A DNA stretch of 60,674 nucleotides, taken from positions 1 to 60,674 of the IMG/VR virus record IMGVR_UViG_3300017774_001580, one strand, 5' to 3'. The DNA comes from a virus. Taxonomy: Duplodnaviria; Caudoviricetes. The notes under the pieces are model-generated. The model was given only the letters and a program-made list of their open reading frames with translations. It was not told where the DNA came from and searched no databases. The position numbers and the translations under genes are program-made. Each line of letters begins with the position of its first letter. Positions within the stretch are counted from its first letter, which is position 1. Below, one piece after another: positions 1-60,674 of this stretch.

Positions 1-123
1 GCCCTCAGTAATGATTGGCTTTAGTATGTTCTCAATCTGTAAGATGTTACTTATCTCAATGTCAGCAACCAAGACCATCACATCCTCAAACACACACTCG
101 TCCTTTTTTTGGTCATTGATGAA
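1..123. repeat. Terminal overlap identical to 60552-60674 (circular assembly)
   Basis: The 123-bp sequence gccctcagta...cattgatgaa is at both ends and lies inside groEL, whose frame is continuous across the join. Confidence 0.95.
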
Positions 124-753
124 CATATTTGACAGATAGCCCCTGTCAATCTTTAGACCCTTGGTGGTCTCAGCATACGTCTCATGGGTCTGGCTCTTCT
201 CCACAGTGACAATGCCATCTCTCCCGATGTCCTTGTACACCTCAGCGATTATTCGCCCTATCTCCTTGTCATTGTTAGCTGATATTGTAGCCACGTCAAC
301 GAGCATCTTACTCGTCACCTTCTTGGCCTTAGCCGTCAACTGCCTCACCACCTCATTGCACATACTATGCAAATAGCGAAGCACCGCAGTGCGATTCACG
401 TCAGGCGTAAGCAACCTAGTCCCCTCAAGGACCATAGCCTCTGTCAAAATAATCGAGGTGGTTGTCCCATCCCCTGCACTGGTAGCGGTACGCTCAGCTG
501 CCTCCTTCATCATCCTAACCGCAAGGTTCTCTACCGGATCAAACAGGTCAATAGCCTTGGCTACTGTAACCCCATCCTTCGTAACTGTGATACCATGGGT
601 GTGATGAGGTGACTCAATCAACACCGTATTACCCCCTGGGCCAAGGGTACTCTTAACCGCATCAGCAATCTTAGTGATGCCATCAATTAACTTGTTGCGC
701 CCCTTCTCTCCAAAGACTAAATCCTTGGGTGAATAACCTGAACTGTCAAACAT
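1..753 (-). CDS. groEL: Chaperonin GroEL, N-terminal part (continues at 60551 to 59664; about 546 aa in total)
   Basis: Manual translation from ATG 753: MFDSSGYSPKDLVFGEKGRNKLIDGITKIADAVKSTLGPGG...ITVTKDGVTVAK...AGDGTTTS (ATP-binding motif)...ATISANND; absent from the ORF track because it is split by the window end. Confidence 0.96.
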   Translation of the reverse strand, partial: MFDSSGYSPKDLVFGEKGRNKLIDGITKIADAVKSTLGPGGNTVLIESPHHTHGITVTKDGVTVAKAIDLFDPVENLAVRMMKEAAERTATSAGDGTTTSIILTEAMVLEGTRLLTPDVNRTAVLRYLHSMCNEVVRQLTAKAKKVTSKMLVDVATISANNDKEIGRIIAEVYKDIGRDGIVTVEKSQTHETYAETTKGLKIDRGYLSNMFINDQKKDECVFEDVMVLVADIEISNILQIENILKPIITEG

Positions 754-771
754 AATAGATTCGATTTAATT

Positions 772-1023
772 TTATGAAATGTTAATCAGATATACCAATA
801 ACGCACCTAACGCATAACCCACTCCAGAGACCAACGCTAACAACAACCTGTCAGACCAATTCTTTGCCTCAATCTGATAAGCAATAAATGGCAACCCTAG
901 AAAGGGACCAACGAACGCCCAAAAAATCATAGCAACACTCCTGTCAGCAACAGTTGATATGTACATAGTCGAAGCCACCTCAATGGTAAATGCCGCTAGG
1001 CCAACTATTAAATATTTCTTCAT
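772..1023 (-). CDS. Small membrane protein (about 3 TM helices), first gene of the groEL transcript
   Basis: 83 aa with three hydrophobic stretches; ATG directly downstream of a promoter. Confidence 0.75.
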   Translation of the reverse strand: MKKYLIVGLAAFTIEVASTMYISTVADRSVAMIFWAFVGPFLGLPFIAYQIEAKNWSDRLLLALVSGVGYALGALLVYLINIS

Positions 1024-1027
1024 GCCA

Positions 1028-1058
1028 CAAAGATAGGATTACTTTTTATATTACCAAA
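1028..1058 (-). promoter_or_regulatory. Bacteroidota sigma-A type promoter, probably leaderless transcript
   Basis: Minus strand TTTG (1058-1055), 19 nt, TATCTTTG (1035-1028); ATG follows after 4 nt. Confidence 0.75.
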
Positions 1059-1060
1059 AC

Positions 1061-1240
1061 CGATTTTTATATTTTGAATTTCTATATTCTATATATATTT
1101 TATTATTTAACGCGAATTTATTTTTAAATATCATTTTGGTTTTATTTTCGACATTTTTGACATTTCTCTTAATAATCAATTATTTATATCAATATAATTG
1201 ACATTATATTGACATTTTTAGTGTCAATAATCGACATAAT
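1061..1240. other. Origin-like element copy A: AT-rich tract, TYGACAT repeats, IHF-consensus site
   Basis: TYGACAT at 1148, 1157, 1198, 1209, 1231; inverted GTGTCAA at 1221; AATCAATTATTTA at 1174-1186 matches WATCAANNNNTTR; same layout as 12337-12521. Confidence 0.6.
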
Positions 1241-1331
1241 AAATAATAATAATATAAAATATATAGAAATAGTACACGACATCCACTACGTTTTATGTAT
1301 CATTCTTGAAAACCTGTATTAGATATGTATC

Positions 1332-1357
1332 AAAAAAAAGGCACCCCGAAGGATGCC
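1332..1357 (-). terminator. Rho-independent terminator
   Basis: Minus strand GGCATCC-TTCG-GGGTGCC followed by a T8 run, just after the 1379-1627 gene. Confidence 0.85.
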
Positions 1358-1378
1358 CAATTATGAAACACCAACTAA

Positions 1379-1627
1379 CTAACGCCTAATCTTTATTGGC
1401 ATCATCATCATCTCCGAGGCCTCACTTATCATCTCCCCACGTGAATACCCCTCAGCTATCATATTCACCTTCTCCTCATACTTCGCCATCTTCCTAGCCC
1501 TAGCCATCTCAGCTATACCAGTCTCACTGGTTGGCCTATTGTTAATCAAGCGACCATTCTTCATAGTCAACCCATCCGCTCCGGCATATCCACCGTAAAT
1601 GCTGTTTGAAATCCCTTTTACTTTCAT
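1379..1627 (-). CDS. Hypothetical protein (82 aa, MKVKGISNS...)
   Basis: ATG 1627 with ACATATAGCT-ATG context, its own promoter (1659-1666) and terminator; the longer track ORF runs through non-coding repeats. Confidence 0.7.
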   Translation of the reverse strand: MKVKGISNSIYGGYAGADGLTMKNGRLINNRPTSETGIAEMARARKMAKYEEKVNMIAEGYSRGEMISEASEMMMMPIKIRR

Positions 1628-1658
1628 AGCTATATGTTTTAATTCGTTAACGTTGATA

Positions 1659-1666
1659 CAAAGGTA
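1659..1666 (-). promoter_or_regulatory. Bacteroidota -7 promoter element
   Basis: TACCTTTG on the minus strand about 30 nt upstream of ATG 1627; -33 element not canonically spaced. Confidence 0.55.
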
Positions 1667-1699
1667 AAAAAAATTATTACAAAAAAAGAATCTTTGGGT

Positions 1700-1920
1700 A
1701 CTATAGCGGATTGGCGCAGCCGGCCGCGATCCGGAAGCGAGATTTTTTTCGATGGGGGGGGTGCTGTTTTGACCTGCTTTGCCCGATTTTTTGGCTTTTT
1801 TGTAGACGTCGTTGCCGTCGTTGCCGTCGTACACCTGTGCGCTGTTGCTGTCCTGCTGTCCGTCCGTCCTTTGCCGTATACGTCGCACACTTCGTATGTC
1901 TCTCGCTGTTGCTGTCGCTC
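1700..1920. repeat. GC-rich, A-poor non-coding block with hairpin, G8 run and short repeats; candidate physical genome end region
   Basis: CGGATTG/CGATCCG hairpin 1707-1733; G8 at 1754-1761; (CGTCGTTGC) tandem 1807-1830; CGCTGTTGCTGTC at 1840 and 1904; lies between divergent transcription arms. Confidence 0.5.
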
Positions 1921-1960
1921 ACATTATATAGAACTATATCTTTAAGTTTAGTTACTTTGC

Positions 1961-2259
1961 TTAGAATGTACACTAACTTTGTTTAATATCTAAACTAACC
2001 TTTGCTTACATTCTAAACTAACCTTATAGTACTTTGTACAATATCCTTGGTGTTATAATTACACTAACCTACTTATAGTACTTTTTACAATAACTGATTT
2101 TATGTTATTGTACTTCTTACAATAAGTAACTATTTGCACAAACATAGTTTATAATTTAATTGTTTTTTGTCTCTTTTTTGATCCATTATTGTATCTTTTT
2201 TGTTCCCATATTGTTACCAGGTGAAGCAATATTTTACTTATAGTACTTTTTACAATAAG
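1961..2259. repeat. Dispersed direct repeats CTTATAGTACTTTTTACAATA (4 copies) and CTAAACTAACCT
   Basis: Copies at 2023, 2072, 2104 (degenerate) and 2237; CTAAACTAACCT at 1990 and 2013; inverted TTAGAATGTA/TACATTCTAA at 1961 and 2007. Confidence 0.8.
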
Positions 2260-2408
2260 GTATACCCCCTCTCTTTTTTTCTCTCTCTTTAAATTTCTTT
2301 AAATTTTACCTATTTCAAAAAACCTAGGTTTTATCGGGCTTTCAGCGTTTTGTTGGTTTGGGGTCAAAAAATATTTTTACTTTTTTTAAAAATAATTTGA
2401 CAAAATGT

Positions 2409-2438
2409 TTTGAAATATCAAAACAAGCAGTAACTTTG
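2409..2438 (+). promoter_or_regulatory. Bacteroidota sigma-A type early promoter
   Basis: TTTG (2409-2412), 18 nt, TAACTTTG (2431-2438); heads the + strand arm. Confidence 0.7.
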
Positions 2439-2444
2439 CTACCA

Positions 2445-2940
2445 TACTGATACATCGGTGACACAATGGTGACACAAATTAGTATAAAGAAAAAGTTATT
2501 TATATATATTTATTAGTAGTCGCGTTGTGGCAACAGCTAACAAAAGTACATATATATAAAGTTTAAAAGTTCTTTCTATTTTGTTGGTTTTGGGACTGCG
2601 CGGTGCATTCAACTATAATGAGAAAAGCAAGCGCGATATATGTACCCGTGTACATATTATCGGTAAATAAGGAGTGAATGCCTATTTACGTATCTAAGGG
2701 GAACGAGGAAAATTAGATATTGAAAGCCCAAATAATGTTTTTTTGAGTCTTAATTGACTTTAGGTTACTGCAAAGGCATTGCAGTGTAAAAGATAGCAAT
2801 CTACTATTTTTTGTCCTATACATTTGTTTTGGCGAATTGCCTATATAGGTTTAAAGTTATTAAGTAGGAACTTAATATAAAAACTATTTATCTGTAGTTT
2901 TCTTTTTTGATTTCGATATCAAAATAGGCACAAATTTTTT
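2445..2940 (+). ncRNA. Candidate large structured RNA / 5' leader
   Basis: About 500 nt with no ORF of 60 aa or more between promoter and first gene; about 12 helices found by eye, two multibranch domains and a possible 7-bp loop-loop pairing. Confidence 0.55.
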
Positions 2941-2962
2941 AACACTTTAAACACTACTAACA

Positions 2963-3055
2963 ATGGAAACACTAATTGTATTTGTCGTAATTGCATTTTT
3001 TGCAATGCTATTTTTCAGTCCTATTTTAAAGGACACAACCGAACACAATTTCTAA
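2963..3055 (+). CDS. 30-aa single-TM peptide (METLIVFVVIAFFAMLFFSPILKDTTEHNF)
   Basis: Manual translation; preceded by the same AACACTTTAAA...ACA-ATG motif as other early genes. Confidence 0.6.
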   Translation: METLIVFVVIAFFAMLFFSPILKDTTEHNF

Positions 3056-3082
3056 TTAACTAACTTTTAAAACAATACTAAA

Positions 3083-3790
3083 ATGAGAGCGATTTTTAGA
3101 ACTGAAAACACTATCCAAATTTTTAGATTTGGTACAACGTCCAACGATAAAATTGAGGCAAACAAAAAACGTAAAATTGTACAAAGTTACACTTTCAGTC
3201 GGACTCAATACGAACTAATTTTACAAGGCTTAAATGACGGAATGAAAACATTTTTTAACAATGCAGATACAAACTGCTTAGACTGTCCGTTTAACTCATT
3301 CGGCAAATGTTACACACATAAATTTAATCAGTACGTTGGCTTTATTTCAATGCTTAAATCTGTAGTAAAAGACTATAAAGATTTTTATGACATACCAACG
3401 TATAACAGCGAGATAAAAGAACAAATTTTAAATATGTCTCAAAATACATATGTCAGATTTGGTACATATGGCGAACCTTCCTTACATCCTATTGACTTAA
3501 TAAGTGACATTGTGAAAGTGTGCGATAATTGGACGGGTTACACACACCAACACCAAAAAAGACCCGACCTAAGCGGTTATTTTATGGCTTCGACTCATAC
3601 AATTGAGGAAGAACTAACAGCTAGAAACGAGGGTTACCGCTCATTTATAGCAACTGAGACAAAAATCGACGGCATTGTAAATTGTCCCGCATCAAAAGAA
3701 GCGGGTTATAAGTCAACTTGCAGTAAGTGTGGGCTTTGTTCGGGTACATTAGGCAAAGGCAAAAAATCTGTATTCATTCTAGTACACTAA
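3083..3790 (+). CDS. Cys-rich phage protein, Gp88-like (possible Fe-S / radical-SAM-like fold)
   Basis: CLDCP...CY, VRFGTYGEP, WTGYTHQ, CPAS...TCSKCGLC motifs. Confidence 0.6.
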   Translation: MRAIFRTENTIQIFRFGTTSNDKIEANKKRKIVQSYTFSRTQYELILQGLNDGMKTFFNNADTNCLDCPFNSFGKCYTHKFNQYVGFISMLKSVVKDYKDFYDIPTYNSEIKEQILNMSQNTYVRFGTYGEPSLHPIDLISDIVKVCDNWTGYTHQHQKRPDLSGYFMASTHTIEEELTARNEGYRSFIATETKIDGIVNCPASKEAGYKSTCSKCGLCSGTLGKGKKSVFILVH

Positions 3791-3797
3791 AATATAA

Positions 3798-4074
3798 AAC
3801 CGACATTTTTAAACATTTTAAACTTATCTTACTATGACTAGACTATTTAGAATTGGAGTTTATAAAAACTTCGAAGGACAAATTTATTGCGATGTATATG
3901 CTAAAACCTATGAGTCAGCATTACAGCAACAAGAAAATGAGATGCTCACAAATATGTTATTTTATCCAAGTTCAATGATTATTGAATTGGATGTTGATAC
4001 TTCTCAAGATAGAGATTTGTTCCATCAAATTTGTATACTTTAAAGTCAACCGACATTTTTAAACATTTTAAACT
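3798..4074 (+). repeat. 27-bp direct repeat AACCGACATTTTTAAACATTTTAAACT flanking gene 3834-4043
   Basis: Exact copies at 3798-3824 and 4048-4074. Confidence 0.9.
3834..4043 (+). CDS. Hypothetical early protein
   Basis: 69-aa ORF with conserved upstream motif. Confidence 0.7.
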   Translation: MTRLFRIGVYKNFEGQIYCDVYAKTYESALQQQENEMLTNMLFYPSSMIIELDVDTSQDRDLFHQICIL

Positions 4075-4082
4075 ATCTAACA

Positions 4083-4397
4083 ATGGATTCTAAAATCAGA
4101 GATTTTTATTGGAACACAAACAAAGATTTTGTACTCAGTGTGCTTAACTACGAATTTAAGGATGAATTCGAGACAACTGACAATAGTTGGTACAACGATG
4201 AGTGCCCGTCCTTACTGCTCAAATTTGAGACGTATACAATGCAATTGTTTCTGCCTTCAGATTACAAAGGCGAATATTCAGAATATTGTCTAATGGTGTA
4301 CAATACCTACAGCGACTTTATGGATGACAATTCAGAAACATATTTTTTCTTCACCAATCTCAATGATGTAATTGAGCAACTTAAAACCTATCTTTAA
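4083..4397 (+). CDS. Hypothetical acidic early protein
   Basis: 104 aa, D/E/Y-rich, SWYNDECPS motif. Confidence 0.75.
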   Translation: MDSKIRDFYWNTNKDFVLSVLNYEFKDEFETTDNSWYNDECPSLLLKFETYTMQLFLPSDYKGEYSEYCLMVYNTYSDFMDDNSETYFFFTNLNDVIEQLKTYL

Positions 4398-4398
4398 T

Positions 4399-4521
4399 AT
4401 GTATACAGCACTTGAAATTGGCTTAGAATACCTACCATATTGGGATGATGAGACCGAAACAACAGAAACAACAGAAACAACAGAGACAACAGAGTTAAAC
4501 AATATTGAACTACCTTTTTAA
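4399..4521 (+). CDS. 40-aa acidic peptide with (ETT)4 repeat ending NIELPF
   Basis: Manual translation MYTALEIGLEYLPYWDDETETTETTETTETTELNNIELPF; fills the gap between neighbours; in-frame 9-bp tandem repeat. Confidence 0.65.
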   Translation: MYTALEIGLEYLPYWDDETETTETTETTETTELNNIELPF

Positions 4522-4532
4522 ACTTAACAACA

Positions 4533-4718
4533 ATGGACAATCTAAAAGAAAAATTAACAGAACTAGTAATTGAAGTAGTCGATTACATATTTGTACAAGG
4601 TCACTCAATAGCAGAGACAAAGTCGGGCGACTATACTCCCGAGCAAATGTTCGAACTAGAGCGAATACAAAGTGAGTTAACAGAATTATTGTACCAACAA
4701 ATTAAACAGAACCTATAA
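4533..4718 (+). CDS. Hypothetical early protein
   Basis: 61-aa ORF, SGDYTPEQ motif, stop overlaps next start. Confidence 0.7.
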   Translation: MDNLKEKLTELVIEVVDYIFVQGHSIAETKSGDYTPEQMFELERIQSELTELLYQQIKQNL

Positions 4719-4948
4719 TGGAAAAAATTATTAAACTGCTAAAGCAGTACGAAGAAACAAGACAACATCTGTTCGCATATACAGATACATTTTACGATGC
4801 TATAGGCTATGACATCGAGGGCTATTGGGAAGACCTCGAAGAGTTAACCGATGAGGATGTAAAAGATTTGCAACAGAAGATTAAAAACTTTGAGGCACTT
4901 ACAAAAGTTTGGGCAAAGATCTGGAAAGTTGACTTTAAGTATTGCTAA
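4718..4948 (+). CDS. Hypothetical early protein
   Basis: 76-aa ORF translationally coupled to the previous gene. Confidence 0.7.
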   Translation: MEKIIKLLKQYEETRQHLFAYTDTFYDAIGYDIEGYWEDLEELTDEDVKDLQQKIKNFEALTKVWAKIWKVDFKYC

Positions 4949-4952
4949 TTGT

Positions 4953-4978
4953 ATCGGGGTGCAGTATCCGACCAACTG
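4953..4978 (+). repeat. Intergenic 26-nt motif copy 1 (ATCGGGGTGCAGTATCCGACCAACTG)
   Basis: Identical to 7928-7953. Confidence 0.9.
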
Positions 4979-5012
4979 AAAATATTATTCAACACTTTAA
5001 AACTATAACACA

Positions 5013-5552
5013 ATGTTAACAGAAAATCAGAAAAAAGCAATCGAATTTATTACAGAACAATTCGAAAATTTAAACGCTTCACAGCCAAAGAAAAAATTCA
5101 ATTTAGTTGATGTTCAGCCATTATTAGAAAAAAATGAGCGGATAGTACAACTCAATAAGGAATTAGAATTGATGGAGGAAACGTGGTCAAATCTGATAAA
5201 TGACGAATTGCATAGAATCTGTAATTTATTCAGAGAAGACTTGCCATCAGATAAAACAGATGTAATTATAAATGAATACGGAAAAGTATTAAAGATATGT
5301 AGAAGAATATATTTAAGAAATGGTGATGTGTATAATCCATCTTATGTTGATGAATGTGTTACTATCAGTTTATATAAGGCACATAATCAAGTCTATGATG
5401 AATATTGCCAAATGTACATAAAAAATATCTATGGGATTTATTATAAATTAAACTATAAGGATACAAGGTATAACACAATAGAAGAATTGGTGGCAACAGA
5501 TGAATTTAAAAATAGTATAAGAAATCGAGTGCTATACAGACAGAACAGATGA
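5013..5552 (+). CDS. Hypothetical early protein
   Basis: 179-aa ORF flanked on both sides by TGAAAATATTATTYAACACTT. Confidence 0.75.
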   Translation: MLTENQKKAIEFITEQFENLNASQPKKKFNLVDVQPLLEKNERIVQLNKELELMEETWSNLINDELHRICNLFREDLPSDKTDVIINEYGKVLKICRRIYLRNGDVYNPSYVDECVTISLYKAHNQVYDEYCQMYIKNIYGIYYKLNYKDTRYNTIEELVATDEFKNSIRNRVLYRQNR

Positions 5553-5633
5553 CTACTATGTCAGAAATAGTGAGGGAGAGACAGAGAGAATTTATATTGA
5601 AAATATTATTTAACACTTAAAAACAATACAGCT

Positions 5634-5897
5634 ATGACAAAAGTATTTGAAATTCTAAAAGATGTAGACAATGACAGATATGTATTTGTACACATTGACA
5701 AAAGTGGCATATGCGGTCTTAATTTCCATCAAGATGTAACAGAGATTGTGTGGGCATATGCAGAACCCGATGTGCATCTCACAGAAATTTGGAGAAGGTT
5801 AGCACTGAACTTTCCTCATACAGAAAGGTCATTCTTAATAGAGAAAGCTATTGATTTATATATAGATGCATTCATTACACAACTAATAAAACTATAA
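5634..5897 (+). CDS. Hypothetical early protein
   Basis: 87-aa ORF with conserved upstream motif. Confidence 0.7.
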   Translation: MTKVFEILKDVDNDRYVFVHIDKSGICGLNFHQDVTEIVWAYAEPDVHLTEIWRRLALNFPHTERSFLIEKAIDLYIDAFITQLIKL

Positions 5898-5902
5898 ACA
5901 AG

Positions 5903-6124
5903 ATGAAAAAATTTATTGCAAAGGACAAAATTATGAACTTGCCGATTGGTCATTCTATCGATTGGAAATTCGGGTTGATTACTCGTGATGTTTACAGAAT
6001 GTCAGAAGACAAATTTGACATCACAGAAACCTGTGGTGGTTGGGTAAATGCTATTGTAGACAAACAAACAATGCAAGACATATTAGATGGTAAAATCTCA
6101 CTACTTGAGTTGGATTGGTTCTAA
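5903..6124 (+). CDS. Hypothetical early protein
   Basis: 73-aa ORF. Confidence 0.7.
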   Translation: MKKFIAKDKIMNLPIGHSIDWKFGLITRDVYRMSEDKFDITETCGGWVNAIVDKQTMQDILDGKISLLELDWF

Positions 6125-6161
6125 TCACTTTAATTATTAAACACTTTAAACTATTAAAAAA

Positions 6162-6314
6162 ATGAGAAAGAAATTAATTGAGGCTATTTTCGATTTCGCA
6201 TCCGATGAAATTGAAACAATTGAAGAGGCAAAAAATTATGCAGTGATGACTGAGGAAGAACTGGTCGACTGCTTAATAGAGATTGTAGAGTACTACAGAG
6301 ACCAATCAAATTAA
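6162..6314 (+). CDS. Hypothetical acidic 50-aa protein (MRKKLIEAIFDFASDE...)
   Basis: Manual translation; upstream AAACACTTTAAA motif; fills the gap. Confidence 0.65.
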   Translation: MRKKLIEAIFDFASDEIETIEEAKNYAVMTEEELVDCLIEIVEYYRDQSN

Positions 6315-6343
6315 ATTATTAAACACTTAAAAACAATACAGCT

Positions 6344-6769
6344 ATGAATTACAATGTAAAAAGAGAATGTTGGAATGAAAAAACATTCAACGGATATGAG
6401 GACAATCCTTACTGGAGAATTGATTTCAGAGGCTTATCTTTCGGACTGAAAGACAATGGTATGCTGTGGTCAATTGGGAACAAAGGGATAACAGAAATTG
6501 ATTTTTTAGACATCCAAAGAATACTTAGAGAATGTAAATTGGAAATAAGTTTTGAACTTCCTAACATCTCCAGAGAAGATTATGTCTTATGGGATACAAA
6601 AAACAATTGCCCTTTGGAGGACTTAGATATTGTATACCATTATACAAGTCTCATTGAATTTTTAAATGATGGGATGAAAATTAAGGAAGGTGAACAATTT
6701 TGGTGTATTACAAGTATTCCGTTAAGGTGGCGAATATTGTACAATGCAGAAATTGAAAGGAACAAATAA
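6344..6769 (+). CDS. Hypothetical early protein
   Basis: 141-aa ORF with conserved upstream motif. Confidence 0.7.
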   Translation: MNYNVKRECWNEKTFNGYEDNPYWRIDFRGLSFGLKDNGMLWSIGNKGITEIDFLDIQRILRECKLEISFELPNISREDYVLWDTKNNCPLEDLDIVYHYTSLIEFLNDGMKIKEGEQFWCITSIPLRWRILYNAEIERNK

Positions 6770-6797
6770 TTATTAAACACTTTAAAACATTAACACT

Positions 6798-7283
6798 ATG
6801 CCAAACTGGTGCGCAAATTACACTACCTTCAGAGGTAGTAAAGAAAACATTGAAGCTTTGAACAATGCAATAAACAAAGCAATTGAGAGAGAGTCAGCCG
6901 AGAGAAACGCTCAAGCAATACACAGCTCAGATGTGAAAGAGGGTTACTTCTTCGACCTATACAGCAATGGTATTGAACACGAAGAGTTGACAATATTTTA
7001 CGAGACAAAATGGTCTCCAAACATTGATGACTTGGCTATACTCTGTAAAGAGTTCGGAGTGGATGCAGAGACAGAGTTCAATGAGAGCGGAGAGCAAGTA
7101 TATGGCACAGCAAAATTATATTCAGATGGGACATATTTAACTGAGTTTGTGGAGCAGGAGTTCTTAGATCTAATCGAATATGACATTTGTACTGACCTAT
7201 ACACTTACAATGGCGAAGATTACGGAGTCTTTGAAGAGATTATTGATGACCATTATTCAACTTGGAAAAACAACAACTTATGA
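6798..7283 (+). CDS. YubB / DUF1281-like ferredoxin-fold protein
   Basis: MPNWCxN start and FYETKWSP motif typical of this family. Confidence 0.65.
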   Translation: MPNWCANYTTFRGSKENIEALNNAINKAIERESAERNAQAIHSSDVKEGYFFDLYSNGIEHEELTIFYETKWSPNIDDLAILCKEFGVDAETEFNESGEQVYGTAKLYSDGTYLTEFVEQEFLDLIEYDICTDLYTYNGEDYGVFEEIIDDHYSTWKNNNL

Positions 7284-7447
7284 CCTACAAATTTATGGAT
7301 AGGGTAAAAGTATCTTACAATGGAGAGGTAGTTGAGTGCCTCTTCATTGCCTACTACAGAATGTATTCGTTGCATCAAAGATGTTTGCTGCACTGCCCGA
7401 AATTAAAAGAAACATTTTTTGAATCGCTGAAAAACATAATCGAATGA
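7280..7447 (+). CDS. Hypothetical early protein
   Basis: ATG 7280 overlaps previous stop (ATGA). Confidence 0.55.
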   Translation: MTYKFMDRVKVSYNGEVVECLFIAYYRMYSLHQRCLLHCPKLKETFFESLKNIIE

Positions 7448-7635
7448 TATTCTATCTGCTATTACTAATTGGCATTGTCAAGCCACAAGATGACAATCTG
7501 TACGCATTCTTTACTCCCGATGGGAAGGTATATGAATATGCCTACAGAGAAGAGATAATGGAGGCTATCCGTACCGGTATTTTTAAATACAACGAAGATT
7601 TACATAACAATTTAAATACAGAAACCAATGACTAA
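7444..7635 (+). CDS. Hypothetical protein with hydrophobic N-terminus
   Basis: 63-aa ORF, ATGA overlap. Confidence 0.6.
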   Translation: MIFYLLLLIGIVKPQDDNLYAFFTPDGKVYEYAYREEIMEAIRTGIFKYNEDLHNNLNTETND

Positions 7636-7921
7636 GAAAGTTTATGTGTACCACTTGTTTGAAGGTACAACTGAGGTGGCTAGTTTTGAGTCTTACAAAT
7701 GGCTCTCAGACTTCGAGATTAAAAAGAAAAAATGGAGGTATGAAAAGAACTCTAAGCAAAGCCTACGATGGGTTGTAGAAGAGCGAAAGCTTACCTTTGA
7801 TGAGGTCTTGGATATGAGAGAGGACTTTCCTGGGCAAGAGCCAATTGAGTACACTGAGGAGCAAATTAAAATCCTTGAGTACTACTATGACGAGCAAAGG
7901 AGACAGCAACAGCTAGACTAA
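7628..7921 (+). CDS. Hypothetical early protein
   Basis: 97-aa ORF. Confidence 0.7.
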   Translation: MTKKVYVYHLFEGTTEVASFESYKWLSDFEIKKKKWRYEKNSKQSLRWVVEERKLTFDEVLDMREDFPGQEPIEYTEEQIKILEYYYDEQRRQQQLD

Positions 7922-7927
7922 TCAACA

Positions 7928-7953
7928 ATCGGGGTGCAGTATCCGACCAACTG
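7928..7953 (+). repeat. Intergenic 26-nt motif copy 2
   Basis: Identical to 4953-4978. Confidence 0.9.
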
Positions 7954-7987
7954 CAATTTTTATAAACAATCTTAAACATTAACAGCT

Positions 7988-8182
7988 ATGACAACTCAGA
8001 ATTCAGTATTGCCGTCTGAAAAGGCGAAAGAACTTATTAAGGATTACGGAATGAAAGGTGCTGACCTATTTTTGGTAGACCTACTTACAATATTGGTCTT
8101 CGACACTCAAAGTGTATCTTCAGTCAAAGATTTGATTGACTACTATACCTTAGTACAGCAGGAACTTCGCAAAATTCATTAA
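7988..8182 (+). CDS. Hypothetical early protein
   Basis: 64-aa ORF, AACAGCT-ATG context. Confidence 0.65.
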   Translation: MTTQNSVLPSEKAKELIKDYGMKGADLFLVDLLTILVFDTQSVSSVKDLIDYYTLVQQELRKIH

Positions 8183-8203
8183 CACTTAAAATACTATAAC
8201 ACA

Positions 8204-8386
8204 ATGGAAAAGTTTCCAATTTGTAGCGGTGGAAGAATAGTTTTCTACATCGACCTTAACATTGAAACCTTGATGATTTATGTCTCAAGAAAAACAGCAA
8301 ACAAAGTCCTATCCGCACACAATGATGGTATGCTTTGGGGTGCAAATCTGACTAAAAAAGGTAGGATTAAATTCATAATAATATGA
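8204..8386 (+). CDS. Hypothetical early protein
   Basis: 60-aa ORF with conserved upstream motif. Confidence 0.6.
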   Translation: MEKFPICSGGRIVFYIDLNIETLMIYVSRKTANKVLSAHNDGMLWGANLTKKGRIKFIII

Positions 8387-8625
8387 AAAAATACAAGAGG
8401 GCGATAAAGCTTAAAGAGTTTCTCCCTATCTACGAGAGTAGAAACAGCGATGTGGTCAAAGTAATTATGCCTTTGATGGAGCTAAGAAAGTATGAGCCGA
8501 TTGCGAAATTCAAACATCGGGTGATGCTGTTCAGAAATGATAATATCATCAAGGCATATTTCAATGACAATGGAAAGATTAAATATATGGTTCTTAACAA
8601 ATTAAACAAAGTAGCAACAATATGA
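8383..8625 (+). CDS. Hypothetical basic protein
   Basis: 80-aa ORF, ATGA overlaps. Confidence 0.6.
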   Translation: MKKYKRAIKLKEFLPIYESRNSDVVKVIMPLMELRKYEPIAKFKHRVMLFRNDNIIKAYFNDNGKIKYMVLNKLNKVATI

Positions 8626-8873
8626 GAGTTCAAATCAATGGAAAGAAATTAGAAATCGATGGATGGTACTATGCCGGATTTAAATCTAGAGACAGACTTG
8701 AACCCGATGAACCACAAGAATTCATCATTGACCATATCACACTGCTCGAAGAGTTTGATGAGGTGGACGATGACATCTATCAAAATATGGATTACGATCT
8801 TCAGCTTGAGTTCCTTGGCGTGACTGAGGAGGAGCTAAGCAATTATTTACTAAACTATTACTTAGACAAATGA
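8622..8873 (+). CDS. Hypothetical very acidic protein
   Basis: 83 aa, D/E-rich. Confidence 0.7.
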   Translation: MRVQINGKKLEIDGWYYAGFKSRDRLEPDEPQEFIIDHITLLEEFDEVDDDIYQNMDYDLQLEFLGVTEEELSNYLLNYYLDK

Positions 8874-8950
8874 AAAAGACAGATATAATCTTTGCAGTGT
8901 TCCTGCTGCTACTCGCTATCTATTACACACTAATATTCTTTAACAACTAA
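8870..8950 (+). CDS. 26-aa single-TM peptide (MKKTDIIFAVFLLLLAIYYTLIFFNN)
   Basis: Manual translation; ATGA overlap with previous stop. Confidence 0.55.
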   Translation: MKKTDIIFAVFLLLLAIYYTLIFFNN

Positions 8951-8960
8951 ATTTATAACA

Positions 8961-9167
8961 ATGAAGCATCTAATAAGTCTGACGTGCATTGTGGCATATG
9001 CAATTGTAACGTACTTTACAGCCAACTTTATTCTTCACTCCTTCTCTAATGCTGACTCTTTAGTCAGCATTGTTGAGGCGACGCTCACTACATTGATAAT
9101 ACTATTAGTGACATTACTAGCAGGATATTTTTGTGTTAAAATAATTACAGAAAAAGATACAATGTAA
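8961..9167 (+). CDS. Small 2-TM membrane protein
   Basis: 68 aa with two hydrophobic helices. Confidence 0.65.
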   Translation: MKHLISLTCIVAYAIVTYFTANFILHSFSNADSLVSIVEATLTTLIILLVTLLAGYFCVKIITEKDTM

Positions 9168-9215
9168 TAAACTTTTGCTACCTTTGTGGTACATTAATTA
9201 ATTAAATACAATACA

Positions 9216-9521
9216 ATGAAAAAGAAAATTTTTCTAGACTACCTTGACGCTGTGTGCAGTGTGTACGATATCTCTAGAGCGGACGTGCTGTCCAACAACA
9301 AGAAAAAAGAACTCTCTGAAGCAAGACATTGCTTGTACTACCTATGCCGAATGAGACCAATGAGAGTTACTGACATACAAAAGTATATCTCAGAGGTGAG
9401 TGAGTATGTGCCGTCCCACGTTCCTATCATTCGTGGTGTCAATAGAGTTAAGCAACTACTAGAGGAGGACAGAGATGTGGCTGTCATCCTGGAGCGAATC
9501 AAGAACAAAGTATTTATCTAA
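9216..9521 (+). CDS. DnaA C-terminal (domain IV)-like DNA-binding protein
   Basis: LDAVCSVYDISRADVLS..KKKELSEARHCLYYLCR...SHVPII resembles the Bac_DnaA_C pattern; TACCTTTG -7 element at 9179-9186. Confidence 0.65.
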   Translation: MKKKIFLDYLDAVCSVYDISRADVLSNNKKKELSEARHCLYYLCRMRPMRVTDIQKYISEVSEYVPSHVPIIRGVNRVKQLLEEDRDVAVILERIKNKVFI

Positions 9522-9542
9522 TCAAATCAAATTTAATTTATT

Positions 9543-10202
9543 ATGGCACAACAAAAGAACAGCGTTTTCGCTACGCTATCAGCGATCAATCTCAATGACA
9601 AGGTTGAGAAGAAAAGCAATCTGACCTACCTCTCGTGGACTTATGCGTGGTCTGAGGTCAAGAAGCATTATCCCGATGCCAACTATGAGGTGGTATTCTT
9701 CGATGATTTACCATATTCACATGACTACAAAACAGGTTATATGGTGTTCACCAAGGTGACCATCGAGGGGCAGACACATATGATGTGGCTACCGGTAATG
9801 GACGGAGCAAACAAGTCGATGAAAGATACTGAGTACAGCTATGCTACTCGCTACGGAGACAAGACGGTTGAGTCTGCGACAATGTTCGACATCAACAAAG
9901 CCATCATGCGCTGCTTGGTTAAGAACCTTGCGATGTTTGGCTTAGGCATCTACATCTATGCCGGTGAGGACTTGCCCGAAGGTGAGACTACTGCTCCGAC
10001 CATCACCTCTAAGCCTAAGGCTGAGGCGAAGCAATCGCTACCACTAGAGGTTGGCGATAGCAACTGGGCAAAGGTCTCAGCATATGTGAGCGACAATAAA
10101 GCCTCCGGCATTGAGGCAATTTTACAACAACTATCTCGTAAGTACAGCGTATCTGCTGCTACTAAGAAGGAGCTAGTAAAAATCATCAACAACAATGGAT
10201 AA
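9543..10202 (+). CDS. Single-strand annealing protein, Sak / DUF1071 family
   Basis: NLTYLSWTYAW, MWLPVMD, DINKAIMRCLVKNLAMFGLGIYIYAGEDLP. Confidence 0.85.
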   Translation: MAQQKNSVFATLSAINLNDKVEKKSNLTYLSWTYAWSEVKKHYPDANYEVVFFDDLPYSHDYKTGYMVFTKVTIEGQTHMMWLPVMDGANKSMKDTEYSYATRYGDKTVESATMFDINKAIMRCLVKNLAMFGLGIYIYAGEDLPEGETTAPTITSKPKAEAKQSLPLEVGDSNWAKVSAYVSDNKASGIEAILQQLSRKYSVSAATKKELVKIINNNG

Positions 10203-10929
10203 CATACTAGAGCTATTGCAAGACGATAAGGAGTACTACAGAGGGGTTGGACGGAACTATCTGTCCAACTCCGACATAGGGTCTCTGTTAGGTAACCCAA
10301 ATGAATTTGGAAAGCCTCGTGCTGACAACAAATCATTTGCTGAGGGGAGATACTTCCATCAGCTGATACTAGAGCCTGACAAGGCAGCAGAGACACCCTT
10401 CGTTGATGCATCGACAAGGACAACCAACATCTATAAAAACTTTTGCGAGGACAATAACTTTGAGTACGTCCTGCTATGGAAAGAGATGAAGGAGATACAA
10501 GGTTTGGTGGCTACGATGAAAAAGAATATCACGTTTTACGACATGATTTATGCCGATGGCAACAAGTTTGAAGTTCCTGCATTTGCTGAGATACAAGGGG
10601 AGATGTGGAAAGGAAAGGCAGATATTGTATGCGATGATAGTTTGATAGACCTAAAAACTACGAGCGACATCAACAAGTTCAAATGGTCGGCTAAGTCTTA
10701 CAACTATGACAGCCAGTGCTACATCTACCAAGAGCTTTTCGGCAAGCCATTGGCATTCTTGGTGATCGATAAGGTCACTGCTCAGCTAGGGATCTTTAAG
10801 CCATCGTATGACTTTGTAAAGGGTGGCGAAGCTAAGGTCACCAAGGCGATTGAGGTGTATAGAAAATATTTCGGGGCTAACCCACAGGACGATGTTGTCA
10901 ATTACTTTATTAACGAAACATTGTTCTAA
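10195..10929 (+). CDS. RecE / Exonuclease VIII-like PD-(D/E)xK nuclease (DUF3799-like)
   Basis: YLSNSDI, GRYFHQLILEP, KGKAD...IDLKTT, YNYDSQ; adjacent to the SSAP. Confidence 0.8.
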   Translation: MDNILELLQDDKEYYRGVGRNYLSNSDIGSLLGNPNEFGKPRADNKSFAEGRYFHQLILEPDKAAETPFVDASTRTTNIYKNFCEDNNFEYVLLWKEMKEIQGLVATMKKNITFYDMIYADGNKFEVPAFAEIQGEMWKGKADIVCDDSLIDLKTTSDINKFKWSAKSYNYDSQCYIYQELFGKPLAFLVIDKVTAQLGIFKPSYDFVKGGEAKVTKAIEVYRKYFGANPQDDVVNYFINETLF

Positions 10930-11573
10930 TGGCTTATCTGAATCACGATATACCAACAATCACTTGCTATCTGAGAAATCAGTTTATGTTCAACCACGAG
11001 AATGGCTTCGATGAATTTACGCTATGCGATGTACACTGCGTAGCGTCAATTGAGAAGAGAACACCTCTGTTCGAAGCCTTTTTAGAAAATGGGGTCAACT
11101 GGACAAGAAGACCAATCCATGCATTCTGTTGGAGGAAAGATGCTGAGGTACTGCCATTGTCAGAGCATATCTATTGGGACTGCTTTAGCAGTTACATCTC
11201 TGTACAGACAAGGTCACGGATGATTGGACTGAGTGCTGACTTAATCTCCATTACCGGAGTGAAGCGACAAGGAAATTATCTCTTTACTCTTGATTGGTCA
11301 CACGAGAATCGATCGATGCTTGACACCAACTTCAGCGAGACACCTGAGCATAAGTGCGCTCATCTTTTCAAGATGGACAATGGCAACTACTTTCTCTATC
11401 CCAACAACCGGATCATATGGATGGACAATGCTTGGACGTACAATAGGATTGACAAGAACCCTGGGTACAAGATTGACATGAACATTTACTCTGCTGAGCA
11501 GAAGGGTGGCTACGAGACGGACAATAACTACATAACAAATTTCGAAGATGATACTAAAATCAATAGTAAATAA
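10929..11573 (+). CDS. Conserved phage hypothetical protein
   Basis: 214 aa; PIHAF, YWDCFS, YLFTLDW, EHKCAH, PNNRI motifs; function unknown. Confidence 0.75.
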   Translation: MAYLNHDIPTITCYLRNQFMFNHENGFDEFTLCDVHCVASIEKRTPLFEAFLENGVNWTRRPIHAFCWRKDAEVLPLSEHIYWDCFSSYISVQTRSRMIGLSADLISITGVKRQGNYLFTLDWSHENRSMLDTNFSETPEHKCAHLFKMDNGNYFLYPNNRIIWMDNAWTYNRIDKNPGYKIDMNIYSAEQKGGYETDNNYITNFEDDTKINSK

Positions 11574-11940
11574 TTGTAATGTACACCTAAAGCCATCCTT
11601 GGTATGTGATGGCGTTGGAGTCTTTGCATTGGTTGACATAAAGAAGGGGACAATTCTTTTTGGAGATATAAATCCCGATGTGGACTACATCTCATTCGAT
11701 GAGCTTTCAGATATACCAATCGAGGTAATAAATTATCTCAAAAGCATTTGCAATAATGACAAGAAAGGAGTATATTTGAGCCGTACTATCTCAGCTATCA
11801 ATGTCAGCTACTATGTAAACCATTCGCAAGACTTCAACGTCAGTCACGATTTGAGCATCGACAGATACATAACTACAAGAGACATATTGAAGGGCGAAGA
11901 GATCCTTTGCCTATACCATTATAACGAAATTGATTGGTAA
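11548..11940 (+). CDS. SET-domain protein-lysine methyltransferase
   Basis: GVGVFA..DIKKG (motif I), YVNHS..FN (NHS motif), RDILKGEEILCLY (C-terminal motif with Tyr). Confidence 0.85.
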   Translation: MILKSIVNNCNVHLKPSLVCDGVGVFALVDIKKGTILFGDINPDVDYISFDELSDIPIEVINYLKSICNNDKKGVYLSRTISAINVSYYVNHSQDFNVSHDLSIDRYITTRDILKGEEILCLYHYNEIDW

Positions 11941-11963
11941 CTTTTTAAATTAAATCTAATACA

Positions 11964-12272
11964 ATGGAAGAGAAAATATTTGCAAATGGTTTCAGTTTTA
12001 AGCGTAATGAGAACGCTCCTGAATTTGTTGTTGGTCGCTTGTCAATGAAGATTGATGATGCCATCGAGTTCATGAAACAGAACCAAAAGAATGGTTGGAT
12101 AAACCTAGACGTAAAAAAAGCCCGTACAGGCAACTTTTATATAGAGTTGGATACATACATCCCGAAGCAGGGTGAAAGTCCAACAGAAGCCAAAAGAATC
12201 ACATCTAAGGCACAATCTCCTAAAACATCCAACAAGGAGATGTTTGATGATGATGACGATATTCCATTTTAG
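11964..12272 (+). CDS. Putative single-stranded DNA-binding protein
   Basis: Beta-rich small domain plus acidic tail DDDDDIPF; between recombination and replication genes. Confidence 0.65.
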   Translation: MEEKIFANGFSFKRNENAPEFVVGRLSMKIDDAIEFMKQNQKNGWINLDVKKARTGNFYIELDTYIPKQGESPTEAKRITSKAQSPKTSNKEMFDDDDDIPF

Positions 12273-12296
12273 TTTAGTGTGTTAATAGTGTTTCAG

Positions 12297-12322
12297 AGGG
12301 GAGTTAATAGCTCCCCTTTTTT
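12297..12322 (+). terminator. Rho-independent terminator
   Basis: AGGGGAG-TTAATAG-CTCCCCT followed by a T run. Confidence 0.85.
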
Positions 12323-12336
12323 ACCAACTGAAAATT

Positions 12337-12521
12337 CGATTTTAAAATCCCTATATTCTCTCTTATATTTTTATTACTATTTATATTTTTTATTATATAC
12401 ATATAGTAAAATCGACATTTTCGACATTAAATAAATAATATAATAATAATCAATAAGTTATAAAAAATTTATTGACATTTTATTGACACTAAAAATACAT
12501 AAAACTATAAAATTATGTCGA
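12337..12521. other. Origin-like element copy B, directly upstream of the primase-helicase
   Basis: TYGACA at 12412, 12421, 12472, 12483; inverted ATGTCGA at 12515 over the start codon; AATCAATAAGTTA at 12448-12460 matches IHF consensus; AT-rich tract. Confidence 0.65.
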
Positions 12522-14917
12522 ATATAACCATATTCCAAAATATAAAGGACACTGATACCCCCTTCCATCGAGACCCTAAAGTGATACTCGAAAGAATTAG
12601 AGAGGGTGCGTCCAAGGAAATCGTTAAGCAAATCAGAGGCGAAAAGAACAAATCTGAGCGCAACGAGATCAAAAAATTACTACCTGCTATCTGTTTCTCC
12701 GGTACATTTAAGAAGCGAGCGGACAATGCCCTGCTAGAGCATAGTGGTCTAATATGCCTAGACTTTGATGGCTACGAGAAACAAAAGGATCTACTGCACG
12801 ATAAGGAGACCCTGAGCAAAAGCAAATACGTCTTCTCAGTATTCATATCGCCATCAGGCAATGGCCTAAAGGTATTGGTAAAGATTCCTGCTGACCCAGA
12901 CAACCACGGTAACTATTTCAATAGCCTCGAGAAGCACTTCAACTCAAAGTACTTTGACAAGACATCTAAGAACATAAGTCGAGTGTGCTACGAGTCCTAT
13001 GACCCACTCATCTATGTCAATGAGAAATCCTCAATATGGGACCTAATCGAGGAGCCTGAGTATAGCGAGGTGGTTAAGTACAAAGATAAGCCAACAATAC
13101 CCATCTCAGATGAAAATAAAATAGTTGACATCTTAGTCAAATGGTGGACGAAAAAGTACCCAATGATTGAGGGACAACGTAACCACAACACCTACATCCT
13201 TGCGATGGCATTGAATGACTTTGGTGTCAACAAGAGCCTAGCCTCATACGTCCTAAACCAATACGCTACCGCTGACTTCAGCGTAAGGGAGATAGCCCAG
13301 GTGATTGACTCGGCATACAAAAACGTAGCCAACTTTGGGAGTAAGTACTACGAGGACGAGGAGCAGGTGAACACCATCAGAGCAAAGGTTAGAAGGGGTG
13401 TACCAAAAAAGGAGATACGCTATCAAATGACTCAAGACTCCAATATTGATGGCGATATAATTGACGCTGTCCTTGATAAGATTGAGGAGGAGAACTCAAA
13501 AATATCATTTTGGACTAAGTCTGACAAGGGGTCAATTAAGATAGATCACCTGCTATTCAAAAACTTCTTAGAGGACTCAGGGTTCTATAAGTACTTTCCG
13601 GAGGGTAGCAAGAACTATATCTTCATCAGGGTAACAAACAACCTGATTGACCATACCTCTGAGAAGGAGATAAAGGACTACATCCTGACCTACCTATTGG
13701 ATATGGATGACGTGTCAGTGTATAACTATTTTGCTGATCAAACTAGATTCTTTAAAGAAGAGTTCTTATCCCTGCTCTCAACTATCGAGATATATTTCAT
13801 TGAGGATACCAAGAACAGCTCGTACATCTACTATAAGAACTGCGCTGTCAAGATCACCAAGGATGAGATACGAACCATTGACTACTTGGATCTAGGTGGC
13901 TATGTATGGAAAGACCATGTCATTGACCGGAACTTTGTCATCTGCAACATAACTGAGCAGTGCGACTTTAGGACATTCATCCACAACATCAACTCCAAGG
14001 ATAGGTCACGCATCGCATCGATGGAGAGTACCATTGGATTTTTGATGCATGGATATAAGAACCTATCGTTCTGTCCTGCTGTCATTTTCAATGATGAGGT
14101 GATAAGCGATAACCCTGAGGGTGGCACCGGCAAAGGTCTTATCATCAATGCCCTTGGCAAGATGAAAAAGGTAGTGACAATCGATGGTAAGCTGTTCGAC
14201 TTTCAAAAGTCATTTGCCTATCAGTTGGTGTCGGCCGACACACAGATACTTGTCTTTGATGACGTGAAGAAACACTTTGAGTTTGAGCGACTCTTCTCCA
14301 TCATCACTGAGGGATTGACCCTTGAGAAGAAGAATAAGGACGCTATCAAGATACCACTGAGCAAGTCACCAAAGATAGCCATCACTACCAACTATGCCAT
14401 CAAGGGTGCAGGAAACTCATTCGAGAGACGTAAGTGGGAGCTAGAGCTACACCAGTACTACAGCAAGTCATTCACACCACTCGATGAGTTTGGGAAGATG
14501 ATGTTTGGGGATTGGGACGATGTTGACTGGTGCGAGTTTGACAACTACATGATACGCTGTTTGCAGAACTATTTAGATACCGGTCTAGTCAAGACTACCC
14601 ATGTCAATCTAAATGTGCGTAAGCTATCTGCTGAGACCTGCCATGAGTTCATTGAGTGGTGTGGTCTAGTAAAAGGCTCTGAGAATAACCACAATGTCAT
14701 TACCGGCAAGAGGCTCTATAAGAATGAGCTGTACTATCGATTCGTTGAGGAGTACCCTGACTATGGTGCTAAGAGCAAGATGACAATCAGCAGGACAAAG
14801 TTCTACAAATGGCTTGTCGCTTATGCACTCTTCAAGGAGGGTGTGATGCCTGAGGAGGGACGTGACCAACTAGGCAGATGGATTATTTTAAAAACTAAAG
14901 ACACAATTGATATCTAA
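12515..14917 (+). CDS. Primase-helicase: BT4734/VirE-N-like primase, PriCT-like domain, P-loop helicase
   Basis: HSGLICLDFD and FISPSGNGLK (primase), EGQRN (PriCT), GGTGKG Walker A, ILVFDD Walker B, ITTN, SFERR. Confidence 0.88.
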   Translation: MSNITIFQNIKDTDTPFHRDPKVILERIREGASKEIVKQIRGEKNKSERNEIKKLLPAICFSGTFKKRADNALLEHSGLICLDFDGYEKQKDLLHDKETLSKSKYVFSVFISPSGNGLKVLVKIPADPDNHGNYFNSLEKHFNSKYFDKTSKNISRVCYESYDPLIYVNEKSSIWDLIEEPEYSEVVKYKDKPTIPISDENKIVDILVKWWTKKYPMIEGQRNHNTYILAMALNDFGVNKSLASYVLNQYATADFSVREIAQVIDSAYKNVANFGSKYYEDEEQVNTIRAKVRRGVPKKEIRYQMTQDSNIDGDIIDAVLDKIEEENSKISFWTKSDKGSIKIDHLLFKNFLEDSGFYKYFPEGSKNYIFIRVTNNLIDHTSEKEIKDYILTYLLDMDDVSVYNYFADQTRFFKEEFLSLLSTIEIYFIEDTKNSSYIYYKNCAVKITKDEIRTIDYLDLGGYVWKDHVIDRNFVICNITEQCDFRTFIHNINSKDRSRIASMESTIGFLMHGYKNLSFCPAVIFNDEVISDNPEGGTGKGLIINALGKMKKVVTIDGKLFDFQKSFAYQLVSADTQILVFDDVKKHFEFERLFSIITEGLTLEKKNKDAIKIPLSKSPKIAITTNYAIKGAGNSFERRKWELELHQYYSKSFTPLDEFGKMMFGDWDDVDWCEFDNYMIRCLQNYLDTGLVKTTHVNLNVRKLSAETCHEFIEWCGLVKGSENNHNVITGKRLYKNELYYRFVEEYPDYGAKSKMTISRTKFYKWLVAYALFKEGVMPEEGRDQLGRWIILKTKDTIDI

Positions 14918-14918
14918 T

Positions 14919-15599
14919 ATGGCAAAAGTACTAATAGCTTGTGAAGAAAGCCAAGCAACAACAAAAGCATTCAGAGATCTAGGGCACGAGGCATACTCTT
15001 GCGACCTACTACCTTGTAGCGGTGGTCATCCTGAGTGGCATTACCAATGCGACATCTTCGAGGTGATAAACCAAGGGTGGGATTTAATGATCGGTCATCC
15101 TCCCTGCACATTTTTAACAGTGAGTGGTGTAGCTTGGCTATCTCATCCTGAGGACACTCGTCTTCCGTTTGAGCAGAGAAGACCACATCCAAGATATCCT
15201 AACAGAAGAAATGATATGCTTGATAGCATAGAATTCGTAAAGGCCTTGTATAACTCAGACATAAAGCATATAGCTATTGAGAATCCGGTAGGACTACTTA
15301 GTAGTAAATGGCGTAAGCCTGACCAAATTATACAGCCTTATATGTTTGGAGACAAAGCTACCAAGACTACCTGCCTATGGCTTAAAAATCTTCCTCTGTT
15401 AACTCCAACTGACATAGTTGATAAAGGTGAGAGATTTGAATGGGTAGATGGGAAAACAGGCAGGATAAAGAGTCAACCATTATGGTATTATGAGGCGCTA
15501 TCAAAGTCAAAGACAAAGCAAGAGAGACAGACATTGCGTAGTAAAACATTTCCAGGAATGGCTAGAGCATTTGCCGAACAATGGGGTAATATTTTATAA
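14919..15599 (+). CDS. DNA cytosine-5 methyltransferase-like protein
   Basis: VLIACEES, YSCDL, DLMIGHPPCT (catalytic PC), IENPVG, KTTCLWLKNLP, RSKTFPG. Confidence 0.8.
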   Translation: MAKVLIACEESQATTKAFRDLGHEAYSCDLLPCSGGHPEWHYQCDIFEVINQGWDLMIGHPPCTFLTVSGVAWLSHPEDTRLPFEQRRPHPRYPNRRNDMLDSIEFVKALYNSDIKHIAIENPVGLLSSKWRKPDQIIQPYMFGDKATKTTCLWLKNLPLLTPTDIVDKGERFEWVDGKTGRIKSQPLWYYEALSKSKTKQERQTLRSKTFPGMARAFAEQWGNIL

Positions 15600-15616
15600 A
15601 ACTAAACACATCTAAA

Positions 15617-17071
15617 ATGGACATACTAGAAAAGCCAAGCTATCTCTCCAACAAGGAGATGCTAGAAAGATGCCTCCTACTTAAAAAAGTTCTCGATGCC
15701 AAGACTGAGAAACAGATAGGTAGAGGCAAAACAACACAGACAATACAAGCAAATAAGTACGACATCAATACCTTGCACTACAAACGCATAGCCAATAGCT
15801 GCGAGCATTACCAAAAGAAAGTTGACATGGAGACATCATCAGGCATTACGTTCAGAGACTACCAACTCGACATCATCGAGCAAGGCACAGCAATCCTACA
15901 AGCTAGTGGGTTCTTATACCTTGCAATGGAGGTTCGTACCGGTAAGACCCTAACATCTCTTGGCATAGCCAAAAACATTGACGCAAAGAATGTCCTATTC
16001 ATCACCAAGAAGAAAGCCATCAGCTCAATACAGTCCGACTACAATATGCTGTCCTGCTCCTTCGACATTCAGATCATAAACTATGAGAGCCTGCATCTCG
16101 TAGCTGACAACGAGCAGTGGGATCTAATCATCTGCGATGAGGCGCATAGCATGGGCGCATTCCCGAAGCCATCCAACAGAGCTGTCGCTGTCAAAGACCT
16201 ACTCAAGAAGTATAAGTCCAAAGTCATCCTGCTGTCAGGCACACCGACCCCTGAGTCATACTGCCAAATGTACCATCAGGTGTATGGCATCAAGGGTAAC
16301 CCATTCTCTGAGTACAAAAACTTCTACCGCTTCTGCGATGACTATGTCAACATCAAGGAGCGCAAGATAAATGGTCTTATAATTAAGGACTACTCCGGTG
16401 GCAACACCTCAATACTTGACGAGATGCGACCATACACCATCAACTACACTCAGGCTGAGGCAGGGTTCCTTAGCAAGGTAAATGAGACCATACTTCAAGT
16501 AGAGCTACAGCCAAAGACCTACGAGCTAATGCTAAAGCTTAAAAGAGATTTGGTTATCCAGGGTAAGGGTGAGACAGTACTTGCAGATACTCCTGTAAAA
16601 TTATTGTCAAAAGTACACCAACTTTGCTCAGGAACTATTAAATTTGAGAGCGGAAATTCAATGGTACTTGATACGAGCAAGGCAGAGTTTATTAAAGAAC
16701 ATTTCAAGGGTAAGAAGATTGGCATCTTCTACAAGTTCAAGGAGGAACTGAATGCCCTGAAGAAAGTTTTTGATGATAGTTTGACTACAGAGCTTGACGT
16801 GTTCAACGCAACCGACAAACACATTGCGCTGCAAATTGTCTCTGGGCGTGAGGGGATTTCCCTAAAGGCTGCCGACTGCTTGGTGTTCTATAACATTGAC
16901 TTCAGTGCAACGAGCTATTGGCAGTCCAAGGATCGGATGACCACCAAGGACCGACTCGTCAATGACGTGTACTGGATATTCGCAGTTGGTGGTATAGAGT
17001 TTGACATATACAAAGCAGTGACAGCAAAATTAGATTACACCGTTTCACATTTCAAAAAACTATTACTATGA
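15617..17071 (+). CDS. SF2 (SNF2-like) helicase with about 75-aa N-terminal extension
   Basis: FRDYQ, MEVRTGKT, DEAH, LSGTP, SGREGISL, QSKDR. Confidence 0.85.
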   Translation: MDILEKPSYLSNKEMLERCLLLKKVLDAKTEKQIGRGKTTQTIQANKYDINTLHYKRIANSCEHYQKKVDMETSSGITFRDYQLDIIEQGTAILQASGFLYLAMEVRTGKTLTSLGIAKNIDAKNVLFITKKKAISSIQSDYNMLSCSFDIQIINYESLHLVADNEQWDLIICDEAHSMGAFPKPSNRAVAVKDLLKKYKSKVILLSGTPTPESYCQMYHQVYGIKGNPFSEYKNFYRFCDDYVNIKERKINGLIIKDYSGGNTSILDEMRPYTINYTQAEAGFLSKVNETILQVELQPKTYELMLKLKRDLVIQGKGETVLADTPVKLLSKVHQLCSGTIKFESGNSMVLDTSKAEFIKEHFKGKKIGIFYKFKEELNALKKVFDDSLTTELDVFNATDKHIALQIVSGREGISLKAADCLVFYNIDFSATSYWQSKDRMTTKDRLVNDVYWIFAVGGIEFDIYKAVTAKLDYTVSHFKKLLL

Positions 17072-17346
17072 GAAACAAATTAGCCGGCAAGCACCCCTCG
17101 TATGACAAGCTTGGTATGTCAGAGGAGCGCAAGAAAAAGAAGATTGCCTATGACAAGGAATACCACAAGTCAGAGGAGCGTAAGGACTATAGGGTTGATC
17201 TGAACCGAAAGAATCGGGAGGCAGGAACCTATGGTAATGGTGATGGCAAAGATATGAGTCATACAAAGTCAGGAAAGCTTGTCTCTGAAGCCAAAGGCAC
17301 TAACAGAGCAAGAAATGGTCACAATAAAAAATCAACAAAGAAATGA
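17068..17346 (+). CDS. Small basic HNH-like protein
   Basis: GDGKDMSH...NRARN pattern of short degenerate phage HNH-like proteins. Confidence 0.5.
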   Translation: MRNKLAGKHPSYDKLGMSEERKKKKIAYDKEYHKSEERKDYRVDLNRKNREAGTYGNGDGKDMSHTKSGKLVSEAKGTNRARNGHNKKSTKK

Positions 17347-17657
17347 TACCATGCATATGTATTGACGATAAAGCTCGTCCGGCAGACTTTCCCCTAAGCA
17401 AATGGGTAGAAGAGGGAAACAAATATAATATCGTAGCTGCTGCCGTAATTCTACCACAAGGGATCCTTGGATTCCAAATCAAAGAGATACAAATGGATGC
17501 CGATTGCTATCCATACAAATATTTCTCTTCTCATAGATTTATCTTGGAAGATAAATATAAAAATGCTATTTTTGACATGGTAATGGGCGATCGTGATTAC
17601 GCTGAGGTAGACCCAGCGATTATGACCGATATTAGTCTCGTTAGCTTCGTATCATGA
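17343..17657 (+). CDS. Hypothetical protein
   Basis: 104-aa ORF, ATGA overlaps on both sides. Confidence 0.7.
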   Translation: MIPCICIDDKARPADFPLSKWVEEGNKYNIVAAAVILPQGILGFQIKEIQMDADCYPYKYFSSHRFILEDKYKNAIFDMVMGDRDYAEVDPAIMTDISLVSFVS

Positions 17658-17896
17658 AAGAGCAACAGATACAGTCAAAGAAAATTAAAGAGCTAGAGGC
17701 TCAGGGCTACTACGTCATAAAGCTTATCAATACCAACAAGAATGGTATCCCTGACCTTATAGCAATACCACCCAACTCTGATGTCCTATTCGTTGAGGTC
17801 AAGCGACCTGATGGTAAGATATCAAAGCTCCAGGAATTCAGACACAAGGAGCTAGAGGAGAAAGGTATTAAAGTAGAAATATTTAGAGGAATTTAA
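17654..17896 (+). CDS. VRR-NUC domain nuclease (candidate junction resolvase)
   Basis: E..IQ, GIPDL, FVEVK, SKLQ. Confidence 0.85.
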   Translation: MKEQQIQSKKIKELEAQGYYVIKLINTNKNGIPDLIAIPPNSDVLFVEVKRPDGKISKLQEFRHKELEEKGIKVEIFRGI

Positions 17897-17908
17897 TTTA
17901 ATCAAATC

Positions 17909-18247
17909 ATGAATCAAGAAAACAAAAGGTTAGCCGACCTATGGCTACTCATCAGCGCACTCAACACAGTCCGCTACGCAATAACGGAGATCAATCCTGA
18001 CACCATGCAGTCTCACACCAAGATGCAATTCAAAAATCTCAGGAGCAACATTGACAACTTCCTAGTCTCCGCGCAGAAAAAGATGCAGACCAAGGAGCGA
18101 CAGACACTAGCATCTATGAACTTCGAAAACGTAGCCATCATGGCTGAGACGCTATCACTACTAGCGCACGTTCCAATCAATAAACAAGAGCAATTTCTAA
18201 GCAAAGTAAACGACTTAGTCTTTGAAGTTATAAAAGATGGAGAATGA
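17909..18247 (+). CDS. Hypothetical protein
   Basis: 112-aa helical ORF. Confidence 0.7.
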   Translation: MNQENKRLADLWLLISALNTVRYAITEINPDTMQSHTKMQFKNLRSNIDNFLVSAQKKMQTKERQTLASMNFENVAIMAETLSLLAHVPINKQEQFLSKVNDLVFEVIKDGE

Positions 18248-18611
18248 AGAACTAAGGCGTGAGAAAAGGGCCATTGACTGCTTCACTAATATGTTCAGTG
18301 GCTCCTATCAAAAGCTTGATCCAAATGATATAGACTACAAGGTCTTCGACTCTGAGAATAAGCTGATTGCTTATGCCGAGGTAAGCTCTAGGATAAAAAC
18401 CATTAGGGATGCATACCCTCTGTCAGTATCAGCAAAAAAGTTATTAAAGCTCTCAGACAAGCGGCTCAATCCGGTACTGATATGGTCCTGCGAGGATGGT
18501 ATTATCTACTCAAAGGTCAAAGGGTTGTCGGGAGAGATAGTATGGGAGGATGATGACTTTGTGGTTTACTTTGGCAAGAAAAAAACAATGAAATATATTC
18601 GATTCACATAA
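18237..18611 (+). CDS. Hypothetical protein, possible degenerate PD-(D/E)xK fold
   Basis: IDY...YAEVSSR has the D...ExK spacing but with Ser in place of Lys. Confidence 0.45.
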   Translation: MENEELRREKRAIDCFTNMFSGSYQKLDPNDIDYKVFDSENKLIAYAEVSSRIKTIRDAYPLSVSAKKLLKLSDKRLNPVLIWSCEDGIIYSKVKGLSGEIVWEDDDFVVYFGKKKTMKYIRFT

Positions 18612-18630
18612 ACCAATTTATACACACACA

Positions 18631-18807
18631 ATGACAGAACTAACAATTGAAATGGCAAACGATATGACTTTCATTAATTGTGTAAAACATTTTAAACCTG
18701 AATGGTCTGACGATCAGTGTGATTTTTATTTATGGGAACATACCTATTTTCCTTTTTCAACAAAAGAAACTATAATCAAACAACTCAATGAGCAACTTAA
18801 AGACTAA
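18631..18807 (+). CDS. Hypothetical 58-aa protein (MTELTIEMAND...)
   Basis: Manual translation; ACACACA-ATG context; fills the gap. Confidence 0.6.
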   Translation: MTELTIEMANDMTFINCVKHFKPEWSDDQCDFYLWEHTYFPFSTKETIIKQLNEQLKD

Positions 18808-19063
18808 ATATGTATCCATAGTTGAAGCATATATGGATGCTTTCTGCGAAAAACAAGACATGATACTAGAGTCATGGGTAGCAAATGAAATCGGTACAAT
18901 AGCCTGCTTTGGCGATGTGATGTACTTTGGGTTTGATGACATCAGATATGACATAGATACCAAACAGCCTGTCGGGCAGATACTTGACTGGCTGTATAGC
19001 TCTATTGACAATCCTGATACTCACATAAACTATAAGCATTGGTGTAAAGGACTTAGGTATTAG
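18788..19063 (+). CDS. Hypothetical protein
   Basis: 91-aa ORF, last gene of + arm, converges on the giant gene. Confidence 0.7.
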   Translation: MSNLKTKYVSIVEAYMDAFCEKQDMILESWVANEIGTIACFGDVMYFGFDDIRYDIDTKQPVGQILDWLYSSIDNPDTHINYKHWCKGLRY

Positions 19064-19065
19064 TA

Positions 19066-22000
19066 TTATCTTCCGTATCTCTCTGCTCTTTCCTCCTGAG
19101 CTTTTCTTATCTTCTCCTGCTGCTCCCTTCTCTTTCTCTGCAAATCTCGTTTAGCTTCCTCCCTTTTCTCCATCGCTCTCTCTCTTCTCTTTTCAGGAGT
19201 ATTTTGCTCTCTAAAGTATTCAGTGCCTGGACCATAATTCTCCCTCCACTCTCTTGGACTTTCCTTTTTAAGATTTTCAATCTGACTGTCAGTTAAAGGC
19301 TTGTCCTTATTCTTTTCTTTTTCTTCTAATTTTACACTCTCTCTATATTTATATAGCTTACCTCCAGGTGCAGAGTACTCGTCAAACTTCTCAGGGTCTT
19401 TATCCTCAAACTCTTCTAACGTCTCATAGCCACCATAGGCCTCCTCCTTCATCGCTTTTCTATCGGCTGAGTATTTCTTTGCCTCTTCCTTATTTCTACC
19501 TGTCTCCCTGTACTCTTTGAGTTGAGATTCTGTCATCGCATCATTCTTAGCACCCTTTGTAATCTTTCCCAATATATTATTCCACTCAGGGGCACCAGGA
19601 AGTATTCCCATATTTAATATAATTGATGGAACAATAGACCATTTCAGTAAGTCTCTATCCCCCTCACTTATAAATTTATCATTGCCATATTTATCCTTAT
19701 ACTTACCTGTAAGAGCCAATATAATATTTTCATGTATTCCCAAAGCTTTATCTATTGAAATACCATACATACCTAATGCCTTTGCATAAGTAGATCCGGA
19801 TGCTATGTCATCAGTAAATATAGATAATTTATCTTCTTCTGCAACGCCCATCAAGTCTTGAGTCAATGACAAACCAGTATTAAATCCATACTTAGCAAAT
19901 GGGTCAGTTATTGGTATTGGAGAAAATACATCGGTTACAGCTCCAGTAACTTGTGCTTTTAATAAGTTACCTCTTCTTTTTTCCCATTCCTCTTCGTCTG
20001 GCTCATCGCCTCTTATCGCATCAGATATCAGATAATACAACAATCCAAAACCTACAACTATACCTTTAAATACTGCTTGCTCAGCACCAAATGCTGCCAA
20101 TGATCTAAACGCATTTTTCTTGTCTTGATAGGATGATGTTCTGCTTGTAAAATTTGTTATGTCAGATGCCATCCTTTGAAATTGATTCATCCTGAAACTT
20201 GCAAGAGGCAAGAAAACTCTTGTTAATATCTTCTTTGGCGTACCTCCCTCAGGAGAATATAACGAACCTGCTAACCTTGTATCTGTTATGTTCTGTTGTC
20301 TGTCAACCATCATTTGAGCATAGTCGGCCGCCTCTTCATTCTGTTTATGATTAGAATAATCGATTCCTCCTTTTGGTAATTTGCCTTGTTTTTTTAATGA
20401 CTGCTCATAGTAAGAAAGCCATGATGCCTTAGCAATATATGCATCTGGATTTGCTAAGAACCATTTTAAATATAGGTCATTTGCCTGCTTTAACAATCTT
20501 AATCCAGCCTCAGTATTTGACTTTGCCGCTTCCTCCATCATCCTGTTTATAGATTCAAGATGCACTTGAGATTCAGCGCCTCTATTCGCAATAGATCTAC
20601 CTGAATTATTTATAAATTTTATCTTGTCAGCATTTCCTATATAGTTCAAGCTTATCTTTCCTGCATTGATCAATGTGTTTATAGCGATTGACACCGTTTG
20701 CTTTGGTATCTGAGTAGGACCTGCCAATGTCATTGATGCGCTAAATCTAGCAATAGTATCTAGTGACCTTACCACTTTATCTAACTCGCTGTTATCAAAT
20801 TGATTCTGATTTCTTATATTCTTAACAGCTAATGAAATTCTTCTATCTAATACAGCTCTGTCATCTGCATTAGGAAATATTTTTTTGTAGGCTTTTGAAT
20901 TTTGAAACGCTTTAACTTGCTTGATTCCCTCAGCTGTATTTATGTCGGTCAATGCATCGTACAACGAACTAGCATTTACACTGTCAAAAGAAAGATTCAC
21001 ATATCTTGACACTTTCCCATCTTTATCTTTTGGCAATCCTTGTTTTTTATCACGAGCTTTCATTAACGCTCCTGCTTTTTTCTCTGATATATTGCCATTG
21101 TTTTGATGGAATGCTGAAGCATCATCATCTATCTCAGTATCTTTTTGAGAGCTTAACTTTGACAATCTATCAGTGGTATAGTATGCGTCTTTATCCAATA
21201 CAGTATTGTAAATATTTAATGACACATCTGCCAATTGATCGTAATGCTTAGACCACTCATTTACCCACCAATCAACAGCCTCAACATTTTTCTTGTCAGC
21301 TTTTTGTTTTACCTCTGATGAGTTCTTAGAGTCTTTTAATAACTTGTCATATACCTCTTGATATACTTTAGCTTTGTCTTGCTCCTCTTTTGTTCCTTCT
21401 AGTAATTCTTCTATTGACTCCTCTATCAATGCTTTTCTGTCATTAAACTCCTCTTGTATTTGCTTGTCTGTTCCAATAATAGACCTTGACATAAAGGCAA
21501 TCATACCTCTTTCGGTAATATTAAATGCATCGTTAAATGCTTTGCCATTTGGCTTGGATTTTGAAAACTCATTAAGGTATGCAGTAATAGTTCTACTTAC
21601 TGTTGTTGTGGCTTTAGCAGCACCATTAGCAATTTTAGTAAAGCCCATTTCTCTCATTACTTTCAATCCAGTATCTACGCTTTTGAACATTCGCTCAAAC
21701 AACAATGGTAATGACACAATTTGCTCTGCGTTAAACTTTCCAAATGCTTTTGAGAATAAGAATCTTAATGCTTTTGACACTATACCTTCCTTCGCTAGTT
21801 TGTTAGCATTAGACTCACCTCTATATCGAGCAACAACGGTACCCATATTCGCTGTTGATTTATTGACGATAAAATTATTCAATGCATCGGCAGCACGAAG
21901 AGCGTCCCTTACGCTCAGCTTGCTTAAATCCATTCCCATAAATTCTTCTACAAGAGCTTTTTGTTCCTTTGTAAAATCTACTTTAGTTGGATTATCAGGG

Positions 22001-25000
22001 TCAGAGAATGGGTCAATGCCCCTATTAAACATACTTTTTATAATAGATGAATAGGTATTAAACATCTTATTGATGAAGCTTCGTACTATTCTCTCTTTAG
22101 CGTCACTAACCTTATCACTTTCGGGTTGCTCTAGTAAAGCCATCATTTGATCGTATGTCAAATCATTCGCATCAATACCAAGTAATGACTCTACCTTTTC
22201 TGCTGTTCTTTTCTCTATTTCTTTTTTCTGTTCTTCTAAAGCTTTTTCTACATATTTCATTGTGGCCTCCACGTTAACTGCATCAGAAGGTTTAACACCT
22301 TTTGGTGTTAATTTAGATCCGGCAACTCCCTCACTAACAGCTTTAGCCATCTCAAGATACTCGTCAATGTTCTCAATCATTGATGGGTCAATCTTAGCAA
22401 ATTCAGCAGCGAATACAGTAAGATTCCCAAACTTATCCTTACTCTTTGATAACTCCTTTATTTTATTCCTAAGCTTATTTGCTGCTTTTAATTTAGCTCC
22501 GTAGTCAGCATCTTTAAATAACTTGCCGGCATAGTCAATAAGCTTTTGCACAGCATCAGGATTGTTTAGGTTTACGAGACTTACTCTCTTGGCTAACACT
22601 TCTGCCTGCTTTGCTGATAACACTCCAGACTCAGCCATCTTGTTGATGGCAGCAGCAAGCATCTTGCGCTTTTTATTCAAGTCACCCTTAGCTTCTCTTG
22701 CCGCTCTAGCCTCAAGTCTTATTTGGTCCTTGAGCGCAGTCATCTCATTGACTGTTACTTTCTTGGGCTTTGGCTTACCTACAATCTTCTCCTTTGAGAT
22801 CGGTTTCTTTTCTGCCTTAGGTTTGATTGCTAGCAAAGCGTCTGCTTGGCTCTCAGTGAGACCTTTTTTTATTAGGTATATCTTAATGCCAGCATCTGAG
22901 ATTTTACCTTTTCTTGCCATTTCTATGGCACCTGAGTACATACCAATAAGTAGCTTCTTCTCGAATCGCTCTTTGTTTATAGCCTTATGTTTATCCTTTA
23001 TGTAGTCATACCCTTTCTGTACAGCACCTGATAAGGCAACACCTGCATCAATAGCTTTGGCTACTGTGTCCATTGCTGCGTTCCATATTGCAATAGGGAC
23101 ACCAAGGATATTGCTCTGCAATCCACCAGGGCCTTTTATCTTTAAGCCTCTTACTGCATCTGATAGAGTCTTTTTTGGTGATTCCTGTTGCTTAATAGCC
23201 TTGTTTACTAATTCAAGAAGTTTTGCTTTTCTTGGAGTCCAATTTAATTTCTCCTTTTTTAATTCTTCTAATTGTTCTTTTTTCTGCTTTAACTCCTCTA
23301 ATGTCAGTACAGGACTTTTTGTTTTTGGTTTAATAGTAGGAACAGTCTCAGTAGTAGGAGCCACCTCAGTCACAGGAGCAGTCTCAGTAGGTGCAGTTTC
23401 AGTTACAGGTGTCTCAGTCACAGGAGCCTCAGTCACAGGTTCAGTTACAGGAGCTGCCTCAACCTTTGGTGCCCCCATCTTAGCTAGCATCATCTGCTCT
23501 AGCTTGTCAGCCTCTTGCTCAGGTGTCAATGTCTCAACAGGTGCAGTCTCAACCGCAGGTTGCTGTGATGATAGTTCTTTCTGATTAAGAGCGTCAAGCT
23601 CAGCCTTCACGTCAGCCTTTGGCATGACCGTCTCACCAACAGTTATGTTCTTGCGTCTCTTGTCAGCCTTGGCTAGTGCGTCAGTCAGCTCCTGCTGTCT
23701 CGCTCTGTCCTGCTCAGTAAATGTCTCTGCTGACTCTACAGGTGCAGCTTGTTGTTCTAATGCCGCAAGTTCTGCATCGTATTTTTCATCTATTTTATTT
23801 AATGTAAATTCATTAAGCTGTGCTTTTTTTGCTGAAACAGAAACGCCAAATTCCTTTTTAATAATATCACTAATTTCTATTAAAGAAAGATTTGAATTTG
23901 CTAATTCTTTTAATCTTTCTTGAGCATTTTTTCTTTCTTTACCAAATAATTTTTTTACAATATCATTTCTAATCTCTTTTAATCCTTGATTAAAATTACT
24001 TTCTTCTGTATTACTTAAATTAATTCCACTATTATCTTTTTCGTCTTGTCTTCTTTTTTCTATTTCTTTCTTTTTAGCTTCTATATCACCTTGCGACGGC
24101 TGTACAGGTGCAGTCTCCTTTTCTGCTATCTCAATCTGAGCGCCTAAGCCTTCAGGTGTAGCTTGCTGTTCTGTTTCTACATCCAATTCAGCTTGCATTT
24201 CTGCAATTCTTTCTTGTCTTTTATTCTCTTTAACAGCATCTACTTTTGCAGAAGATGCTACTTCAGGAGCTTTAGTTTTATTTTGTACAATTTCTTGCTG
24301 CTGCTCAAATGTCATATTAGCTATGTCAGCTTCTGAATAGCCTAATTCTAATAATTCATTTTTAAACCCACTATTCGGAGTTAGAGTTATAGCATCACCA
24401 AAATCATTTAAAGCTGTTATTGGAGATATATTTTCTATATCTATTTCCATTTGAGTTTTAGCAGCCTTAACTATTTTTTCAATTTCAGATTCTTTTTGTT
24501 GATCTGTCAACTCATTATTGTCTAGTATCTTGGCTATTTCATCTTTAGCTGTAGCTCTTACTTTTTCTTTATATTCTTTCCTTTTGGTTTCTTCGGGGCT
24601 GAGGACACCTTGCTTGGGAGCTGCTTGAGATCCTGCTTCGGCACCTCCTGCCTCCATCTCTTTGCCAGGCTCGGATTCTGGCTGTAGAGATACTTCACCT
24701 GCTGCTTGCTTTTGAATGGCATCTAATTTCTCGTTTAATGTCTGAGATACTTGGTCGTCATTCTTAACGCCAATGTTTAATTTTGCAAGTCTCTCAGGAG
24801 TGAATGAATCGATTTTGTCTAAAAATTGTTGCTTAGTATATCTTCTGCCATTTATCATGTACTCTCCTACCTCCTTAGTCTCAATGCCTGAAATTTTAGT
24901 CAGGTCAACTTGATTCTCTGTCGGTAAAATAGCTTTACTTTTACCCATAGCGGATAATTCTTCATTGATAGCTTTTACGTCATCACTATATACCTCTTGC

Positions 25001-27975
25001 TTCTCTTTGGATGATGTCAGTTCTTTTTTGGCAGCTAATAATTCCATAGTCCTAGAAGTAACATTACTGTTCGCTGAACCTCCACCCACTGACATTAACT
25101 CTTTAGCCTCTCTTCTGAGACCAACATTCTCTTGTATCTTCTGATTAACATCCTCGTCAATCTTCCCAAGGCGTTGCATATTATTCGCCCAATTTGAGAT
25201 TCGCTCGTCAGATACTCTCTCTGATGCTATATTTTTATAGTTAGTTAGATTGTATGCAAGATTTATGTCAGTGTTTTTCTTTATTGAGGAATATGAGTTT
25301 AATAGATAATTTGGAGTATTTGTACCCATACTACCAATGCCCTCAAGGGCTACCTCATTGAAGTCAATCTCTTTTCTACCTGTGCCAAACAATATCTCAT
25401 TGCCTTGTGCTACAAGCTCACCTGCCATCTCAGCACTTGGGTCTATTATTGCATTCTCTACAGTCGCACGAGCAATTTTAGATGTAGCAGATGCTAATTT
25501 ACTTGCCGGCTTTATCATTTTACCTGAAAGTCCTGCTGTTAAATAGTCAACCGCAGCAATTGGTATACCCCTAGCAGCACCAACCATAGCTGCATCGTCC
25601 CAAACTCTTTGGTCATTTAATGCCTTCTCTAGTGACTTAGGATCAAGAGGATTGTAATCATACTTCTCTACAGCCTCCATTAAAGCACTAGTGTACTCTG
25701 TCATATACCCTGTTATAGCCTGCCCTGTTTTGAATCCTGTTGCTGCGCCTGTAGCAGCACCTCCGGTAACTGTTATAGGAGCAAAAGGACCACCAAGTAA
25801 TCCTGCTACAGCACCTGTTCCAGCACCTGCTGCGGTCGTAACAGGTATTATTTTAACGCCATAAGGAAGCATTTGAGATACTGACTGAGCAACACCTACA
25901 GCCATAGCCTCAAATGGATCGTCTAAAACAACATCCCACCAATCTCTGTATGTCTTTGCTTCAGACATCCTAGTCATTACCCTACTTTGGGTGCCACTCA
26001 TGCTAGCTAATTTCTCAGAGATATATTTTGCAGCATTCTTAGGGTCACTATATCCGGAATAGGATGTGTATCCTGGTAATGTCATCGCTAATAATTGGTC
26101 TCCGATCATACCATTCGTTAAACCATCATTCAAGGAATTCCATGTCGCTAAAAGATTATCAGTAAGCTCACTATTTATTTCTTTGTTTGTTTTGGCATCA
26201 AAATATGTTTTTGCCTCATCAAATTTCATAACAGCAGTTTGTGCTAACTGATTTGCATCTGTATATTTTTGGACTAGATTTTTATAAGCTTCCTTATCTG
26301 TTATTTTAGTTTCAGGAATTTTCATCAATTCCTCAATAGGCATATTGAATCTGCTTATTGATTCGGCATTTACAATGTCAAGGTCTGACTTTGCCTCTCT
26401 AAATATTTTAGTTGCTTCAGCAGCTGTTTGATTCTCTATCTTGGCTAATTGAACATCAAAATCCATTCTTGTTTTCTCATATGTTTTATCTTGAGTTCTG
26501 AATGTCATGTCTTTTACTAGCGGCCTGAGTTGCTCACGTTCTTTCTTGAGTTCTTCTAATGTATTTGCTACATCAAGTCTTTTATTTCCATTTATAAATA
26601 AATTTGGATTACTATAAACTTTTTCTTTTTCGGCCGCTGACAATTCAACGCCTTCAAAAAAGTTAATAATATCATCTATTTCGTTGTATCTATTTATTCT
26701 TCTTTTGTCTGTTACATAATCCAATCCTTTTTGCTTATAAAAAAGGTCTCCCTCAAGATCTGCTTTAGACATATCCTTCCAAGACCCTGCTGCAAAGTCT
26801 TGAGCTTCTTTATCAGTTTTAAATGTAAAAATCTCACCTCTTTTTTGGGCTTCTTTTAATGCTTCTTCAAATGGCAATTCAACCCAATCATCTTTGAATG
26901 GAGTTACAAATAATGGATTTTTTGGGAATAAAGTTGGAATTACTTTATTGTCGAACGATGTGAATTTAACAGTTGACATGGTGCCATCGTCATTTATCCT
27001 GGCACCATTCCTCATATTTTTAGCTCGTAGCGCTTTATTTAGGAAATCTTCTTCCTCAGACATCCTATTGTTTTGGCTTATAAAATCTCTTAGCTTTTTA
27101 GCTTCTTGTGCTTTGTCTGCATCTGAGTCTACTGACAAGTCTATACCTACAGATACTTGTCCATTCTCAGATCTTGCTATCAGTTTACTGCCAAAAATGC
27201 CAGCCTTCTCAATGACTATACCATATGGTTGGAACTCTTTCTTTAAATCATTTATGTTGTTGTAATAGTCAAACATTCTATTGTCAATAGAATTCAGCTT
27301 GCTTATAAATTCAGGAGTTTTGCTTCGAAATAATGCATCTGAGAGTTCTTGGTTTCTTTTCTCTTGCTCTTGTAGTTCAAAGGCTTTTGTCTCTTTGAGG
27401 GTGTTTAATCTTTCTTGATTATTTCTTTCGTTTTGTTCTTTTATTAAATTTTCTGCTTCTTTGCTTACTGTAGTTGTCTTTGATGGAGCAGTTATATTTA
27501 AGCCATAGTCTTTTGTTTCTGCAAGTTTCGTTGGAGTTGTAGCTCCCCAAGAATATCCTTCAGCAATTCTGCCATCTTGGGGGATGACAGGTTTCTCCAT
27601 AGGACTAACTTCTTCCGTAGGAGTTACTTCTTTCTTTGGTTGCTGACCAAGTACTTTTTGCGCTATATTAAGTATGTCAGTCTTTGAAGGCTCCGATTCC
27701 GATGTACCATCTTCCCCAAACAAAGAAGATACCCAATCTTCTTTTTTTTTAATAGGCTGCTGCTCTTGAGCCATTGGCTGTTGAGTGGGTTGTTGAGCAG
27801 ACACTAATGACTTAAAATCATCAAAAGTACCTAGTGTGCTTTCTCCGAATGCATTGTGAAAGTCCTTTTGATAAGAAGGGTCTGACTTTATAAGGTCTTT
27901 AAAATCTTCAAACTTACCAAATTTGTCCTCTCCTCCTAATTGATTGTATAAATCAATGATATATTGTTCGTCCAT
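19066..27975 (-). CDS. Giant internal virion / DNA-ejection protein (about 2969 aa)
   Basis: Very long helical ORF at the end of the structural arm; Gly/Ala hydrophobic segments; likely start MDEQYIIDLY at 27975. Confidence 0.7.
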   Translation of the reverse strand: MDEQYIIDLYNQLGGEDKFGKFEDFKDLIKSDPSYQKDFHNAFGESTLGTFDDFKSLVSAQQPTQQPMAQEQQPIKKKEDWVSSLFGEDGTSESEPSKTDILNIAQKVLGQQPKKEVTPTEEVSPMEKPVIPQDGRIAEGYSWGATTPTKLAETKDYGLNITAPSKTTTVSKEAENLIKEQNERNNQERLNTLKETKAFELQEQEKRNQELSDALFRSKTPEFISKLNSIDNRMFDYYNNINDLKKEFQPYGIVIEKAGIFGSKLIARSENGQVSVGIDLSVDSDADKAQEAKKLRDFISQNNRMSEEEDFLNKALRAKNMRNGARINDDGTMSTVKFTSFDNKVIPTLFPKNPLFVTPFKDDWVELPFEEALKEAQKRGEIFTFKTDKEAQDFAAGSWKDMSKADLEGDLFYKQKGLDYVTDKRRINRYNEIDDIINFFEGVELSAAEKEKVYSNPNLFINGNKRLDVANTLEELKKEREQLRPLVKDMTFRTQDKTYEKTRMDFDVQLAKIENQTAAEATKIFREAKSDLDIVNAESISRFNMPIEELMKIPETKITDKEAYKNLVQKYTDANQLAQTAVMKFDEAKTYFDAKTNKEINSELTDNLLATWNSLNDGLTNGMIGDQLLAMTLPGYTSYSGYSDPKNAAKYISEKLASMSGTQSRVMTRMSEAKTYRDWWDVVLDDPFEAMAVGVAQSVSQMLPYGVKIIPVTTAAGAGTGAVAGLLGGPFAPITVTGGAATGAATGFKTGQAITGYMTEYTSALMEAVEKYDYNPLDPKSLEKALNDQRVWDDAAMVGAARGIPIAAVDYLTAGLSGKMIKPASKLASATSKIARATVENAIIDPSAEMAGELVAQGNEILFGTGRKEIDFNEVALEGIGSMGTNTPNYLLNSYSSIKKNTDINLAYNLTNYKNIASERVSDERISNWANNMQRLGKIDEDVNQKIQENVGLRREAKELMSVGGGSANSNVTSRTMELLAAKKELTSSKEKQEVYSDDVKAINEELSAMGKSKAILPTENQVDLTKISGIETKEVGEYMINGRRYTKQQFLDKIDSFTPERLAKLNIGVKNDDQVSQTLNEKLDAIQKQAAGEVSLQPESEPGKEMEAGGAEAGSQAAPKQGVLSPEETKRKEYKEKVRATAKDEIAKILDNNELTDQQKESEIEKIVKAAKTQMEIDIENISPITALNDFGDAITLTPNSGFKNELLELGYSEADIANMTFEQQQEIVQNKTKAPEVASSAKVDAVKENKRQERIAEMQAELDVETEQQATPEGLGAQIEIAEKETAPVQPSQGDIEAKKKEIEKRRQDEKDNSGINLSNTEESNFNQGLKEIRNDIVKKLFGKERKNAQERLKELANSNLSLIEISDIIKKEFGVSVSAKKAQLNEFTLNKIDEKYDAELAALEQQAAPVESAETFTEQDRARQQELTDALAKADKRRKNITVGETVMPKADVKAELDALNQKELSSQQPAVETAPVETLTPEQEADKLEQMMLAKMGAPKVEAAPVTEPVTEAPVTETPVTETAPTETAPVTEVAPTTETVPTIKPKTKSPVLTLEELKQKKEQLEELKKEKLNWTPRKAKLLELVNKAIKQQESPKKTLSDAVRGLKIKGPGGLQSNILGVPIAIWNAAMDTVAKAIDAGVALSGAVQKGYDYIKDKHKAINKERFEKKLLIGMYSGAIEMARKGKISDAGIKIYLIKKGLTESQADALLAIKPKAEKKPISKEKIVGKPKPKKVTVNEMTALKDQIRLEARAAREAKGDLNKKRKMLAAAINKMAESGVLSAKQAEVLAKRVSLVNLNNPDAVQKLIDYAGKLFKDADYGAKLKAANKLRNKIKELSKSKDKFGNLTVFAAEFAKIDPSMIENIDEYLEMAKAVSEGVAGSKLTPKGVKPSDAVNVEATMKYVEKALEEQKKEIEKRTAEKVESLLGIDANDLTYDQMMALLEQPESDKVSDAKERIVRSFINKMFNTYSSIIKSMFNRGIDPFSDPDNPTKVDFTKEQKALVEEFMGMDLSKLSVRDALRAADALNNFIVNKSTANMGTVVARYRGESNANKLAKEGIVSKALRFLFSKAFGKFNAEQIVSLPLLFERMFKSVDTGLKVMREMGFTKIANGAAKATTTVSRTITAYLNEFSKSKPNGKAFNDAFNITERGMIAFMSRSIIGTDKQIQEEFNDRKALIEESIEELLEGTKEEQDKAKVYQEVYDKLLKDSKNSSEVKQKADKKNVEAVDWWVNEWSKHYDQLADVSLNIYNTVLDKDAYYTTDRLSKLSSQKDTEIDDDASAFHQNNGNISEKKAGALMKARDKKQGLPKDKDGKVSRYVNLSFDSVNASSLYDALTDINTAEGIKQVKAFQNSKAYKKIFPNADDRAVLDRRISLAVKNIRNQNQFDNSELDKVVRSLDTIARFSASMTLAGPTQIPKQTVSIAINTLINAGKISLNYIGNADKIKFINNSGRSIANRGAESQVHLESINRMMEEAAKSNTEAGLRLLKQANDLYLKWFLANPDAYIAKASWLSYYEQSLKKQGKLPKGGIDYSNHKQNEEAADYAQMMVDRQQNITDTRLAGSLYSPEGGTPKKILTRVFLPLASFRMNQFQRMASDITNFTSRTSSYQDKKNAFRSLAAFGAEQAVFKGIVVGFGLLYYLISDAIRGDEPDEEEWEKRRGNLLKAQVTGAVTDVFSPIPITDPFAKYGFNTGLSLTQDLMGVAEEDKLSIFTDDIASGSTYAKALGMYGISIDKALGIHENIILALTGKYKDKYGNDKFISEGDRDLLKWSIVPSIILNMGILPGAPEWNNILGKITKGAKNDAMTESQLKEYRETGRNKEEAKKYSADRKAMKEEAYGGYETLEEFEDKDPEKFDEYSAPGGKLYKYRESVKLEEKEKNKDKPLTDSQIENLKKESPREWRENYGPGTEYFREQNTPEKRRERAMEKREEAKRDLQRKRREQQEKIRKAQEERAERYGR

Positions 27976-27988
27976 ATTATTATTTATT

Positions 27989-29920
27989 TTATCCTCCTTG
28001 TTTTTTCTTTGTTGCATTAAGTTCTCCTCCACCACCACCTTGCCCTTGCGCTGCCATTTTATCTTCTGCTTTTCGCTTTTCTAATATATTTGTTAATTGT
28101 TTTCTAAAAGCTTTTTCGGCAGATTTTTGATCAATTTCTTTACTCCATTCAACTTGAATATCTTCGCTTAATTTATCTCCATTTTCATCGTAAATTGCAA
28201 TATAATCATATCCTACTCCTCCTACTTTACTTCCGGTAGGTTTAACAATAAGCCCATATGGTTCTAAATCTAATGATAAAGATTTTGCAGCTGATCTTTG
28301 TGATGATTTAAAGGCATCAGGATTTAGTGCAATACTTTTTTCTTCTTCTTTTTTCTTTTTGGCTTGTGGTGCCCAAGATTCCAAACTTCTATTTTTCTTT
28401 TTATCATCTGGACTTGCTCCACCCCAATCTGTATTGTATGTGCTATATGGTGTTAATGCATTTGTAAATTCTCCAAAATTTTCATTAGCTAAATCTATCT
28501 TGCCTACTACAGGAGCAAATGCTTTACCAAATGTTTGTACGTCTACCAATTTACCATTTCTCATATATGGCACAAACACTTCCTTGTATATACCACCATG
28601 CTCTGTATATCCCCTTATAGATACATTGCCACTTGAATCTTCATCAAAATACAAGTCACCTACACCAGTATATTGTTCAAATCCAGATAAAGCAGTCTCT
28701 CTTGTTCTTAAATCTGCGCCATATAACTTACCAATATCTGAACCTAATGCCTTAGACGATTTTGCCATTCTTCCTGCTTCAATTTCTGCTGCATTTGCTC
28801 TCGGAGGCTCTTGTTTCTGCTTACCTACCTCAGTATATGTATCAATCTGTAATTTCTTGTCAATCATTTGTCTGTATTGACCTCTTAGAAAGTCTCTAGC
28901 TTCTTTCTCTTGTGTTTCATTTAATATAGGAGTGATTGTTCCATCTGTCTCCCTTTGAACTAGCATAAGCTTAGGGTCTTTCTTTGCTTCTTCTACATTG
29001 TCTGTAGGCGTATAACCTAATTCTTCTGTAAGGAGTGATGACTTATTGTACTTAGGATTGAGTGCAGCATTTATATACGCCTCTTCAGCTTTAGCGTACT
29101 CTGAAACAACTCCTTTAAGCCTTGCAATCTCTTCATCTGATATGCCAAGCTCTTTTGCTTTTTGCACATTTAACTCCCCACTCTTATCAACTATTTGCGT
29201 AATGCTACCTGCTCTATCTTCTGAGCCAAATACTCTATATGACATTAAATTATCTCCAAGTCTTTTAATAAAATTATCAGCATCAGTTAGATAGTCGTAC
29301 CTGTTATACTTACTACTAACAGCACCAGCTAATTGATTGACTGACAATAGATTTTCTGAACCAGGCTTTGCTCGTGTTATTGTCTTTCCATCTTCAGTTA
29401 CTGTTTCAAGCCTGCTAAATGTCAAGTTACCGTTTATGTTGAAGTTTGCGCCTAAGTCTGTAAGTTTACCATATTGCTCAAGGTCTTCTCCGTCCCACAT
29501 TTCAATTTTTTGATTTTCTTTATTTGCTTGCCTGTCTAACCTTTCTTGGAATGCTGTCTGTATTTTCTCTATTGTTCCATATAGATTTTTAATGCTGTCG
29601 CTTGTGTTCTGTAGGTATATGGCATAGTCTTTTACTGCAAGCTTACCAGACTTCAATAAGTTGTTTTGTATTTTTAAATTCTCAGCAGCATTGTAAGCCA
29701 TGTCAATAGTCCATTTATTGACATCGTCTTTTTGTCCTATTGGCTTATTATTGATGCGTTCAAGTTCTTCCTTATAGGCTGCGTCAATGGCGGCTTTTTT
29801 CTCGGTGCGTACACGGTCAATCTCATCGACAGTATTTGTTATTGTCCTGCCGACATCAGCCCAGTTTACATAACTGTCAGCTTCCCTTTCAACGTAACCA
29901 AAATATGACTTAGGTGGCAT
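27989..29920 (-). CDS. Putative internal virion / ejection protein
   Basis: 643 aa, position among ejection genes. Confidence 0.55.
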   Translation of the reverse strand: MPPKSYFGYVEREADSYVNWADVGRTITNTVDEIDRVRTEKKAAIDAAYKEELERINNKPIGQKDDVNKWTIDMAYNAAENLKIQNNLLKSGKLAVKDYAIYLQNTSDSIKNLYGTIEKIQTAFQERLDRQANKENQKIEMWDGEDLEQYGKLTDLGANFNINGNLTFSRLETVTEDGKTITRAKPGSENLLSVNQLAGAVSSKYNRYDYLTDADNFIKRLGDNLMSYRVFGSEDRAGSITQIVDKSGELNVQKAKELGISDEEIARLKGVVSEYAKAEEAYINAALNPKYNKSSLLTEELGYTPTDNVEEAKKDPKLMLVQRETDGTITPILNETQEKEARDFLRGQYRQMIDKKLQIDTYTEVGKQKQEPPRANAAEIEAGRMAKSSKALGSDIGKLYGADLRTRETALSGFEQYTGVGDLYFDEDSSGNVSIRGYTEHGGIYKEVFVPYMRNGKLVDVQTFGKAFAPVVGKIDLANENFGEFTNALTPYSTYNTDWGGASPDDKKKNRSLESWAPQAKKKKEEEKSIALNPDAFKSSQRSAAKSLSLDLEPYGLIVKPTGSKVGGVGYDYIAIYDENGDKLSEDIQVEWSKEIDQKSAEKAFRKQLTNILEKRKAEDKMAAQGQGGGGGELNATKKKQGG

Positions 29921-29930
29921 ATGATTCTAT

Positions 29931-32465
29931 TTATTTTTTTTGCCAATCAGGCGTTTCAGGAACAGGATTAAATGTTGGGATAGATGTGTTTCTATTTCCT
30001 TTTATATTTTTATATTTAATAAATTCTATCGCATCTCTTACTTCTTTATATTCTGGATTTTCAGCTAAAATTGATTCCCAAGCTTTTTTTGTTCCGGTAG
30101 CTAAATTTACTTTACTATCCAATTCTTTCATTATGCTTTTAGTTTCATTGTCATATATGTAAGATTTATTGGAATCATCTAAGTAATATATCGAGAACCT
30201 TTTACTAGTTGGAGGGGTATCGCCTATATAAAATACTTTGTTTTTGTATTGTTTAATTTTAGGGTCATCGGATTTATATTCTGAATTTTCTTCTCTATTT
30301 AAGTCTCTATTTAAAAAAAGTAATTTAAGATCATCTTCTCTTCCCCATTCTTGATTATTATAATTTTTTACTTTTTCATCAAGATGAGTTGCTAGGTTTC
30401 CTTCTTTTTGAGTGTAGTATCCAAAAGCATTAAATGGATCTTTGTTTTTGAAAAAATTATAAGAAGCATTAAAATCATCTTTATTGCTACAATCGCTACT
30501 TCCTGGAGGGCAATCTAAATTATTTTCCTTAGGTTGATTTAATGCTAAATCTACTATTTTCTTTTGTATTTGATTGTATTTCTCACTACCATTTTCAATT
30601 ATTTTCCTTTCTCCTTTCTCTTTTGTGAAGTATTCATTTTCTTTTTCATCAAAATAAACGGTTGGGCCATTATCTCCAAAAGGTTTAATTGATTTCTCTG
30701 GAATCATTTTAAAATAAAACTCTGATATTTTTGCTTTATTTTCTGCATCAAGCATATAGTCTGATTGTAATTTTCTAAAATCCATAGGAGCTATTGATTT
30801 GTTTTCTGTGACATCTTTAAATTCATTATTTAAAAATGAAATCAGCTTATCTGATTTAACCTCTTCCCATTGATCGTATTCTTTTCCTGATTTTTGAAAA
30901 TCATAGCTATACCATTTATCTTTTGTTTTATCATATCCAATAGATATATTTTTTTTATCTTCACCATTCTCTTTTCTTATAGTCCCTATATTTAAAAATG
31001 GAATGTTTTCAAGATTTTTTCTTCTGATATGGGTTTTGTCAAATTCACTACTTTCTTTAAAGCTATAATTATTTTTAAAGTCCAAATTAGAATATTCGCT
31101 TTTATCTTTAAATTTCACTTTCATCTTAGGATCCTCAGTCTTTACTTCTTTCATCTCAACCTTTGACTGCTCAACCTTTGCTGGCTCAACTTTAGTCTCT
31201 TCAACCTTTACTTCCTCTACAGGCTTAGGCTCTACCTTTGCCTCTGACTTGATGACCATCTTGTCTGATGGTGCAGGCACCTCTTTAACTTGAGACCATT
31301 CAGTAGTAGGCACTCCTGTGCTTATAGTAGGAGGAGCTATAATGTTTTTACCTGCTTTTGTTTTTTCTATATCTTCTTTTAATTTAGTATACTCAGGATT
31401 ATTCATTGGAACATCTAACCAAGTCTTCATTTGCTTTCCATCCTCAGTTTTAATAGCATCTCCAGTATCTTTCATAATGACACCTGTTTTATTATCATAA
31501 ATCAATGATGTCTCTTTTCCTTCTATTGGAACATTATAAACGGAGAATCTTTCACTTTTTGGCAATTCCTCTGCTGAATATGTAAATCCATAAGAATCAT
31601 GTGTATAACTTTTTCTACCATAATATTCAGTTATAGGAACGCCTCTAGCGCCATCATCAATAAATTTTGCTAGATTTCCTTCTCTGTCTATTATTGGAGT
31701 ATAGTCTTTATCTTTATATTTTTCATCAAAATAATTATGAACAACATCTTTATTTTTAGGGCACCCTCCTTCTGATGGAGGGCATTGCCATTCTTTCTTC
31801 TCTTCTTTTGTCATTACTTTCATCTTAGACTCCTCAGCAGGCACATCCTTCACCTCTACCTTTGCCACCTCAGTTGGCTTCACCTCCGCTTTTGGTTGCT
31901 CAGCTTTAGCCTCTGACTTGATGACCATCTTATCTGATGGTGTCTCGATAGCTTTCACCTCAGTCTTCTCAGTGACAGGAAGGAGCTGGCTCTCAATGTC
32001 ACTTTTAACAACCTCTTGCTTATCGGCAGTCATTGGCTCCTCCTTAGTAGGTGTAGCCTCTACGCTTTTTACCTGAATTGTTGGCATCTTTGCCATGTCA
32101 ACTGTTGGTGTTGCCACTTGCTTCTCAGGTAATGCTTGAGCTTTAACTGTAGCCATTGGCTCACTTCTTAACTCTTTTGTAGGCTCAGGAGTAACTGTTG
32201 GCTTCGTTTCAGCAACAGGTGTAGTAGTCGCAACCTCAGTCTTAACAGGAGCAGTAGTAGCTACAGGAGCAGTAACTTCACCTAATCCCATTAACCCCTT
32301 ATACTTGTCTTTGCCACCTTTATAACCATCTCTTTCAAACAACGTAAATGAATAGTCTAAAGCCTCTTGGTTAGTTGCCAAGAGTTTTTGAAACTTCTCT
32401 AAATCGCCTTTATATCCATCTCTTACAAATAAATCAAAAGCGTATTTTACTGCTTCTTCATTCAT
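29931..32465 (-). CDS. Putative internal virion protein with internally duplicated domain
   Basis: 844 aa; N-terminus resembles that of the giant protein; two CPPxxxxC...EGNLA...RFSxY...IYDNxT..IMK...NPEY units. Confidence 0.55.
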   Translation of the reverse strand: MNEEAVKYAFDLFVRDGYKGDLEKFQKLLATNQEALDYSFTLFERDGYKGGKDKYKGLMGLGEVTAPVATTAPVKTEVATTTPVAETKPTVTPEPTKELRSEPMATVKAQALPEKQVATPTVDMAKMPTIQVKSVEATPTKEEPMTADKQEVVKSDIESQLLPVTEKTEVKAIETPSDKMVIKSEAKAEQPKAEVKPTEVAKVEVKDVPAEESKMKVMTKEEKKEWQCPPSEGGCPKNKDVVHNYFDEKYKDKDYTPIIDREGNLAKFIDDGARGVPITEYYGRKSYTHDSYGFTYSAEELPKSERFSVYNVPIEGKETSLIYDNKTGVIMKDTGDAIKTEDGKQMKTWLDVPMNNPEYTKLKEDIEKTKAGKNIIAPPTISTGVPTTEWSQVKEVPAPSDKMVIKSEAKVEPKPVEEVKVEETKVEPAKVEQSKVEMKEVKTEDPKMKVKFKDKSEYSNLDFKNNYSFKESSEFDKTHIRRKNLENIPFLNIGTIRKENGEDKKNISIGYDKTKDKWYSYDFQKSGKEYDQWEEVKSDKLISFLNNEFKDVTENKSIAPMDFRKLQSDYMLDAENKAKISEFYFKMIPEKSIKPFGDNGPTVYFDEKENEYFTKEKGERKIIENGSEKYNQIQKKIVDLALNQPKENNLDCPPGSSDCSNKDDFNASYNFFKNKDPFNAFGYYTQKEGNLATHLDEKVKNYNNQEWGREDDLKLLFLNRDLNREENSEYKSDDPKIKQYKNKVFYIGDTPPTSKRFSIYYLDDSNKSYIYDNETKSIMKELDSKVNLATGTKKAWESILAENPEYKEVRDAIEFIKYKNIKGNRNTSIPTFNPVPETPDWQKK

Positions 32466-32467
32466 TA

Positions 32468-33406
32468 TTAGTCGTTGAATTTACTTGCTCCAACATAAGG
32501 ACTTGGTTGCTGATTATACTGACTATTATAATAACTTGGTGTCATGACACCTATCCCTGGATTTTGATTAAATCCAAATGGATCTAATTCATATTGTATT
32601 TGTTGCTGTTGCTGTTGTACAGCAGGTGTAGGTCCAAACAGGTCATATTGCTTGACAAACTTTTTGCCCTTACCTGTCATGTATGCTTCAAACTCAGGAT
32701 TGGTCATTGTTCCAACATCTAGTCCATACTTTTTCTGTATAGCCTGCTGTTGTGACATTGGCTTTCCATTTATCATATACTCAGGGCCTAACTGTCCAGC
32801 AGCAGCTCTCTTGCTAAACTCAGCCTGCTGTGCCCCAAATTGCTTACTAGCTTTAGTCTGCATATACAATGGCACCATCTCAGCACCATAGGACGCCATA
32901 CTTGAGATGCCTTGGAACGCCTGACCCATTGCCGCTGTTCTAGCCTGCTGAGCGTCAGCAGCAGCCATCTGCGCACCCATAGCCTCACCCATATCCAACT
33001 GCACATTTACGTCTCTAAGCCTTGACTCCTCAGTAGCTGATAGCTTCTCAAGGTTCATAAGCTCCTGACCCATCTCAGTCCTAATACCTGCCTGTGCTTG
33101 GTTCTGCATAGCCTGTAGTCGGCCTGCTGTTGCCGCAGCACCTCTGTCAGCCTCTCTTGCTCCCTCTAGCGCCTGAGCGCCTGAGGAGAGCATCGCCTCT
33201 CTCTGTAGCTCGTACGGCTCCTTCTTGATAGCAAGCTGGTCATAGTAGTTTACCTCTAGCTTTTTACGAGCCTCGCTCATAGCTTGGTCTGCCTTAGCCT
33301 GCGCCTCCTTCATTAATTGATTCTGCTTAGCTGCCTGAGCAAATGACATACCTGTAGTAACTGCCGCTGAGCCTAGACCTATAACTGCTCCTGTAATTGC
33401 TGCCAT
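32468..33406 (-). CDS. Putative ejection protein (Ala/Gln-rich)
   Basis: Hydrophobic Gly/Ala N-terminus plus Ala/Gln coiled coil, following a GNAT gene as in podovirus core modules. Confidence 0.6.
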   Translation of the reverse strand: MAAITGAVIGLGSAAVTTGMSFAQAAKQNQLMKEAQAKADQAMSEARKKLEVNYYDQLAIKKEPYELQREAMLSSGAQALEGAREADRGAAATAGRLQAMQNQAQAGIRTEMGQELMNLEKLSATEESRLRDVNVQLDMGEAMGAQMAAADAQQARTAAMGQAFQGISSMASYGAEMVPLYMQTKASKQFGAQQAEFSKRAAAGQLGPEYMINGKPMSQQQAIQKKYGLDVGTMTNPEFEAYMTGKGKKFVKQYDLFGPTPAVQQQQQQIQYELDPFGFNQNPGIGVMTPSYYNSQYNQQPSPYVGASKFND

Positions 33407-33408
33407 AT

Positions 33409-33822
33409 TTATAGAATTTTTATCATCTCACCAACATACTCATCGCCCTTTGTATAGCCGATTTCCTTGTATGTGTCAATAAGACTTTTGTTTTTAATCA
33501 GTGCGTAACAATACTCGTTTCCCAAGTTCTTACTTATCTCTGTCAAAGTTGATACCAATAGCATAATCGCTTCTTGTCGCATTGGCTTTTTGGTGTACTT
33601 CCTACTTGAGATTATCCAATCTACCCATGACACCTTTGAGTTTGTCATGTACATAAACCCTGCGCAGATAGGCGTATCGCCATCATAAATGATAACGCCA
33701 CCGGTACCATCATCAGGCAAGAACGCCCTTGTTGGGGGGGTCCATTCCCACTCTTTCCACCACTCTACCAATATAGTATCGTAGTCATCCATTGTCAATG
33801 GTCTTATAATTAGTTTTTCCAT
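33409..33822 (-). CDS. GNAT-fold acetyltransferase-like protein (T7 gp13-like position)
   Basis: IRPLT..D, PICAGF, WVDWIIS, YKEIGY; TAATTTTG -7 element at 33835-33828. Confidence 0.65.
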   Translation of the reverse strand: MEKLIIRPLTMDDYDTILVEWWKEWEWTPPTRAFLPDDGTGGVIIYDGDTPICAGFMYMTNSKVSWVDWIISSRKYTKKPMRQEAIMLLVSTLTEISKNLGNEYCYALIKNKSLIDTYKEIGYTKGDEYVGEMIKIL

Positions 33823-33832
33823 AAACACAAAA

Positions 33833-34663
33833 TTATGGAAAAGATTTCATAACTTCAGACTCTACAGCAAATAATTCTATTTTTGATGTAGAAGAATTTG
33901 TAATCTCAAACACACAATAGTGACCAAGCACCCCATGCGACTCAGCTACTGAGTTCTTGGTATAAAAGAAGTAAGCGTCTTGGACCGGTATTGGCGTAGT
34001 TCCAGGTATCGTAATGTCGATGACAATCTGATTGATCCCAAGCTTATAGTTCCTGTTTATTTGCGTTATCTCTCCTGCTAAGAATTGAGCTGTTGCTGGC
34101 GGCAATGTGAAGTATAAGATATCGCCAATGCTCATGATATAGCCAAGGTCAATTAGTGGTGATACTGAGAAGTCAATCGTGTCACCTGCTAGATTCACCT
34201 GATAGCTCTTACCGATACCATTGGTACTGCGTATAGCCAACTCTCCGCTCTCATCGTTACGGACAAATGCGAAGTATGACTGCTCTTTCTTTTCGAACCA
34301 AGTGTCAAGGATATAGCCTGAGTCTTGTATGTCCGTGTAGAGTATCGCGCTCCACGTTGCGTCACCCTCAAGATTAAGCGTCTTAAATAGCTTGTTCTCA
34401 AGAGGCACCTGATTGAATACGCTCTTTAGTGTGGTTGGCGTAAAGGCCAAGGTTTCATCACCAAGTATGGTCCACCAAGGTGCATAAAACACATTCTTTT
34501 TGACATTGACATTATGCCTGTATAGATTGCCTCCCTTGAACGTATAGAAGTATTGGTTCATCCCTATCATCCAATCAGGGTTGTATGAGTAGAATGAAGG
34601 CCATCCTGCTACAGCGTTACTGAACGAGAGGGTATAGAAGTCCTCGATAGGTAAAGGGTCCAT
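33833..34663 (-). CDS. Tail structural protein (stabilisation-protein C-terminal-like)
   Basis: GWPSFYSY.P, FKGGNLY.HN, KLFKTL.LEG; tail module. Confidence 0.55.
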   Translation of the reverse strand: MDPLPIEDFYTLSFSNAVAGWPSFYSYNPDWMIGMNQYFYTFKGGNLYRHNVNVKKNVFYAPWWTILGDETLAFTPTTLKSVFNQVPLENKLFKTLNLEGDATWSAILYTDIQDSGYILDTWFEKKEQSYFAFVRNDESGELAIRSTNGIGKSYQVNLAGDTIDFSVSPLIDLGYIMSIGDILYFTLPPATAQFLAGEITQINRNYKLGINQIVIDITIPGTTPIPVQDAYFFYTKNSVAESHGVLGHYCVFEITNSSTSKIELFAVESEVMKSFP

Positions 34664-34673
34664 TATTTATTTT

Positions 34674-35606
34674 TTATGATGCGCAATATGAATGGAATGC
34701 AATAATTACTCCGTCCTGTACTTGGAACGTGTCGTATGGTGCTGGAACCGCTAATGCCCTGTAGTATCCGTCAGGCAGGACATTCTCTCCGCTGCTATCC
34801 AGGAATACCCAATCGTATAGCCCTAGTGTGATGCCATCACCATTTACTGGTGCCACATAGTAGGTGTAGTTATATGGAAAGTTGCAGAAGAACTCAGGCG
34901 ATACTGAAGTCACACCAAATGTACCCAGGAATGATGGCAGCTCTAATGGGCATGAGATACCAACTATAGCCTCAGAGTCAGGGCATATCCCCACGATCGT
35001 CACGTTGATATATCGCTCGGTAGCATTTGTCTTTGGTATCACCATTACGCATAGGTCAGGATTGCCTGCTGTCAGCTGTATCTCACCGGCAGATACCGTG
35101 ACGCTAGATGTCCCAACAGGGATATAGGCAGTCTCGTCCCAAGCATATAGGTCAAGGCTTACAGGAGTACCAACGACAATGCAGTCATTAGGTATATCAC
35201 CTATGTATGTGTATGCCGTACTTGGTGTGCCTGCAAGTAGCCCGAATCCTTGAGAGCTTAATTGGTTGTAGACCACTGAGTCATAGTCAACCTTTATGCC
35301 ATTGACAGTGCTATTAACAGCTATGGTGATTATAACAGCCCCCACTGACGTTGGAGTATTCCCTGCGTCAAATGTGATGGTATAGATACCCTGTAGCGAT
35401 GGAGCCTCTACTGTGCCCTTGCACTCAGTGCCGCAAGTAGGACAAGCCTGAGCAGGAAGTAGTACTCCTGACACTTGTTGTCTTGCTGTGGCTCCGTCAT
35501 AGTAGTAACCATCAGGAGCGACTGTGGTAAGCCCTGGGTCCAAGAACACTGTGGTCGCTGATGCTAGTGTTGGGCAGTTTAGGTAAAATGTTTGTTGTAC
35601 TGGCAT
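34674..35606 (-). CDS. Virion structural protein
   Basis: Beta-rich; VFLD...PDGYY motif at both ends; Cys pairs. Confidence 0.55.
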   Translation of the reverse strand: MPVQQTFYLNCPTLASATTVFLDPGLTTVAPDGYYYDGATARQQVSGVLLPAQACPTCGTECKGTVEAPSLQGIYTITFDAGNTPTSVGAVIITIAVNSTVNGIKVDYDSVVYNQLSSQGFGLLAGTPSTAYTYIGDIPNDCIVVGTPVSLDLYAWDETAYIPVGTSSVTVSAGEIQLTAGNPDLCVMVIPKTNATERYINVTIVGICPDSEAIVGISCPLELPSFLGTFGVTSVSPEFFCNFPYNYTYYVAPVNGDGITLGLYDWVFLDSSGENVLPDGYYRALAVPAPYDTFQVQDGVIIAFHSYCAS

Positions 35607-35615
35607 AATTATTTT

Positions 35616-38600
35616 TTAATCTCCACATCCACAGCTCTCCATATAAATAATTGGATTGCCTTGTAAAATTGTGTAATTGTCTTTGTCATTTGGTATACAT
35701 AGGCTTATTGACGAGTTAGGTGCCAATGTCTCCGTGTATGTCTCAGGAGAGCCGCATAAGCCAAGAGGGAACTCTATAATTGCATCCTCGGTTGCAGTCT
35801 TTGGATTTGAGAATACATACGAGTTGCACTCAGCTAGACATGGCTCACAATTACAACACACCTCATCAAGTGCCGTAGGGTGATAGCAAAGCTGCACACC
35901 AATAGATGAGCGCAAGTCCCATATAAGATATAGATACTGCCCATCAACCGTTGGAGGCACTGTAAATGCAGCATTGTAGATGCCGGTAGATGGATTTAAA
36001 ATAGGCGTGGCTATACTAGATACTGCTAGCAATGCCTGCATATCCACGTCATTGTTTCCATAAAGTATATTTTTCCTTGCATATCTGAACTTGTTCTGCC
36101 CTGGCTCAAATACATACGACACATATGGTGGCGTCTCATTTATCTGCAATGTCATTAGTGACCCCTCCGGTGGTAGGCTACCCTGCCCCTCAAAGCCACT
36201 CGTTGTAAGGTAGTATGACACCAATGGGTTATTTGTCCCTGACGTAAAGATAAAGAAGTTCGACTGTATTGGTGAGGTGAATGGCCCATTGACATAATTA
36301 AACTGCTTTAATGTAGTCAATCCTGCATCGCAGTCATCTGTGAGTACTACCTCTATTAGTGTCATCGGTACAGGCACTGGGCATCCAACAGTTACACTAA
36401 GCACAACATTGCCTGTGGCTGTAATAGTAACCGTTCCTGTAGATGGAGATTGATAAATCTTAAAGAAGTCAAAGTATCCTGATGAAGTTTGCGGTCCTGA
36501 TGTATAGATAGTTCCATCATATTCTACCTCAATAACAAAGTCAGCAAGAACATCAATAGTCTGCACTAACCAATCCACATTCACTGGACCAACTTTGGTA
36601 GCAAAGTCTACACAGAAATCTATCGAAGATGTCAATTTGCCTTGAGCAAATGTGAAGGTTCTAGTGATACCACACTTGATGCAATCCTCCTCCATTGGTA
36701 TCTCTCTATCGTTTAGCGTCAGCACATACTCGTTCATATATGGGTCGAACGCTCCGAGCTTTTGGTTGTTGAACCTTGCGATGAACTCATCTCTAAACCA
36801 TGTTCTCATGTTCATATCAGAGATGACCGCTAGCTGCTCATTAGAGTATGAGTTGCCTTTAAGCTGTATTACTGCGCCTCTCTTGGCATCAGTAAAGAAT
36901 TTGTCATATCCCCACTTTGTATAACTCTCAGGGTTGAAGCTTATGCCATAGTTCTCGACTCTCGCTATCTGTGTACCCAATACCTCAGGTACCGAGGTGA
37001 TAGCACCACCGGCAGCAGCATCAGACAATAAGTTCTTTCCTGCAAGGACGTATGACACCTTGTCCTCTTGTAGAGTCAATACGTCAGTCTCTCTACCATC
37101 AAGGATGTATATGGCTCCGAATGATAGCTCAAGGTTCTTATAGTTTAGCAATGCTCCGTTGAACTCATTAAGCTTATTTACATTGGTCTCAGGGTTGTAC
37201 ACACCGCTATAGGTGATGTCAGCAAAGCGCCTTGACTCTTTATAGTCTTGAGCGGCTACTGTTGTCACCCTGTTGCCAAGGTTAAAATCTCTCCCGATGA
37301 TTGAGTCTCTTATCTTGTAGCTCTCGGCACCATTACCAAATGCAAAGCAGTTAAAGAACCCTGTTTGGATTATTGCAGGGGTGCTTGTTGCTATGTCTTG
37401 CGATTGATCGCCAGGGGCACCATTTGATAGGTGATTGCCATTTGCATCAATCGGGAACGATAATTCGTTTTCGAAGAATACATCAGGTAGCGTATCAATT
37501 GGTTGTGTCTCAAATATAATCGACTCTGCTGTTCTAAACACAGTGATATTTGCAATTACTCTTGATTTTCTATTTTGAGTTGAGCCACAAGCCCAAGTAC
37601 CTGACATATATAGCTCTAATGCCCCAGTTATTGGATGCAGGTAAAATCTCCAATAATTATCACATAGTTGACCTGATGTGATTGTCCCATTGGTAGGTAT
37701 AAAAATATTATTTACAGGACAAGCACCTCCTCCAACTTCTTGATCCCCATCATTTAAAGTACTTGCAATATTATCATTTATAAACCAATCTTCCATATTT
37801 GCATAATTAGAAGATGATGTATAAGTCTTTTTTAATGTATATATCCTCTTTTCGCAAGCGTTTCCTCCAAAGCCTATTCTCTCAAATCTTATATCAAATA
37901 CAATAACAGTTCCTGCGTCAACAGTATATGGTATATAAAATCCTGGATTTGATGGGTCCTCTAAACTCATTGGGTATGCCAATATAGGTGACGTTCCAGA
38001 AGTAGAACTTACCGCAGTAAGTGTTCCAAACTCTATTGTAGAATATGACAATGGATTCACAGAGAAGCCATTAGCCTTTATTTTCATATAGACACCAGCA
38101 GGAGGAGTTGGTGTAATCAAAGGGTCAAACCCAGATTGCTTTGCCTCCTTTTCTAATACGGTTGCAAAAACGCAGGTCTGCATCGGTCCTTCACTATCTG
38201 CCTTTACAGTTAACCTATCTCCTTCCTCTACCTTCCTTGGGTTTTCTCCTTGAAGCAAGAAGTATGTTTCTTGAGTAGAACTATTGGTAAAAAATATACT
38301 TGAGTAAATAGTCTCATATCCTGCCTGATTTGCCTTGCATACAAACTTATACCTCTTAGCCCAATAAGGAGCAACTTGTGTTGTTGGTATTGTTACTGTA
38401 ATTGAGTTTACAAGAGATGAGTAACTACATGGAACATGAACAGTATTTAATGAGCTTACATTTGTCAAAGTTGATCTACCAAACTCATCCATATAAACAA
38501 TACCAATCTCATAATCTCTATTACTGTGCAAGCTTTTTTGGCTTGATAAATCCTGCAATTGGACGCTAGCATTTTTAATGGTACCAAACAATGCTACTAA

Positions 38601-40289
38601 ATCAAATGGAGGAGTTTGAGTATAATCATAATACACGATAGCTAAAAACTGTAAAGAAAAAACATTACTACTTGGAGAAGCTGTTATTGCTATCGGCTGT
38701 CCATTTGCTGTGATTCCACTCTCATATTTAATCCCATTGTATGCAAATAATGAAAAGAACTGAGGCCAAGCACAATTGTATATATCGGTAAAAGTTAATC
38801 CATCGCAAGAGTCGTCACCTCCAGGAGTTGGGTTGTATATAGGCTTTATATTTGCTGCTGTTCCTATTGCTTGTTGAAATTCTATGCTTGTTGCTAATTG
38901 ATAAGGTGAGCTATAGTTTACTGGTAGAGTAAAAGTAAAACTGCAACTTACGTCATAACCAAAAGTAGAAAAAGTGTTAAAGGTTATATCAAATGCCAAT
39001 ATCCTACCTTGCAATAATGGTATACCTGTCAAATCTATGTCTAGCTGAGTATCAGGTCTAGTACAAGGGGGAGAGCAAGGATTAAAATAGGTATTCGAAA
39101 GAGGTAAAGAACTATCGCTAGTAGTAGATGGAATATCATTTGTTCCAATAAACTGAGATACTAGTGCAGTAGTATAGTCAAATCTTACATCTTGCCCATT
39201 ACTATCGATTATGTTATATCCATCTACATAGTTCCCATACATCAACCTGTTGCCCATAATTGTTTGAGCCTTAGCTAATCTTGGAACATTGTCATAGAGT
39301 CTCAATAGCTCTGACTCTGGTAGGATAGTAAATATTTTATTATTTATAAATAAGTACGTTTGAATAGTATTGTCTGCCCATCCCACATTCTGCTTAGTGA
39401 ATCGCTCGATTACTTTTATAATATTTCCTGTTGAATCTTTATATAGTAAATCAATACCAACTACTAATGGACCACCTGTATTAAAACTTACATTAACAGC
39501 ATTAAACTTGTTCTCCATTCCTTGATTAAGGAAGTTGTTTGTGCTGAACTGAAAAGAGCTTGGCTCAAATGCAATCTCAGACCATTGAGATGTAGCGGTG
39601 TATTCCCCATCAATGTATTTATACCTATAAGCAAAGCATAAAAACCTATCCTCAAGATAATTTTCCTGACCATCTACCTCAATAAGAGCTATTGTTGGCG
39701 CTTCGGTAGGTGGCTTCTTGATTACAAGTATTGTCTCTCTGAGCAGGTCAGGCTGTCCATTATAGTCAACACCTGCCCCATTAGGATTAGCGTAGCCCCT
39801 ATTGATATTGATGAACCTAGGCTGATTATAGTCATCAGTCCAAAATAATAAATCCTCAACAATATCTACCCCTGTAATCAAATAGTCAGGGTTGAAATTC
39901 AATGTAGTATTTACTCCTCCTCCATCGTCCATGCTAATAATATGATATGTCAATGCCTGAGATACCATATTAAAAGAAACCACTAGGTCAATCTTATTAG
40001 TATTTGACTTATTAAACATCGGATCATGAACAAACCAATACAAAGTCTCGCGAGCGCTGTCATTGATCGCACCGATACATCTAGCATCAGTACTCAATGG
40101 ATTGCCAGCATAAGATAACACAGTCAATGGCAAGTTACCATTCGTATTCTCAATAACTCCTGCCTCCGACTTCTCTGTCGATCCCATCCTGACATTCATA
40201 GCGTCAATGTACTCCCCATCAGGGACTACTCGCTCATCGAATGTCTTATTCATTTTACCGGCAATAAAGTTCCTTGTAAAATTCGCCAT
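35616..40289 (-). CDS. Tail stabilisation / nozzle protein
   Basis: NF.AGKMNK..DER.VP.GEY.DA.N start, LFWTD..NQPR.INI, FAYRY, GNRLMYGNY; follows the ring proteins. Confidence 0.7.
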   Translation of the reverse strand: MANFTRNFIAGKMNKTFDERVVPDGEYIDAMNVRMGSTEKSEAGVIENTNGNLPLTVLSYAGNPLSTDARCIGAINDSARETLYWFVHDPMFNKSNTNKIDLVVSFNMVSQALTYHIISMDDGGGVNTTLNFNPDYLITGVDIVEDLLFWTDDYNQPRFININRGYANPNGAGVDYNGQPDLLRETILVIKKPPTEAPTIALIEVDGQENYLEDRFLCFAYRYKYIDGEYTATSQWSEIAFEPSSFQFSTNNFLNQGMENKFNAVNVSFNTGGPLVVGIDLLYKDSTGNIIKVIERFTKQNVGWADNTIQTYLFINNKIFTILPESELLRLYDNVPRLAKAQTIMGNRLMYGNYVDGYNIIDSNGQDVRFDYTTALVSQFIGTNDIPSTTSDSSLPLSNTYFNPCSPPCTRPDTQLDIDLTGIPLLQGRILAFDITFNTFSTFGYDVSCSFTFTLPVNYSSPYQLATSIEFQQAIGTAANIKPIYNPTPGGDDSCDGLTFTDIYNCAWPQFFSLFAYNGIKYESGITANGQPIAITASPSSNVFSLQFLAIVYYDYTQTPPFDLVALFGTIKNASVQLQDLSSQKSLHSNRDYEIGIVYMDEFGRSTLTNVSSLNTVHVPCSYSSLVNSITVTIPTTQVAPYWAKRYKFVCKANQAGYETIYSSIFFTNSSTQETYFLLQGENPRKVEEGDRLTVKADSEGPMQTCVFATVLEKEAKQSGFDPLITPTPPAGVYMKIKANGFSVNPLSYSTIEFGTLTAVSSTSGTSPILAYPMSLEDPSNPGFYIPYTVDAGTVIVFDIRFERIGFGGNACEKRIYTLKKTYTSSSNYANMEDWFINDNIASTLNDGDQEVGGGACPVNNIFIPTNGTITSGQLCDNYWRFYLHPITGALELYMSGTWACGSTQNRKSRVIANITVFRTAESIIFETQPIDTLPDVFFENELSFPIDANGNHLSNGAPGDQSQDIATSTPAIIQTGFFNCFAFGNGAESYKIRDSIIGRDFNLGNRVTTVAAQDYKESRRFADITYSGVYNPETNVNKLNEFNGALLNYKNLELSFGAIYILDGRETDVLTLQEDKVSYVLAGKNLLSDAAAGGAITSVPEVLGTQIARVENYGISFNPESYTKWGYDKFFTDAKRGAVIQLKGNSYSNEQLAVISDMNMRTWFRDEFIARFNNQKLGAFDPYMNEYVLTLNDREIPMEEDCIKCGITRTFTFAQGKLTSSIDFCVDFATKVGPVNVDWLVQTIDVLADFVIEVEYDGTIYTSGPQTSSGYFDFFKIYQSPSTGTVTITATGNVVLSVTVGCPVPVPMTLIEVVLTDDCDAGLTTLKQFNYVNGPFTSPIQSNFFIFTSGTNNPLVSYYLTTSGFEGQGSLPPEGSLMTLQINETPPYVSYVFEPGQNKFRYARKNILYGNNDVDMQALLAVSSIATPILNPSTGIYNAAFTVPPTVDGQYLYLIWDLRSSIGVQLCYHPTALDEVCCNCEPCLAECNSYVFSNPKTATEDAIIEFPLGLCGSPETYTETLAPNSSISLCIPNDKDNYTILQGNPIIYMESCGCGD

Positions 40290-40291
40290 TG

Positions 40292-41266
40292 TTATTTGAT
40301 TATCTTATCCATTCCTCTCAGATTCATTAAGAGCCTTCCTGGATGAATGTTGCTGATTCTTATTTTTGCATTTCTTAAAAGCGCCTGCTTCTCCTTTCTA
40401 GCTCTCGCTATAATGTACTCCTGTACACCAAGCTTGCTATTTAGTATCTCATATCTGATATAAGCGTACACATACTGCTCAAACAATTTATTTACCGAGA
40501 TAGCCGAGTTGTCACCATTCTCCATACCATCAGACACATACTCAAGGATAACTGTTGAAGATAGATTGTGATGGTGGTTTGGATCGTTATTATTATTGTG
40601 GTGGTTATAACCCAAGATTGCGCTGTCAAAGTTTATTACCCCTGCTTTCTTGTCAATGTTAAACGTAGGGTTGCGATTAGCTGTCTCTGTATTGAGACCA
40701 AATCTAGCACCTATGCTATGCTCAAAATACCAATTGCCGTCACAGCAATATCCCTCATGTCCGTGAAACTGATGGCCATGATTGAGGTAAATACTTTTCT
40801 TGGTTCCTTTGATTCGATCGTAGTCAATGTTTGAGTACTGTGGTTCCAAGATGTTACCATTTTGGTCAAACAAAATATTGCAATCATTGTCCTGCAAATA
40901 GGCCTTTGATGATAGTGTTTGTATATTCTCAGAAAGAGGCAACAGAGTTCCATTCACATAAAGCGAGATGCGCACCCAGTTGACAAAGTCATGCGGCAGC
41001 ACATAGCGTAGCTGGTCGCAGACGCTAAGCTCAAGGACTTTAATCTCCTTGAATGCGTCATAGTTCAACTCCTGAATAGCTCTCTTTGCGTGGAACAATG
41101 TCTTATATCGCTCCTCGTTATTGACCAATGAGTGATTGCCGGTGTACATCAACTGAAAGTTGTTGACGATGTCGAACAGGCTAACATATTGGTACGAACC
41201 CCAATTGGCATCCGTTGGATTATTGCCATTATTGGTGTAATACTGAAAATTTGATATATATGCCAT
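40292..41266 (-). CDS. Tail ring / adaptor protein with His/Asn-rich insert
   Basis: LPHDFVNWVRIS, VILEYVSDG; position after the capsid genes. Confidence 0.6.
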   Translation of the reverse strand: MAYISNFQYYTNNGNNPTDANWGSYQYVSLFDIVNNFQLMYTGNHSLVNNEERYKTLFHAKRAIQELNYDAFKEIKVLELSVCDQLRYVLPHDFVNWVRISLYVNGTLLPLSENIQTLSSKAYLQDNDCNILFDQNGNILEPQYSNIDYDRIKGTKKSIYLNHGHQFHGHEGYCCDGNWYFEHSIGARFGLNTETANRNPTFNIDKKAGVINFDSAILGYNHHNNNNDPNHHHNLSSTVILEYVSDGMENGDNSAISVNKLFEQYVYAYIRYEILNSKLGVQEYIIARARKEKQALLRNAKIRISNIHPGRLLMNLRGMDKIIK

Positions 41267-41269
41267 TTG

Positions 41270-42232
41270 TTATGAATTTACAGATTGTTGTTGCTCCTGA
41301 GACATAGCGAATTGAGCCACCTCAGTCTCGCGAATGCTAATGCCACAGTACTGTAATATTTTCATTGCAAGCTTGTACTCATCCTCAAGTGGCAGGTCAA
41401 AGTCCTGGTAGTCAGGCTGTGATTGGTCAAATACAGGCTCACCACTAGCAAGTGAGATGTATGTCCATTTCGGTGGTCTTGGGTATGCAAAGTAAACCGC
41501 CTGCACAGCGCCATACCCTGATACGCTAACTGGATACACAGTAAGAACATTGCTATTAGACAATGTGTACGCAGGATACTGAGCAGATGGAGTAGTGAGC
41601 AGGGATTGGTTTAGCATAAGTATTTTACCCATTGTCACCTTCTCAGCCTCGCTGATCACCGATGCCTTGTATACCTTATAGTCTTGGCCTATAGCCGTAA
41701 AGATGTCATCTGTTATATCAAGGGCTGTAGCTGACACGCCTGTCACGAATGCACTCTCATTGAGAGTGGTATTGACAACTACGTCACCAATAGATACGCC
41801 TGTCGTTAAAAAGTTCGTACCGGCATCAATCAATTGGTATGACGGTACAGTGTTTGTATTGGCTCCTGATGCCAACACAGTGGTGTAGCAGTTAACTCTA
41901 TTTATCAAGTAGTAGTCAGACCCTGTTGTTGTTAGCGATGGAGCGAAGAAATTATTGCCGATGTAACCTGATGCAGCAGGGCTTGGTACAAGGAACTTAG
42001 TAGTAATAAATGTCTCTAGCAGCTCTGCTATAGGTTGCTCTAAGTCTGCATAGTCAGTGCCTGCCATGCGACCATTCTCCATATTTATAACCTTGTTGTA
42101 TGCGGCAAAGTACTCCTCAAATATCTCCATCTGAGCTTGCAATGCATACAGGTTGAAGTCAGCCGGTGAGATGTACCCATAGTTGTTCTTGTTCAGAACA
42201 GACTGCACTGTATTTCTTACTGAGTTGATCAT
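41270..42232 (-). CDS. Tail ring / adaptor protein
   Basis: INSVRNTV..VLNK...GYISP.DFN..A..AQ; P.PPKWTY; position. Confidence 0.6.
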   Translation of the reverse strand: MINSVRNTVQSVLNKNNYGYISPADFNLYALQAQMEIFEEYFAAYNKVINMENGRMAGTDYADLEQPIAELLETFITTKFLVPSPAASGYIGNNFFAPSLTTTGSDYYLINRVNCYTTVLASGANTNTVPSYQLIDAGTNFLTTGVSIGDVVVNTTLNESAFVTGVSATALDITDDIFTAIGQDYKVYKASVISEAEKVTMGKILMLNQSLLTTPSAQYPAYTLSNSNVLTVYPVSVSGYGAVQAVYFAYPRPPKWTYISLASGEPVFDQSQPDYQDFDLPLEDEYKLAMKILQYCGISIRETEVAQFAMSQEQQQSVNS

Positions 42233-42246
42233 TCTCTATTTTTTTA

Positions 42247-42285
42247 CAAATATAAAAAAAAGAGGGCATATATTTACACCCTCTC
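42247..42285 (-). terminator. Terminator overlapping a TATATTTG -7 promoter element
   Basis: Minus strand AGAGGG...CCCTCT plus T run, then TATATTTG at 42254-42247. Confidence 0.6.
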
Positions 42286-42315
42286 TTACTATAACTCTAA
42301 AATATTTTCACTTGA

Positions 42316-43068
42316 CTACGTTAAGTATGTCTCTAACATCTTTAGCGCATCAAGGCCTTCGTCACTTTGTAAGAACTGTCCAGCAAAATCATGTGGGTCA
42401 GCACCGAATGGTATTGAACACATTTTCTTTTTGTTGGATGGTGTAGTAAACCAAATCTCTCTGTCATTATTGCGGAGAGCCAATAGTCTCTTTTCGAAGA
42501 ATAGCATAATCTTGCCTTGGTATTTTAACTCAGGGTCATTTATGGTTTGCATAAATTCTCTTGGGTATGATTTGGCAAAAATAAGCATATCTCTTTTAAG
42601 TTCTGCCGTTGAGATAGCTGATGGGTCTTTACCGAATAACACCCTTGTCATAATCTCAAGCTGCTCAATACTTAAACCTCTAGCTGCAATCAATGCATCT
42701 ACCTCAGTGTTTAAGTCCTCAACTTCTTCAAATGCCTCTCTCTCCTTATCTACCTCTTCAAATACTTTTCCATTCATTGGATGATAATGCATAAAAGCTT
42801 GAAGGGCAGGATTTGTTTTTGAAACAGTTAAAAGTCCATCTTCAAAAATAATAGGCTCTAAAATAGCGTTACCATCTTGCTCATCCTCGAATGGGGACTT
42901 TTGATTTGACGCATATCTCAGCGCTCTGTTTATATTGTTCTTTTCATCATACCACATCAATGGGAACCTTGAATTATTTCTTGATGCCAATGTGTATGAC
43001 AATGGAGATGAGTCTCCTCTTAATCTATATACCTTATCAGTAGGTACCATTTTCTTTAACTCAGACAT
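42316..43068 (-). CDS. Conserved protein downstream of the major capsid gene
   Basis: About 250 aa from ATG 43068; RALRYA.NQKSPFEDEQ, IIFEDG.L.V. Confidence 0.7.
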   Translation of the reverse strand: MSELKKMVPTDKVYRLRGDSSPLSYTLASRNNSRFPLMWYDEKNNINRALRYASNQKSPFEDEQDGNAILEPIIFEDGLLTVSKTNPALQAFMHYHPMNGKVFEEVDKEREAFEEVEDLNTEVDALIAARGLSIEQLEIMTRVLFGKDPSAISTAELKRDMLIFAKSYPREFMQTINDPELKYQGKIMLFFEKRLLALRNNDREIWFTTPSNKKKMCSIPFGADPHDFAGQFLQSDEGLDALKMLETYLT

Positions 43069-43089
43069 ATATTTAATTTGATTTAATTT

Positions 43090-43121
43090 AAAAAAAAGGA
43101 GAGTGCCGTAAGACACTCCCC
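43090..43121 (-). terminator. Rho-independent terminator after the major capsid gene
   Basis: GGGGAGTGTC-TTAC-GGCACTCTCC followed by T8. Confidence 0.85.
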
Positions 43122-43134
43122 AGTATTCACCTTA

Positions 43135-44601
43135 TTAACCGTATCTAAACAAAACGAAGTTGTTGGCACCAAGGGTACAAACACAACGTTCAGAAAGGAA
43201 GTTTACTTCCATTGCATCCAAGTCGCTAGTAGCAGCACCACCGGCAGACCCTGTAATCCAAGTCTTGTATCTACGATCCTCAGACTCAGTTGCGCGGTAG
43301 CGAACATGAAGGAATGGACGCTTAGCGTTTTTGCCCATAATCTGGTCGTAAACAGAAGTTGAACCGGCAGGAACCATAAGACCTGTAATTGTACCAAAGG
43401 CAGCAGCGTTTGTCGAAAGACCTCCACGCATAGTTGGATCATTCAAGTACTTCCAATCTGATTTGTAGAAGTCATAACCACGTCTGAAGCCTGAGAATCC
43501 AAGATTCAAAGCCATAGTTACGTCATTGTCAAATAGACCGTAAGAAGCACCGTAAGAAGGAGTACCAACAGCAGTTGTACTTGCACCGTTAAGGCCTGCA
43601 AGCATACCGTCAATGTCAAAGCTCAATTGACGATTTACAAACAATACATTCTCCTCAATAGCTCCTTGCTTGTCAAGACGTTGTACGATTGTATCCCAAT
43701 CAGCAAGAGATGTTGGCGTACCACCACCCCATACGTTACCACGACTATTTACAACGTAGAAGATACCTTCAGATCCTTTGTTACCAACAGTGGTGTTAAT
43801 AACCTGAGTAGCAGCACCAGAACCAGCAGCAGCAGGAACTGCTTCAATCATTGCAGTCTCCATGTAGTCCTCAAAGCGAAGACGAGTCTCATGCTCTGAT
43901 TTTAGGTACCAAAGGTAGCCAGTAGCACCGTTCTCAGTTGTAACCTCAACCCATCCAATCTGAGCCATATCAGAACCATTTACAGCGTAACGGTCTTTTA
44001 GTATGATTGGAGAATTTGAGTATATATCAGGTTCAGATTCAAGAGAACCAATCATTCCATTAGTTCCTTTCTTAAATTCAGAACCATAAATAAATACTGT
44101 ACAATTACTTGTAGCTCCAGCAAATGTTTGACCACCTGCTTCGTAATAAGCAACAACAAATGTACCCGCAACACCAGCACCACCACCTTGTGTTACTGTA
44201 GTTACAATACCTTTATTTGAAAGATTAGTAGTTGCGTCTTGAATAAATACAGTTTGTCCTACTCTAATTGCAACAGAACCAACACCATTCGCTGAGGGAA
44301 CTGTGTATGTTGCAGTATTAGTATTTATGACGCTACCTGATGTACATCCTGTATATTTAATGTGCAAACGACCTTGTTCTGACCATTTTACTTGGTCAGA
44401 GTTTGAAGGCATCTCAGCACCTACAAGGCGCAAGAATGATGCAATTGTTCTGTTACCATAACGCTCAAATTCCTTCTCATAAGTATCAGGAAGATACTGA
44501 TTCAAGAAATCGAAGTTGGTAATATAGTTTTGTTGTAAAGCCAATTGTTCCGCTGATGGTTGCAACGCAAACGTAGGACTTGCTAATACTGAACCTGCCA
44601 T
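43135..44601 (-). CDS. Major capsid protein
   Basis: 488 aa after portal and scaffold, followed by a strong terminator; FLNQYLPD.YEKEFERYGNRTI, W.EQGRLH motifs. Confidence 0.8.
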   Translation of the reverse strand: MAGSVLASPTFALQPSAEQLALQQNYITNFDFLNQYLPDTYEKEFERYGNRTIASFLRLVGAEMPSNSDQVKWSEQGRLHIKYTGCTSGSVINTNTATYTVPSANGVGSVAIRVGQTVFIQDATTNLSNKGIVTTVTQGGGAGVAGTFVVAYYEAGGQTFAGATSNCTVFIYGSEFKKGTNGMIGSLESEPDIYSNSPIILKDRYAVNGSDMAQIGWVEVTTENGATGYLWYLKSEHETRLRFEDYMETAMIEAVPAAAGSGAATQVINTTVGNKGSEGIFYVVNSRGNVWGGGTPTSLADWDTIVQRLDKQGAIEENVLFVNRQLSFDIDGMLAGLNGASTTAVGTPSYGASYGLFDNDVTMALNLGFSGFRRGYDFYKSDWKYLNDPTMRGGLSTNAAAFGTITGLMVPAGSTSVYDQIMGKNAKRPFLHVRYRATESEDRRYKTWITGSAGGAATSDLDAMEVNFLSERCVCTLGANNFVLFRYG

Positions 44602-44622
44602 TTTTTTAAATTTTTAATTTGT

Positions 44623-45687
44623 CTACAATTTTTTTATACTGCGGATTTTTAAGCTTTTTCCATGGTCAGGATTAACCGCTTTAACCTGAAACCCATCATT
44701 CCCCCTCGTTGTCTCATTTGCCTTACGCTCAGACATATTTATATTCTTAGTCTTACGCATAAAGTCATCTGCTGCATCAGTCATACCTTGCTCATAAAAG
44801 AACTTGGCAAACCTCTCAGGGTTCATTGCAACAGCCAAAGCCTTATGGTATCCACCTGCATCTTTAATCAAGCCGCTATCATCGATAAACTTACCGATAA
44901 AGCTTGATGGATTTGAGTGTAACTTTTTAAGCTCATTAGCATCCCCAGGATTAAAATTAAGCTTTTTGTTATTGACACTAAATTCAAAACCTTTGAAATT
45001 ACCATCAAATACCTCATTGGTTTTTTGTTCAAACCATTGACGCTTACGATTATTCTCCTCCTCGATCGTCTTAGCCTGTTGCATATATTGACGATAAGCA
45101 TTGAACTCCTCTTTCTCTTCCTGAGACATACCTGCCGTACTTGACTCAAGGGGCATCTTATACATCTCCTTTTGAGAGTTGAAAAACTTCTTTGCCTCAT
45201 TAACAGCTTTCTTTCTTGACAGCTTTGCCTTTTTAATATAAGACTCGTCATCAAGGTCCTCGTCATACCTGTAATCATCCAACATCATCTCAACGTCATC
45301 TTCGTCAAGACCATCTTGTGTAGATAACAAGTACTCTTTAATTAGCTGCTCTTCCGGAACAGAATCGAAATCTTTCTTCAACTTGATAAAGTCTTCGAAT
45401 CCTCTTCCTGTGTCTTTTCTATATTTCATATAAGCAGCTACATCCTCTGGCATCTCCTCTGAGTTACGCTCAGCCATCAATTCATCGAATGAGTTAATCT
45501 GCTTGTTGTATCTTTTCCCTATATATGAAAGAACGTCTTCTTCTTTTAACTCAGGCTCCTGCGAGAAGCTTTCCTGCGGTGCATCTTGCGACAATGACTG
45601 CTCATGCTTCTCAAGAAGTTCCTTTTCTACCTCTTGAACACTCTTAGGTTCTGTTGAGTCTAATATTCTTACTGCTTTAAATTCCAT
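44623..45687 (-). CDS. Capsid scaffolding protein
   Basis: Acidic coiled coil between portal and capsid; TAAATTTG -7 element at 45717-45710. Confidence 0.65.
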   Translation of the reverse strand: MEFKAVRILDSTEPKSVQEVEKELLEKHEQSLSQDAPQESFSQEPELKEEDVLSYIGKRYNKQINSFDELMAERNSEEMPEDVAAYMKYRKDTGRGFEDFIKLKKDFDSVPEEQLIKEYLLSTQDGLDEDDVEMMLDDYRYDEDLDDESYIKKAKLSRKKAVNEAKKFFNSQKEMYKMPLESSTAGMSQEEKEEFNAYRQYMQQAKTIEEENNRKRQWFEQKTNEVFDGNFKGFEFSVNNKKLNFNPGDANELKKLHSNPSSFIGKFIDDSGLIKDAGGYHKALAVAMNPERFAKFFYEQGMTDAADDFMRKTKNINMSERKANETTRGNDGFQVKAVNPDHGKSLKIRSIKKL

Positions 45688-45739
45688 TTGATTTTATTTT
45701 AATTATTTGCAAATTTATAAAAAATTTTATTAAGTAGTA

Positions 45740-48175
45740 TTATCTCGGATTAAATTCTGCTAAATCAAATCCATCTAAGCTATCTTCGTTGCTTTCAAAG
45801 CTCAATGGAGGTAGATTATTCTTTCTCTGATTGATGAGTTTTGACTGCTGAGTGTTCTGAATACCTATGCGCTTATTCTTCTCCTCCTCTCTTTTATTCT
45901 CTCTGCTCGTCAATAAACTTGACTGCATCTCGTGCATCTTCATATTGTATTGAAACTCCTCTGCCATTAGCTTAGACTTGATTCCTGCTTCGAACTCCAT
46001 CTTCTTCATTTGCCCCTCTATCTCTGCCTGGATAACCATTGTCTTTGACTGGGCCTCAAGTTGTATCTTTTGCACTGCCATCTCGGCCGCCATCTGTTGA
46101 GATTGTAACTGCTGCTGTGACTGCATCGCCTGCTTTTGCATCATCATCTGCTCCATTCTCTCGGCATTCTTAACTCGCTTGAGCTTCAGTAGCTGATTGG
46201 CTAGCTTGAGATTTTTAAGCTCTCTAATGTCAATAGCATCCTCAAGGTTGATGTCACCTTTCGATAAGGCTATTTGTATATTGGCTTCTAGTTGTGCTTT
46301 CTGCTCCTCATCAGGGGTTACCTCAATGAATATGCCAAAGTCATAAATATATAACTCTTTGATATCATTTAAGATGGAAACATTGTATCTGCCAATTCTC
46401 ATAGCAAAGTCCTCTTTGAAGTCTGAGTACTCTAATACGTCAGATACCCTGTAGGTAATCGCCTCTGCTAATTTTCTGTAGATAAATAATGCACTCTCAA
46501 GGATGTGTCTTGTTGCTGTATTTGAGTTGAGTGCTGCCATCTTCTGTAGACCCACCAAAGAGTTCGGGTCAGGCGTTGAGCCATCTCTCGCCTCATTAAG
46601 ACCTGTTACGGTCCTAATCATGTCCATATAGTGCTGGTAGTTGGCGATGAGCATTTGCGTCTTTGCTGCCCCTGAGTTTGACGTAAGCTGAGTAATCGGC
46701 ACCCTAGCATTATTGAAGTCACCATCTTGGGTGAAGCTTCTACCGATAACACTACCTGTTTGGAAATAGAGCCTTAGTGCGTCCTCAGGGTTATATGCGG
46801 CACCTGTACCTAGGTCAACCTCATTTAGGCCGTCAGCGTCAATGAATACACCGTCAGGCACAACCCTGTTGATGACCTGCTGTAGCTTTAAGTGAGTTAT
46901 CTGAATCAAGTCAGCGAATGGTATCATCCTTCTTACCAACGACTCAATAACCCCCTTGTACATCCTTGGGGCACAGGCCACAAACATTGGCATTGCGTGT
47001 TGTGCTGATGACTTTGGTCTGACCATATTCTCAGCCATCTCCCATTTAACCAAGTAGTTGGTCCCCATTACCATGACACCCTCATACCACACGTCAATGG
47101 TCTTATCAACCTTCTCGAAGTTACCCTCCTCCATCATCTCTGCCGGAGGATTGAACGTATCGTCCTTTGGTATCATCTTGACCGTGCCTGTCTCTGTTGT
47201 CTTCTTCTTATAGACTATCTTTTTGGTTGTCTTATAGTTAAAATATAGCAGAGTGCAAGTGTCCCTACTAAACAAGCTATTCTCATAGAATCTTGCAACA
47301 TTATAATAGTCGTACCAAGACTGGCTGTATTGTGAGATTTTTTGTAAATCATCTTTTGTTAGTTTTGGATTGATTTTGTACAGCTCCGTAAGAGGCAAAG
47401 TTTTAATCTCACCCCAATAGAAGCAGTCTTCAAAGAATGGATCCTCGGTATAGCTATAGACCAAATTAGCCGGATCTACATATGAAATCCTTACACCTTC
47501 ACCTAGTAAGAACTCGTGCTTTGCCACTGCTATACCAAGTACAGTCATGTCATAGTCTAAGCGCTTTCTCGTGTCGTAGTAGTGGTTCTCGTCAAAGATT
47601 GTGTTTATTGCTACCTCCTCTGCTATCTCAATTGCAGGCTTGTAATTTATTTGCATATACAATGACAGCTCCTCGTCATTCTCAGGTAGCGTGTTCGGGT
47701 CTGTAACAAATGGATTGGCGCCTGTGAACTTTTGGATTGTCTCAAATATTGGCTTGCCAATCATCTGAGTCTCTATCATGTCTTGGTACTTATTGCGCTT
47801 TGCCAATGACATAGCATCATGGGCGTATGCCTTTGGCTTGAATAGCCTGTCAGCCATTCCGTTCACTACAATGTCAACAAACTTTGGTATAACTGGAACA
47901 GGAGTCCAATCGATATTCAAATAAGATAAGTCACCATCAATCGCTAGCTCGTTCTTATACTTTGCTACCGACTGCTCACCCCTCGCATAGAGCCTAAGCT
48001 TATGGAACTCTCTCCATCTGCTGTAGTACCTACAAGATGTACCATCCTTTCTAAACCACTCATATTGGATTGCCTGTCCAACTTGCAGCCCATAGCTTTC
48101 TGATGCCTTCTCTGCGTCAGTTGCCCATTGTTTAGGGAAGTCCGAGTACTGTATGTCTATGATTATATCTTTCAT
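45740..48175 (-). CDS. Portal protein
   Basis: 811 aa after TerL; W.PVP.IPKFVDIVVNG, TGLNEARDGS, Gln/Met-rich C-terminal coil. Confidence 0.85.
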   Translation of the reverse strand: MKDIIIDIQYSDFPKQWATDAEKASESYGLQVGQAIQYEWFRKDGTSCRYYSRWREFHKLRLYARGEQSVAKYKNELAIDGDLSYLNIDWTPVPVIPKFVDIVVNGMADRLFKPKAYAHDAMSLAKRNKYQDMIETQMIGKPIFETIQKFTGANPFVTDPNTLPENDEELSLYMQINYKPAIEIAEEVAINTIFDENHYYDTRKRLDYDMTVLGIAVAKHEFLLGEGVRISYVDPANLVYSYTEDPFFEDCFYWGEIKTLPLTELYKINPKLTKDDLQKISQYSQSWYDYYNVARFYENSLFSRDTCTLLYFNYKTTKKIVYKKKTTETGTVKMIPKDDTFNPPAEMMEEGNFEKVDKTIDVWYEGVMVMGTNYLVKWEMAENMVRPKSSAQHAMPMFVACAPRMYKGVIESLVRRMIPFADLIQITHLKLQQVINRVVPDGVFIDADGLNEVDLGTGAAYNPEDALRLYFQTGSVIGRSFTQDGDFNNARVPITQLTSNSGAAKTQMLIANYQHYMDMIRTVTGLNEARDGSTPDPNSLVGLQKMAALNSNTATRHILESALFIYRKLAEAITYRVSDVLEYSDFKEDFAMRIGRYNVSILNDIKELYIYDFGIFIEVTPDEEQKAQLEANIQIALSKGDINLEDAIDIRELKNLKLANQLLKLKRVKNAERMEQMMMQKQAMQSQQQLQSQQMAAEMAVQKIQLEAQSKTMVIQAEIEGQMKKMEFEAGIKSKLMAEEFQYNMKMHEMQSSLLTSRENKREEEKNKRIGIQNTQQSKLINQRKNNLPPLSFESNEDSLDGFDLAEFNPR

Positions 48176-50418
48176 TTCATTATTTGACTTGTTAATCCAT
48201 CGTTTGTATATCTAGCAAAGTTAATAATTATTTTTGATTCTTTCTTCTCTGGCATATAAAGGTGTTTCTGATTTGCCATAATTGCTAATCCTGAGCTGAT
48301 TGCAGCGTCATATTTAGTCCTGTCGTTTATATCAAACTTTGCCCAATCTTCAAGTGTTTTTGTAAATGGCATATTACCAATTATGTCAGGCTCTCTATAT
48401 GCACCGCTATAATCAAACCCTATAAACTTCTCGATGTATGACTCGATTGCAGAGGCGTGAGACTGCTTGACATCCTCAGATGAGTTAGGTATACCACCTA
48501 GCTCTCGCTCTGTCTTTGTCAATTTGTTAAACTGCTTATCTGGTCTGTTCATACAAAATCCTCTGTATCCTCTGTTTTTAAAATGGTACAATAACCTTGG
48601 TTTATTATTCTCTATAAGTATTGGCATTCCGTAGTAAACGCAAGCCATAAGTACTTCCTCAAAAAATATCTCTGCTGTTTGTGGTCTTGCTATATATTCC
48701 AAAAAGAACTCATTCACCGGAGCGTCATCCATGTGGAACTTTGTCATCCCATGCAGTGATCCACATGACCCTCTTCCTCCAACAACTGCTGAGATATCAT
48801 ATGGGTCACATCCAAACGATCCTAAATGCTCATTACCTGGATGCATGATTCCATTCCTTGTATGTATATTGTTCGCATAATGTGCAGGAGGAAACCAGCT
48901 AATTAAAAATCTTCCATTTTTATTTGGAGTCCATACAACCTTTGTGTCTTTAATTCCGTCTTTCCAAGAGAACGAGCCTCTTGTCATGTACTGCTCTTTG
49001 ATTAACGAGTCATTGTAATCAATTTGCTGATATATTTTAGTCAGGTTAAATATCGCCTGTTTGCTCTCATCTCTAAATGCGTGGGACTCTGACCTTGGAA
49101 ACTGACGATAGAACTCATTCAATGCATCGGCATCATTCTTTAATGACGCTGCCTCATTCTCCCAGTAGTCAATCGCTCCATTTGATATCTTGCCCTTATC
49201 GACTCCCTCTATTGGCTTCTCAGGCTTCCTGAACACAGGCATACCGTACTTGTCAATAAAGCCCTCCATATTCCACTCCATTGGGATGAATAAGGAGTAT
49301 AGTCCACTCTTTGTCTGACCATTGGCATTTCTGTTCTCTACATTTGAGTCATAGTATAAAGACTTGAAGTTGTCACCACCCTTATTCAAGGCATTTGAGG
49401 TAGACCCCATCATACACTTGCCTATAACCTTGCTACCCAAACGCAAACAAGTTTTTGTTACGCGCCAATTGTTTAGGATGTTATTTGGCTTTACCCATTT
49501 GCCTGACTCGTCATGAGCCAGGAACAATAGCTTCTCACCGTCATATGAGTTCTCCTCAGTATTCTTCCAGTCAATAGTAGTATCCAATCCGACTATGTCA
49601 TTTTTATTGACCTCGTGCATATTCTTCTTGGTAATCTTCGATGCTGGAACGCGGAACGCCAACTCTACCTTTGGCTTGTCCATACCATCCATTATTGGCT
49701 TGAAGAAGAACGGCAGCTTATTGTTGATCGGGACCACCTTGTCGGTAAACATCTTCTTGGCATCAGCACCGGTCTTTGACAAGATGCCTAGTCGCGCGTC
49801 CTTTACTAATGTTGCGAGATTTACGCACTCGGAGGATGACATGAATGAGAAACCTGAGCGTCTTATCTTGAGGTATATCATTCCAAAGCATCTTGGGTCC
49901 GCTTTGCAAGCCTCCCAAAATAGAAAGAAGATTCTATTCGCTTCTCGGAAGTCAGGATACCCTACGTCAATGCTTGACCATTGTAGGTACATATAATGAG
50001 ACCCTGTGATATAGTTAGGGGTGCCATTATTCATGAACCAATAGCCTTGCTCGCGATAATCGAACTCGGTCTCTATATAGTCAACCCATTTATTTTTGAA
50101 CTCGTTTGGCTTGTCATTCCATTGGAAGATTGAGTTTATCTTCTCAAGTTCTTTTGGTATCGGATTTCGGTCCCAGTATTGCTCTGCTTTTGAATCGCTC
50201 CTTTTGTAGCAGTTCTCCGGTGCAGGAGGAAGGGCTATGTTTATCCCTGATACGTTTATAACCTCACCTATCTGCCCGCTCTTTGAGATAACAATAATGT
50301 TGTACTGCTCATTGTAACCGTACAGCCAAGAGCGAACTCTGTTTTTATTAGTAATCGCATTTAAAGGAATTAAATCCTTCACGACATAATAAAGTCTATT
50401 TTGATCGTCTTTCTGCAA
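48172..50418 (-). CDS. terL: Terminase large subunit
   Basis: KIRRSGFS (Walker A variant), LAHDESGKW (Walker B), MGST, GCDPYD nuclease motif. Confidence 0.88.
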   Translation of the reverse strand: MQKDDQNRLYYVVKDLIPLNAITNKNRVRSWLYGYNEQYNIIVISKSGQIGEVINVSGINIALPPAPENCYKRSDSKAEQYWDRNPIPKELEKINSIFQWNDKPNEFKNKWVDYIETEFDYREQGYWFMNNGTPNYITGSHYMYLQWSSIDVGYPDFREANRIFFLFWEACKADPRCFGMIYLKIRRSGFSFMSSSECVNLATLVKDARLGILSKTGADAKKMFTDKVVPINNKLPFFFKPIMDGMDKPKVELAFRVPASKITKKNMHEVNKNDIVGLDTTIDWKNTEENSYDGEKLLFLAHDESGKWVKPNNILNNWRVTKTCLRLGSKVIGKCMMGSTSNALNKGGDNFKSLYYDSNVENRNANGQTKSGLYSLFIPMEWNMEGFIDKYGMPVFRKPEKPIEGVDKGKISNGAIDYWENEAASLKNDADALNEFYRQFPRSESHAFRDESKQAIFNLTKIYQQIDYNDSLIKEQYMTRGSFSWKDGIKDTKVVWTPNKNGRFLISWFPPAHYANNIHTRNGIMHPGNEHLGSFGCDPYDISAVVGGRGSCGSLHGMTKFHMDDAPVNEFFLEYIARPQTAEIFFEEVLMACVYYGMPILIENNKPRLLYHFKNRGYRGFCMNRPDKQFNKLTKTERELGGIPNSSEDVKQSHASAIESYIEKFIGFDYSGAYREPDIIGNMPFTKTLEDWAKFDINDRTKYDAAISSGLAIMANQKHLYMPEKKESKIIINFARYTNDGLTSQIMK

Positions 50419-50674
50419 AACCTTGTTTTGAGTCTACTTTACTAATACCTCTCTCTATGTAATCAAGAGATTCTTTCTCGGATTCTATTCTACTGAGTAT
50501 TTCAAATGCGTCAAATATTGCCAACTTCTTGGATGCTGCTGCATTCTTTAACTTATCTGCTGATATATCGCCCTCTTCCTGAGTGATGATACTCTCCTCT
50601 GCAACCTTTATCAATTCCTCTATGGCCTTGTATCCAGAGTTTATTATTTTAAGCTTTAGCTCTCTGTTGCTCAT
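50396..50674 (-). CDS. Small helical protein, candidate terminase small subunit
   Basis: 92 aa overlapping the TerL start. Confidence 0.45.
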   Translation of the reverse strand: MSNRELKLKIINSGYKAIEELIKVAEESIITQEEGDISADKLKNAAASKKLAIFDAFEILSRIESEKESLDYIERGISKVDSKQGFAERRSK

Positions 50675-51243
50675 ACCGGATCTAGTTTCATTGTCACAAA
50701 ATGGTCATACATCCTATATAGCTTTTCACCATCAATTTCAAATTCGTACTCCCCATTAGGAGCGAAGCAGATAACGTCACCTTCGTTAACGCCCTTACTT
50801 CTTAGATATTCATTAGGGTATTTCATTGTACCCATTAAAGGCTCAAGTGTGAACGGTTTTTTTATGTAGCTTTCCTCAGCAGGGATAGGCTTTACGAAAC
50901 AATACCTATCATATGCTTGCCACTTGCCGTCACTCTTATACAAATAAAACTGCTCATCATCAATAAAGAACAGGTCCTCCTTGAAAAAGCTCTTACCGCT
51001 TTTGCGTCTTCCCTTAATGTCGTTGTAAAACTTAAAGACATTATGGTGGACGATTAAGGTGTCCCCTGGTCTTATTGGACCGCTGTAATCTATAGGTGTC
51101 TCTATAACCTCAGCATAACGATTTGAGAACTTAAACTCCTCCTCAGAGGTGTTTATAATGAACTCAACACCGGCTATGCTTTTTGTGTTGTTATATCGAC
51201 TCCCATTTACAGGCTTTACTATAAACTGAGTCGGTGATTTCAT
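50671..51243 (-). CDS. GroES-like protein with two tandem GroES-type units
   Basis: FIVKP...AEVI..P...I.PGDTLIV and CFVKP...G.MKYPN...GV.EGDVICF..YEFEIDGEKLYRM. Confidence 0.55.
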   Translation of the reverse strand: MKSPTQFIVKPVNGSRYNNTKSIAGVEFIINTSEEEFKFSNRYAEVIETPIDYSGPIRPGDTLIVHHNVFKFYNDIKGRRKSGKSFFKEDLFFIDDEQFYLYKSDGKWQAYDRYCFVKPIPAEESYIKKPFTLEPLMGTMKYPNEYLRSKGVNEGDVICFAPNGEYEFEIDGEKLYRMYDHFVTMKLDPV

Positions 51244-51464
51244 TAAAAATCTATATTAAATTCGATTGAAATTGGAATAGTATCATTAAATTCTTTCCAC
51301 AGGACTATTTCCTGTTTCTTATTTATTATGTAGATTCGGATAGATCCTGATTTGTCAATTTTTATAAGATGAATCTCATTGGTGTCACCTAGGACTTTCT
51401 GCCCGACAACATAATGCATTGCGTTCTTATAATCAGAACCTATCGATATCTTCCTTACATCCAT
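51243..51464 (-). CDS. Conserved hypothetical protein
   Basis: RKISIG.DYKNAMHY.VGQ. Confidence 0.7.
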   Translation of the reverse strand: MDVRKISIGSDYKNAMHYVVGQKVLGDTNEIHLIKIDKSGSIRIYIINKKQEIVLWKEFNDTIPISIEFNIDF

Positions 51465-52603
51465 TACGATATTTTATTAACCGTCAATATTACTGATGGT
51501 ATAGCAGGTATACCAACTACAGGAGATGCATCATAATGCAATTCTCCATTGGCATTGTTTGTGTACCAACCTATTTGGCAATTTGATGGCAATGAAGGGA
51601 TATAAATAAACCAATTCCATGCAGCAACAGTAAGGTCTCCATTATTCTCAAGCGTTACTGCTGTAGCTGAGTTTGGAACAGCAGTGCCATCCTTTATAAG
51701 ATAAATGTAGAAAATGGTAGCTCCTCCACCACCTGTCTTTTTAAGCTGTGCTGAGAATTGTATATTATAAACACCTGAAGCTGAAAATGTTATTTTAGTA
51801 GGATTCCCAAATGCATCATTTGCTATTGTTATTCCACTCACAATATCATTTGACCCGAAGTTCATTACCTCCAATGTACTACCTGTTGTTGTCTGAGTAA
51901 CAACATCATAGAATGAACCATAAGTAGGAACTAAATAAGCTGGTGTTACCCAAGTTGCAGGAAGTGCTGCTCCTTGACTTGTCAATATCTGACCTGCTGT
52001 GCCTGTACTAGCATTGACGTAGATAGCTTTACTTATCTCTACTCTGCTGTTTGCATCGTCAACTTTTATATAGGTGCCGTTAACAGCACTGCCCCAATCC
52101 CCAAGAAAATACCTGTTATTGACAAAGTCAACCAAGAATCCTGATATAGTAAATCCATTGTTACCTATTTGGAAAAAGTCTTGAGCGCCAGGGAAACATG
52201 AGATGCCTATCATCTCTGCGTCATCTGTTGTAATCCGTAATGATGTTGCTGTTAGTCTATGAATTCCCAAATTAACATTACCGGTTGCTCCAGTGTATGG
52301 GACATATGTTGTTGCGGCAGTAGATACAGGCAAATAAACAGTATTGTCAAGTGACCCATCCGCTTTTAAGAAGTCAGTCCCTAGTCCACCAGGAACTATA
52401 AATGCAAATGCTGTGATGTCATTAGCTCCCAAATCAACATTAAATAAGGCTCCTGTATAAGGTACATATGCTGTTGATCCAGGGAGGGATAACAAACTTC
52501 CTATAGTGAAATTCTTAGTGCTGTTCATGTCATTTACATCAGTGCCAATGAGCATATCACCAAGAGCCGGTGCTGTAGTAGCGTATGTACTTATCTTTGC
52601 CAT
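51464..52603 (-). CDS. Tail fibre / spike-like protein with C1q-like C-terminal domain
   Basis: YVPYTGA..NV.LG repeat twice, G.AGQILTSQG, YGSFYD...GVYNIQFSAQL...IPSVILTV. Confidence 0.65.
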   Translation of the reverse strand: MAKISTYATTAPALGDMLIGTDVNDMNSTKNFTIGSLLSLPGSTAYVPYTGALFNVDLGANDITAFAFIVPGGLGTDFLKADGSLDNTVYLPVSTAATTYVPYTGATGNVNLGIHRLTATSLRITTDDAEMIGISCFPGAQDFFQIGNNGFTISGFLVDFVNNRYFLGDWGSAVNGTYIKVDDANSRVEISKAIYVNASTGTAGQILTSQGAALPATWVTPAYLVPTYGSFYDVVTQTTTGSTLEVMNFGSNDIVSGITIANDAFGNPTKITFSASGVYNIQFSAQLKKTGGGGATIFYIYLIKDGTAVPNSATAVTLENNGDLTVAAWNWFIYIPSLPSNCQIGWYTNNANGELHYDASPVVGIPAIPSVILTVNKIS

Positions 52604-52606
52604 TAT

Positions 52607-52840
52607 TTATGTTTTTTGGGTGACCTCGCCTGTTTGTAGATTTATAACAGAGTCTTGGCCATATTTTGAAATTAGTATCCTTTCATATTCTGAGAACTCT
52701 TGACGCATAGCGTTAATCTGACCTAAGATGCCTTGCTTGGTTAGCTCTAATTCTCCTAATGCCATCTTTGCTTTAGCAAATTCATTATTCATTGCTTGAA
52801 TCTTATCAAGATCTTCTTTTAAAACGTAATTCTTTTCCAT
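52607..52840 (-). CDS. Small coiled-coil protein
   Basis: 77 aa ending KYG...INLQTGEV. Confidence 0.7.
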   Translation of the reverse strand: MEKNYVLKEDLDKIQAMNNEFAKAKMALGELELTKQGILGQINAMRQEFSEYERILISKYGQDSVINLQTGEVTQKT

Positions 52841-52845
52841 TTGAT

Positions 52846-53304
52846 TTAATTTGAATTTCTTTTAATTGAACTACCAAAATAATAACCGAATATTGAAATT
52901 ACAATACCCTCAGTGATACCGATAAGATGAATCCACACTTCTTTGTTATCTATTGGTATTGTAAGGTAAACGATTGCATAAATCATAAAACAAAATGCTG
53001 CTAATCCTACCAATCCTGTAAGATAGAACAAAAAATCAAATTTTTGTAATTTTGCTATCTCTACTTCTCTACCTCTTGCCGACTCTCTGTCTTTTACCAT
53101 TAGTTGCTCCATTTCAACAAGATCCTTTGCTAGGATTTCTTTGTCCTCATTACTTAAATCATCGGATAGGTTTATTAGATTTTTTACAATCCCTAATGTC
53201 CCATTACTTGGAAGAACATCACCTATGGTTTGAAGGATTTTTGGGGCTTTTTCTGCAAGAAATTTCCCTACTTTTGTGTCTTTAAATTTTTTTCTAGGCT
53301 TCAT
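52846..53304 (-). CDS. Holin-like membrane protein
   Basis: DRESARGRE followed by two TM helices and YYFGSS; in the lysis cluster. Confidence 0.65.
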   Translation of the reverse strand: MKPRKKFKDTKVGKFLAEKAPKILQTIGDVLPSNGTLGIVKNLINLSDDLSNEDKEILAKDLVEMEQLMVKDRESARGREVEIAKLQKFDFLFYLTGLVGLAAFCFMIYAIVYLTIPIDNKEVWIHLIGITEGIVISIFGYYFGSSIKRNSN

Positions 53305-53305
53305 A

Positions 53306-53611
53306 TTAGTGATTTTTTTCCATTCTTTCAACAATATTTAAAAGCTTTTTCATCATTGATGTGTTATTCTCTATGACGTTATTGTTTGATGATACTGTTT
53401 CTAAAAGTTTAGAACGGTCTTCTACCAAATAATTTTCAAGTCTTTTTTCAAGGTCCTGGATTCTTGCTTCATTCTTCTTATGCCATACGAAGAATTGCTT
53501 TCCCATAAAATAAATGACTGCAATCATTAGAATGGCAAAAATGCCTAATACCCCATAATTTGCGAGTGAGTTTAAATATGAGGGGAGTGGTTCGGTTTGG
53601 AGAAAAAGCAT
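53306..53611 (-). CDS. Holin-like protein (single TM plus coiled coil)
   Basis: YGVLGIFAILMIAVIYF TM followed by coiled coil; near the endolysin. Confidence 0.55.
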   Translation of the reverse strand: MLFLQTEPLPSYLNSLANYGVLGIFAILMIAVIYFMGKQFFVWHKKNEARIQDLEKRLENYLVEDRSKLLETVSSNNNVIENNTSMMKKLLNIVERMEKNH

Positions 53612-53616
53612 GGGTT

Positions 53617-53811
53617 TTATATTTTATATTCAATAATTGGTAGATATTTTACCCACCAGCAATCGATATTGGTGTTGTCATATATCTGATGCAAAGGTAA
53701 TACCCAAACTCCATTTACATCTAATATTGGGGTAAATATTTTTTCATCTTTATAATGTTTTTTAGACAAAAAGTCTTTTTCCTCTTCATCTAGTAAACCG
53801 CCTAATATCAT
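53617..53811 (-). CDS. Small protein, paralog of 54434-54655
   Basis: Shared GLL...F.PI.D.N..W...D..WVK.LP.IEY. Confidence 0.7.
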   Translation of the reverse strand: MILGGLLDEEEKDFLSKKHYKDEKIFTPILDVNGVWVLPLHQIYDNTNIDCWWVKYLPIIEYKI

Positions 53812-54434
53812 AGCTCTATAAGGGTGAAGTTAATTAGTTGATTTGCTTGGAAGATTTTGATAGCTTCGAACCATCGAGCATCGGGAACAACCATGCACCC
53901 TGCTGACCAATTGTCAACAAATGAGCCGGCACCTGCACGATGAAAGTTGATGCCATACCACCCTCTTGTTTTTGTTGTCTTATCGAGCTTTCTATCTTTG
54001 TTACCATCACGATAAATCTCGATTGAGCCTGTCTGCATAAAGTAAGGAGCACCGAGCCAAAGCGATTTCCAATTTCCACTTGTTTTAAATGTATGCGAAG
54101 CGAGAACTTGCTGCTCACAAGCTACAGCTGCACCTGTAATACCACCAACTGTCAAAGGATTGAAGATGTAAAAGTCTCCAGGAGTGGTTGAACACGACAT
54201 AATCATATCAGCTATACTGTTCGAAAATCGAACAACATAGTCGGAGAACTTATTATCGAAGCTTTGATCTGTGCGAATCCACACCAAATCATTGACAGGT
54301 TTAACCCATCCACGTTTGGTCATCTCGGCATCGATGAACTGCTTTGCTCCTGCAAGGCTTAAAGGCCCGATAATGCCATCGATGGCACCTGAGTAATAGC
54401 CTTTGTCTTTGAGTATCTGCTGGAATCCTTTCAT
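53808..54434 (-). CDS. Endolysin candidate: peptidoglycan-binding N-terminus plus L,D-transpeptidase-like His/Cys domain
   Basis: QQILKDKGYYSGAIDGIIGP (PG-binding), GINFH...NWSAGC. Confidence 0.7.
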   Translation of the reverse strand: MKGFQQILKDKGYYSGAIDGIIGPLSLAGAKQFIDAEMTKRGWVKPVNDLVWIRTDQSFDNKFSDYVVRFSNSIADMIMSCSTTPGDFYIFNPLTVGGITGAAVACEQQVLASHTFKTSGNWKSLWLGAPYFMQTGSIEIYRDGNKDRKLDKTTKTRGWYGINFHRAGAGSFVDNWSAGCMVVPDARWFEAIKIFQANQLINFTLIEL

Positions 54435-54655
54435 TAGTCTACGTGCGGTGGTTCTTCTGGTTTAGGAATATATTCAATCAAGGGCAAATCCTTTACCCAT
54501 TGGAAATCAAGAGTGACGCATTGGTCAATCTCTTCAACTGAAATTATCCAATCGTTATTTATATCCTGTATTGGATTAAAGTAGCTGTCTTCATCATATA
54601 ATTGACCAACAAGCTCATTTTTTTGCGATTCTGTTAATAGTCCTACGTATGTCAT
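54434..54655 (-). CDS. Small protein coupled to the Ig-repeat gene (possible fibre chaperone)
   Basis: 73 aa, ATGA overlap with 54652-56013. Confidence 0.65.
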   Translation of the reverse strand: MTYVGLLTESQKNELVGQLYDEDSYFNPIQDINNDWIISVEEIDQCVTLDFQWVKDLPLIEYIPKPEEPPHVD

Positions 54656-56013
54656 ATTTGTCTTCCGAGTGTTGTGTTATATGCTTGCACAGCTGTGTAA
54701 AAATTGCCTATCTCTGCATCTGTTAAGCCATCACCCAATGATGCGAATGCGCATTGTTTTGTAGAGTAAAAAGCAACTGTCCCATTTCTATTAATAGCTC
54801 CTAAATAAACACTTGCAGTTGAAGGAGTTGCTGATGCTGTTGTGCCTGTTGCAAGTTTTAAATTATTACGCCATCCGTTTACAACATTTGATGCTGTTCT
54901 ATTACCAACATAAAATGCTTTCGAATCAGTATCAGTATGTGTTATGTATGTACTTGTTGAGTTTATATTGTAATAAGTTAAATTTCCTGTTCTAATTTCT
55001 AAGACTAATTTATTGTCAAAAGAATTACCCCCATTTGCTGCACCAATTTCAACTTCTGTTAAGTTGCTATTTGTTCTGCTGTAATATGAAATGTGAGTGT
55101 TATTTTGAGTTAAAATTGTATTTGGAACTAAAAAAGAATTAGCAAAAGCATTAACGCCATTAGGAGTAGCACCATTTATTGTGTGAACCCATCCACCGCT
55201 GAACACTAAGCGAAACGCTGCGTTAGTGTCTTGTGGGTCTTTCAAATTCCATTTGTGTAGAGCGGCCGTACCACCTATCATTGGGTATATGGCTTTCATC
55301 TTAGTCCAAATGCTTGCTGCTTTCAAATTAACTACAAGCTGATTGATAGCTGATTGATTAGTTGCTCCAGTTAGACCTGATGCTGTAAAGAAAGCACTTG
55401 CATCAGCATCTATTATTGTCAATGCATTGCTTGTTGCTTCCGCTGAGCCTACTACATTTGTTCCAGTTACAGCGCAGGTTATTGCGAATGTTGCATCTGC
55501 TTGAACAAGGGTATATGTTGATGATGTAGCACTTGCTATATTGCTCCCATTTCTCTTCCACTGATAGGTATATGTAGGAGTAGGATTACCGGTCCAAGTT
55601 CCTGTAGTACTTGATAGCGTTTGACCCACAGTAGGAGTGCCTGAGATTACAGGAGCTACGGTATTAACAGGAGCAACACCGGTCCCTGTTATTGAATTAC
55701 TGGTAGCGCTTGCAGATCCGAATGCATTTGTTGCTGTTACTACGCAGGTTATTGCTACATTATAATCAGCTACTACAAGGACATAGGTTGAATTAGTTTC
55801 TCCTACGATGTCAACTCCTGATCTTTTCCATTGATAGCCATATGTTATTGTAGGTGTTCCTGTCCATATGCCGGTGGTACTGGATAGGGTAGAGCCAATT
55901 GCACTGCTGCCAGAGATGACAGGAGCTACGGTATTAGACGGAGGAATTGCTCCTCCGCCTCCTGCGTTCCTTGTCTTTGACATTATTGTATTTGTTATTG
56001 TTACTGTTAGCAT
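54652..56013 (-). CDS. Virion protein with two Ig-like repeats and C-terminal beta domain
   Basis: Two units of NTVAPVISG...TLSSTTG.WTG...YQWKR.G...STY.LV.AD...ITC.VT.TN. Confidence 0.7.
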   Translation of the reverse strand: MLTVTITNTIMSKTRNAGGGGAIPPSNTVAPVISGSSAIGSTLSSTTGIWTGTPTITYGYQWKRSGVDIVGETNSTYVLVVADYNVAITCVVTATNAFGSASATSNSITGTGVAPVNTVAPVISGTPTVGQTLSSTTGTWTGNPTPTYTYQWKRNGSNIASATSSTYTLVQADATFAITCAVTGTNVVGSAEATSNALTIIDADASAFFTASGLTGATNQSAINQLVVNLKAASIWTKMKAIYPMIGGTAALHKWNLKDPQDTNAAFRLVFSGGWVHTINGATPNGVNAFANSFLVPNTILTQNNTHISYYSRTNSNLTEVEIGAANGGNSFDNKLVLEIRTGNLTYYNINSTSTYITHTDTDSKAFYVGNRTASNVVNGWRNNLKLATGTTASATPSTASVYLGAINRNGTVAFYSTKQCAFASLGDGLTDAEIGNFYTAVQAYNTTLGRQI

Positions 56014-56014
56014 T

Positions 56015-56503
56015 TTACCAAAGGGCTAATATGTCAGCAGATGCACCTATGTTCCATACCTTTACAACTTGTACCGGCAAGAATGAGCCATTCTGCACAT
56101 CTACAAATGTCACTATGTCATTACCTGCTGTAGTAACTTTTACATCACCACCTGTTCCTACATAAAGCACACAGCCTGTATTTTGACCACCGGCCATTGG
56201 GCTTGACTGATAGATAATATAATCTTGTGGGAAAGCTGTAAATATATTAGCGTTAAGCGTTAATATTGTTGGTGTAGCCGGAGATACATTTATAATTGTA
56301 GCAGAAGTTCCTGTTGCTGTATTATAGACAATATTGCCAGGATATATTTGAAGAGCAGGGAAATTTTTACCCGCATCGATCAATTGACTGGCTCCATTCG
56401 CTGTTGTTGTCCCTGACGTAGCTACTGCCGGATATGGGATGTCAGCGTTATCTGATTTATATACCTCAAGCGCTCTACTTGGTTGGATTCTTACGTTTGC
56501 CAT
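56015..56503 (-). CDS. Virion-associated protein
   Basis: LYVGTGGDVKV...G.FLPVQV..V......ILALW C-terminus; internal module shared with 41270-42232. Confidence 0.6.
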   Translation of the reverse strand: MANVRIQPSRALEVYKSDNADIPYPAVATSGTTTANGASQLIDAGKNFPALQIYPGNIVYNTATGTSATIINVSPATPTILTLNANIFTAFPQDYIIYQSSPMAGGQNTGCVLYVGTGGDVKVTTAGNDIVTFVDVQNGSFLPVQVVKVWNIGASADILALW

Positions 56504-56676
56504 TATTTTTTATTATTATATGGGAATAATCTATTCAATGAGTCTCTTCTTTCTTCACAGCCACAGTCTTGCCCTGTAGCTTTTGATACTACCTCGACAA
56601 TTTTCTTTATGCCTGTAGCTTTGGTGATCTTCTCAATGGTATCACCTATACCTCTACTTTTTGTCATTATGCTCAT
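56503..56676 (-). CDS. 57-aa protein (SRGIGDTIEKITKATGIK...DCGCEERRDSLN)
   Basis: Manual translation; stop overlaps next start. Confidence 0.7.
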   Translation of the reverse strand: MSIMTKSRGIGDTIEKITKATGIKKIVEVVSKATGQDCGCEERRDSLNRLFPYNNKK

Positions 56677-56678
56677 AG

Positions 56679-57017
56679 TTATACTTTTTTTACTCTGTTA
56701 CCCATACCCACAATTGACTTCTCTCTTTTCTTACTCTCTAGTTTTGCAGGGCTAATTTCGCTCTTCGTTTTTGGAGTCTGCGCAGATACTCTATTTGTTG
56801 GTCTGCAATACTCGTTTTTCCCTCCTGCCCCACAAGGCTTATTTGTTTTTGTGTCAACCCAGTTCTCTTTCTCCCATCTCTTTAGGCTTGTACCCTTCTC
56901 TGACTTCACAACATTGCCAGATCCCTTGCGGCACTTAGCTATAGCCTGTGACGCTCTTGCCGATGGGAACACATCGTATTGTGCTTTGACTTTTTTATAA
57001 CAAGCATCTTTTGGCAT
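56679..57017 (-). CDS. Small basic Cys-containing protein
   Basis: DACY.KVK..Y...PSA.AS..IAKCRK, LKRW.KE.WVD, YCRP. Confidence 0.75.
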   Translation of the reverse strand: MPKDACYKKVKAQYDVFPSARASQAIAKCRKGSGNVVKSEKGTSLKRWEKENWVDTKTNKPCGAGGKNEYCRPTNRVSAQTPKTKSEISPAKLESKKREKSIVGMGNRVKKV

Positions 57018-57018
57018 A

Positions 57019-57153
57019 TTATTTCTTCTTCTTAGGCTTGTTTATTAAAATATCTTTTTTCGCATCACTTACGTTTCCTTTCAAAAACTTCATTGGCCCG
57101 TCTAAAGATTTTTTAGATTCAAACTTAGCTGCTTTTTTCACTATCTTTTTCAT
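57019..57153 (-). CDS. 44-aa Lys-rich peptide (MKKIVKKAAKFESKK...)
   Basis: Manual translation; fills the gap exactly. Confidence 0.6.
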   Translation of the reverse strand: MKKIVKKAAKFESKKSLDGPMKFLKGNVSDAKKDILINKPKKKK

Positions 57154-57443
57154 TAGTACTTACCTTGTCTACCTTTAGGATTACTTGTTGTGCTACCACC
57201 AGGGCCTGCCCATAGTTTTTTACAGGACCAATACCTTGGCGTTAGCTTATCGTCTGCTGTGTCGCATTTATGCCTTGCCTTAAAGCTTTTCCTAGCCGCC
57301 TCGGAGTAGTTGTTACCATAACCCTTGGCACCGAAGTGCAAAAGCTTCTCTTGCCCACCGGAGCAAGCCTTAACCATCATCTTTTTACCTGGTCGGTCTG
57401 ATGATTTAGGGCTATTGCATTTCATTGTCGCTTTATTTGCCAT
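57153..57443 (-). CDS. Small basic protein
   Basis: KKMMVKAC, HFGAKG, ARKSFKARHKC, RYWSC. Confidence 0.75.
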   Translation of the reverse strand: MANKATMKCNSPKSSDRPGKKMMVKACSGGQEKLLHFGAKGYGNNYSEAARKSFKARHKCDTADDKLTPRYWSCKKLWAGPGGSTTSNPKGRQGKY

Positions 57444-57600
57444 ACTTGCTTCTATAGTCTCTTGATTGTAGTCCTACTTTATGAGGGTGTACCTCTTCTT
57501 GCTTGATCTCCTCTACCTTTTCCTCTTGTACCTCTTCAGATACCACAGGTTGCACGATTACTTCATCCTTTGCGACCTCTTTTTTCTTTGACTTAGGCAT
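57433..57600 (-). CDS. 55-aa charged peptide (MPKSKKKEVAKDEV...)
   Basis: Manual translation. Confidence 0.55.
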   Translation of the reverse strand: MPKSKKKEVAKDEVIVQPVVSEEVQEEKVEEIKQEEVHPHKVGLQSRDYRSKYGK

Positions 57601-57603
57601 AAT

Positions 57604-57873
57604 TTACTTTTTTAAGGTTGCTCTATTTGTTAATGAGTTGTATTTGTAGTCTGATTTTGGTTTTCCTGACGCTTTTGCTGCTCTATCTACCGCTCTTTCG
57701 CCTGCGGTCATCGCATTTCGCTGCATCCCTTTCGCTGTGAGTGTCTTACCGTCAGGTTTCATGTCACCACGCTTGATTAAAATTGCTTTTGCTCGGCCTA
57801 TGGAACCAACCTGTGCTGAAAGCCTTTCCACAAGTTGGTTTTTACCCATAAACTTTTGAGTTTCTAGCTTCAT
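57604..57873 (-). CDS. Small basic protein (89 aa, MKLETQKFMG...)
   Basis: Start reassigned to ATG 57873 so that the upstream ORF fits. Confidence 0.7.
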   Translation of the reverse strand: MKLETQKFMGKNQLVERLSAQVGSIGRAKAILIKRGDMKPDGKTLTAKGMQRNAMTAGERAVDRAAKASGKPKSDYKYNSLTNRATLKK

Positions 57874-57874
57874 T

Positions 57875-58045
57875 CTAGTAGCCTTTCTTCGCAGGCATTG
57901 CTTTTTTTGAAGCTCCCTTTGCCATCTTGTTAGTGGCAGGTGTTTTGCCAGCCTTTTTAGCCATTGGAGGCATTTTATCTCCACCAGCAGGTGGCTGTAA
58001 ACGAGAAGACATTGGTAAATTTGGAGTTGATGATGACTTTTTCAT
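57875..58045 (-). CDS. 56-aa Lys/Ala/Pro-rich peptide
   Basis: Manual translation MKKSSSTPNLPMSSRLQPPAGGDKMPPMAKKAGKTPATNKMAKGASKKAMPAKKGY. Confidence 0.6.
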   Translation of the reverse strand: MKKSSSTPNLPMSSRLQPPAGGDKMPPMAKKAGKTPATNKMAKGASKKAMPAKKGY

Positions 58046-58046
58046 G

Positions 58047-58295
58047 TTATTGATTTTTAAATTGATTGCCTAATGTTGCTAAACCTGCGATTTTTGGCAT
58101 ACTCGCTTGATTACTTTTTTGTCTACCCATCATAGCCTTGATCCTGTTGTTTTCATTCTGCATTTCAGTGATCATTTTGACCTGCTTGTTGTTGAATGTG
58201 ATATCATTCAGCTTCTTAGCTAAATCTATGCTACCAGAAACAGGCTTTTTCTCCTCTTTCTTAGGTTCTTGCTTAGTTTTTTTATCGTCTGCCAT
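58047..58295 (-). CDS. Small basic protein (82 aa, MADDKKTK...)
   Basis: ATG 58295 lies downstream of the promoter element at 58324-58317. Confidence 0.65.
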   Translation of the reverse strand: MADDKKTKQEPKKEEKKPVSGSIDLAKKLNDITFNNKQVKMITEMQNENNRIKAMMGRQKSNQASMPKIAGLATLGNQFKNQ

Positions 58296-58316
58296 GGTAT
58301 ATTTTTTTATTTCGGT

Positions 58317-58357
58317 CAAATATAATAATTTTTCTTGATTATATTTGTATAAAATTT
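58317..58357. promoter_or_regulatory. Back-to-back divergent -7 promoter elements forming a 10-bp inverted repeat
   Basis: CAAATATAAT (58317-58326), 21 nt, ATTATATTTG (58348-58357); each arm contains TATATTTG. Confidence 0.7.
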
Positions 58358-58373
58358 AATAAAATTTAATAAA

Positions 58374-58820
58374 ATGGCTGTACCACCAAGAGACTATCTG
58401 AAATATTACAAGGTAATACGTCAGTACTACAAAGCAAAATTTAAAATATCACAGGCAGAGTTGGATGTTTTAATCTTCATGTACTCTGAAGGATATTTCA
58501 ATAGAGAGAGATTCGCTGAGTTTGAGCGACTCTTACCCTGGAACAAACAAAGATTTCACCAAATGCTAAAGGACGGATGGTTCGAAATCTTTCGAAAGAA
58601 GGTAGGCCAAAGGGCTACCATCTACAAAATGAGCGACAAGGGGAAGCTTCTCATCGCTGACCTTTACAGAAAGCTAAACGGACAAGACATCCCTGTACAG
58701 AAATGCAATAACCCTATCTTCCTAAAAAGGAAAGCCAAGTACAGCGAGAAGATCTACAAAGATATGATCATTGAGATGAATAGTTTTAACAAACAACAAC
58801 GACATCCATCTCCCGAATAA
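58374..58820 (+). CDS. MarR-like winged-helix DNA-binding protein
   Basis: KISQAELDVLIFM...MLKDGWFE...YKMSDKGK; only + strand gene in the late arm. Confidence 0.65.
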   Translation: MAVPPRDYLKYYKVIRQYYKAKFKISQAELDVLIFMYSEGYFNRERFAEFERLLPWNKQRFHQMLKDGWFEIFRKKVGQRATIYKMSDKGKLLIADLYRKLNGQDIPVQKCNNPIFLKRKAKYSEKIYKDMIIEMNSFNKQQRHPSPE

Positions 58821-59043
58821 TCGTATGCTGCTCATTATTGATGATCATCGTGAATGAGAATCCCTTGTCGTAGTAGACAACGTCACCCTCTTTTATCACT
58901 GACACGTCAGTACCAGGTTTTACTACCTGCCCCTTTTTGTATCTGAACTGATTGGCATCGTCTCCTGAAAGGATGATGCCTGAGTCAGTTTTGATTTCCT
59001 CGTCAATTGACGAAACGACTATGTACTTTCCTATTGGTTGCAT
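58786..59043 (-). CDS. groES: Co-chaperonin GroES
   Basis: MQPIGKYIVV...KTDSGIIL (mobile loop)...GQVV..G...IKEGDVVYY...IIRE.DVV. Confidence 0.88.
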   Translation of the reverse strand: MQPIGKYIVVSSIDEEIKTDSGIILSGDDANQFRYKKGQVVKPGTDVSVIKEGDVVYYDKGFSFTMIINNEQHTIIREMDVVVVC

Positions 59044-59049
59044 TGAATT

Positions 59050-59586
59050 TTATTTTAAAAGAAAAAATGTTACCTCATCGACTTTTTTATAAAACTTTAG
59101 AGTCCTAAACCATCTCCGGTTCCTCTCTGATATGATGCTCATGTTGCAGAACGCATAGATTTTTGGATCACTCTCCCTGAGACCATTCTCCACTAAGTCC
59201 CTCGCAATTGCTTTGTGTATACTTGTCGGCTCTGCCCTCCACCAGATGTAGCCGCCTAGATTCACACCGCTGTAGGCCCTTGGATATGTTATTGCCTTGA
59301 TGATACTAACCCTCATCATCTCTGCTCTGACAACTGCGGAGATAGCCATATATCGCAGGCCCTCTACGTCAGTCGAGTCAGGTGTCTCTGACATTAGCAT
59401 CTTGGCCATCCAGTCTACTTCGTCCCACTGCCCCCTTGGCTTTTTGTTGATTGAGTAGTCTAGCGTCTTCTCCTCAGCAATCTCCTGTACCTGTTCCTCC
59501 CGATACTGTATCTCCTTCTTCTTCTCAATTGGACTGAAAAGGGAAAATGCCGCAGTAAACAAGAATAGAAATATTGCATACTTCAT
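59050..59586 (-). CDS. SleB-like cell-wall hydrolase (Hydrolase_2-like) with signal peptide
   Basis: WMAKMLMSE (candidate catalytic Glu)...EG...A...V.R...SI..AI..P.AYS; hydrophobic N-terminus. Confidence 0.6.
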   Translation of the reverse strand: MKYAIFLFLFTAAFSLFSPIEKKKEIQYREEQVQEIAEEKTLDYSINKKPRGQWDEVDWMAKMLMSETPDSTDVEGLRYMAISAVVRAEMMRVSIIKAITYPRAYSGVNLGGYIWWRAEPTSIHKAIARDLVENGLRESDPKIYAFCNMSIISERNRRWFRTLKFYKKVDEVTFFLLK

Positions 59587-59608
59587 ATTTGATTAAATTT
59601 AATTAGAT

Positions 59609-59634
59609 AAAAGGGGCTGAGTTTCCTCAACCCC
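59609..59634 (-). terminator. Terminator-like hairpin after groEL
   Basis: GGGGTTGAG-GAAA-CTCAGCCCC-TTTT. Confidence 0.7.
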
Positions 59635-59663
59635 AACACTTCAGAAAACAAAATCAAATCAAT

Positions 59664-60674
59664 TTATTGTTTAGCATTAGAGATCTCAAAGCTCCTACCC
59701 ATTGTGATGATGGCGTTAGTGCTAAGAATTGTTGATGCCACACTCACTGCATTTTGCAGCGCACTCCTTGTGACCTTCAATGGGTCAACAATACCCATCT
59801 TGATGAGGTCCCCAAACTCACCGGTCTTGACATTGTAGCCATGACCGTCAGGCACCTTGTCATACCCATTAGGAGTAAAGAACTCATACACCTCCTCAAA
59901 GTTAAGCCCCACATTTTTTAGTATCTGTCTGATTGGAGCCTCAAGCGCTGCGTCAATGATATGCCATGCCACGTTCAGCTCATCATTTTCCTCACTCAAT
60001 AGCTTACTATGGTCAATCTCGAAGAGTGCTTTGCCTGCACCTGGAAGGATACCCTCCTCCAAGGCTGACCTTACTGCGCATACGGCATCGTCAACTCGAT
60101 CATACAGCTCCTTCTGCTCCAGGTCAGTATTACCCCCGACATATATCACCCCGATGCCACCGGTAAGCGAAGCGATGCGCTCAAGTATGAAGTCCTTGTC
60201 AGCCTTGCGCTTTGCCATAGCGTGAGCGGCCCATAGCTGTTTGACCCTCTCCTCCACTAGCTCAGACTTGGCTCTCGCCTCAGACTTGAGAAGAATGGTC
60301 TTGTCGGATGAGACAATGACCTTTGCTGCATGGCCCAGGTCAGCGTAGTTGATGAGCGACAAGTCGTCACCTGTTTTCTCGCTGAAGTAATTAGCCCCAA
60401 CGCTCACCGCGATGTCCTGCATCAGCTCATGCTGCTTATACCCAAAACTAGGTGGTGCCACAGCGCAGACCTTTACGTTCCCTTTGACCACATTTGCCGC
60501 AAGGGTATTGACCACGTTCACGCTACATGGCGATATGATGAGTAGCTTTTTGCCCTCAGTAATGATTGGCTTTAGTATGTTCTCAATCTGTAAGATGTTA
60601 CTTATCTCAATGTCAGCAACCAAGACCATCACATCCTCAAACACACACTCGTCCTTTTTTTGGTCATTGATGAA
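59664..60674 (-). CDS. groEL: Chaperonin GroEL, C-terminal part
   Basis: AVAPPSFG, ERIASLTGG, DRVDDAVCAVRSALEEGILPGAG, GIVDPLKVTRSALQNA; in frame with 1-753. Confidence 0.96.
   Translation of the reverse strand, partial: FINDQKKDECVFEDVMVLVADIEISNILQIENILKPIITEGKKLLIISPCSVNVVNTLAANVVKGNVKVCAVAPPSFGYKQHELMQDIAVSVGANYFSEKTGDDLSLINYADLGHAAKVIVSSDKTILLKSEARAKSELVEERVKQLWAAHAMAKRKADKDFILERIASLTGGIGVIYVGGNTDLEQKELYDRVDDAVCAVRSALEEGILPGAGKALFEIDHSKLLSEENDELNVAWHIIDAALEAPIRQILKNVGLNFEEVYEFFTPNGYDKVPDGHGYNVKTGEFGDLIKMGIVDPLKVTRSALQNAVSVASTILSTNAIITMGRSFEISNAKQ
60552..60674. repeat. Terminal overlap identical to 1-123
   Basis: Direct comparison of the two ends. Confidence 0.95.

What the first reader, a model, noticed from the sequence alone, without database searches (positions are those of the whole stretch)
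2445..2940. About 500-nt densely base-paired non-coding RNA at the head of the early operon
Seen: between the promoter (2409-2438) and the first ATG (2963) almost every segment has a pairing partner. A long AT-rich hairpin spans about 2488-2577. Domain 1 is closed by TTTGGG 2589-2594 / CCCAAA 2727-2732 and holds GCGC 2598/2631, GATATATGTAC 2635-2645 / GTACATATTATC 2650-2661, GTAAATA 2663 / TATTTAC 2683 and TATCTAA 2691 / TTAGATA 2713. GCATTCA (2605-2611) is complementary to TGAATGC (2675-2681), and both sit in loops, which would give a kissing-loop pseudoknot. Three hairpins follow (AGTC/GACT 2746-2759, ACTGCAA/TTGCAGT 2767-2785, AGAT/ATCT 2791-2802). Domain 2 is closed by TTTGTCCTAT 2810 / ATAGGCACAAA 2924 and holds TATTAAGT/ACTTAATA, AAAACTA/TAGTTTT and TTTTGAT/ATCAAAA. 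Inference: a large structured RNA made immediately on infection (antiterminator, anti-defence decoy, ribozyme or scaffold). I do not recognise it as a named family; large phage ncRNAs such as ROOL and GOLLD are precedent for the class only.
Basis: partly seen in the sequence, partly recalled or inferred. Interest (0 to 1): 0.85.

Follow-up and report, generated by a model that had tools for sequence, protein, structure and literature searches.

The report
New structured leader RNA in phage
The roughly 490 bases between the first rightward promoter and the first gene of this freshwater Bacteroidota phage encode a previously undescribed, modular, heavily folded RNA whose helices are kept by compensating mutations in related phages, but whose job is still unknown.

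Summary
Window 2444-2940 is non-coding and lies directly after a conserved Bacteroidota-type promoter (2409-2438). It folds into a 5' terminal hairpin, a long AT-rich hairpin, a five-helix junction (domain 1, 2589-2732), a hairpin module, and a four-way junction (domain 2 core, 2838-2930) that ends 32 nt before the first ATG.

Only three other distinct versions were found (L003, L079, L004). They still give strong covariation:
- Domain 1: 17 of 43 pairs compensatory, 92% of cells paired against 29-49% in slid controls.
- Domain 2: 11 of 29 pairs compensatory, 94% against 35-49%.
- G.U outnumbers A.C 13 to 2, so the folded strand is the + strand.

No Rfam family, tRNA or tmRNA is detected.

- The conserved closure of domain 2 is TGCCTAT 2838-2844 / ATAGGCA 2924-2930, not 2810/2924.
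- The third middle hairpin is 2788-2796 / 2804-2812.
- The kissing loop is unproven.

Domain 2 has a tRNA-like layout: a 7-bp closing stem, a UUCGAU loop hairpin stacked on it, and an invariant GG. Modules come and go between relatives.

The function is inferred only. I favour a co-transcribed cis leader with a processing or stabilising 3' module. A trans-acting decoy or scaffold is nearly as likely.

The parts
2409..2438 (+). Bacteroidota-type promoter (TTTG ... TAACTTTG); predicted start near 2444-2446
   Evidence: The motif TTTG-N17-23-TAnnTTTG occurs 10 times in the window against 3.07 expected, and 0 of 100 shuffles reach 10. The same motif sits at the same place in L003, L004 and L079, where the -33 box reads CTTG. 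The consensus itself is recalled from the literature, not taken from a call.
2444..2485 (+). P0: 5'-terminal hairpin ATACTGAT 2444-2451 / ATTAGTAT 2478-2485. Its loop holds two tandem GGTGACACAA repeats (2457-2466, 2468-2477).
   Evidence: Helix search. A helix at the same place with different letters occurs in L003 (CTTAATAC/GTGTTAAG). L004 (TCTGATA/TATCAGA) and L079 (TATCAC/GTGATA) were read by eye. There is no formal pair count, because MAFFT mis-registers L079.
2485..2577 (+). Long AT-rich irregular hairpin; core helix TTTATATATAT 2499-2509 / ATATATATAAA 2550-2560
   Evidence: (I14). An equivalent 11-13-bp core occurs in L079 (same letters), and in L003 and L004 with other letters (TATATGTTAAG/CTTAATATATA and TATATATTAAG/CTTAATGTATA, each with one G.U).
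2589..2732 (+). Domain 1: P1 closing helix enclosing P2-P5. The large P2 loop (ATTCAACTATAATGAGAAAA) and P5 loop (GGGGAACGAGGAAAA) are almost invariant.
   Evidence: Model R1 finds it in the window, L003 and L079 only. 17 of 43 pairs are compensatory and 92.2% of cells are paired, against 28.9-49.2% when slid. It is absent from L004.
2745..2812 (+). Middle module: hairpin GAGTC/GACTT 2745-2760, then AGGTTA + H1' 2767-2773/2779-2785 (loop AAGGCA) + H2' 2788-2796/2804-2812 (loop CAATCTA). It looks like a partial duplicate of the first half of domain 2.
   Evidence: The window against L003 gives one compensatory pair in H1', and one compensatory plus one G.U change in H2'. Model R2 hits the L003 counterpart (3699-3780, 32.2 bits, E 3e-4) but not the window's own copy. 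The module is absent from L079 and L004.
2810..2819 (+).
   Evidence: Present in the window and L003 only. It overlaps the 3' strand of H2' by three bases. Not conserved, so probably incidental or a lineage-specific alternative fold.
2838..2930 (+). Domain 2 core, a four-way junction. Parts: closing stem TGCCTAT 2838-2844 / ATAGGCA 2924-2930; junction with invariant GG (2848-2849); H1 2858-2865/2870-2877 (loop AGGA); H2 2880-2887/2894-2901 (loop contains ATCT); H3 2906-2911/2918-2923 (loop TTCGAT), directly continuous with the closing stem.
   Evidence: Model R2 finds it in the window, L079, L004 and L003. 11 of 29 pairs are compensatory and 94.2% of cells are paired, against 35.4-48.9% when slid. 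L003 lacks H1 and H2 and has one short hairpin instead.
2935..2940 (+). T6 run, 4 nt after the closing stem
   Evidence: Read. Present in the window, L003 and L079. L004 has ACTATTTAAAA instead. Not called as a terminator by the scan.
2963..3055 (+). First ORF: a 30-aa hydrophobic peptide, 32 nt after domain 2
   Evidence: ORF list. Its start site scores 13.5 on the phage's own start-site matrix, where true starts have a median of 8.7. Homologous small ORFs occur in L003, L004 and L079.

Best explanation
Window 2444-2940 is the template of a genuine + strand RNA of about 490 nt. I read it as transcribed by the host RNA polymerase from the promoter at 2409-2438, as the 5' leader of the rightward operon of small early genes followed by replication and recombination genes.

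It is built of separable modules: a hairpin that starts at +1, a long AT-rich hairpin, a five-helix junction with two large invariant loops, a duplicated hairpin module, and a four-way junction placed a fixed 24-33 nt before whichever ORF comes first.

Most likely mode of action (inferred, not shown): it acts in cis on its own transcript.
- The +1 hairpin and the compact domains protect the 5' end of the early mRNA.
- The 3' module imitates the acceptor/T-arm half of a tRNA. It has a 7-bp closing stem, a coaxial hairpin with a UUCGAU loop and a GG junction.
- That module could serve as a processing and stabilising signal, for example cleavage by RNase P at the foot of the closing stem near 2838. 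This would separate a stable non-coding RNA from the translatable mRNA and leave an unstructured A/C-rich start region.

Shown here: the non-coding status, the helices, the strand, the promoter motif, and module gain and loss. Inferred: transcription timing, processing, and any effect on stability or translation.
For: - Non-coding: there is no + strand ORF of 30 aa or more in 2451-2962. Internal ATGs score -12.9 to -2.7 on the phage's start-site matrix, against a median of 8.7 for 52 true starts. Minus-strand ORFs are not conserved.
- Structure: domain 1 has 17 of 43 pairs with changes on both sides, and 0 of 500 shuffles reach the observed paired fraction or covariation score. Domain 2 has 11 of 29, likewise 0 of 500. 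The two-sequence alignment of the whole leader has 12 compensatory pairs among 97.
- Strand: G.U cells number 13 against 2 A.C cells in the two alignments.
- Promoter: the motif is enriched in the window, is kept in all four versions, and P0 starts 5-8 nt after it.
- Cis position: no second promoter motif lies between the RNA and the ORF. The closing stem ends 32, 32, 24 and 33 nt before the next ORF in the window, L079, L004 and L003, although in L079 that ORF is a different, 94-aa gene.
- tRNA-like layout: the closing stem is 7 bp, H3 runs straight into it, the loop TTCGAT(T) is invariant, and GG is invariant in the junction. [quoted passage not shown]
- Weak hint of RNA: in one metatranscriptome run, the only contig at 95% likeness or more on 1900-3900 is 324 nt long and lies wholly inside the leader (2473-2796, 0 differences).
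Against: - There are only four distinct sequences. All compensatory changes in domain 2 come from one lineage (L004), so the number of independent events is small.
- No transcript ends are known. The metatranscriptome contig has depth 2.3 and could be contaminating DNA.
- ARAGORN finds no tRNA or tmRNA in the window or in 13 loci. The Rfam tRNA model does not match even in a 125-nt search.
- H3 has 6-7 bp and a 6-nt loop in 3 of 4 versions, whereas a T-arm has 5 bp and a 7-nt loop. There is no D-stem, no anticodon-type arm and no CCA.
- Whole modules are dispensable: domain 1 is absent in L004, the middle module is absent in L079 and L004, and H1/H2 are absent in L003. This fits an accessory trans-acting role as well as a cis role.
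- The two large invariant loops of domain 1 are unexplained by a mere protective leader.
Confidence: 0.4

Rival explanations
1. A trans-acting stable RNA: the first product of infection is itself the effector. Candidates are a decoy or sponge for a host RNA-binding protein, a ribonuclease or a tRNA-directed defence nuclease, or a self-assembling scaffold. In this reading, the repeated hairpins with the same loop motifs (GG(A/C) loops and AUC(U) loops) and the tRNA-like module are multiple binding sites.
For: - The same two loop motifs recur in H1/H1' and H2/H2' and are kept while the stems change completely.
- The number of modules varies between close relatives, as expected for an arms-race element.
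- Domain 1 has 15-20-nt invariant loops typical of ligand or protein sites.
- The metatranscriptome run holds the leader but none of the flanking genes (weak).
- Large phage-associated RNAs are reported to form RNA-only homo-oligomers (PMC12286853, abstract seen).
Against: - No partner is known.
- No complementary target for the two invariant loops occurs elsewhere in the phage: 0 extra matches beyond chance.
- No Ro60/TROVE, RtcB or RNA-ligase family is found among 52 ORFs.
- The T-run after domain 2 is missing in L004, so a discrete 3' end is not assured.
- The loop-loop complementarity that could drive assembly is not conserved in L003.
Confidence: 0.3
2. A put-like processive antiterminator: the nascent leader binds the polymerase that made it and lets it read through pause and stop signals in the early operon.
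For: The position immediately after the first promoter of the early operon is that of HK022 put, which acts as a nascent RNA without protein factors (PMC9378689, abstract seen). T-runs follow domain 1 (2738-2744) and domain 2 (2935-2940) in the window.
Against: - Terminator-like sites in 2400-19400 are not enriched: 10 found against 9.4 expected.
- The T-runs are not conserved. L079 has A-runs after domain 1 and L004 has no T-run after domain 2.
- The RNA is about seven times the size I recall for put.
- Whole domains are dispensable.
Confidence: 0.1
3. A replication-linked element: the transcript primes or activates an origin lying in the adjacent repeat-rich, AT-rich region, or the hairpins act as single-stranded DNA structures.
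For: Iteron-like direct repeats and inverted repeats lie at 1955-2269, just upstream. GC is 28% in 2001-3000. One ORF carries a DnaA C-terminal HTH domain (not mapped to a gene). The region sits at the switch between divergent gene blocks.
Against: Helices that span more than 90-140 nt and close multi-way junctions, invariant loops, and a 13:2 excess of G.U over A.C point to a folded single strand of + sense made from the promoter. There is no evidence for an R-loop site. The repeats lie outside the transcribed part.
Confidence: 0.07

Closest known systems
HK022 put RNA (promoter-proximal antiterminator RNA)
   Same: A structured RNA encoded immediately downstream of an early phage promoter, co-transcribed with the early operon, and needing no ORF (PMC9378689, abstract).
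   Different: As I recall, put is two stem-loops of about 70 nt. This RNA is about 490 nt with two multi-way junctions. No terminator enrichment downstream. No sequence or model match could be tested, because I do not know of an Rfam model for put.
Bacterial Y RNA (YrlA) with a tRNA-like module
   Same: A modular RNA in which one module imitates tRNA, with a T-arm and an acceptor-like stem. A 7-bp stem makes it an RNase P substrate. Some are phage-encoded (PMC4201824, passages).
   Different: No Ro60/TROVE gene among 52 ORFs. No Rfam match. No D-arm. It is a leader of an operon, not a separate gene beside rsr.
GOLLD / ROOL large ornate RNAs
   Same: Large, multi-domain non-coding RNAs of unknown function, found in phages and environmental sequence (PMC12286853, abstract).
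   Different: No match to their Rfam models. Much narrower distribution (four versions). The modules are separable rather than one integrated fold. A fixed promoter-to-first-ORF position.
tRNA / tmRNA tRNA-like domain
   Same: A 7-bp closing stem coaxial with a hairpin whose loop begins UUCGA, and GG in the strand that follows the 5' half of the stem.
   Different: Not detected by ARAGORN or by the Rfam tRNA or tmRNA models. H3 is 6-7 bp. No D-stem, anticodon arm or CCA.

Membership tests
Any Rfam 15 family (4227 models, incl. GOLLD, ROOL, tRNA, tmRNA, 6S, riboswitches, ribozymes) | Score at or above the family's gathering threshold | tested here: not met
   0 matches over the whole window. 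In permissive scans of 1900-3200, of 2826-2950 and of L004 3712-3840, the best hits were 7-21 bits against thresholds of 46-125 bits, with E of 0.41 or more.
tRNA | Cloverleaf recognised by a tRNA finder | tested here: not met
   ARAGORN found 0 genes in the window and 0 in each of 13 loci.
tRNA | 7-bp acceptor stem coaxial with the T-arm | tested here: met
   The closing stem is 7 bp in 4 of 4 versions (100% of cells paired, 5 of 7 pairs compensatory). H3 abuts it without spacer.
tRNA | T-arm of 5 bp with a 7-nt UUCRANN loop | tested here: inconclusive
   The loop is TTCGAT (6 nt) in 3 versions and TTCGATT (7 nt) in L004. The stem is 6-7 bp. The consensus is recalled, not from a call.
tRNA | D-arm, anticodon arm with 7-nt loop, 3' CCA | tested here: not met
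   The junction after the closing stem is single-stranded (12-13 nt, GG invariant). H1 is 8 bp with a 4-nt loop. The tail is CAAAT / CTAAT / CTAAC.
Bacterial Y RNA (YrlA) | Encoded next to a Ro60 (TROVE) gene | tested here: not met
   Pfam scan of 52 ORFs returned 15 families, none of them TROVE, RtcB or an RNA ligase.
HK022 put-type antiterminator RNA | Makes RNA polymerase read through downstream terminators | not testable with these tools
   Only indirect evidence: terminator-like sites are not enriched downstream (10 against 9.4 expected).
Intrinsic terminator | GC-rich hairpin directly followed by a U-run | tested here: not met
   No + strand terminator is called in 2400-3000. The T6 lies 4 nt after the conserved closing stem and is absent in L004.
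Leader peptide / upstream ORF attenuator | A start site of normal quality and a conserved peptide inside the leader | tested here: not met
   ATG 2618 scores -2.7, below 96% of true starts. The three versions would encode peptides of 19, 34 and 26 aa that differ after six residues (read).

The most novel reading that the evidence does not exclude
The very first RNA a phage makes is not a message but a weapon or a machine: a trans-acting, modular RNA. Its tRNA-like module and repeated hairpins with constant loops would capture a host factor, such as a tRNA-directed defence nuclease, RNase P or a global RNA-binding protein. Alternatively it would assemble into an RNA-only multimer. Modules would be gained and lost in an arms race. 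This would be an RNA-based counter-defence or host-takeover device in Bacteroidota phages.
Probability: 0.17. Interest if true: 0.85.

Novelty: new variant of a known kind. Interest (0 to 1): 0.62.

Why it matters
Bacterial and phage non-coding RNAs of several hundred nucleotides with multi-way junctions are rare, and those studied have turned out to have unusual biochemistry. This one sits at the most privileged place in a lytic phage genome: it is the first sequence transcribed from the rightward host-type promoter. Its helices are clearly under selection, and it belongs to no catalogued family.

Bacteroidota start translation without Shine-Dalgarno pairing, and their phage biology is poorly known. 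A structured leader with a tRNA-like module at a fixed distance from the first start codon could reveal how these phages stabilise, process or load their early messages, or how they disarm the host with RNA.

A related phage group with about 70% identity in the neighbouring gene has a different leader of similar length and position that contains a canonical T-arm-like hairpin. This suggests the phenomenon is family-wide rather than a single oddity.

Tried and rejected
- **Rfam.** Gathering thresholds gave 0 matches. Permissive scans gave only noise.
- **tRNA and tmRNA.** ARAGORN found none.
- **Public phage genomes.** blastn of 1900-3800 gave no match. The primase-helicase has a 74% relative in an uncultured record and only 39% partial matches in cultured Flavobacterium phages. 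The neighbouring gene has only matches below 60%, mostly in mycobacteriophages. No cultured system is therefore at hand.
- **More homologues by DNA pattern in viral contigs.** Two exact motifs found only the two contigs of L002/L003. The two-loop pattern gave 17 stretches; the 15 new ones were all rejected by model R1. The H1 pattern found only the contig of L004.
- **More homologues by DNA pattern in genome contigs.** 9 stretches matched, none in Bacteroidota, and R1 matched none.
- **Metagenome protein scan.** 49 loci were returned. Only L032 (same contig as L003) and L079 carry the RNA.
- **Weak model hit.** R1 gave a weak hit in L061 (14.1 bits, E 0.037, opposite strand to the neighbouring gene, many non-standard pairs). 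I judged it spurious and did not follow it up.
- **Other phage groups.** R1 and R2 found nothing in the 62-71% and 46-49% groups.
- **Kissing loop.** Inconclusive.
- **Upstream ORF or start-site mimic in the P2 loop.** Rejected.
- **Antisense targets of the two invariant loops in the phage.** None beyond chance.
- **Terminators in the operon.** Not enriched.
- **Sequencing runs.** The DNA runs X4-X6 gave identical sequence over the leader, hence no new variants. Parts of the stretch without cover in any run are not evidence.
- **5' region alignment.** The four-sequence MAFFT alignment was not structure-compatible: RNAalifold found only 3 pairs. The 5' hairpins were therefore compared helix by helix.
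- **2990-aa ORF.** No PDB sequence match.
- **Literature.** Searches listed no paper describing such an RNA in Bacteroidota or Flavobacterium phages. One search returned only unrelated papers. Only listings and abstracts were seen, except for PMC4201824, where passages were read. Supplements were not consulted.

Full report
**Context.** The window is a complete 60,674-bp virus record with direct terminal repeats. Genes run leftwards up to 1023 and rightwards from 2963. The rightward block starts with small ORFs. It continues with a Sak-type annealing protein, a PDDEXK nuclease, a primase-helicase and an SNF2 helicase. The closest public genomes are an uncultured 60.8-kb phage (74% on the primase-helicase) and, distantly, Flavobacterium podophages. 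The promoter motif I recall for Bacteroidota (TTTG, about 19 nt, TAnnTTTG) occurs 10 times against 3.07 expected. Two copies flank the 1.9-kb intergenic region, at 1028-1058 (-) and 2409-2438 (+). The host is therefore most likely a freshwater member of the Bacteroidota; this is an inference.

**The observation.** The region has no + strand ORF of 30 aa or more. As one piece, the + strand folds at -113.7 kcal/mol against -99.3 +/- 5.3 for dinucleotide shuffles (z -2.71, 1 of 100 as good). The - strand gives z -4.99. Per domain, the + strand z ranges from -1.2 to -3.0, and two of three coding controls reach -1.7 and -2.2. Thermodynamics alone would therefore not carry the claim and does not tell the strand.

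**Relatives.** I fetched relatives through the neighbouring DUF7227-like gene. This gave 13 viral loci and 49 metagenome loci. DNA similarity to the leader exists only in the nearest ones:
- L002, L003 and L032 are one sequence (92% protein identity).
- L004 has 86% protein identity.
- L079 has 82% protein identity.

These versions are strongly rearranged:
- L003 has all domains but only one short hairpin in place of H1 and H2.
- L079 lacks window 2736-2834 and has a 94-aa ORF inserted after domain 2.
- L004 lacks domain 1 and the middle module altogether.

**Covariation in domain 1.** A covariance model of domain 1 (R1) finds the window, L003 and L079 at 130-187 bits. It finds nothing convincing in 75 sources searched. 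On the model-based alignment:
- 92.2% of 128 cells are standard pairs, against 28.9-49.2% when the 3' partners are slid by 1-3 columns.
- 17 of 43 pairs changed on both sides.
- 0 of 500 shuffles reach the observed paired fraction, number of double changes or covariation score.

The clearest case is P3. GATATATGTAC/GTACATATTATC in the window becomes GATGCACACGG/CCGTGTGTTGTT in L079, with every pair kept.

**Covariation in domain 2.** For the domain 2 core (R2), the four versions give 94.2% paired cells against 35.4-48.9% slid. 11 of 29 pairs are compensatory, and 0 of 500 shuffles do as well. All 11 come from L004, whose closing stem (TACTAGC/GCTAGTA), H1 and H3 use different letters from the other three. 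H2 of L004 forms its own helix in another register and is scored as unpaired. With three or four sequences these are few independent events, and an alignment fitted to a model leans towards it. The slid controls and the sheer number of double changes make chance an unlikely explanation.

**Strand and molecule.** In the two alignments, 13 cells are G.U and 2 are A.C. On the opposite strand the ratio would be reversed. Long-range helices close junctions of 93 and 144 nt, and loops are invariant while stems change. Together with the promoter directly upstream, which is kept in all four versions with P0 starting 5-8 nt after it, this points to a folded + sense RNA rather than DNA palindromes for proteins. 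One metatranscriptome run holds a single 324-nt contig identical to 2473-2796 and nothing else at 95% likeness or more from 1900-3900. At depth 2.3, and without a DNA control, this is only a hint.

**Anatomy and corrections.**
- **P0.** The helix 2444-2451/2478-2485 starts at the predicted +1 and carries two GGTGACACAA repeats in its loop. Helices at the same place with other letters exist in the three relatives (and reading).
- **AT-rich hairpin.** Its core is 2499-2509/2550-2560. There are two sequence types among the four versions, each with an 11-13-bp core.
- **Domain 1.** Its P2 loop (ATTCAACTATAATGAGAAAA) and P5 loop (GGGGAACGAGGAAAA) are nearly invariant.
- **Proposed loop-loop pairing.** ATTCA 2607-2611 with TGAAT 2675-2679 is intact in the window and L079. 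L003 keeps only 2-3 pairs. Overall 12 of 15 cells pair, and 138 of 500 shuffles do as well. It stays open.
- **Third middle hairpin.** It is better read as AAAAGATAG 2788-2796 / CTATTTTTT 2804-2812, which covaries with L003.
- **Middle module as a duplicate.** The stretch AGGTTA, H1' and H2' resembles the first half of domain 2. R2 hits the L003 copy at 32.2 bits, E 3e-4. The window copy is not hit, so for the window this is by eye.
- **Closure of domain 2.** The conserved closure is 2838-2844/2924-2930.

**What domain 2 resembles.** Three features match the acceptor/T-arm half of a tRNA or of the tRNA-like domain of tmRNA (consensus recalled):
- a 7-bp closing stem;
- a hairpin continuous with its 3' strand whose loop reads TTCGAT(T);
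- an invariant GG in the single strand after the 5' strand.

It is not a tRNA:
- ARAGORN and the Rfam models do not see it.
- H3 is 6-7 bp.
- There is no D-stem, no anticodon-type arm and no CCA.

A precedent for such partial mimicry is the tRNA-like module of bacterial and phage Y RNAs. One of these, which has a seven-base-pair stem, is cut by RNase P (PMC4201824, passages). No Ro60 gene is present here.

**Mechanism.** Nothing here measures function. The following facts bear on it:
1. The RNA begins at +1 of a host-type promoter, and no further promoter motif precedes the first ORF.
2. The closing stem ends 32, 32, 24 and 33 nt before the next ORF in the four versions, even where that ORF is a different gene.
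3. Internal ATGs are poor starts, so there is no leader peptide.
4. Terminator-like sites are not enriched downstream, and the T-runs after domains 1 and 2 are not conserved.
5. Modules are gained and lost between phages that share 82-92% identity in the next gene.
6. Two loop motifs recur in duplicated hairpins.

I rank the explanations as follows:
- First (0.4): a cis-acting leader that protects the 5' end and is processed or anchored at the tRNA-like module.
- Second (0.3): a trans-acting decoy or scaffold.
- Third (0.1): put-like antitermination.
- Fourth (0.07): an origin-linked role.
- The remainder is left open.

**Scope.** The group of phages with about 70% identity in the neighbouring gene has its own non-coding leader of about 440-450 nt between a similar promoter and its first ORF. 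It cannot be aligned to this one. It contains an almost invariant block with a canonical T-arm-like hairpin (GGTGG TTCGATT CCATC). It also has a terminal hairpin with compensatory changes just before the start region. RNAalifold on 7 sequences predicted 54 pairs, 13 of them with double changes, although two rows align poorly. A long structured leader with a T-loop-type hairpin near its 3' end may thus be a family trait.

**Novelty and verdict.** No Rfam family matches. Three literature searches (listings and abstracts only) showed nothing of this kind for Bacteroidota phages. It is a real, new structured RNA of unusual size and position, known so far from four sequences and of unknown function. 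Interest 0.62.

Noticed in passing
window 1955-2269: There are four direct repeats CTTTGnTTAnAnTnTAAACTAACCT spaced 22-23 (and 46) nt apart. There are also four copies of TTATAGTACTTTTTACAATAA, with one adjacent pair forming an inverted repeat (2070-2094/2104-2128). They lie in the AT-rich space between the two divergent promoters and look like iterons or operators.
   Followed up: no
window 1339-1888 (-): A 169-aa ORF (1379-1888, minus strand) has no Pfam match. It is followed by a strong hairpin plus T8 terminator at 1358-1339. It is 83% identical at DNA level in L003 and contains GTTGCC-type short repeats.
   Followed up: partly
window 1-753 and 59664-60674 (-): A phage-encoded GroEL/Cpn60-like gene runs across the ends of the record.
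   Followed up: no
L005 about 2565-3014, L007 about 2966-3410, L011, L006, L008, L037, L044, L048: The phage group with about 70% identity has a different leader of about 440-450 nt. It has a canonical T-arm-like hairpin (GGTGG-TTCGATT-CCATC) and a covarying terminal hairpin directly before its first ORF.
   Followed up: partly
L079 541-825: A 94-aa ORF is inserted 32 nt after domain 2, the same spacing as the 30-aa ORF in the window. The 30-aa ORF follows at 888-980 behind a hairpin.
   Followed up: partly
window 2963-3055: The first gene is a 30-aa hydrophobic peptide (METLIVFVVIAFFAMLFFSP...). It is conserved as a small ORF in L003, L004 and L079.
   Followed up: partly
window 19066-28038 (-) and other ORFs: A 2990-aa ORF has no sequence match in the PDB. 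Among 52 ORFs, Pfam finds a crAss-type muzzle C-terminal domain, a SET domain, a DnaA C-terminal HTH and a P22-like portal. These hits were not mapped to genes.
   Followed up: no
window 2256-2300: A polypyrimidine tract CCCCCTCTCTTTTTTTCTCTCTC lies upstream of the promoter. It is conserved in L003 and L004.
   Followed up: no
L013 3318 and 3935, L068 1827 and 2435, L074 2443: A 16-nt perfect palindrome GTGTCTTCGAAGACAC recurs upstream of and near the DUF7227-like gene in the 46-49% group. It looks more like a protein-binding DNA site than an RNA hairpin.
   Followed up: no
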